From IMG/VR virus record IMGVR_UViG_3300030118_003168, positions 53,753 to 73,752 of that record: a DNA stretch of 20,000 bases; one strand, given 5' to 3'. How positions within the stretch are numbered: the stretch's first letter is position 1; every line of letters begins with the position of its first letter. A program made the position numbers and the translations under genes. Of this stretch, positions 1 through 20,000 are shown in pieces. The notes under the pieces are model-generated. The model did not search any database and was not told the DNA's origin. It saw only the letters and a program-made list of their open reading frames with translations. The DNA comes from an uncultured virus (IMG/VR IMGVR_UViG_3300030118_003168) (Duplodnaviria > Heunggongvirae > Uroviricota > Caudoviricetes).

Positions 1-3000
1 AAATTTGAACCGAGTTTAGGTAATGAAATAAATCATGGAGTAAAATTCAAATTATTTAAAGGGCCAGCAGTTAATAGTGATTTCATTTCAATCGGTTTAG
101 GAATAAAGAAGGATTTACAAAATTCACTACAAGTAGCCCGACCTTATTTTTGGTTTAATAGAGATGTGAATGAATTAGAAAGCAATACTAAACATTTTAT
201 TAGAGTTAAAGAAATAACAGTCGGAACATCTTTGAATCTATCAACAAGCAGTTCTGATACAACATTCTTAGTTTCTCAAAATTATGCTAATGAAATCAAA
301 GACTATGGTAAATTTACTTTAAAAACAAAATTAGTAGATAATTTAAGAAATTTAGATATTGAAGGCTTTACTCCAATAACATTTACTGGAGATATGCATG
401 CTGTAAATCATCCTGATGAAATAAGAAATATTACTGGCATTAGTTCTGGAACTATCAATGATTTATTATATAGAGGAATAGTCAGAAACAATGTTCCTGA
501 TGGAACTTATGTTACAGAAATTTTAAGTTCTAATTCAATTCGTATTTCTCAAAATGTTACTGCGGCAGTTTCTACAACCTCCTTTACTGTAAGTCATTCT
601 AATGAAAGCCATGCATTAGCATCAAATGATTTAACAGATTATGAAACTTCTTTCTTTAATGCAAGAAGAGACGCTGATGATTTGATTTTACCTTCTGCTT
701 CTAATTATACATCAAGAGGTCCGACAAGATATTTACACTATGATTTTTCAAAAGACAAAGCAAATTATAGTTATAATGTTATTGACTTAAAAATTAATGA
801 ATCTATTAAAGGAAAAACTTCTTTTTCTGAAACACAGATTGCAGACATGATGAAAATATATCCCAATAAACTAGAATTACACAGTCCTATGAGGGCAAGA
901 CAAAGATTAAGTAGAGATAAGTTGAATAAATTTGTTGATACTGGTTTAAGTGTAGGAGCAAACGGAATGCTTACAGGTAATGATGGTTTGGGCAATCAAA
1001 TAGTTTCTGTTCATATTGTAAATGTTAATAGTTATTTTACAACAGGAGAAGAAATAAAAATAGAAGATAGATTATATATAATTTTATCTATAAATTCAGG
1101 AACAAATACTATTACCCTATTACAAGCAGATACTACTATTGATGGTTCACCTAACACTTATTCTCGACTTGAAACAGAATCATCTTATACAGATATTGGA
1201 ACACCTACAATTAATGTGGGAGATTCTGTTTTTAGAAGAGCATATAGTCCTTTTAATAAAACTCTTATTAATAGTTTTGATTTAATTAGCAATAGGCATG
1301 AAGACTTATATTTGATTACTACTTCCCAAAATGCTACATATAATTATTTTAAATGTAGTGCGATAGATGCAAGTAATAATCTACTTACATTTACTGTTAA
1401 TTTAGATAAATATTTAGAAGAAGGATTACATTTAAATAATGACTACTATTTGTATTATGAAAAATTAAATGGAACAATAGAAGTATTAGACTATTATAGA
1501 ACAGATGGACAAAGCATAATGAGAGTAGAGGGTAGAGATATTATGAGTAAGATATTGTCTCCCGTTGTAAATAATGATACTTTATTTAGTGAAGACATAA
1601 TTTATTCTTCTTTTGGAACAATTAATCACTTAGAACAAATAGGTTTTGTTGAAGCAAGTTTCAATAGTCAAGTTATTAATATAAAAGATACTTCAAATGT
1701 TTCTGCTTCAATCACCTTAATTGCAGGAGACAAATTATATGTTCGTAGTAAATCAAACTTCTTTAAGCCATTAGGCACAGTTTTAACAGGCAATACAGGA
1801 AATCAATTTAATTTAGAAAGAGAAAGTAATGTTGAATGTGGCGGAGACACTTTTACAAATGGCGGTGTATTTGAATTATATAAAGCAGTAAAAAATGGTA
1901 GTCAGCCCGTTAAGAATTATATATTTAATAAAGCATTATCAAGTAATATACTGGTTGATTCAGTTACCTCTTTATCGGGAAGTTCAAACAAAGGATTATA
2001 TTTTACTTCAGGAGTTTCTTTAAATAATTTAGGTAATGATGATACTCCTTTAGTTAATACTTCTTCATCAACTGATTCAAGAGCAATAGGTTATCATATA
2101 AGTAAAGTTAGCGGTGATATTGACGGTGCAGACTATCAATGTGTTTTAGGAGATGGGGCATCAACTGAATCACACGAAAATATATTAACAATAAATACTT
2201 TGATGGATTTTTCTGTTATATCTGTAAAAGAAAACGATGGCGGGAAAATAATAGAAATTGCTCCTTATATTCCAGCAACTCTAGGAAGACTAGAATCTAA
2301 CTTAGCAAACAACTATGATGCTACAAAAACTTCAATTGGATTTACTTTAGGAGATGCTTTGATAACAGATTTACAAAATTTTATTAATGTTTCTAGTTCT
2401 GATAGTTCATATGTTGCACTTTCAGAATTATTTATCAGAAGAAATGATTCTGTATTCATTAATGATAGATTTGTTGGTTTTGCCTTAGAACAGCATTTAT
2501 CAGAAAATCATTGTTTTATTGTATTAGATAGACAGGTATTTTATGAAACAGGTCAAACTGTTACAATTATTCATAATAGATTTGGTCTTAGTAAAGGAAC
2601 ATTAGGTGATGGCCCAAGTTCTGATAATAAAAATACTCATGAATTAGAATTGATAAATGTAGGACACTTACACGGAGGTAAAATTATTTCTAATGTGTTT
2701 GATTATGAATCAGTTAATGGATTAAGAACCTTTGATTTTGGTTTAAAATATAATGATGGTAGCGAAATAACTTCTTTTGAAAAGTTTGGTAATCCCAGTT
2801 ATGCGATATATAGTCTTGAAAAAGGAGATAATACTAATTATGCTGCCAGTTATAAAGTTAATTTTCATAGAGATACTTATGCTAAAGTTAAAAGTAGATT
2901 GGTAGATTCATCTAATATTTATAACCATTTACCAATTGAAGGCAGGGGATTTTACACCCCTACTTATTCTAATTTTGATGATAAACAAATAGGAGTATCA

Positions 3001-6000
3001 AGCACCCTTCAAACATACGGTTATCCTTCTACTTTCCCATTTATTATTGCTAGTGGAAATGTCTTTTCAACAGCCGCAAACGCACAATTAGTCGCAGGTA
3101 AATTCAATACAAATACTTCTCAAAATATACAGATTAGGAAAAAATCGGTTGATAGAATGTTTTTATTTGTTAATTCAGATGAGAACCCTTACCATGAAAA
3201 TAGATTAGACAGTTTGTGTAATCCTTTAAGAACCAGAAATATTTCTGATTATGGAATAGTTGGTTTATTGCCTCTCAAGAATACAAATACTCAAGATGAC
3301 AATAATCAAGATATAAACACCCAAAGACACACTAATGTAGATGAAGAATATTCTTTTTCTAATATTGTTTCTTCTGATAAAAGCATAAATTCTTTAATGA
3401 ATGTAGGTATTATGAGATTAACAGAAGTCGTAGTTGATTGGTCTTTTAATCAAATAGACCCCGAAGATATTCAAGATGAAATGATTACTGATGCGGCAGT
3501 AAAAGAAATTTTTACACCAATAACATTAGAAGAAGATGGTGTTGCGATTTATGCTCAAGCAGGAAGTTATAATGTAGGTGGCAACCCAAGCAGCATACAA
3601 TTTTATGATGCTCCTACTGGCGGAAATATTGTCAATTTCGCTTCAACCCTTGTAGAAGCGGGAGATGCTATAATTGCTGATGGAACAGGATTTTTAATTG
3701 GTTTTTGTTTAAACAACAACCCCAATTCATTAATGTCAGATGCTTTGTTTGCTAATTCAAGTAAAAGTGCATATTACATAGGAGAAGTTAAAAAAATTAA
3801 AAAGGCTAATATTGCAGGAAGCGATTTAAAAGGAAGACAAAAAGATACTTTCATGGGCTTTGATGATACATTAAGTATGTTAAGAACAGGATATTTCAAT
3901 AGTCCTGCCCATACTTCTACACAAAAGCAATTAGTTCTTGATAATAACTCATTGTTGCCTATTCATGCTCATAGCGGAGGTAGCACACCTGCTGAATCAT
4001 TAAGTTGGTTTGCTTTACAATTTAATGATAGTAACGGAAATAAAGTCGGTTTCTTTTTTTGGTTTAATGTAGAAAATTCTGACGGTAATCAAATAGATAC
4101 TATTCCTGCTGAATACGCTAACAATTTTTCGCCTCATTCCGATGGCATAACATATACTTCTGTTGAAATACAATTATCAAACGGATATAGTTCAACCGAC
4201 TTTCATGCGGCTTTAGCAACGGCTTTTGATTCTGTTAATTTAAGAACAAATCATGTTTTTGGCGGAAATCAAGCAAATGATTCTGATGCCGCTACTTATG
4301 GTGGAACAACGGTTACTCAATTAAGAACAAAAAGAGCCGCACCAAGTAATTTTTATCAAACCACTTCCACACTTAATCATCACCCCGATTCTACCGTTAC
4401 TACGGTAAATGTAGATATTACCGCAGATAATACAGGATGGGGTGGCAATCCAAGTGCATATTACAATAAATGGAGTGAGATTCTAGGAGGGCAAATAAAT
4501 AATTATGTTTCAATACCAAGAAAAGGAGGAACTTATTTACCAGTTTCTATTACAACTCAATATACTTCTACTCCTACATTTTATTCAGATATATTAACTA
4601 ATATTGCAGGCTCTCCTTTATCTACTTCTTTTGCTGATATTTCTACAACAGATGTTAATGAGTTAAAATATACTGATTTTATACCAGTAGCACTAAGAGG
4701 ATTTGTAATAGAAGACTCAAAAGGTAAAAAGAAAATAAATGCTGGCGAATCATTTCCTAAAATTAAATCACTATTTAGAAAAAATATTAGCAGTTCTCAT
4801 ACTATATTTGGTTTAACTTCAGAATACTCTACTTGGTTTAATAAATATAAATATTATATGGATGCAGGAGTAACAAAAGAAGAAAATGCAGATTTACCAA
4901 ATGAAGGGAATGGTTTAAAAATAGGATTTAAACCCAGATTAGATGCTTCTTTAGCGACTCTAATTTCAGGAACTCAAAGAAGTAATTCAGGAAATAGAAT
5001 ATATAATTATTCTTTTAATACTAATAATACTAAATTATCTTGGTTAAGAGATTTAGACTTAACTGGTTGTTATTTAGTTAGAGTAAGCGGAACTAATATT
5101 GATAATAACTATTTTGTAGAAGGCTTTGGTTTCGCCTATGTTATTTCACATGAAATAGACCCAAGCGATTCTAATAAAGTAATCTTAACTACTTCAACAA
5201 ATTTAGGCCCGAATACATATAGAATACTACAACCTAATCATACTTGTTTTTATGACTTTACTCCGACTCAAATAAATATAGGCCAACTTTCAAGTTCTTA
5301 TACAAAAAAGCCCAAGATAGATGAATGCTATGAAGATTCTTTGAAAAGCCATGCACTTGATGATGTAAGCATGGATAATGATAGTATTAACGACCAAGAA
5401 GCAATAGGTTCAGTATATGTTTTAATTGACTTAACAGGTGATGTTTCGTCTGGTGATAAAATAATAAATACTAGCATGAGAAGAGAATTTTTCGATAATT
5501 TACCCACTACAATTTGTTTAAGTGACGGAGAAGAAACTTTCAAAACAGGAATGCAATCTAACAGTTTTAGTCTTACATTTGATAGTCTGAAAGAATTAAA
5601 AGGAATAGTTAGCCTTAGTGAAATAATTACTTTAAATGTAGGGAAAAATTTTAACAAAGATAGCAAACGATGTTTGATAGGAAATACTGTAAATATTGTT
5701 CAAGAATCTGAAGAACTGGCTAAAAGTTTATTAGAAAAAGAAAACATAAGTTTCACTTCTATAAATGAACCTAGTTATCCTTTATTTACTGCTCCTAACT
5801 TTCAAGGAAATGATTTGTTATCCGCTACTAGATTTTTATTAGGTAAAAAAGATAGAGATATTGAAGTTATTGATGGTAATTTTGTGATTGATGATGAAGA
5901 AGCGACTAATAAATATGCAAATGTATTATTATCAGAAAACAGTAAATATCAAATATATGAATTTGAAAAACAAAAAACGACCTTTTCTTTCTATAATGAA

Positions 6001-6606
6001 GTCATTGTTTATGGTAGTTCGCATAAATCAATTAAAAAAGATTTACGAAGCGTTAAAAAGATAGGAAGAAAAACATTAGAAGTGTTTGATAATAAATTAA
6101 TTACTCAAGAAGATGTGGATAAAGAAGCAAGAGAACTATTGAAACTGCACTCTCAATTAAATGAGTCGTATAAAGTCACGGTATCAACAACGGGATTAGA
6201 ACAAATAAAAAGCGGAGACATAATACAATTTGAACTTAAAAGAGAAAATGTAGATAGAGATGAATATATTATATTATCCGTAGAACATAGACTCTCTAAT
6301 CTTATGGAATTAGAATTAGGAAAATATGCTAAATCATTGGATGATAGATTAGTAGAAATTTTACAGGAAACTAAAGATACTAAATCTCACTTAAGAAGTA
6401 AACAATTCGCTGAAAAAACAGAAACCATTGAAACCTTAGATACTATTAAAATTAAGGAAATAAGAACATTAATAAGAAAAAGAAGCACTACTGGAAATCC
6501 TCTCACGCTTGGCTTTGGAACAAATCTAAATACAAGTAGCGTTGAACTAGGATTTGAGGGTGGGCAAACTATCACGATTACAAATTTAAGGGAGGAAAAC
6601 ATATGA
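1..6606 (+). CDS. Very large virion tail protein with baseplate/tail hub-like segments; 5' end lies outside the window (>2200 aa)
   Basis: Frame 1 is open from base 1 (KFEPSLGNEINHGVKFKLFKGP...), so GTG at 166 is probably not the true start. Rich in N/S/T/G. Segment 'LNGTIEV...MRVEGRDIMSKIL' and C-terminal 'NEVIVYG...SVKKIGRKTLEVFDNKL...AREL...IKSGDII...YIILSVEH...ELELG' resemble phage tail hub proteins. Followed by tail fibre-like genes. Confidence 0.7.
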   Translation, partial: KFEPSLGNEINHGVKFKLFKGPAVNSDFISIGLGIKKDLQNSLQVARPYFWFNRDVNELESNTKHFIRVKEITVGTSLNLSTSSSDTTFLVSQNYANEIKDYGKFTLKTKLVDNLRNLDIEGFTPITFTGDMHAVNHPDEIRNITGISSGTINDLLYRGIVRNNVPDGTYVTEILSSNSIRISQNVTAAVSTTSFTVSHSNESHALASNDLTDYETSFFNARRDADDLILPSASNYTSRGPTRYLHYDFSKDKANYSYNVIDLKINESIKGKTSFSETQIADMMKIYPNKLELHSPMRARQRLSRDKLNKFVDTGLSVGANGMLTGNDGLGNQIVSVHIVNVNSYFTTGEEIKIEDRLYIILSINSGTNTITLLQADTTIDGSPNTYSRLETESSYTDIGTPTINVGDSVFRRAYSPFNKTLINSFDLISNRHEDLYLITTSQNATYNYFKCSAIDASNNLLTFTVNLDKYLEEGLHLNNDYYLYYEKLNGTIEVLDYYRTDGQSIMRVEGRDIMSKILSPVVNNDTLFSEDIIYSSFGTINHLEQIGFVEASFNSQVINIKDTSNVSASITLIAGDKLYVRSKSNFFKPLGTVLTGNTGNQFNLERESNVECGGDTFTNGGVFELYKAVKNGSQPVKNYIFNKALSSNILVDSVTSLSGSSNKGLYFTSGVSLNNLGNDDTPLVNTSSSTDSRAIGYHISKVSGDIDGADYQCVLGDGASTESHENILTINTLMDFSVISVKENDGGKIIEIAPYIPATLGRLESNLANNYDATKTSIGFTLGDALITDLQNFINVSSSDSSYVALSELFIRRNDSVFINDRFVGFALEQHLSENHCFIVLDRQVFYETGQTVTIIHNRFGLSKGTLGDGPSSDNKNTHELELINVGHLHGGKIISNVFDYESVNGLRTFDFGLKYNDGSEITSFEKFGNPSYAIYSLEKGDNTNYAASYKVNFHRDTYAKVKSRLVDSSNIYNHLPIEGRGFYTPTYSNFDDKQIGVSSTLQTYGYPSTFPFIIASGNVFSTAANAQLVAGKFNTNTSQNIQIRKKSVDRMFLFVNSDENPYHENRLDSLCNPLRTRNISDYGIVGLLPLKNTNTQDDNNQDINTQRHTNVDEEYSFSNIVSSDKSINSLMNVGIMRLTEVVVDWSFNQIDPEDIQDEMITDAAVKEIFTPITLEEDGVAIYAQAGSYNVGGNPSSIQFYDAPTGGNIVNFASTLVEAGDAIIADGTGFLIGFCLNNNPNSLMSDALFANSSKSAYYIGEVKKIKKANIAGSDLKGRQKDTFMGFDDTLSMLRTGYFNSPAHTSTQKQLVLDNNSLLPIHAHSGGSTPAESLSWFALQFNDSNGNKVGFFFWFNVENSDGNQIDTIPAEYANNFSPHSDGITYTSVEIQLSNGYSSTDFHAALATAFDSVNLRTNHVFGGNQANDSDAATYGGTTVTQLRTKRAAPSNFYQTTSTLNHHPDSTVTTVNVDITADNTGWGGNPSAYYNKWSEILGGQINNYVSIPRKGGTYLPVSITTQYTSTPTFYSDILTNIAGSPLSTSFADISTTDVNELKYTDFIPVALRGFVIEDSKGKKKINAGESFPKIKSLFRKNISSSHTIFGLTSEYSTWFNKYKYYMDAGVTKEENADLPNEGNGLKIGFKPRLDASLATLISGTQRSNSGNRIYNYSFNTNNTKLSWLRDLDLTGCYLVRVSGTNIDNNYFVEGFGFAYVISHEIDPSDSNKVILTTSTNLGPNTYRILQPNHTCFYDFTPTQINIGQLSSSYTKKPKIDECYEDSLKSHALDDVSMDNDSINDQEAIGSVYVLIDLTGDVSSGDKIINTSMRREFFDNLPTTICLSDGEETFKTGMQSNSFSLTFDSLKELKGIVSLSEIITLNVGKNFNKDSKRCLIGNTVNIVQESEELAKSLLEKENISFTSINEPSYPLFTAPNFQGNDLLSATRFLLGKKDRDIEVIDGNFVIDDEEATNKYANVLLSENSKYQIYEFEKQKTTFSFYNEVIVYGSSHKSIKKDLRSVKKIGRKTLEVFDNKLITQEDVDKEARELLKLHSQLNESYKVTVSTTGLEQIKSGDIIQFELKRENVDRDEYIILSVEHRLSNLMELELGKYAKSLDDRLVEILQETKDTKSHLRSKQFAEKTETIETLDTIKIKEIRTLIRKRSTTGNPLTLGFGTNLNTSSVELGFEGGQTITITNLREENI

Positions 6607-6941
6607 TAACTAATGAATTAAAAAGTTATTTGGCAGGACAATTAAAAGCAAGAATAGATACAGCACAGATAGGATTTGGAGGAAATAGCACAAGTCCTTC
6701 ACAAAATACATTAGATGTTCCTAGTGGTTTTTCTACTTCAATAGTTAAATCAGATTCAGATGAAAATGTTATTGAAGTAAAAGTTTCTATTGCTGGTTCT
6801 CTACTTACTGGTTCAGTTACTAGAGAAATGGGATTGTTTGATTCTTCAAATAATTTACTTAGTAGAATTAATTTTGAAGGAGTCGGCCCTTTTGCAAGTA
6901 ATGAAACATTAGAGATATTTTTATTAATTGAGGTAGATTAA
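6603..6941 (+). CDS. Small tail protein resembling the tail-collar/fibre N-terminal domain (DUF3751-like)
   Basis: 112 aa, ATGA overlap with the upstream stop, GGAGGA at 6591-6596. Motif 'TREMGLFDSSNNLLSR' resembles the REiGLfd..g.L.a signature of tail-collar fibre domains. Confidence 0.6.
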   Translation: MITNELKSYLAGQLKARIDTAQIGFGGNSTSPSQNTLDVPSGFSTSIVKSDSDENVIEVKVSIAGSLLTGSVTREMGLFDSSNNLLSRINFEGVGPFASNETLEIFLLIEVD

Positions 6942-6942
6942 G

Positions 6943-9081
6943 ATGACTGTAACAAACCCTAAATTTTTTGGACAAAGCACGACTGGAACTCCTAATCAAG
7001 TAGAAGATTCCGTAGATTTCCCGCATACTGGTTTATTAAAAGCATTAAGCACCGCTTCTTCAGGAAGATATGCTTTATCAGGATTTAATATTACACCCGC
7101 AGGAACAACTGGAATTACTGTTGCTGCTGGAGAAATTCTATATAACGGTAAAGTTACAACAGTTAATGGTGCTTCTCTTACTTTAAATGCTACTTACACA
7201 AATGGTTATCATTTACTTGTAGCACCAAGACCTACTAATGAAGACGGAAACGGAGCAACTCCATTAACTTCAACCGTTGTTCTAAGAAATCCTACTGCTG
7301 CAAATAAAGTGGCAGAATATACTTTAGGAGATACAATTATTGCAGTTATTACTCATACTGGTTCAGACCCTCATATTCAATATTTAACTTATGATAAAAC
7401 TTCTCAAGCGTTCAGTATTGCACATGATAATTCAATAGATGGAACAGGAACAACATATACCGAAATGGGAACTATTGAGGCTACTGCTACTGGAATAGTG
7501 ATTCAACAAGATTCTGCAACTAACTTAGGAAACATACAAATCAAAAACAATGACCAAGATAGAGATATTATTTTTACTATGGACGATGGAGGCGTTGAAA
7601 AATCAATTACATTAAATGCTGATATTGCTACTGCTCAATTTGGTGATTTCAGTATTACTACAAATGGCTCAGTAACCGCTAATGGAGTTACATTAACAGG
7701 TGGAGGAACAGTTACTAATCATGGTGCGGATAGATTAATTACTTCAGGAGCAGCAAATACAGATTTAATTGGTGAATCAAATTTAACATTTAATGGTTCA
7801 ACTAATACTTTAGCAGTTACAGGAGGAATTACTGGAACAACTCTTGAAACAACTGGTTTAATTACAACAACTGCAAATAACATTACTGCTCCTGCTGGTT
7901 CAGTTTCAGCAGTTTCAATTGGTGCTGGAACAAACGGATTATCTAATTTAGGTAAATATACTCAATCACAAGAATTAGCGGCTGATGCTGCTTCGGGATT
8001 TGGAATTACTACTCATGGTCATGTTAGTATATCAGAAGCATTAACACCCGCTAATCTAATTAATTGTTCTAAAGAACACTATTATGTTGGATTAGATACA
8101 CAAGCACAAGCGACTCATTCAGGTCAAGGAACTCCAATTTCACCCACAGGAATAAATGCTGTAACAGAATATGGATTATTAACAAAAGCAAATGAAGCAA
8201 ATAGGCTTGCTAGTGATGCACTTGCTCATACATATAATGTAGATGATGTATTTGGCGGCCATACTTTCTTTGTAGGGATTCAAAGACCTGAATCTCATGT
8301 AGGAGGAACAGTTAGTATTACTAACATTACTGCTTTTTATCTTTATGTTGTTGTAGGAAATGAATCTGCTGGTGACCCTTCATTATATGAACAAAGAAGA
8401 AGAATGAATGGAGGTCTTTGGAAATCTGTTCATACTGTTACTGGTTTTAATCATGTAGGAAATACTCGTTGTGTTAGTATGAGTAATATACTTCTTGGTG
8501 GTGCTTTACACACATCAACTTTTTATGATATTTCTACATCATTTGGCGGTGATTTAGATGCTATTTTAGTTAAACCAAGAGAAACAATTACCTTATCTTC
8601 TCTTGAAATAACAGGAGAAGGAGGCGGAACACACGGACATGATGTATTTCAAGAACAGGGTTTAGCACATGCACAAAGCGGAAATAACGGACAATGGTTT
8701 TTAAAAGGAGTTTCAGGAGGTTCAGGGTTTGCTCATGTAGTAAATATAACTGATGGTTTTTTGCATATTCCTGTTGCTATGACTGGAACAACTTTTATTT
8801 GCACAGGAACAAATCAAATACTATTACCTAATTCTCCGCCAATAGGGACACAATATTCTTTTTTGGTAAAAGCGGGAACAACTTCTTTAAATAGACCTGA
8901 CATAACTAGCGGCATTCCACCTACTAATTTTCATTTATGCCCATCAGCAGTTCAAAATGGGGGACAAGATGAATTTTATGAATTATCTTCATCTTCTTCT
9001 GCATCTCCATTAAGTATTACTGCTGGTAATGGTAAAACAGTAATTTATACATCAAGTCAAAATTGGGAAGTTATTGGGTGA
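6943..9081 (+). CDS. Putative tail fibre protein
   Basis: 712 aa, GAGGT at 6930-6934. G/T/A-rich low-complexity beta-type shaft (LTFNGSTNTLAVTGGITG) and a C-terminal 'ILLPNSPPIGTQYSF...KTVIY...NWEVIG' module typical of fibre tips. Tail-module context. Confidence 0.65.
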   Translation: MTVTNPKFFGQSTTGTPNQVEDSVDFPHTGLLKALSTASSGRYALSGFNITPAGTTGITVAAGEILYNGKVTTVNGASLTLNATYTNGYHLLVAPRPTNEDGNGATPLTSTVVLRNPTAANKVAEYTLGDTIIAVITHTGSDPHIQYLTYDKTSQAFSIAHDNSIDGTGTTYTEMGTIEATATGIVIQQDSATNLGNIQIKNNDQDRDIIFTMDDGGVEKSITLNADIATAQFGDFSITTNGSVTANGVTLTGGGTVTNHGADRLITSGAANTDLIGESNLTFNGSTNTLAVTGGITGTTLETTGLITTTANNITAPAGSVSAVSIGAGTNGLSNLGKYTQSQELAADAASGFGITTHGHVSISEALTPANLINCSKEHYYVGLDTQAQATHSGQGTPISPTGINAVTEYGLLTKANEANRLASDALAHTYNVDDVFGGHTFFVGIQRPESHVGGTVSITNITAFYLYVVVGNESAGDPSLYEQRRRMNGGLWKSVHTVTGFNHVGNTRCVSMSNILLGGALHTSTFYDISTSFGGDLDAILVKPRETITLSSLEITGEGGGTHGHDVFQEQGLAHAQSGNNGQWFLKGVSGGSGFAHVVNITDGFLHIPVAMTGTTFICTGTNQILLPNSPPIGTQYSFLVKAGTTSLNRPDITSGIPPTNFHLCPSAVQNGGQDEFYELSSSSSASPLSITAGNGKTVIYTSSQNWEVIG

Positions 9082-9085
9082 TTAA

Positions 9086-9844
9086 ATGGATAATCCTTTA
9101 TTTCTCGTTACTAAGGGCTTAAAGGCTAAAAAGAAGCGTTTAGGCGGTGGCGGTGGCGGTAGCGGTGCGTTTCCAACAGGAAGTTCGCCCCATGAATTAG
9201 GAATTGTAAGTTTTACAGAAGAAACAGGCTCACCGCCATTTAATACGCATACTATGGCAAGTGTTTTTATTAGAGATTCAGCCACAATTAACCCTTCAAA
9301 TGGTAATCCTATCGGCCATGCTACTGTAAAGAATAGTGGCGGAACAAATATAAATAGCGCAACTCAACCAGAAATAAATGTTGCTGATTATATTGCTACA
9401 ATACTACAAGGAGAAACAGCCCCAAATACAGACGCAAATAGTTTTCCTCATTTAGCAGGAACTAGAATGGAAAGAGGAGAAATACAAATTTCAACTAATA
9501 ATTTTACTGAAGATATATTTTTAATGTTTATGTTTTCAGGATATAATCAATCTGGTTCATTTAATCAGGGTAGTGGAAATGTTAATTTAGCAGTAAATAC
9601 TAGCAATTTAACTATGACACTAGCAAATCCAAATCCATTCAATATAGGTGGAAGCAACCCAATATCGGGTAGGGTTGATATTACATTTCATACTTCATTA
9701 CTTTCAAGCCAACATGAAATTATATTAGAGTTTAAAGCAGATGCAATAGGAAAAGCGGGAACAGGAACAACGGCAACAACATCACCAATTGCAGGAGCAA
9801 CAAAGGTTGGTTCTTGTTATCTTAAAATAGTCTTTACTGCCTGA
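9086..9844 (+). CDS. Putative fibre-associated adhesin/receptor-binding protein
   Basis: 252 aa, GGGTGA at 9076-9081. Short basic N-terminus, poly-Gly linker, then a beta-rich domain. Last gene of the tail operon. Function inferred from position and composition only. Confidence 0.45.
   Translation: MDNPLFLVTKGLKAKKKRLGGGGGGSGAFPTGSSPHELGIVSFTEETGSPPFNTHTMASVFIRDSATINPSNGNPIGHATVKNSGGTNINSATQPEINVADYIATILQGETAPNTDANSFPHLAGTRMERGEIQISTNNFTEDIFLMFMFSGYNQSGSFNQGSGNVNLAVNTSNLTMTLANPNPFNIGGSNPISGRVDITFHTSLLSSQHEIILEFKADAIGKAGTGTTATTSPIAGATKVGSCYLKIVFTA
9143..9166 (+). repeat. (GGCGGT)3 + AGCGGT tandem hexamer encoding a GGGGGGSG linker
   Basis: Read directly: ggcggt ggcggt ggcggt agcggt; GC-rich patch in an AT-rich background. 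Confidence 0.9.
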
Positions 9845-9870
9845 TTTAAGCGAACAAAATTTCCACTAAG

Positions 9871-9929
9871 GGTTAAAAAACCAAAAAAAAAGTTGAGGGG
9901 CTATTGCCCCCCAACGGTTTTTTCTGACC
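9871..9929. terminator. Putative bidirectional terminator between the convergent modules
   Basis: Stem GTTG-A-GGGGC / loop TATT / GCCCC-C-CAAC (9892-9915), preceded by A9 (9883-9891, a U-tract on the - strand) and followed by GGTTTTTT (9916-9923), which can also pair with AAAAAACC (9875-9882). Confidence 0.7.
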
Positions 9930-10053
9930 ATATGCCTTTACAAGCCCTACATTCCCACAATTTTATTTGTTCAGTAGAACCTACATAAAAGCCTAAAAGT
10001 CTTTTTGCTACTGTATATTCATTACAGTAGATACATTTTTGCTTTAATCCCAT
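9901..10053 (-). CDS. 50-aa zinc-ribbon protein (CxxC-x24-CxxC-xxx-W; TFS/TFIIS-C-like spacing)
   Basis: Hand translation: MGLKQKCIYCNEYTVAKRLLGFYVGSTEQIKLWECRACKGIWSEKTVGGQ*. Starts 4 nt after the preceding stop and ends inside the terminator hairpin. Not in the ORF track. Confidence 0.75.
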   Translation of the reverse strand: MGLKQKCIYCNEYTVAKRLLGFYVGSTEQIKLWECRACKGIWSEKTVGGQ

Positions 10054-10057
10054 GTCA

Positions 10058-10207
10058 TCACTTAATGTTCTTATCTTCGCCCATTAAACGCTTCATGTAT
10101 TCTTCAACGCTTTCATCAGTAACCGAAGTTCCACCGAAAGCAGCGAAAAACAGAAGCATTAGAACGACGATGAAAACAAACAAGCCGAACCATTCCCAAC
10201 CAGTCAT
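10058..10207 (-). CDS. 49-aa single-pass membrane protein
   Basis: Hand translation: MTGWEWFGLFVFIVVLMLLFFAAFGGTSVTDESVEEYMKRLMGEDKNIK*. TAATG overlap with the exonuclease stop and a perfect GGAGGTGA at 10215-10222. Not in the ORF track. Confidence 0.8.
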   Translation of the reverse strand: MTGWEWFGLFVFIVVLMLLFFAAFGGTSVTDESVEEYMKRLMGEDKNIK

Positions 10208-10800
10208 TACCATTTCACCTCCAAATCTAAATATTCTCCTTTTTCAACCGAAAAGGCTTTTACAATTCCATTATTTTGTCCATACTGCCAAAGGTCATAG
10301 ACTAATTGTGTATCTTTCATACAATATTCAACTACTTCATCATACTGTCCCATTTTCCACAATTTAGGTGCATCTGCACTATCCATTAACTTAGCATCAT
10401 TCATAGTGCATTTAACAAGATTTTTTAATTGAAACCTTTCACCATGTTCTTTAAGCAACAACTTAGAAGTATCTATATATTTTTCTTCACTAAGATATTT
10501 ATTAATACAGAATATATCCATAGAATCCCTAAGAATAGGTAAATCAAATGCAACAATGTTATGTCCTAATAATAGACCTCCTTTTTGCAAATGCTCATCT
10601 AAGTCATATTTGAGTTCTCTAAGAGATTTAACTATGTGTCCTGATTTAGCAAAAGAATTTACTGGTTCATCAACATAAACTGTTCCAGTATTACCATCCC
10701 AAGTAGCAACAGTAGATACTTGAAACATATGAGTATTACCGAAACCACCAATATCATAAGACATATTTTTGGTTTCTAAGTCAATTGCTAAAATTGACAT
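10207..10800 (-). CDS. DEDDy 3'-5' exonuclease (RNase H-like, YprB/RNase_H_2-type)
   Basis: ExoI 'ILAIDLET', ExoII 'GHNIVAFDLPIL', ExoIII 'EYCMKDTQLV'; AGGTGA at 10807-10812. Confidence 0.85.
   Translation of the reverse strand: MSILAIDLETKNMSYDIGGFGNTHMFQVSTVATWDGNTGTVYVDEPVNSFAKSGHIVKSLRELKYDLDEHLQKGGLLLGHNIVAFDLPILRDSMDIFCINKYLSEEKYIDTSKLLLKEHGERFQLKNLVKCTMNDAKLMDSADAPKLWKMGQYDEVVEYCMKDTQLVYDLWQYGQNNGIVKAFSVEKGEYLDLEVKW
10215..10222 (-). promoter_or_regulatory. Archaeal-type Shine-Dalgarno GGAGGTGA (representative of many sites)
   Basis: (A/G)GGTGA also lies just upstream of starts at 10807-10812, 11040-11045, 12570-12575, 19152-19157 (- strand) and 9076-9081 (+ strand); GGAGGT at 13258-13263 (- strand). 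Confidence 0.8.
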
Positions 10801-10802
10801 AT

Positions 10803-11033
10803 TTACTCACCTGAATTAGACCAAAGTTTACTAATTTTTTCTTCCTCTTTATCTACTTTAGGTTCTTCATCTACATCTGTTCTTCGCTTTAAGAAGCAAA
10901 CAATCTGCTTATTTGCTACAATTAATTGGGAACAACATTCCCAACCATCGTCACCATAAGTATTTAATGTGTCAATAATTACTTTTGGCCCTTTTGCTAC
11001 TTCAAATACTAGATATGTGTTTTCCCATTTCAT
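10803..11033 (-). CDS. DUF4177-like small protein
   Basis: 'MKWENTYLVF...DTLNTYGDDGWECCS...VCFLKR' matches the KWEY...LN.lG.eGWElv...fKR pattern of DUF4177; ATGA overlap and SD present. Confidence 0.7.
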   Translation of the reverse strand: MKWENTYLVFEVAKGPKVIIDTLNTYGDDGWECCSQLIVANKQIVCFLKRRTDVDEEPKVDKEEEKISKLWSNSGE

Positions 11034-12565
11034 TCGTCATCACCTTTTTTCAGTCTAATATATTTAGAACGACTAATATACATTTCTTCAAATCTATGTT
11101 CTACATTCCCAAAATGTCTGTAAATTTGTGCTTGAGATTTCTTGGCTTTCTCTTTAATTGCTTTGAAATACAATGTTTTATTGACATAACCTTCTTCATC
11201 TTTCTCCATGTTGTTATAAACATTAATAAAGACTGACTCTAGCGAATTTTCAGCAATACTATGTCGCTTAACCCGTAGGCTTCGCTCTAACCAATCAACC
11301 AATGTCATATAACATTGTCGGACAATCGTAGCCGCTTGACGGACATTATGCCCCGAAACATTGAATCTTTGGCTTTTATCTTTGATTGATGGAGCAGAAG
11401 CAACGCTACAAAGAACAGACATTTTAATGAGAATTTTAAGCAAACGGGTAGTAAAATTTGCTGCAATTTCAGCAACTTCGCCTCTTGTGTTCCAAAGATA
11501 GTTATTCATATTTTGATACTCTAACTTCAAAACATCATTGAAATCAGGAGAATAAGTCATAACATTGAGAACATTACCTCCGACTTCATTATATCTTTCT
11601 TCAACTAATTCGTAAATTTTGAAAATAGCATTAGCAAATCTTTCAACTGGTTGATTAACTTCTTCTAATGTTCCTGCTTTTTCAATTTGCTCTAATCTCA
11701 TTTTATGCTGAATAAATTTAGGAACTTCCCAAACATATAAAAGCATTCTTTGAAGAACACCTTTTTCAGCCATTACTTCGTTTAGATTACTTGGAGGATA
11801 AGTCATAGCAATTACTGAACGCTCACAAAAACATTCCATAATTTTATTATCATAAGAAGTCAAAGCCTTAGATATTATCCATGATTCACCTGCCAATGTA
11901 TTCATTAAAGTATTAAGATAAACAATTGCTTTATCTTGATGTTGGCTTTGCTTAAAAATACCAGAATATTCAAATTCATCCCAATGGGCTAATCCGCTTC
12001 CTTCAAGCAATCCAGCGTTTCTTTTTGGTTTCATTTCTCCTGTCCACTTTTCTTCAAAGGTTTCTTCATTAACTTCCATTACTTTTTCTTCTCCCCAATT
12101 ACCAATCAATACTGAATCTGTATAATCTGTTATACCGAAAGTATCAAACTTTCTTTCCATAATATCATCAACATGAGGATTATCTGAATTTGTTTTTAGT
12201 GAAGGATGATTTCCTTTACCATTAATCAATTCAAATGTTTTGTTAGCAACTGGCCCAACAAAATTCCATAATGTTGATTTTCCTGTTCCGCTTGTTTGAA
12301 CCCAACAAAAATGCACTCTTGAATCTTCAATGTTTCTTCCGTTTGGTATTTGTATAAAATCTTTACAGACCTGTCCTAAAATATTAAAGAAAGAAATTGC
12401 TGCTGGTATTTCATTATAATGAGATACTTCAACTGCTGAGGTTTGAAACTCTCTAACAATTGCAGGAAGGGCTTCACTAAATGCAATAGCATTTTCTTCT
12501 AAAGCCTCCAAATACTCATCTTCAACTTCTTCTCCATATAGTTCTTCGTTATATTCATTACTCAT
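11030..12565 (-). CDS. MCM-like/DUF3987-like AAA+ ATPase, probable replicative helicase
   Basis: Walker A 'QTSGTGKST', Walker B 'GLAHWDEFE', arginine-finger-like 'GVLQRML', sensor-2-like 'TTRLLKILIKMS', MCM-like closing helix 'VSGHNVRQAATIV', possible C-terminal winged helix. Confidence 0.7.
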   Translation of the reverse strand: MSNEYNEELYGEEVEDEYLEALEENAIAFSEALPAIVREFQTSAVEVSHYNEIPAAISFFNILGQVCKDFIQIPNGRNIEDSRVHFCWVQTSGTGKSTLWNFVGPVANKTFELINGKGNHPSLKTNSDNPHVDDIMERKFDTFGITDYTDSVLIGNWGEEKVMEVNEETFEEKWTGEMKPKRNAGLLEGSGLAHWDEFEYSGIFKQSQHQDKAIVYLNTLMNTLAGESWIISKALTSYDNKIMECFCERSVIAMTYPPSNLNEVMAEKGVLQRMLLYVWEVPKFIQHKMRLEQIEKAGTLEEVNQPVERFANAIFKIYELVEERYNEVGGNVLNVMTYSPDFNDVLKLEYQNMNNYLWNTRGEVAEIAANFTTRLLKILIKMSVLCSVASAPSIKDKSQRFNVSGHNVRQAATIVRQCYMTLVDWLERSLRVKRHSIAENSLESVFINVYNNMEKDEEGYVNKTLYFKAIKEKAKKSQAQIYRHFGNVEHRFEEMYISRSKYIRLKKGDDE

Positions 12566-13251
12566 ATTTTCACCTTCTCTTCTGAATTTAATGTAGAGAT
12601 TATTCTTTTGGCTAAGGTTTCTCCAATACCTTCAATCGCTTGTAGTTCAAATGCTGAACACTCGCCAATTTCCATAATAGAGCCATATTGTTTTATTAAT
12701 TGTTTTGCTTTTTTAATTGATACGCCTTTAATACTGCTTAACAAATCTATTCTTAAATCATCTGTTGTAATTCTTTTAAATATCTGTGGTGCTATTGTTT
12801 CTCTTGTTAATGGTTTCATTTTACTTACTGCTGTTATTATTAGTGCCGCTTCTTCTTCCGTCTGAACCCAAAAAGGTTTAACATCGGTATCTAAAACGAT
12901 TCTCCCTAATGCTCCTAAAAATTTATTACTTAGCATAATACTTCTAGTTCCTATTGGCATTTTACTGGGAGAGTGTTCAATTACATTCATAATTGCTTCT
13001 TGCATATCGCCATAAATAATGACGACATTAGTTTGATAATGTCTATCCATATTATCTATTTGTGTCCATAATCTTTTAGACATTACTGAACCTAAAAAAT
13101 CGGTTGCTGATTTTGCTTCAAAACAAACATCATCAAAAATATAATCGCCTATTTCAAGCCACTTTACTTCATGTTCTATCTTAAGGGCTTTTGCTTTTTG
13201 AACAACAAGTTTAGAAAGTTTTGAATTTTCTCTTGAATCAATTACTAGCAT
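12562..13251 (-). CDS. ERCC4/XPF-family structure-specific endonuclease with tandem HhH domain
   Basis: 'VIDSRE', 'IGDYI', 'FEAKSATDFLGS' (ERKxxxD variant); HhH motifs 'IKGVSIKKAKQL' and 'IEGIGETLAKRI'. Confidence 0.9.
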   Translation of the reverse strand: MLVIDSRENSKLSKLVVQKAKALKIEHEVKWLEIGDYIFDDVCFEAKSATDFLGSVMSKRLWTQIDNMDRHYQTNVVIIYGDMQEAIMNVIEHSPSKMPIGTRSIMLSNKFLGALGRIVLDTDVKPFWVQTEEEAALIITAVSKMKPLTRETIAPQIFKRITTDDLRIDLLSSIKGVSIKKAKQLIKQYGSIMEIGECSAFELQAIEGIGETLAKRIISTLNSEEKVKI

Positions 13252-14278
13252 TTGAATACCTCCAACATTTACCTACACAAAAACCTTCACTAATGAGCCT
13301 ATCACAATGAGGCGTATTATAGTTATTATAGACTGTAAAACGAGAATGTTTTTGAGTTTCATTCTTATCCCAATCAAGCCATACTGAATCAGAATCAGCA
13401 AAGACTCTTTCTAATTCTTCAACTACTAACTGATGAACTTTTTGTTTATCAGCATGATTAGTCAAATCGGTATAACCCGACAATAAATCACGATACCAAG
13501 ATACAAGGTATGCTCTTGCTAAATGTGTTGGATTCTCTACCATAACCGCATTATGCAAACAGGGCAACATAGGCAATTTACCTACGCTTGAAGGCACAGA
13601 AACAGACCCCTCCATAGCCTCAATAGGGGGTGCTTTGGGAAACAAGACCTCATTTTTACCGCCCTTTTGGAAGGGTAAATGGCGAGGCTTGATAGACATT
13701 CTAAGTATTTCTTCAATATCTAAAGATAAGTCATCAATAGTTAAAGGTATGCAATAACGAGCATTTCCTTCTCCATCAGAAGATGACATATTAACTGTAT
13801 TTGGAACTCTCCTTAATCTTGTAGTCTGTCCTACCCGTTCATCAAGAGTATTGTCTTTTCCTACTTTCATAATTAGATATTCTTTTATCTCTTTAAAAAA
13901 TGTTTGAACATCTCTCATTTCTTTTGTTCTTTTTCCAAACAAAAATAAATGAAAACCACGACCTGAGAAAAACAAAGTATGTTTGTAATCATTAGTAATA
14001 ACCAATTCCATCACCTGTTTTACATCACGCCATGCTTTATCTAATTCGTCTTCATGGGCATCAAAATCTAAAAATATTCTATCAATAATTACGCTTGCTT
14101 CAACAGGCATATTTTCTGTAAAATACTCAAAATCATACACGGTAGTATATACATTTGTTCTGTTGTTGTGTGCTTTAATAAAATCAATGTAATCATTCCT
14201 TGTCGTCATCTTTTTTCTTCGCATTTGTGGAGCGTTTCTTATTTGACTCCCCGCCCATACCATTCTCGGATATTTCAT
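13238..14278 (-). CDS. Archaeo-eukaryotic primase (PriS-like) fused to a Cys-containing PriL-CTD-like domain
   Basis: Motif I 'FLDFD', motif II 'FSGRGFH', motif III region 'RLRRVPNTVN'; C-terminal 'LPCL...TPHCDRLISEGFCVGKCW'. Start placed at ATG 14278 (MKYPR) because GGAGGG lies 7 nt upstream. Confidence 0.85.
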   Translation of the reverse strand: MKYPRMVWAGSQIRNAPQMRRKKMTTRNDYIDFIKAHNNRTNVYTTVYDFEYFTENMPVEASVIIDRIFLDFDAHEDELDKAWRDVKQVMELVITNDYKHTLFFSGRGFHLFLFGKRTKEMRDVQTFFKEIKEYLIMKVGKDNTLDERVGQTTRLRRVPNTVNMSSSDGEGNARYCIPLTIDDLSLDIEEILRMSIKPRHLPFQKGGKNEVLFPKAPPIEAMEGSVSVPSSVGKLPMLPCLHNAVMVENPTHLARAYLVSWYRDLLSGYTDLTNHADKQKVHQLVVEELERVFADSDSVWLDWDKNETQKHSRFTVYNNYNTPHCDRLISEGFCVGKCWRYSNASN

Positions 14279-14564
14279 TGACATTCCCTCCAAAATTTAC
14301 TGTTGCCGTATTTAGCATACTTCTAATAATTCCTGCTACATCACCTTGTAATGTAGTCATAATTGCTTCTCTCATAACATCTTCAAAAACAAGACCTACC
14401 CATCCTTCATTAACTCTAATACCTCTAATAATATCATATCTTTCTGGTAAAGATAACTCAAGGTATATTTCTTGAGAAAGAGAACCTATTGTTTCTTTTA
14501 GATTAGATATTTCATTAAATGTCCAGTTTCTTGATAATACTTTTTGCTTAATTAAATCATTCAT
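14193..14564 (-). CDS. Hypothetical protein (about 123 aa)
   Basis: Likely start MNDLIKQK at 14564, 4 nt after the Cas4-like stop; fills the gap in the operon; 3' end overlaps the primase start. Confidence 0.6.
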   Translation of the reverse strand: MNDLIKQKVLSRNWTFNEISNLKETIGSLSQEIYLELSLPERYDIIRGIRVNEGWVGLVFEDVMREAIMTTLQGDVAGIIRSMLNTATVNFGGNVNEISENGMGGESNKKRSTNAKKKDDDKE

Positions 14565-14568
14565 TTTA

Positions 14569-15474
14569 TCACAACCATGTGTCTTCATTTGCAGCATCAC
14601 AAATACCAAAGTAAGAACAATGAGAACAAGTCTTATAATAAAACTTAGTTTCAAAATGTTTCTGTTCATAAGAATGTATTAACTTAGCAATATTGTTCAT
14701 AACCGAAGTTTTTGTTCTTTTCTTAACAGGTTCAACAGTAATATGATTAGCAACGGGATAATACCAACCCCAATGACTTACTTCTAAGTCAGAAGTTAAT
14801 CCATGTTTGGTTAAGATTTCTTCAGGAGCATTTTCAAGCATTAATTGATAAAATGCCATTTCTTGTCTCATTGAAGTTTTCTTCCAGTCTTTCCATCCAC
14901 CTGTTTTATATTCAAAAGGAATAAGTTTGCCGTCTTCAATGAATACTCGGTCAATAATACCTTGAAGTCTAACAACATAATCTCTTTGTAATGGAAACTT
15001 GGGATTCGTATTTCTAGGGATAGTTAATTCACAATCAAACATTTTTTCGTTAATTATAGGTAAAAACTCATGTGTTCTCCCTTCACTTTTTGCTTCAATA
15101 AATCGCTGTGCTTCAAAAGCAGCAACAGTTAAAGAAACATCAAAGTATTCATCAACGGGCATTAAACTTGTTGCATACTCCATAATTTCTGAATTATTCA
15201 TGGAATCGGCTTTCTTAATATCAAATTCATCAAAAAAGGCTTCTCTATGATTATGTAATATAGTTCCTTTACGCATGGCTTCCGTTTGGTCTTGAGGTAA
15301 TCTCTCAATATAACTAAACTCATACTTTTTAGGACACCAATTAAAAGAACCTAATGAAGACTTGCTTATCTTTAAGATAGGCTTAGAAGGGTCTTCAAAT
15401 GCTTCTGCATCCCATTGATATGTAAATTCTCTCATTGACTTTAATCTTGCTTCGTATTGTTCATCTTTACTCAT
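14569..15474 (-). CDS. Stand-alone Cas4-like PD-(D/E)XK (RecB-family) nuclease with probable Fe-S cluster
   Basis: 'SKSSLGSFNWCPKKY', 'GTILH', 'GIIDRV', 'EYKTG', 'QEMAFY' and C-terminal 'CSHCSYFGIC' give the 1+3 cysteine arrangement of Cas4/AddB. Confidence 0.85.
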   Translation of the reverse strand: MSKDEQYEARLKSMREFTYQWDAEAFEDPSKPILKISKSSLGSFNWCPKKYEFSYIERLPQDQTEAMRKGTILHNHREAFFDEFDIKKADSMNNSEIMEYATSLMPVDEYFDVSLTVAAFEAQRFIEAKSEGRTHEFLPIINEKMFDCELTIPRNTNPKFPLQRDYVVRLQGIIDRVFIEDGKLIPFEYKTGGWKDWKKTSMRQEMAFYQLMLENAPEEILTKHGLTSDLEVSHWGWYYPVANHITVEPVKKRTKTSVMNNIAKLIHSYEQKHFETKFYYKTCSHCSYFGICDAANEDTWL

Positions 15475-15477
15475 ATT

Positions 15478-16371
15478 TTACCACCACTCATCAAGGCTCG
15501 TTTGTGTATATCCTGTGCGTATGGACGATATATCCCAACCCATCGCCTTGTAAATAGGTTCGGCTTTCTTTACTACTTGTTCAGCATAGTGCTTCCAATC
15601 GGGAATATAACCTTCAAAATCCTTTTTAGTTATGCCCGATATGTATTCAACATCTTTTCTTTCTTGCGTTAAAGGATGAATAAATGAATTACAAAAGCCC
15701 ATTACTTTGATAAATAAATAAGAGTCATCAAAATTAGTGTCATTTTTTTGCCAAGCGTATAAAACTCCAGCAATACCTGAACCAATTGACGGTTTTTTTC
15801 CTTCAAGTGTAGTAAATTTGCTTGTTTCTGTTGCACATTTTTTACAGACAGAATGTTTTAGTTCTAAACATTCCTTCAAATGATATTTTGCTTTACATTC
15901 TGGGCATTTTACTGTGAATCTGGAAGGTCTTAAACGACTTCTCTTAATGATTGAATCAATATTAATTTTACCATTAATAACCTTTTGATATGTTTCAAAA
16001 AGATATTTATTGATTTCTGCCTGTGTTTTTTCTCCAACCCACATTTTAAGAACATTAGTTTGAACTTCCTTTGCTAATTTAGTTTCACTCACTCTTTTAG
16101 CAGTAAATCCTGTCATTGTGAACTTTGGCTCATCAAGCCATTCTCCATCTTCCCAAGATACTAAACCAGCATTTCTGTTTTTTGTTGTTCCTACACCTAA
16201 TGCTGAAAAATACTTTTCAAATTCTAATACTACTGGGTGTTCTTTTAATCCCATAACATTAGGAAAGTGTTCTCTTACTGATGCTTCAATTTCTTTAATC
16301 GCTGTTTGAGCAGTTTCTACGGAATCAATTTGCACATAGATAGAATCGGTATGTCCATAAACTACTTTCAT
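15478..16371 (-). CDS. polB: Family B DNA polymerase, C-terminal subunit (motif C, palm remainder, thumb, PIP box)
   Basis: Begins MKVVYGHTDSIYV (motif C variant), then 'LEFEKYF', 'KNRNAG', 'MTGFTAKR', 'PDWKHYAEQVVKKAEPI'; ends QTSLDEWW (PIP box). Confidence 0.92.
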   Translation of the reverse strand: MKVVYGHTDSIYVQIDSVETAQTAIKEIEASVREHFPNVMGLKEHPVVLEFEKYFSALGVGTTKNRNAGLVSWEDGEWLDEPKFTMTGFTAKRVSETKLAKEVQTNVLKMWVGEKTQAEINKYLFETYQKVINGKINIDSIIKRSRLRPSRFTVKCPECKAKYHLKECLELKHSVCKKCATETSKFTTLEGKKPSIGSGIAGVLYAWQKNDTNFDDSYLFIKVMGFCNSFIHPLTQERKDVEYISGITKKDFEGYIPDWKHYAEQVVKKAEPIYKAMGWDISSIRTGYTQTSLDEWW

Positions 16372-16375
16372 AATA

Positions 16376-16582
16376 TCACTTTAACCAACTAAACATTATT
16401 CCAACTGGCTGATTAGCCATTTTTGCTACTTCTTCTTGTAATTCACGAATACATCTTTTAAGATTACCATTCACATCATTTTGCTCAATTTGATAATCCA
16501 AGTCTTTTTCTAATCCGTTAATTCTTTGCTTGAGGGCTTTTATTTCCCTTTTTAGTTCTTTAATTTCTTCCTTTTCTTTCAT
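16376..16582 (-). CDS. Small coiled-coil protein
   Basis: 68 aa with heptad pattern (IKELKREIKALKQRINGLEKDL); ATGA-coupled to the upstream ORF. Confidence 0.7.
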   Translation of the reverse strand: MKEKEEIKELKREIKALKQRINGLEKDLDYQIEQNDVNGNLKRCIRELQEEVAKMANQPVGIMFSWLK

Positions 16583-16710
16583 ATTACCACCGTAATTATT
16601 GTTATAATGGTTGCTATGTTTACGATATTTACCATCATTAATATCTTATTTGACCTTGCTATCATAGCCAGCAATTCTTCTAATAACTCATTTGTTCTGT
16701 CCATCATCAT
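16579..16710 (-). CDS. 43-aa protein with C-terminal hydrophobic/transmembrane segment
   Basis: Hand translation: MMMDRTNELLEELLAMIARSNKILMMVNIVNIATIITIITVVI*; stop overlaps the next start (ATGA). Exact start Met uncertain. Not in the ORF track. Confidence 0.65.
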   Translation of the reverse strand: MMMDRTNELLEELLAMIARSNKILMMVNIVNIATIITIITVVI

Positions 16711-16939
16711 TGTAATCCACCGAATCATTTAGAATTTTCACATTACCCGCAACCTGAACATTATTATTTCCAATTGCAATTTGTGAAGTAGAATTGACTC
16801 CTTGTTCAACGCCTAAGATAATAGCATTACGCTTTAGATTATTCATCATCTGAAATATCTCTTTTACTTCTTGTAATGTTATTTCCCATGTTTCTTCGGT
16901 ATCATACGATACTTTAACTGTTACTATTTTTGTTCTCAT
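16688..16939 (-). CDS. Hypothetical protein (83 aa)
   Basis: Starts 1 nt after the upstream stop, with GAGGA upstream; no recognisable motif. Confidence 0.65.
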   Translation of the reverse strand: MRTKIVTVKVSYDTEETWEITLQEVKEIFQMMNNLKRNAIILGVEQGVNSTSQIAIGNNNVQVAGNVKILNDSVDYNDDGQNK

Positions 16940-16940
16940 T

Positions 16941-17156
16941 TTAAATCCTCACATATGTTCTTCTTCCTCTATTCATATCTTTAGATATGATATTATCTTT
17001 ACGATTCAAATACCATCCTATTGCACTATTATCTGCTACAAAAGTAGTTCCTCTTTCAGAAACTAACTGTTCTCTAACAGTAGTGGCAAGAAATTCATGC
17101 CCTACTGGATATTCAGAAACAATTGAATCAATCCATCTTTTAACATGACTATTCAT
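16941..17156 (-). CDS. Hypothetical protein (71 aa), possibly winged-helix
   Basis: ATGA-coupled, AAGGAG upstream; helix-helix-helix then beta-hairpin pattern ending GRRTYVRI. Fold is a guess. Confidence 0.6.
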   Translation of the reverse strand: MNSHVKRWIDSIVSEYPVGHEFLATTVREQLVSERGTTFVADNSAIGWYLNRKDNIISKDMNRGRRTYVRI

Positions 17157-17284
17157 CCAAATCTCTCCTTATGTCCACATTTAGGGCACTCATATACTGC
17201 TTTTTCTTTTGCAGAACTATATCCATACCCTTTAGGTTTATAATATTTACAAACTAATTCTTCTTTACATACTATACATTTCAT
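17153..17284 (-). CDS. 43-aa zinc-ribbon protein (CxxC-x26-CxxC)
   Basis: Hand translation: MKCIVCKEELVCKYYKPKGYGYSSAKEKAVYECPKCGHKERFG*; ATGA overlaps at both ends. Not in the ORF track. Confidence 0.8.
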   Translation of the reverse strand: MKCIVCKEELVCKYYKPKGYGYSSAKEKAVYECPKCGHKERFG

Positions 17285-17496
17285 ATTTCCATCTCCTTAT
17301 TTATTTTATTTTTCAAAGCAAATTTAATATTTTTAATAAAACTTTGTTGGGCTTTTTTAGACATTTTAGTTATGTGAAACCCTTCACAAAATTCACAATA
17401 ATAAAAGTTTAATTTGATGTTTTCTAACTCCTTTGCTTTCTTTTGATATTTTCTTGCTAAAGAAGCATTAGGGTAAATTACTTTACCACATCTCAT
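17281..17496 (-). CDS. Small basic Zn-binding protein (C...CxxC...H)
   Basis: 'MRCGKVIY...A...YYCEFCEGFHITK' resembles a common small phage protein pattern (C.K..Y...Y.C..C.gwHlT); ATGA overlap with the polB-N stop. Confidence 0.7.
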   Translation of the reverse strand: MRCGKVIYPNASLARKYQKKAKELENIKLNFYYCEFCEGFHITKMSKKAQQSFIKNIKFALKNKINKEMEI

Positions 17497-17510
17497 ACTT
17501 CCATCTCCTT
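17281..17510 (-). repeat. 18-bp direct repeat AAGGAGATGGAA(G/A)TATGA at 17493-17510 and 17281-17298
   Basis: + strand tcatacttccatctcctt versus tcatatttccatctcctt, one mismatch; each copy encodes KEME(V/I)* and supplies the SD plus ATGA start of the next ORF. Confidence 0.9.
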
Positions 17511-19145
17511 TGCCTTAAATGCCGCTAATCTAATTGCTTCTCTTGCACTTGCAGTAATTGATGCGGCTAAATTAACATTAGCCCAACCAAATCCTTGAAA
17601 TGCAACGATACCGTAAAAAGAAGCCATTAAACGCTTAACTGCCATTTGATTGTTATACCACTTCGCATAATCTCCCGTTCCTCTTGCTTCTCTCATAAGT
17701 CGCTTATATTCGTTTCGCAACTCCTTAAGTTCCAATACTGCTCTCGGTAATAATCCAAGTTCATCAGTTTTGAAGTAAATCATTTGTTTTCTAGTAGTTT
17801 CACTAAAATCTCTTGGTGTTAAGATATTAACTGCAAATTCTGTTGGTTCTTCACTAATTGTTTCCCAACTGATATTACGAGCAATCATCATACTAGGATA
17901 TAGACCTGCAAAATCAAAAGCAGCAACATTAAGATGTAATCCATTTGTTTCTTCACTTAATGGGTCATAAATCATAGCACCTTCATATTCTTCTCTTTTA
18001 TCCACTTTACTTCCTGTTGGTGCTTTCCACCAAGCATTACGCATAAAGTAAATAGAACCCATATGAGAAGCATAGAAACAAGCATCAAATGGTGCTTTTA
18101 GCAATCTTTGTAATGAAAGAATTGCTTCACTACAAAAGTTTGTTTCATCAATTTCAACAATCAATTCAACATCTTTTAGAGCATACTCAAGATAAGTTTC
18201 CGTATCTTCTAACCAAGCACGACGATAAAATTCATTTGTATCTGGGAACTTTTCCGATACTAACTTCTTTTTACCAAGAACCATTTCACCGATATAATCT
18301 AATGACATTGATGGTAATGTTCCTCTTTGAGAATCATTCCATTGTCTTTCAAATGCTAAATCTAATGAAAGCGTAATTCGCCCACCAATAGGTTGTTCAA
18401 TCGGACTAAATCCATTCTCCGCATAAGCAAAAGAAAATCCGTCCTTTGTCTTTTTAATACCCTTAACATACCCAATAGGCGACATAATGCAAGGATTCAA
18501 TCCTACTGCACACGCTCTTTCTAATAACTTAGGAATATCAGCAAAATTACCAAACCAAGCAATTAACATATCTGGGTCTTTTATAATCATTGTAGTCATA
18601 AAAGATTCAATCATATCTTTTTCATTATCAAAAACAAAATGATGAAACGATTGATTTATTTTCTGTTCAATGAATTGTTCTTCAGGAAACCATACCCATT
18701 GGTAGTATGCTTCATCGTAATTGTCATAAACAACAATTGTAGTCAATTGGTCGTGATATTCTCCGCCTTGTTGCCATTCCATATCCCAATACCATTTACG
18801 CATATTATATTCGGGCATTTCATGTAATTCATCTACACAATATCTAAAGTGTAAAGGAACATCTGCTTCATAGGTTTTACCAAATATCTTCTTTGCTTCT
18901 CTAATATCATTTGCTGAATCTACTAAAACTTTCTTTAGTGGTTCTTTATCAAGATTAACCCAATCACCACGAATATAATCAAAATCTCTAGTAATATATT
19001 TAGAAGCATTATACGCTGGCGGTTCATGCGCTTCTTCATCCACATAGAAATAGGGTTGAAAATTAACCAATTCAAACTTTTTTTCACCATTTTCCCTCCA
19101 TGATTTATAAATAGTTCTACCATCATTCATCTTGTTAATTATCAT
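17493..19145 (-). CDS. polB: Family B DNA polymerase, N-terminal subunit (N-domain, 3'-5' exonuclease, motifs A and B)
   Basis: 'YEADVPLHFRYCVD', ExoI 'WDMEW', ExoII 'WFGNFAD', ExoIII 'YALKDV', 'YEGAMI', motif A 'DFAGLYPSMM', motif B 'QMAVKRLMASFYG', 'AASITASARE'; stops just before motif C. Confidence 0.95.
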   Translation of the reverse strand: MIINKMNDGRTIYKSWRENGEKKFELVNFQPYFYVDEEAHEPPAYNASKYITRDFDYIRGDWVNLDKEPLKKVLVDSANDIREAKKIFGKTYEADVPLHFRYCVDELHEMPEYNMRKWYWDMEWQQGGEYHDQLTTIVVYDNYDEAYYQWVWFPEEQFIEQKINQSFHHFVFDNEKDMIESFMTTMIIKDPDMLIAWFGNFADIPKLLERACAVGLNPCIMSPIGYVKGIKKTKDGFSFAYAENGFSPIEQPIGGRITLSLDLAFERQWNDSQRGTLPSMSLDYIGEMVLGKKKLVSEKFPDTNEFYRRAWLEDTETYLEYALKDVELIVEIDETNFCSEAILSLQRLLKAPFDACFYASHMGSIYFMRNAWWKAPTGSKVDKREEYEGAMIYDPLSEETNGLHLNVAAFDFAGLYPSMMIARNISWETISEEPTEFAVNILTPRDFSETTRKQMIYFKTDELGLLPRAVLELKELRNEYKRLMREARGTGDYAKWYNNQMAVKRLMASFYGIVAFQGFGWANVNLAASITASAREAIRLAAFKAKEMEV

Positions 19146-19151
19146 TGTTAT

Positions 19152-19931
19152 TCACCCATTTACTGTTGGGGCTTTTAGTAGCATTCTATCATTTGCAACT
19201 AATAAAAGCGGAAATTCATCTTTCATATAAACATTAATCATTTGGTCTTTTTCAAAGAAAGCATAAACTGGACTACTAAATTCAACAGTCGCAGGTTCTC
19301 CCATAGGAAATACAGGAGTAATCGTTTCTTCGTATTTATTTGTGACATTTTCTCTTGAAGATACTGTCAAGAGACTTTCATTGTAATCAAACTTATAGAC
19401 ACCATTTTTAACCAATTCACAATTTTTGATTGCTGATTGTAATTGCGGTTGAGTTAGAGTAAATGCTCCCTCAAATGAGGATTTGCCAAAACCAAACAAT
19501 GTTTGCGGTTGTATTTCATACCTAACATGATTTAACATATTTTTAATTCTAACCAAAGCCGCATCACTTGGATGATTAACGACTATTGGGATAGAGGCTT
19601 TTTTATTTGCGCCATTGAGTGCAATAAAATCACCTACATTGAAAGTTACAATGTCTCCAAAAGTTTTCAAATAAGGCAATAAAGTAGTGGTATCAACCAC
19701 ACAAGTTCCTTCTACTATTCTTGTATTGATTTCTTCATCTAACTGAATATCAAGTTTTACAAAGAAAGTATTGTTTCCATTCCAAATACTGAGAATATTA
19801 TCCTCAATAATAAGCATAACATAAGAACCAAGCGAAGTATTACCAAAACCACTATTTGTGCTTCCTTTACCTTTAACTTGAATACTTGTTAATGCTTTAC
19901 TTAGTTTATCACACTCTACTGTAAATATCAA
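19152..19931 (-). CDS. pcn: Probable PCNA-like DNA sliding clamp
   Basis: 259 aa with a two-fold repeated strand-helix-strands pattern typical of PCNA; directly upstream of polB, whose C-subunit ends in a PIP box. TTG start overlapping the upstream TGA. Sequence is divergent. Confidence 0.7.
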   Translation of the reverse strand: MIFTVECDKLSKALTSIQVKGKGSTNSGFGNTSLGSYVMLIIEDNILSIWNGNNTFFVKLDIQLDEEINTRIVEGTCVVDTTTLLPYLKTFGDIVTFNVGDFIALNGANKKASIPIVVNHPSDAALVRIKNMLNHVRYEIQPQTLFGFGKSSFEGAFTLTQPQLQSAIKNCELVKNGVYKFDYNESLLTVSSRENVTNKYEETITPVFPMGEPATVEFSSPVYAFFEKDQMINVYMKDEFPLLLVANDRMLLKAPTVNG

Positions 19932-20000
19932 ATTGAACCCTCACGCAATTCAGGAATACCATTCCAAACTATATTAGGTGCTTTACCTTCTCTAATAGTC
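19928..20000 (-). CDS. 3' end of an upstream gene (partial)
   Basis: Open frame ...TIREGKAPNIVWNGIPELREGSI* whose TGA overlaps the TTG start of the clamp gene. Confidence 0.55.
   Translation of the reverse strand, partial: TIREGKAPNIVWNGIPELREGSI

Follow-up and report, generated by a model that had tools for sequence, protein, structure and literature searches.

Among archaea, Methanothermobacter PolB1/PolB2 and the split-intein PolB of Nanoarchaeum are family B DNA polymerases (PolB) made as two polypeptides cut near motif C, and in both organisms the genes for the halves are unlinked in the genome. The Nanoarchaeum enzyme uses a split intein, in contrast to the locus described here, which has no intein. 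Another gene in pieces is Aeh1 nrdA, reportedly found by Friedrich in 2007 to be split by mobE. The Aeh1 pieces ('genes in pieces') reassemble without splicing, for which they need the new tails that the insertion gave them, and the cutter is a free-standing homing endonuclease (Crona 2011, PMC3045599). Like nrdA, polB is an essential replication-related gene; by contrast, its halves at our locus gained one residue and no extra tails, and no endonuclease lies between them.

In group B1 magroviruses, a split DNA polymerase gene was treated as a clade marker, with halves 0–5 gene numbers apart (legend of Fig. S3), and the Methanothermobacter split was named as similar but not identical in position (Philosof et al. 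2017, PMC5434244). The split itself, which the initial annotation had suspected might not be new, has been on record for this virus group since 2017 and adds nothing new. Compared by description, these viruses share with ours the virus type, the replication module, a contig size of about 95 kb and a split within the catalytic domain. The main text and supplements of that paper, as searchable, contain no description of intervening genes, of a core such as g4–g6 below, of cassettes or of nuclease cargo. Aeromonas phages 25 and 44RR encode their PolB, which belongs to the related T4/halovirus lineage, in two cistrons, gp43A and gp43B (Petrov, Ratnayaka and Karam 2010, via PMC2988022), separated by an untranslated insert or by a gene for a seg-type endonuclease; the phage 25 products co-purify and are active (Edgell 2010, PMC2988022), and that account mentions neither a conserved core of small genes nor an array of cassettes. 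For T4-type phages, short conserved boundary motifs have been proposed to mediate small-gene gain and loss in hyperplastic regions (PeSL-mediated modular shuffling; PMC2839356, PMC4122927). PeSLs are promoter plus stem–loop units found genome-wide, unlike the motif reported here, which duplicates the Shine–Dalgarno (SD) and stop/start coupling signal of a single gene end and is limited to one slot.

A family B polymerase in two pieces

We analyzed a 20,000-nucleotide stretch (the window) of a 73.7-kb record from an uncultured virus. ORFs and coordinates agreed with the initial annotation of a family B polymerase in two minus-strand pieces, polB-N and polB-C, cut before motif C (Table 1). The cut lies four residues before this motif, where the N piece ends in AKEMEV and the C piece opens with MKVVYGHTDS. 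Alignment with the junction of the nearest unsplit relative, P0001 (AFKSQELGYTVIYGHTDS vs AFKAKEMEV-stop and MKVVYGHTDS in the window), revealed zero residues missing and one gained, bearing out the earlier impression that nothing had been lost. Profiles were covered in the same complementary manner: Pfam DNA_pol_B at 37–193 by the N piece and 222–361 by the C piece, phrog_262 at 17–560 and 574–763, and TIGR00592 up to 944 and from 947, respectively. PHROGs 2062 (N-type) and 1918 (C-type), which we take to represent the gp43A/gp43B split, would place that cut elsewhere, near polB-N residue 488–490, which precedes motif B and lies some 60 residues upstream of the cut in the window.

Table 1 Features of the split polymerase locus (positions in the window)
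Feature	Position	Strand	Description
polB-N	17493..19145	-	550 aa; exonuclease domain, motif A, motif B region; end AKEMEV-stop
polB-N motif A	D411-S418, 17892-17915	-	DFAGLYPS
polB-N motif B region	K504-G512, 17610-17636	-	KRLMASFYG
Junction repeat copy 1	17493..17510	-	AAGGAGATGGAAGTATGA; SD-like AAGGAG, last polB-N codons, ATGA stop/start overlap
Junction repeat copy 2	17281..17298	-	AAGGAGATGGAAATATGA; end of g1
g1	17281..17496	-	71 aa; Cys/His-containing small protein; cassette ending KEMEI-stop
g2	17153..17284	-	43 aa; CxxC...CxxC, zinc-ribbon-like; variable cargo
g3	16941..17156	-	71 aa; predicted winged-helix; semi-conserved, fast evolving
g4	16688..16939	-	83 aa here, typically 56-57 aa; conserved core gene
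g5	16579..16728	-	overlaps g4 end; hydrophobic C-terminal tail
g6	16376..16582	-	68 aa; coiled-coil-like; position conserved, sequence fast evolving
polB-C	15478..16371	-	297 aa; motif C, rest of palm, thumb, Cys4 insert
polB-C motif C	16342-16359	-	YGHTDS
polB-C Cys4 insert	about 15787-15927	-	
polB-C C-terminus	15481-15504	-	QTSLDEWW

As in family B enzymes, a 3'-5' exonuclease domain is followed by a polymerase domain, and phrog_262 was covered from 17 to 763 over the two pieces. The family consensus is DxxSLYPS for motif A, KxxxNSxYG for motif B and YGDTDS, with two Asp, for motif C. polB-N, which contains motifs A and B, matched PF00136 (2.9e-20, 73 bits), PF03104 (2.6e-06, 27.4 bits; cut-off 23) and phrog_262 (1.2e-67), and aligned with residues 11–525 of Deep Vent polymerase; D411, L415–S418, K504, Y511 and G512 were invariant across 38 sequences (alignment A4). 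polB-C matched PF00136 (2.3e-08, 33.7 bits) and aligned with residues 692–832 of yeast Pol delta, with Y5, H7, T8, D9, S10, Q290 and W296 invariant (alignment A5). Motifs A and C are thus on separate polypeptides, as first noted. The Cys4 insert of polB-C is missing in unsplit relatives and in the split loci L129 and L131 (alignment A5), and the C-terminal tail appears PIP-like, or clamp-binding-like.

Motif C reads YGHTDS, a feature that had been overlooked: His stands where the usual DTD has its first Asp, and the second Asp is kept. This is unusual for an active enzyme, though every split relative and each of the 43 unsplit ones has YGHTDS; the motif of halovirus VOLN27B is YGDTDS.

Contigs from run X1, possibly the source sample, matched exactly and bridged both junctions (15543–16626 and 16657–17553), and a contig from run X2 of the same study covered 17258–17518; these contigs speak for the assembled order at the junctions. 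Codon-position differences (polB-N, 0.181/0.113/0.391; polB-C, 0.236/0.161/0.466) revealed purifying selection on both halves, most loci have an SD-like GTGAT or GGTGAT ahead of the polB-C ATG, and a search of the whole 73.7-kb record for a second PolB yielded PF00136 matches to the two halves only.

Rejoining of the halves at the RNA or protein level, whether through an intron, ribosomal bypass or a split intein, is very improbable. Inteins and introns are common at motif C of PolB in archaea and phages (Philosof 2017, PMC5434244; Edgell 2010, PMC2988022), but an Rfam search for group I/II introns over 15300–19300 gave no match at E up to 1; intein, HINT and endonuclease domains, LAGLIDADG included, were absent from the six ORFs of the gap, and intein and HINT domains also from both polymerase pieces, in line with the lack of intein remnants noted initially. 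The N piece aligned to its last residues and the C piece from residue 2–3, so that no room is left for intein fragments. Moreover, the polB-C start is followed by K-V-V rather than Cys, Ser or Thr, and the gap holds coding sequence that is conserved. A search of RNA runs for the stretch gave no match. Good, if indirect, support for a two-chain polymerase comes from the single fixed site in 84 split relatives, purifying selection, retention of the catalytic motifs (motif C with its His), the SD-like GTGAT and ATG before polB-C, and the lack of any other PolB in the 73.7-kb record. We infer that the two halves form a heterodimer.

The split in related viruses

Among 570 related stretches, 80 loci were kept. 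All 64 related viral contigs that reached both halves had the same cut (AKE[ML]xx-stop and M[KE]VVYGHTDS), with gaps of 474–2819 bp, and 20 further split loci, more distant and as little as about 40% identical to unsplit P0001, were cut at the identical site; these counts overstate independent events, since many loci are near-duplicates. One distant locus, L131, has a 247-bp gap with a single ORF. In a tree of 67 representatives, 18 of them unsplit, the split forms made up one clade with a single state change (SH-aLRT 100). The relatives' contigs are 94–97 kb long, and polB is accompanied by genes for a Cas4-like nuclease, an AEP-primase-like protein, an XPF/ERCC4-HhH protein and a DEDD exonuclease (Pfam, PHROG); the split within the catalytic domain and the magrovirus replication module agree with those reported for magrovirus group B1. 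The N half of L057 has a premature stop.

That stop, together with the metagenomic origin of the assembled window, could point to a broken gene or a misassembled contig, which is hardly credible given the identical architecture of 84 contigs from many samples, the Logan contigs that bridge the junctions and the purifying selection on both halves. Judged from these comparisons, the split is real and old.

Conserved and variable genes in the gap

The gap (16372–17492, 1121 bp) contains six small ORFs, g1 to g6, that are co-oriented and translationally coupled, as described initially. Overlaps of 4 nt (ATGA) join polB-N/g1, g1/g2, g2/g3 and g5/g6; g3 and g4 are separated by 1 nt, g4 overlaps g5, and 4 nt separate g6 from polB-C. 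The six had been regarded as one cargo island, and the break point as a landing site for accessory genes. Comparison of the 64 rows revealed that g1 and g2 alone behave as cargo, that g3 is semi-conserved (44/64 rows) and that g4, g5 and g6 are core genes, found in 64, 64 (alignment A3) and 60 of 64 rows, respectively. Support for the landing-site idea was confined to the DNA immediately behind the polB-N stop; for three of the six ORFs the idea was wrong, since g4, g5 and g6 are conserved core.

Homologs of g1, which matched phrog_15216 (function unknown; 3.3e-4), were found in L054, L057 and L167 only, and g2 (cluster c4) in 15/64 rows, with Pfam zinc-finger matches below threshold only. The AF2 model of g3 (pLDDT 85.9; helix-helix-helix-hairpin) gave weak Foldseek matches only (E about 0.01), every one of them a winged-helix regulator; g3 is fused to g4 in L077 and L053. 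For g4, searches of Pfam, NCBIfam and Atlas gave no match, and its 494 homologous clusters were all unnamed and without Pfam families. The conserved start of g5 is probably MMMD at 16710, which would give a 43-aa peptide. g6 matched coiled-coil families of Pfam only weakly, as well as phrog_5105 (function unknown). Codon-position differences were 0.158/0.071/0.346 for g4 and 0.14/0.077/0.317 for g5.

The constant position of g4, g5 and g6 (with g3) would be explained if they served the two-piece polymerase as assembly factors or accessory subunits. Amino-acid differences make g4 (0.20) and g5 (0.139) at least as conserved as polB-N (0.206), g4 occurred in 0/4 whole unsplit genomes, and the unsplit relative L104 has g4 directly upstream of polB, coupled by ATGA. 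However, split loci L129 and L131 lack g4–g6, eight unsplit loci have a g5 homolog about 6 kb off, beside a clamp-loader-like gene, and neither fold nor family tied g3–g6 to polymerases in the searches made; we consider a subunit role improbable.

A probable cassette slot behind polB-N

Inserts longer than 60 bp were concentrated between polB-N and g4 (59/64 rows), compared with 0/63 between the PCNA side and polB-N, 10/60 between g6 and polB-C and 23/60 between polB-C and the Cas4-like gene. The slot after the polB-N stop exhibited 39 distinct lengths, and 24 of the 57 ORF clusters in the gap were confined to one locus. Unrelated genes occupy this slot, among them HNH nucleases (cluster c17 and L136; c39 matched HNH family phrog_1271, 1.9e-6), T5orf172 nucleases (c45, MUG113/T5orf172), a CoiA_N match (c19) and an N6_N4 DNA methylase (L145, 6.8e-54). 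Nuclease cargo stood directly after polB-N in 9/84 split relatives (three with c17, three with c19, one each with c39 and c45, and L136). Pfam and PHROG searches for a nuclease between the halves found none in the window, and a free-standing endonuclease was also absent from the simplest gaps (L131, L129).

The end of polB-N is repeated at the end of g1. At up to three mismatches, this junction repeat had two matches in the window vs 0.05 expected, and again only two in the whole 73.7-kb genome. The closest relative, L001, differs by an exact 212-bp indel that removes g1 and is flanked in the window by the 18-nt direct repeat; a run X5 contig likewise lacked g1, joining 17286 to 17499, and many joints ended exactly at 17493. 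Across relatives, the first non-core ORF after polB-N ended in a copy of the polB-N end (at least 15/21) in 16/53 rows (10/19 clusters), vs 4/318 for other ORF ends in the gaps and 33/6492 for background ORF ends. In these cassettes, similarity to the polB-N end stopped upstream of about 22 nt, the repeat usually copied the ATG or TTG variant of its own locus, and unrelated cargo proteins finished with KEMEV-like tails. L167 had three tandem repeat copies bounding two cassettes, and its g1 was 83% identical to that of the window, vs only 77% for polB-N. The terminal repeat was absent from the nuclease-type cargo c17 and c19. About half of the repeat consists of the SD and ATGA signal, a part that selection for coupling could recreate.

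It is conceivable, but rather unlikely in our judgment, that the terminal repeat is a mere translational-coupling signal (SD, short spacer, ATGA) and the gap an ordinary hyperplastic region shaped by illegitimate recombination. The first 8–9 nt of the motif are SD-like, the repeat is missing from 37/53 first cargo ORFs, and the slot between polB-C and the Cas4-like gene acquires genes without it: none of 23 inserts there had the repeat although the slot varied in 23/60 rows, so repeats are dispensable for insertion. A coupling signal alone, however, is at odds with how rarely coupled ORFs elsewhere in these gaps end in a match, with the copying of spacer and codons as well, mostly in the locus's own variant, with the KEMEV-like tails on unrelated proteins and with the exact repeat-bounded indel. 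A bolder reading, to which we give less than even odds, makes the polB-N stop/start junction a miniature cassette-acquisition site, where the 18–21-nt motif would act both as a ribosome hand-over signal and as short homology for insertion, stacking and deletion of promoter-less genes. Integron cassette arrays combine an integrase with attI/attC recombination sites; repeat-bounded cassette arrays exist here, and no integrase family was found among the 19 window ORFs scanned.

Discussion

Taken as a whole, a two-polypeptide polymerase, a conserved gap core and a slot for repeat-ended cassettes after polB-N make up an account that we regard as probable. The window would represent the replication module of a head-tailed virus that resembles magroviruses and infects marine archaea; in it, a large polypeptide (exonuclease domain, motifs A and B) and a small one (motif C, thumb, PIP-like tail) are separately translated and presumably must assemble into one enzyme. 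The cut appears to fall in a linker just ahead of the beta-strand leading into motif C, and the split appears to have arisen once and been maintained through deep divergence. The gap would then have two layers: g4-g5-g6, often with the winged-helix g3 in front, as ordinary conserved operon genes, and a hypervariable slot right behind the polB-N stop codon, where promoter-less small genes, putatively including free-standing homing-endonuclease-type nucleases, come and go as cassettes. The copy of the 18–21-nt polB-N terminus (the SD-like AAGGAG followed by a few codons and the ATGA stop/start) at a cassette end may preserve translational coupling and supply short homology for recombination. That an endonuclease drove an insertion beside the highly conserved motif C DNA and so created the split fits these data but is not proven by them; we treat it as conjecture, since the window has no nuclease between the halves, only 9/84 split loci carry one, and L131 and L129 have none.

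What the comparison contributes is a dissection of the gap: three tiny, conserved genes inside an essential gene of an abundant ocean virus and, beside it, a single-nucleotide-precise, short-repeat-bounded hot spot at which strains exchange accessory genes. The enzyme, whose small piece has His in motif C and ends in a clamp-binding-like tail, also offers a naturally divided PolB on which to study how split polymerases are put together. If the repeat is a recombination site, archaeal viruses would shuffle small genes while retaining their coupling to an operon with high expression. Cargo such as zinc ribbons, a DNA methylase and homing-type nucleases would then be expressed together with the viral replicase, in the manner of an integron that lacks an integrase and sits within a split essential gene.

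The cut in the polymerase gene

Profile alignments revealed that no block is missing between polB-N and polB-C, the two pieces of the polymerase gene: PF00136 (Pfam) covered profile positions 37–193 on polB-N and then 222–361 on polB-C, phrog_262 (PHROG) 17–560 and then 574–763, and TIGR00592 (NCBIfam) ran up to 944 on the first piece and from 947 on the second. In the alignment with Deep Vent polymerase, polB-N residue 541 corresponded to residue 525 of the solved chain. The sole fused relative among the longer proteins, P0001 (800 aa), reads AFKSQELGYTVIYGHTDS at the junction, versus AFKAKEMEV and a stop followed by MKVVYGHTDS in the window; this comparison places the cut four residues before the tyrosine of motif C, at no sequence cost. 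None of the six small ORFs between the pieces (g1 to g6) matched intein, HINT or endonuclease families, and there was no room for intein fragments at either end of the break. Neither Rfam families in 15300–19300 (E up to 1) nor further PF00136 matches in the 73,752-bp record were found. Continuous profiles and the junction alignment bear out the initial annotation, which had described a clean split before motif C without intein remnants. The T4-type split, as in Aeromonas phages, would lie at another position: PHROGs 2062 (N-type) and 1918 (C-type), which we take to be gp43A and gp43B, meet near polB-N residue 488–490, before motif B.

A search for relatives gave 570 matches, from which 80 related loci were kept; 64 reach both halves and the other 16 end before the C half. 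All 64 were cut at the same site and share an invariant YGHTDS; their gaps measure 474–2819 bp. With P0001 as the seed, a further scan yielded 79 loci, of which 43 were unsplit and 16 partial; the remaining 20, all split, were again cut at the same residue. The gap was 247 bp with a single 83-aa ORF in the divergent split locus L131, and 549 bp with two ORFs in split L129. One locus, L057, has a premature stop within polB-N (...NEFYRRA*), which may stem from faulty sequencing or mark a broken copy, and was left out of later counts. For the N-region tree, 142 rows were thinned to 67 representatives (49 split and 18 unsplit, the split label also being given to rows on contigs that stop shortly past the N half); in this quick maximum-likelihood tree (LG+G4), one branch separated the states with an SH-aLRT of 100, corresponding to one change. 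Codon-position differences of 0.181/0.113/0.391 in polB-N and 0.236/0.161/0.466 in polB-C revealed purifying selection on both halves, and the cut itself is fixed. Regarding misassembly, exact contigs (Logan) from run X1, possibly the source sample, span 15543–16626 and 16657–17553, and a contig from X2, a run of the same study, spans 17258–17518; these bridge the junctions, and the shared cut among the relatives points the same way. A look-up of RNA runs containing 15400–19200 listed none.

Polymerase features and genome setting

In motif C (YGHTDS), a histidine occupies the position of the first aspartate of the usual DTD core. This histidine was common to every split relative and all 43 unsplit relatives (loci L001–L160), with YAHTDS in L129 and L131; the halovirus VOLN27B polymerase has YGDTDS. 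The cysteine-containing insert of polB-C was present in the main split clade and absent from unsplit relatives and from split L129 and L131. The C-terminal octapeptide of polB-C conforms to the PIP-box consensus, Qxx[LIM]xx[FYW][FYW], with Q290 and W296 invariant in 35 sequences; if this PIP-like tail is real, clamp binding would reside on the small polymerase piece.

The window is the final 20 kb of a linear 73,752-bp IMG/VR record with an estimated completeness of 78%, and has a GC content of ~32%; viral contigs of the relatives measure 94–97 kb. Co-oriented minus-strand genes run uninterrupted from 19931 down to 10207, and this gene set corresponds to the magrovirus replication module in Philosof 2017 (PMC5434244), whose text presents magroviruses as head-tailed and assigns them to Marine Group II archaea. 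The stand-alone DEDD exonuclease of the module is additional to the exonuclease domain of polB-N. For the 259-aa ORF, considered as a PCNA-type clamp, sequence searches against Pfam, NCBIfam and PDB gave no match in support. After the giant plus-strand ORF, ORFs of 112, 712 and 252 aa likewise gave no Pfam families. The phage GenBank collection contained no close relative, the best match being 25% identity, to haloviruses and cyanophages. A scan for sigma-70 promoters and terminators, which leaves archaeal signals uncovered, yielded numbers in line with chance (25 versus 21.6 expected and 3 versus 1.8, respectively).

Features of the window and of related split loci
Feature	Location	Strand	Details
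259-aa ORF	first of minus-strand string, upstream of polB-N	-	no family assigned
polB-N	17493-19145	-	550 aa
Junction repeat, polB-N end	17493-17510		AAGGAGATGGAAGTATGA; flanks g1
Junction repeat, g1 end	17281-17298		AAGGAGATGGAAATATGA; flanks g1
g1 to g6, six small ORFs	between polB-N and polB-C	-	
polB-C	15478-16371	-	297 aa
Motif C	16342-16359	-	YGHTDS
Cys insert of polB-C	about 15787-15927	-	~38-45 aa; CxxC...CxxC (C156, C159, C176, C179)
PIP-like tail of polB-C	15481-15504	-	QTSLDEWW
Second variable slot	15475-15477		polB-C/Cas4-like junction
Cas4-like PD-(D/E)XK nuclease	after polB-C	-	
Primase-like protein	after Cas4-like nuclease	-	phrog_16345
ERCC4-HhH nuclease	after primase-like protein	-	
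511-aa ORF	after ERCC4-HhH nuclease	-	no family match
Stand-alone DEDD exonuclease	10207-10800	-	phrog_403 'DNA polymerase exonuclease subunit', 2.6e-10
Giant ORF, at least 2201 aa	1-6606	+	runs off window start; no Pfam match at E 0.001
HNH endonuclease (c17)	slot of L058, L069, L070		PF01844, 28.8 bits
HNH endonuclease	slot of L136		21.6 bits versus 21.4 cut-off
HNH endonuclease (c39)	slot of L022		phrog_1271, 1.9e-6
MUG113/T5orf172 protein (c45)	slot of L066		49.8 bits; phrog_18411 "homing endonuclease", 2.5e-4
CoiA_N protein (c19)	slot of L076, L078, L080		41.7 bits
Complete N6_N4 DNA methylase	L145:10466-11239, between polB halves		PF01555, 6.8e-54

A conserved core between the halves

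Clustering of gap ORFs of at least 25 aa over 64 rows (the window and 63 loci) gave 57 clusters, 24 of which were confined to one locus. Against this diversity, g4 and g5 were found in all 64 rows and g6 in 60, and the smallest gaps of the set (474 bp; L025 and L043) consist of g4, g5 and g6 alone. Thus, three of the six ORFs that the initial annotation had regarded as a cargo island are conserved members of the operon rather than cargo. The neighbouring g3 was present in 44/64 rows and is joined to g4 as a fusion in L077 and L053. Codon-position differences showed a strong third-position excess in g4 (0.158/0.071/0.346) and g5 (0.14/0.077/0.317), and amino-acid divergence was 0.20 for g4 and 0.139 for g5, compared with 0.206 for polB-N and 0.301 for polB-C. 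By these comparisons, g4 and g5 are real genes under strong constraint. For g5, the most plausible reading is a 43-aa peptide with the start MMMD, overlapping the conserved DDGQNE end of g4, and a hydrophobic tail.

The g4 family comprises 494 clusters, none of which has a name or a Pfam assignment, with a typical length of 56–57 aa, and an Atlas search with g4 gave no usable match. In an AlphaFold model of the natural g3–g4 fusion (pLDDT 85.9), g3 was predicted to form three helices and a hairpin; Foldseek with this model gave no match passing E 0.001, and the weak matches were all winged-helix regulators. The idea of a single winged-helix gene as the ancestral insert was dropped, as homology between g3 and the gap proteins of c8, L131 and L129 found no support (hhalign probability 6.9%).

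Among four whole unsplit magrovirus records, two of them 100% complete, none contained g4. In the unsplit locus L104, a g4 homolog (7852–8004) is ATGA-coupled directly upstream of intact polB and closes a run of seven small ORFs. Eight unsplit loci carry a g5 homolog ~6 kb upstream of polB; the copy in L104 (2092–2229) lies two ORFs before a 301-aa ORF whose sequence looks clamp-loader-like.

A variable slot after the polB-N stop

Comparison of inserts longer than 60 bp revealed a strongly uneven distribution across the junctions. There were none between the 259-aa ORF and polB-N (0/63 rows), whereas the stretch from the polB-N stop to g4 carried them in 59/64 rows, with 39 distinct lengths, the longest 2132 bp; the junctions g6–polB-C and polB-C–Cas4-like gene had inserts in 10/60 and 23/60 rows, respectively. 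The proposal that the break point acts as an accessory-gene landing site therefore stands for the slot directly after the polB-N stop, a cassette hot spot, but not for the conserved g4, g5 and g6. The second variable slot, at the polB-C–Cas4-like junction, holds one or two helical ORFs of about 50–86 aa, which are not related to the gap ORFs, and showed a terminal repeat in none of the 23 loci.

The cargo of the first slot includes zinc-ribbon-like mini-proteins (clusters c3, c4, c6 and c29) and the larger genes listed in the table. The family scan of large ORFs, including those of L136 and L145, covered 22 of the 31 listed ORFs of at least 95 aa, with duplicates dropped. Nuclease-type genes directly followed polB-N in 9 of 84 split loci; the window has none between the halves. 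In unsplit L104, an HNH endonuclease gene (10394–10879) overlaps the stop of polB, and the Cas4-like gene downstream takes the form of two ORFs, 66 and 235 aa long.

Cassettes bounded by a repeat of the polB-N end

The two junction repeat copies flanking g1, with the SD-like AAGGAG and the ATGA stop/start, were the only matches, with up to 3 mismatches allowed, both in the window (0.05 expected) and in the whole genome. The closest relative, L001 (polB-N 94% identical), differs by an exact 212-bp deletion comprising g1 and one repeat copy; the identical junction lacking g1, 17286 to 17499, occurs in a contig from a different study (run X5). In runs X1, X2 and X6, position 17493 exactly forms one end of several further joints.

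The same arrangement recurred among the relatives. Where a non-core ORF directly abuts polB-N, its end copies the polB-N terminus of its own locus (at least 15/21) in 16 of 53 cases, distributed over 10 of 19 unrelated clusters, compared with 4/318 other gap ORF ends and 33/6492 ORF ends elsewhere in the loci. The similarity extends ~17–23 nt with an abrupt upstream limit, and the local ATG or TTG variant is usually matched. Unrelated proteins thus carry KEMEV-like tails because their ends copy the polB-N terminus. L167 contains three tandem 18-mer copies at spacings of 152 and 212 nt, which enclose a 51-aa ORF and g1; its g1 is 83% identical to that of the window and its polB-N only 77%, and g1 is absent from closer relatives of the window. 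The gap has a core-plus-slot anatomy, with repeats and exact indels at the slot.

Discussion

For this virus group, the split has been published before. The accessible text of Philosof 2017 (PMC5434244) reports a split DNAP gene in seven group B magroviruses, interrupted inside the catalytic domain at positions similar, not identical, to other archaeal splits and intein sites, and terms it unique among archaeal viruses and a group marker. The Fig. S3 legend gives gene numbers for the halves that differ by 0 to 5; the main text and the searchable supplements do not describe the genes in between, and neither does a 2023 magrovirus survey. In a literature search combining magrovirus with a split gene or homing endonucleases, the virus term occurred only in that paper and its preprint. 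As far as these searches show, the cassette hot spot at the polB-N stop and its repeat have not been described.

The polB-N and polB-C polypeptides would be expected to assemble into one enzyme, as the split PolB pieces of Methanothermobacter do. The same holds for split gp43A/43B of Aeromonas phage 25, according to the available part of Edgell 2010 (PMC2988022, citing Petrov 2010). Cassettes may move via recombination at the short repeat, which may also keep translational coupling. We conjecture that an endonuclease-driven insertion beside the motif C coding sequence produced the original cut, by analogy with the endonuclease-driven break of Aeh1 nrdA/mobE as presented in the accessible part of Crona 2011 (PMC3045599); the Aeh1 break made new tails, whereas the polB cut made none. 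The hot spot and its repeat represent a moderate addition rather than a new kind of system.

Follow-up and report, generated by a model that had tools for sequence, protein, structure and literature searches.

The window, the whole stretch of 20,000 nucleotides analysed here, encodes a family B DNA polymerase (PolB) whose active-site motifs deviate from the canonical residues. This raises the question of whether the enzyme is decaying, has been adapted to an unusual substrate or still replicates the viral genome with a remodelled active site. The explanation that we regard as reasonably probable from sequence comparisons is a compensated His-Asn swap in the active, two-gene replicase of a group B magrovirus.

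The PolB motifs are spread over two separate open reading frames (17493-19145 and 15478-16371, minus strand), as seen in the ORF list and the translation. The split of the gene had been overlooked in the original prediction.

17493..19145, minus strand: N part of PolB, 550 aa (ORF list, Pfam, PDB matches)
15478..16371, minus strand: C part of PolB, 297 aa (ORF list, Pfam, 3iay alignment)
15835..15906, minus strand: probable zinc-binding insert, CxxC...CxxC in the thumb (C156, C159, C176, C179; conservation)

The N part contains an N-terminal domain, a 3'-5' exonuclease, the start of the palm with motif A and the fingers with motif B, and ends 38 residues after the latter. It matches Pfam DNA_pol_B (2.9e-20, profile 37-193) and DNA_pol_B_exo1 (2.6e-06), and its PDB matches are the Deep Vent, Pfu and KOD polymerases. 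The C part, which starts three residues before motif C, holds the palm strand-hairpin with motif C, the KxY strand and the thumb; it matches DNA_pol_B at 2.3e-08 (profile 222-361) and aligns with residues 692-832 of Pol delta (3iay). Because neither end has extra residues fit for intein halves, the N and C proteins would be expected to assemble without covalent joining. In the thumb, C156 and C159 are invariant in 57 rows, in which C176 and C179 reach at least 90% conservation, and this pattern suggests that the cluster probably binds zinc.

In the group B magroviruses (Philosof et al., 2017, PMC5434244, in part), PolB is likewise cut within its catalytic domain and encoded by two genes. These viruses also resemble that of the window in genome size (~95 kb), head-tail module, replisome genes, chaperonin and ribonucleotide reductase, a likeness judged against the description in the paper. 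Since the split and the genome type agree with this description, the source of the two-gene family B replicative polymerase is very probably a group B magrovirus, a head-tailed virus hosted by marine group II archaea. The accessible part of the paper makes no mention of active-site substitutions, of a His-Asn pairing or of a conserved small gene in the gap. The making of one PolB from two genes is shared with Methanothermobacter PolB and T4-like phage gp43 (PMC3061061, PMC2993671). However, T4-like gp43 splits in the fingers and Methanothermobacter PolB in the palm, ~83 residues past Pfu position 467, whereas the split in the window lies three residues before motif C.

The deviant motifs and the exonuclease residues of this polymerase are the following.

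17892..17915, minus strand: motif A, DFAGLYPS, N part residues 411-418 (translation, Deep Vent alignment)
17610..17636, minus strand: motif B, KRLMASFYG, N part residues 504-512 (translation, Deep Vent alignment)
16342..16359, minus strand: motif C, YGHTDS, C part residues 5-10 (translation, 3iay alignment)
16165..16182, minus strand: KxY (KKRY) motif, here KNRNAG, C part residues 64-69 (translation, 3iay alignment)
18777..18785, minus strand: Exo I, D121-x-E123, aligned with FDIE of Deep Vent
18537..18539, minus strand: Exo II catalytic Asp, D203, aligned with the second Asp of GDSFD of Deep Vent
18171..18185, minus strand: Exo III, Y321-x-x-x-D325, aligned with YSMED of Deep Vent

The four motifs were found where the original prediction had placed them and with the residues that it had named, both in the minus-strand translation and in HMMER alignments of motifs A and B with DFRSLYPS and KILANSYYG of Deep Vent and of YGHTDS and KNRNAG with YGDTDS and KKRYAG of yeast Pol delta (3iay). 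The translation and alignments likewise confirm its claim that the metal-binding Asp residues, the motif B Lys and the steric-gate Tyr are kept. Motif A retains its metal-binding Asp (D411) and steric-gate Tyr (Y416), the usual Ser being Gly; motif B retains Lys, Tyr and Gly, with Ala for the dNTP-contacting Asn. In motif C, the first Asp is replaced by His (H7) and the catalytic second Asp (D9) is kept, and in the KxY motif the primer-terminus Lys and the Tyr have both become Asn (N65 and N67). RB69/T4 gp43 and the archaeal B5 enzymes, which share the motif order, the exonuclease and the two metal-binding Asp residues with this polymerase, have in contrast YGDTDS, KKRY and the motif B Asn.

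Among 80 relatives (62-98% identity), YGHTDS occurs in 80/80, and H7, T8, D9 and S10 are invariant in 57/57 rows. The KxY motif reads N-R-N in 80 of 81 rows, the remaining one being gapped; in 75 rows, the motif A Ser position is occupied by Gly (66) or Gln (7) or is gapped (2), and the motif B Asn position by Ala (69) or Ser (6). Such complete or near-complete fixation of the deviant residues among these relatives is more than chance. The exonuclease is intact, with D121, E123, D203, Y321 and D325 invariant in 50/50 rows.

It had also been predicted that the enzyme is remodelled rather than decaying, and the conservation of YGHTDS and of the exonuclease residues, along with the selection on the genes and their standing in the genome, bears this out: the changes are not decay, and the remodelled enzyme is under selection. 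In 16 comparisons of both PolB halves with eight relatives, dN/dS ranges from 0.076 to 0.251, and for the C part alone from 0.10 to 0.25. The split PolB is the only PF00136 match in 4/4 complete relatives (92-97 kb), and no further polymerase family turned up when the record and the rest of a complete genome sharing 97% identity were scanned with Pfam. Being the sole PolB of a virus which also carries clamp-loader, ligase and nuclease genes, it is indicated for bulk replication. That polymerase function has been lost, the proteins serving as an exonuclease or a structural replisome part with a host polymerase doing the synthesis, is very improbable. Four conserved polymerase motifs do deviate, and replacement of the KxY Lys alone severely impairs synthesis, with Pol epsilon retaining processive exonuclease activity (PMC4333401, in part). 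However, the metal-binding Asp residues, the steric-gate Tyr and the Lys, Tyr and Gly of motif B are invariant, the deviant residues are fixed and not drifting, and the C part, dispensable to an exonuclease, is itself constrained.

Across 99 diverse PolB palm regions, the motif C Asp is paired with the KxY Lys in 71/71 rows, and the motif C His with Asn in 27 and with Met in one of 28. Of 150 columns, the KxY Lys/Asn column alone separates perfectly with the His/Asp column. The expectation that these two residues change together has thus been upheld, and the broader claim that all four motifs form one coordinated set has not: the motif B Asn is lost in some Asp-type enzymes and retained in some His-type ones, and the KxY Tyr is Asn in only 17 of the 28 His rows. 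Losses of the motif B Asn, the motif A Ser and the KxY Tyr are clade traits which are not strictly coupled to the His. The His-Asn pair marks an entire clade of magro-type viral PolBs. It turns up again in further viral PolBs, among them those of outlier His lineages and of phage RM378. Kazlauskas et al. (2020, PMC7544198, in part) placed the 'Magro' group with B5 and T4-like PolBs; three His-type sequences are present in Table S2 of that paper and are not discussed in the accessible part of its text.

The His and the Asn might instead be unrelated markers of one lineage, of single origin and co-inherited on the C-terminal module with no functional coupling. The two residues lie 58 positions apart in one gene and the same module and, with few origins, would co-travel by linkage too; a paired test is far from significant (3/3 pairs, p 0.25). 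The C-terminal part by itself does not reject a single His clade (260 columns, p-AU 0.46; 149 columns without the trait columns, p-AU 0.62, the constrained tree being better by 13.7 log-likelihood units). On the other side, the full-length sequences (p-AU 0.0003) and the N-terminal part (p-AU 0.003) both reject a single clade, and the full-length tree of 63 rows needs four changes, three of them on well-supported branches, in quick LG+G4 searches with His groups named after tree inspection. In both modules, the outlier His rows come closest to Asp-type families: their C modules resemble best the Asp-type C modules of the families to which their N modules belong, and His-clade rows rank only 25th to 62nd in similarity to these C modules. 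Two outlier lineages (P0069 and P0144) are single-member clusters on short contigs, and scans for relatives of them found none. Synthesis is nearly abolished in K706A of RB69, K498T of phi29 and K967A of Pol epsilon, the RB69 residue having a documented minor-groove role and its loss being lethal (PMC4333401, in part); strong selection against loss of the Lys alone is therefore expected. With the Lys present in every Asp row and absent from every His row, a pattern matched by no other of the 150 columns, we consider mere co-inheritance improbable. The His-Asn pair likely arose more than once, the count of independent origins being uncertain.

Next to the primer terminus, canonical polymerases have the first motif C Asp and the KxY Lys, the latter forming a minor-groove hydrogen bond with the n-2 base. 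Under the compensated swap, joint replacement of Asp-Lys by His-Asn would turn a charged pair into a neutral, hydrogen-bonding one which would still hold the primer end in the polymerase site, so that the enzyme would remain an active, proofreading replicase. Polymerase activity, a physical contact between H7 and N65 and the rough preservation of function by the swap are what we infer. The replacements of the KxY Tyr by Asn, of the motif B Asn by Ala or Ser and of the motif A Ser by Gly would be narrower clade traits added on top of the His-Asn pair. As the KxY Tyr is lost together with the motif B Asn, a residue whose KOD counterpart is in contact with the beta-phosphate and 3'-OH of the dNTP (PMC5718519), kinetics or fidelity may differ markedly from those of canonical enzymes.

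A cultured phage offers a parallel. Rm378p092 of Rhodothermus phage RM378 (NC_004735) has YSHTDS and an N-R-Y aligned on N65-R66-N67, and therefore the same His-Asn pairing. Its PolB is also naturally split, but between the N-terminal/exonuclease region and the palm (PMC3061061), whereas the split in the window precedes motif C. RM378 keeps the motif B Asn and the KxY Tyr, unlike the enzyme of the window, and the two are very distant, BLASTP aligning motif C alone (E 0.008).

The polymerase could also be active but specialised, with lower fidelity, lesion tolerance or another metal preference, the His taking part in catalysis or metal binding and not just standing in for a structural contact. 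Comparable proposals exist for PolBs without the first motif C Asp. The archaeal B2/bacterial G2 (Dpo2-like) enzymes, with one motif C Asp and a conserved motif C His, are active in translesion synthesis, and piPolB, which has Thr at that position and KTRG for KxY, is active in lesion bypass and priming (PMC7544198, PMC5695915, both in part). [quoted passage not shown] The polymerase of the window has also lost the motif B Asn, which contacts the dNTP. These precedents differ, however. The B2 His is a likeness at motif level and may sit elsewhere than H7, and B2/G2 are repair enzymes whose exonuclease motifs are degraded and which have a D(K/R) motif that compensates, in contrast to the intact, invariant exonuclease and sole PolB found here. 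Although motif C and KxY are jointly altered in piPolB too, that enzyme belongs to the protein-primed branch, has TPR1 and TPR2, uses other replacement residues and retains the Lys, in KTRG (PMC5695915, in part). With the clamp-loader, ligase and nuclease genes also pointing to bulk replication, such specialisation appears rather unlikely, though less so than co-inheritance without coupling.

The original prediction had further suggested that the enzyme is adapted to an unusual substrate, for instance a modified base in the DNA of the virus. Residues of the dNTP pocket and the primer terminus (motif B Asn, motif A Ser, KxY Lys and Tyr) do deviate together, and about two thirds of the ORFs of the record are without a Pfam match and might hide a pathway. 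However, no thymidylate-synthase, hydroxymethylase, PurZ, 7-deazaguanine, TGT/DpdA, dUTPase, glycosyltransferase or methylase family was found by Pfam in the record or in the rest of the complete genome with 97% identity (G001). Six-frame searches directed at thymidylate-synthase-like, PurZ-like, TGT/DpdA-like and N6/N4 methylase families (PF00303, PF00709, PF01702, PF01555) matched 0/5 genomes. The His-Asn pair is moreover common to diverse viral PolBs, including that of RM378, and hence independent of the gene content of this genome. Methylation of DNA after its replication would require no change in the polymerase. The suggestion thus found no backing, and we judge it very unlikely.

The two polymerase genes are separated by a spacer with a gene of its own.

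16372..17492, minus strand: spacer between the PolB genes, 1121 bp (ORF list)
16688..16939, minus strand: conserved small spacer gene, 83 aa with a core of ~45 aa (tblastn)

Five small ORFs on the polymerase strand, which abut or overlap, fill the spacer (17281-17496, 17153-17284, 16941-17156, 16688-16939 and 16376-16582). It has no Rfam match and is therefore without a recognisable intron, and its length across 74 relatives is 436-2387 bp. The gaps of T4-like phage gp43 contain mobile elements (PMC3061061, PMC2993671), and the gap of some relatives of the window holds HNH and GIY-YIG-type genes. The product of the 16688..16939 gene belongs to no Pfam family, and the gene has a tblastn match between the PolB halves in 79 of 80 related loci. 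In the AlphaFold2 model of this product, residues 1-45 are predicted with pLDDT >90 and include one helix, at residues 15-34.

Minus-strand translation of the window recovered the four active-site motifs of a family B DNA polymerase (PolB), with the residues and at the positions given in the original prediction. The polymerase is split into two ORFs, which had been overlooked:

17493-19145, minus strand: ORF of 550 aa, the N part, with the exonuclease, motif A and motif B
17892-17915, minus strand: motif A, DFAGLYPS (translation), aligned on DFRSLYPS of Deep Vent (HMMER)
17610-17636, minus strand: motif B, KRLMASFYG (translation), aligned on KILANSYYG of Deep Vent (HMMER)
15478-16371, minus strand: ORF of 297 aa, the C part
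16342-16359, minus strand: motif C, YGHTDS (translation), aligned on YGDTDS of yeast Pol delta (HMMER)
16165-16182, minus strand: KxY region, KNRNAG (translation), aligned on KKRYAG of yeast Pol delta (HMMER)

Both halves match Pfam families above the curated cut-offs, the N part through PF00136 (2.9e-20) and PF03104 (2.6e-06) and the C part through PF00136 (2.3e-08), with positions 37-193 of the DNA_pol_B profile falling in the N part and positions 222-361 in the C part. The Exo I, Exo II and Exo III residues, aligned to Deep Vent (D121, E123, D203, Y321 and D325), are invariant in 50/50 rows. The metal-binding Asp and the steric-gate Tyr of motif A are kept, D411 and Y416 being invariant in this motif, as are the Lys, Tyr and Gly of motif B; the Ser of DxxSLYPS is replaced by Gly and the Asn of KxxxNSxYG is replaced as well. 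YxDTDS and the KxY lysine, which rank with the best-conserved elements of family B polymerases, are both altered: the first Asp of motif C is replaced by His (H7 of the C part), the second being retained, and N-R-N (N65-R66-N67) stands in place of KxY (KKRY). The thumb of the C part carries a conserved CxxC...CxxC cluster (15835-15906, minus strand), probably a zinc-binding insert.

It had been proposed that these substitutions arose in a coordinated manner, and an alignment of homologs was suggested to assess their co-variation. The C part was compared with 1.84 billion representatives (HMMER), and from the best 150 of 291 matches at E up to 0.001, joined by one further protein, rows were kept in which motif C could be recognised and was followed by 90 or more residues. 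The resulting palm alignment comprises 99 rows, 98 kept from this pool and the window, 53 being left out. Within this alignment, drawn from the best 150 of 291 matches, the motif C Asp occurs with the KxY Lys in 71/71 rows, and the motif C His with Asn in 27 rows out of 28 and with Met in the remaining one. No mixed state, either Asp without Lys or His with Lys, was found among the 99 rows, and the Lys column is the only one of 150 columns which separates perfectly with the His/Asp column. The next best column corresponds to the Asp of an RRD stretch (C part residue 95, window 16087-16089), present in 64/71 Asp-type rows and replaced in the magro-type clade. Considered as a third strictly coupled position, this residue was rejected, as three outlier His rows keep it, which makes it a clade trait. 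Replacement of the KxY Tyr by Asn is seen in 17/28 His rows, some Asp-type PolBs have lost the motif B Asn, and some His-type ones retain it. A coordination of all four motifs as one set is not supported: in the alignment, the His-Asn pair alone is strictly coupled, the other substitutions being clade traits. The replacement of an Asp-Lys by a His-Asn pair is itself real and striking.

Conservation was assessed on 80 related viral loci whose C parts are 62-98% identical to that of the window. Like the window itself, 80/80 relatives have YGHTDS, and N-R-N is found in 80/81 rows, the remaining row being incomplete. The motif B Asn position is occupied by Ala in 69/75 and by Ser in 6/75 rows, and the Ser position of motif A by Gly in 66/75 and by Gln in 7/75 rows, with gaps in 2/75. 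Between the window and 8 relatives, dN/dS ranges from 0.076 to 0.251 over both halves, and the polymerase is under selection. These values, along with the fixed motifs and the invariant exonuclease residues, bear out the view that the enzyme is remodelled and not decayed. Furthermore, PF00136 matches in 4/4 complete relatives are restricted to the two polymerase halves, and no other polymerase family was found in Pfam scans of the virus record and of the remainder of G001, a complete relative.

To see how often the His state arose, the 63 rows reaching 600 aa or more were placed on a quick LG+G4 tree, on which this state requires 4 changes, at least 3 of them on well-supported branches: His rows form a clade of 7 magro-type rows (support 100), and the outlier rows P0144, P0069 and the pair P0050 and P0063 stand apart, P0069 as well as the P0050 and P0063 pair being nested in Asp-type clades. 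A single His clade was rejected by the AU test on the full-length alignment (p-AU 0.0003) and on the N-terminal part (p-AU 0.003), but not on the C-terminal part (p-AU 0.46) nor on 149 palm columns without the trait columns, for which the constrained tree was better (p-AU 0.62). This disagreement between protein parts could reflect an exchange of the C module between lineages. Such an exchange is not favoured as the source of the co-variation, since in BLAST comparisons both modules of the outlier His rows are closest to the same Asp-type families, His-clade rows ranking only 25th-62nd. Collectively, these data favour three or four origins of the His state, within an honest range of one to four. 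A paired test gave 3/3 concordant pairs (p 0.25), significance being out of reach with 3 pairs. Two of the outlier His lineages are single-member clusters; no relatives of P0144 and P0069 were found in viral scans, and the scan for P0050 returned only 25%-identical loci.

Further His-type enzymes were found in published data. In the available part of Table S2 of Kazlauskas et al. 2020 (PMC7544198), HTDS occurs in at least 4 sequences, at least 3 of which have it in motif C:

Polymerase-domain protein of Rhodothermus phage RM378 (PMC7544198)
Maricaulis-binned protein of 305 aa, which is a C part split off as in the window (PMC7544198)
249-aa protein binned to Parvibaculum (PMC7544198)

All three have Asn at the Lys position, as judged by eye only for the Parvibaculum-binned one. 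When added to the alignment, Rm378p092 of RM378 places N-R-Y on N65-R66-N67; by its sequence, it appears too distant from the window's enzyme to tell whether it had a separate origin. As RM378 is a cultured phage, the pair can be tested at the bench. A tblastn search of GenBank phage records with the C part gave no match at E 1e-3, a result which reflects limited sensitivity since RM378 is within that collection, and a word-indexed search for longer relatives returned 1 protein only. Among 185,579 prokaryote genomes, the His-type alignment matched 1 locus, split and located on a contig binned to a Maricaulis MAG. This locus (L091) lies on the 24-kb contig NZMJ01000151.1, titled Maricaulis sp. 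MAG, with the same split polymerase; the contig probably comes from a virus and was binned with a bacterial MAG, and its polymerase protein also appears under the Maricaulis label in Table S2 of PMC7544198.

Two groups of PolBs with an altered motif C have been described. In archaeal B2 and bacterial G2 (Dpo2-like) enzymes, which act in lesion bypass, the first motif C Asp is missing and motif C holds a conserved His (PMC7544198); their Exo I is not conserved, Exo III is missing, and a group-specific D(K/R) motif may replace the missing Asp. In contrast, all three Exo motifs are present and invariant in the window's enzyme. piPolBs (PMC5695915) have SxTTDG as motif C, with Thr for the first Asp, KH-X8-KTRG for KxY and the TPR1 and TPR2 subdomains, whereas the window's enzyme has YGHTDS and KNRN, and its best structural relatives by sequence are RNA/DNA-primed PolBs. 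It thus differs from both groups by its intact exonuclease, its status as the sole PolB and the replacement of the Lys itself. YGHTDS was not mentioned in the full text covered by a literature search; the His-Asn pairing appears undescribed in searchable paper text, and the residues may be visible in the 'Magro' logos that PMC7544198 gives in its Figure 4.

The original prediction also suggested an adaptation to a modified base. No family for base modification or an unusual dNTP pathway was found in Pfam scans of the record or of the remainder of G001, and targeted six-frame searches for thymidylate-synthase-like (PF00303), PurZ-like (PF00709), TGT/DpdA-like (PF01702) and N6/N4 methylase (PF01555) families gave matches in 0/5 genomes, 4 of the 5 being complete. 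The His-Asn pair also occurs in viruses of quite different gene content. The modified-base reading of the active site is unsupported, if still conceivable because most ORFs have no family.

According to the original prediction, the first motif C Asp (D621) of RB69 pairs with the KxY Lys (K706). No statement of this pairing was found in a literature search; a strict co-replacement of Asp and Lys would be expected of two residues in contact. PMC3792054 counts the first motif C Asp among the residues that engage, in a direct or indirect way, the metal and the end of the primer. In PMC4333401, the KxY Lys is described as forming a hydrogen bond to the n-2 base in the minor groove, stabilising the primer 3' end, and its substitution (K706A in RB69, K498T in phi29, K967A in Pol epsilon) as nearly abolishing synthesis, K967A being lethal and turning Pol epsilon into a processive exonuclease. 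In the window's enzyme, a charged Asp-Lys pair would have been exchanged for a neutral His-Asn pair, which may keep the primer end in place. In KOD, both the beta-phosphate and the 3'-OH of the dNTP are in contact with the motif B Asn (PMC5718519), and because both this Asn and the KxY Tyr are lost, kinetics or fidelity could still differ from those of canonical enzymes.

A broader reading, which as a whole we consider improbable, would be that His-Asn (His-Asn-Asn in the split clade) is a distinct natural grip on the primer terminus, altering minor-groove sensing or metal preference and of several origins in viral PolBs, which operates here in a multi-protein assembly, maybe including a protein encoded in the gap between the halves (16688-16939), and gives abundant ocean viruses an unusual balance between synthesis and proofreading or a tolerance for odd primer ends. 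The replacement is natural, selected and found in the sole replicase of abundant ocean viruses as well as in a cultured thermophilic phage. His-Asn enzymes thereby amount to a natural experiment on the way a polymerase holds and checks the primer terminus, and the swap could guide polymerase engineering. In annotation, a missing first motif C Asp should not on its own be read as a sign of an inactive PolB.

The N part ends 38 residues past motif B and the C part starts about 3-4 residues ahead of the motif C Tyr. The same split is present in all 74 relatives carrying both halves, with spacers of 436-2387 bp. In the window, the gap spans 1121 bp and contains five small co-oriented ORFs, abutting or overlapping, among which:

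16688-16939, minus strand: conserved gap ORF of 83 aa, comprising a ~45-aa core and an acidic tail, no Pfam family
17153-17284 and 17281-17496, minus strand: two small Cys-rich gap ORFs, zinc-ribbon-like by pattern

An intron or an intein as the cause of the interruption is ruled out by the lack of any Rfam match in the gap at E up to 1 and of surplus residues of an intein half at either polymerase junction. Across the N and C parts, motif B and motif C are about 42 residues apart with no residues left over, and their spacing in KOD is of about the same length (~42 residues). With no surplus at either end, the N and C proteins must associate as separate chains. The ORF at 16688-16939 has a match between the halves in 79/80 related loci, and its core exceeds the polymerase in conservation; five split loci that are more distant lack it. 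This ORF was rejected as a missing PolB piece because the distance from motif B to motif C is complete in its absence. In its model, extended segments flank one confident helix, and prediction of a three-chain complex of the N part, the C part and this protein as partner returned 'no answer' (score 0.00), which is uninformative both ways. In one of the more distant split relatives (L099), the N part (5815-7512) has one in-frame stop codon inside the tblastn match.

The other gap ORFs vary among relatives, the Cys-rich ones at 17153-17284 and 17281-17496 being present in no more than 7 and 5 of the 80 related loci; of these two, the one adjoining the N part overlaps its stop codon by 4 bases. 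Relatives carry 55 distinct gap ORFs that reach 90 aa or more, and domain scans of 35 of them revealed HNH domains in 3 (L037 2535-3263, L038 2538-3263 and L062 1688-2395) and GIY-YIG-type (MUG113/T5orf172) domains in 2 (L034 379-948 and L060 2421-3041); no methylase turned up in the scanned gaps. With such genes in relatives, the gap resembles an insertion site for mobile endonucleases, which fits free-standing homing endonuclease genes, described as inserting in the polymerase genes of T4-like phages (PMC2993671).

A virus record of 73.7 kb ends with the window, which makes up its final 20 kb; this record is collinear with the complete 96-kb genome of G001 at ~97% nucleotide identity. The record encodes a terminase, portal, protease, capsid, tail tube and two ATP-dependent ligases, and G001 an RFC-like ATPase, a Cpn60 chaperonin and a class II ribonucleotide reductase (RNR); together they also encode UvrD-like, Cas4-like, XPF-like and DenV-like repair proteins. 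Magroviruses, as presented by Philosof et al. 2017 (PMC5434244), combine a caudoviral structural module, archaeal-type replisome genes and a chaperonin, with an RNR in group B, whose DNA polymerase gene is split in the catalytic domain. The gene make-up and the split polymerase of the window's virus match those of group B magroviruses; the split as such had therefore been reported before (PMC5434244).

Downstream of the polymerase lies a nuclease cluster (14569-15474, 12562-13251 and 10207-10800, minus strand), which includes a Cas4-like nuclease of the PD-(D/E)XK type carrying C-terminal cysteines, an ERCC4/XPF nuclease that contains HhH motifs, and an ORF weakly matching RNase_T-like exonucleases. 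After the tail genes, an ORF of 2332 aa (window 1-6606, plus strand), which starts 392 bases upstream in the record and has no Pfam match, probably encodes a tail fibre or other large virion protein. A ThiF-family (E1-like) protein is encoded at L090 13178-13735 (minus strand), in a G001 region absent from the window's record.
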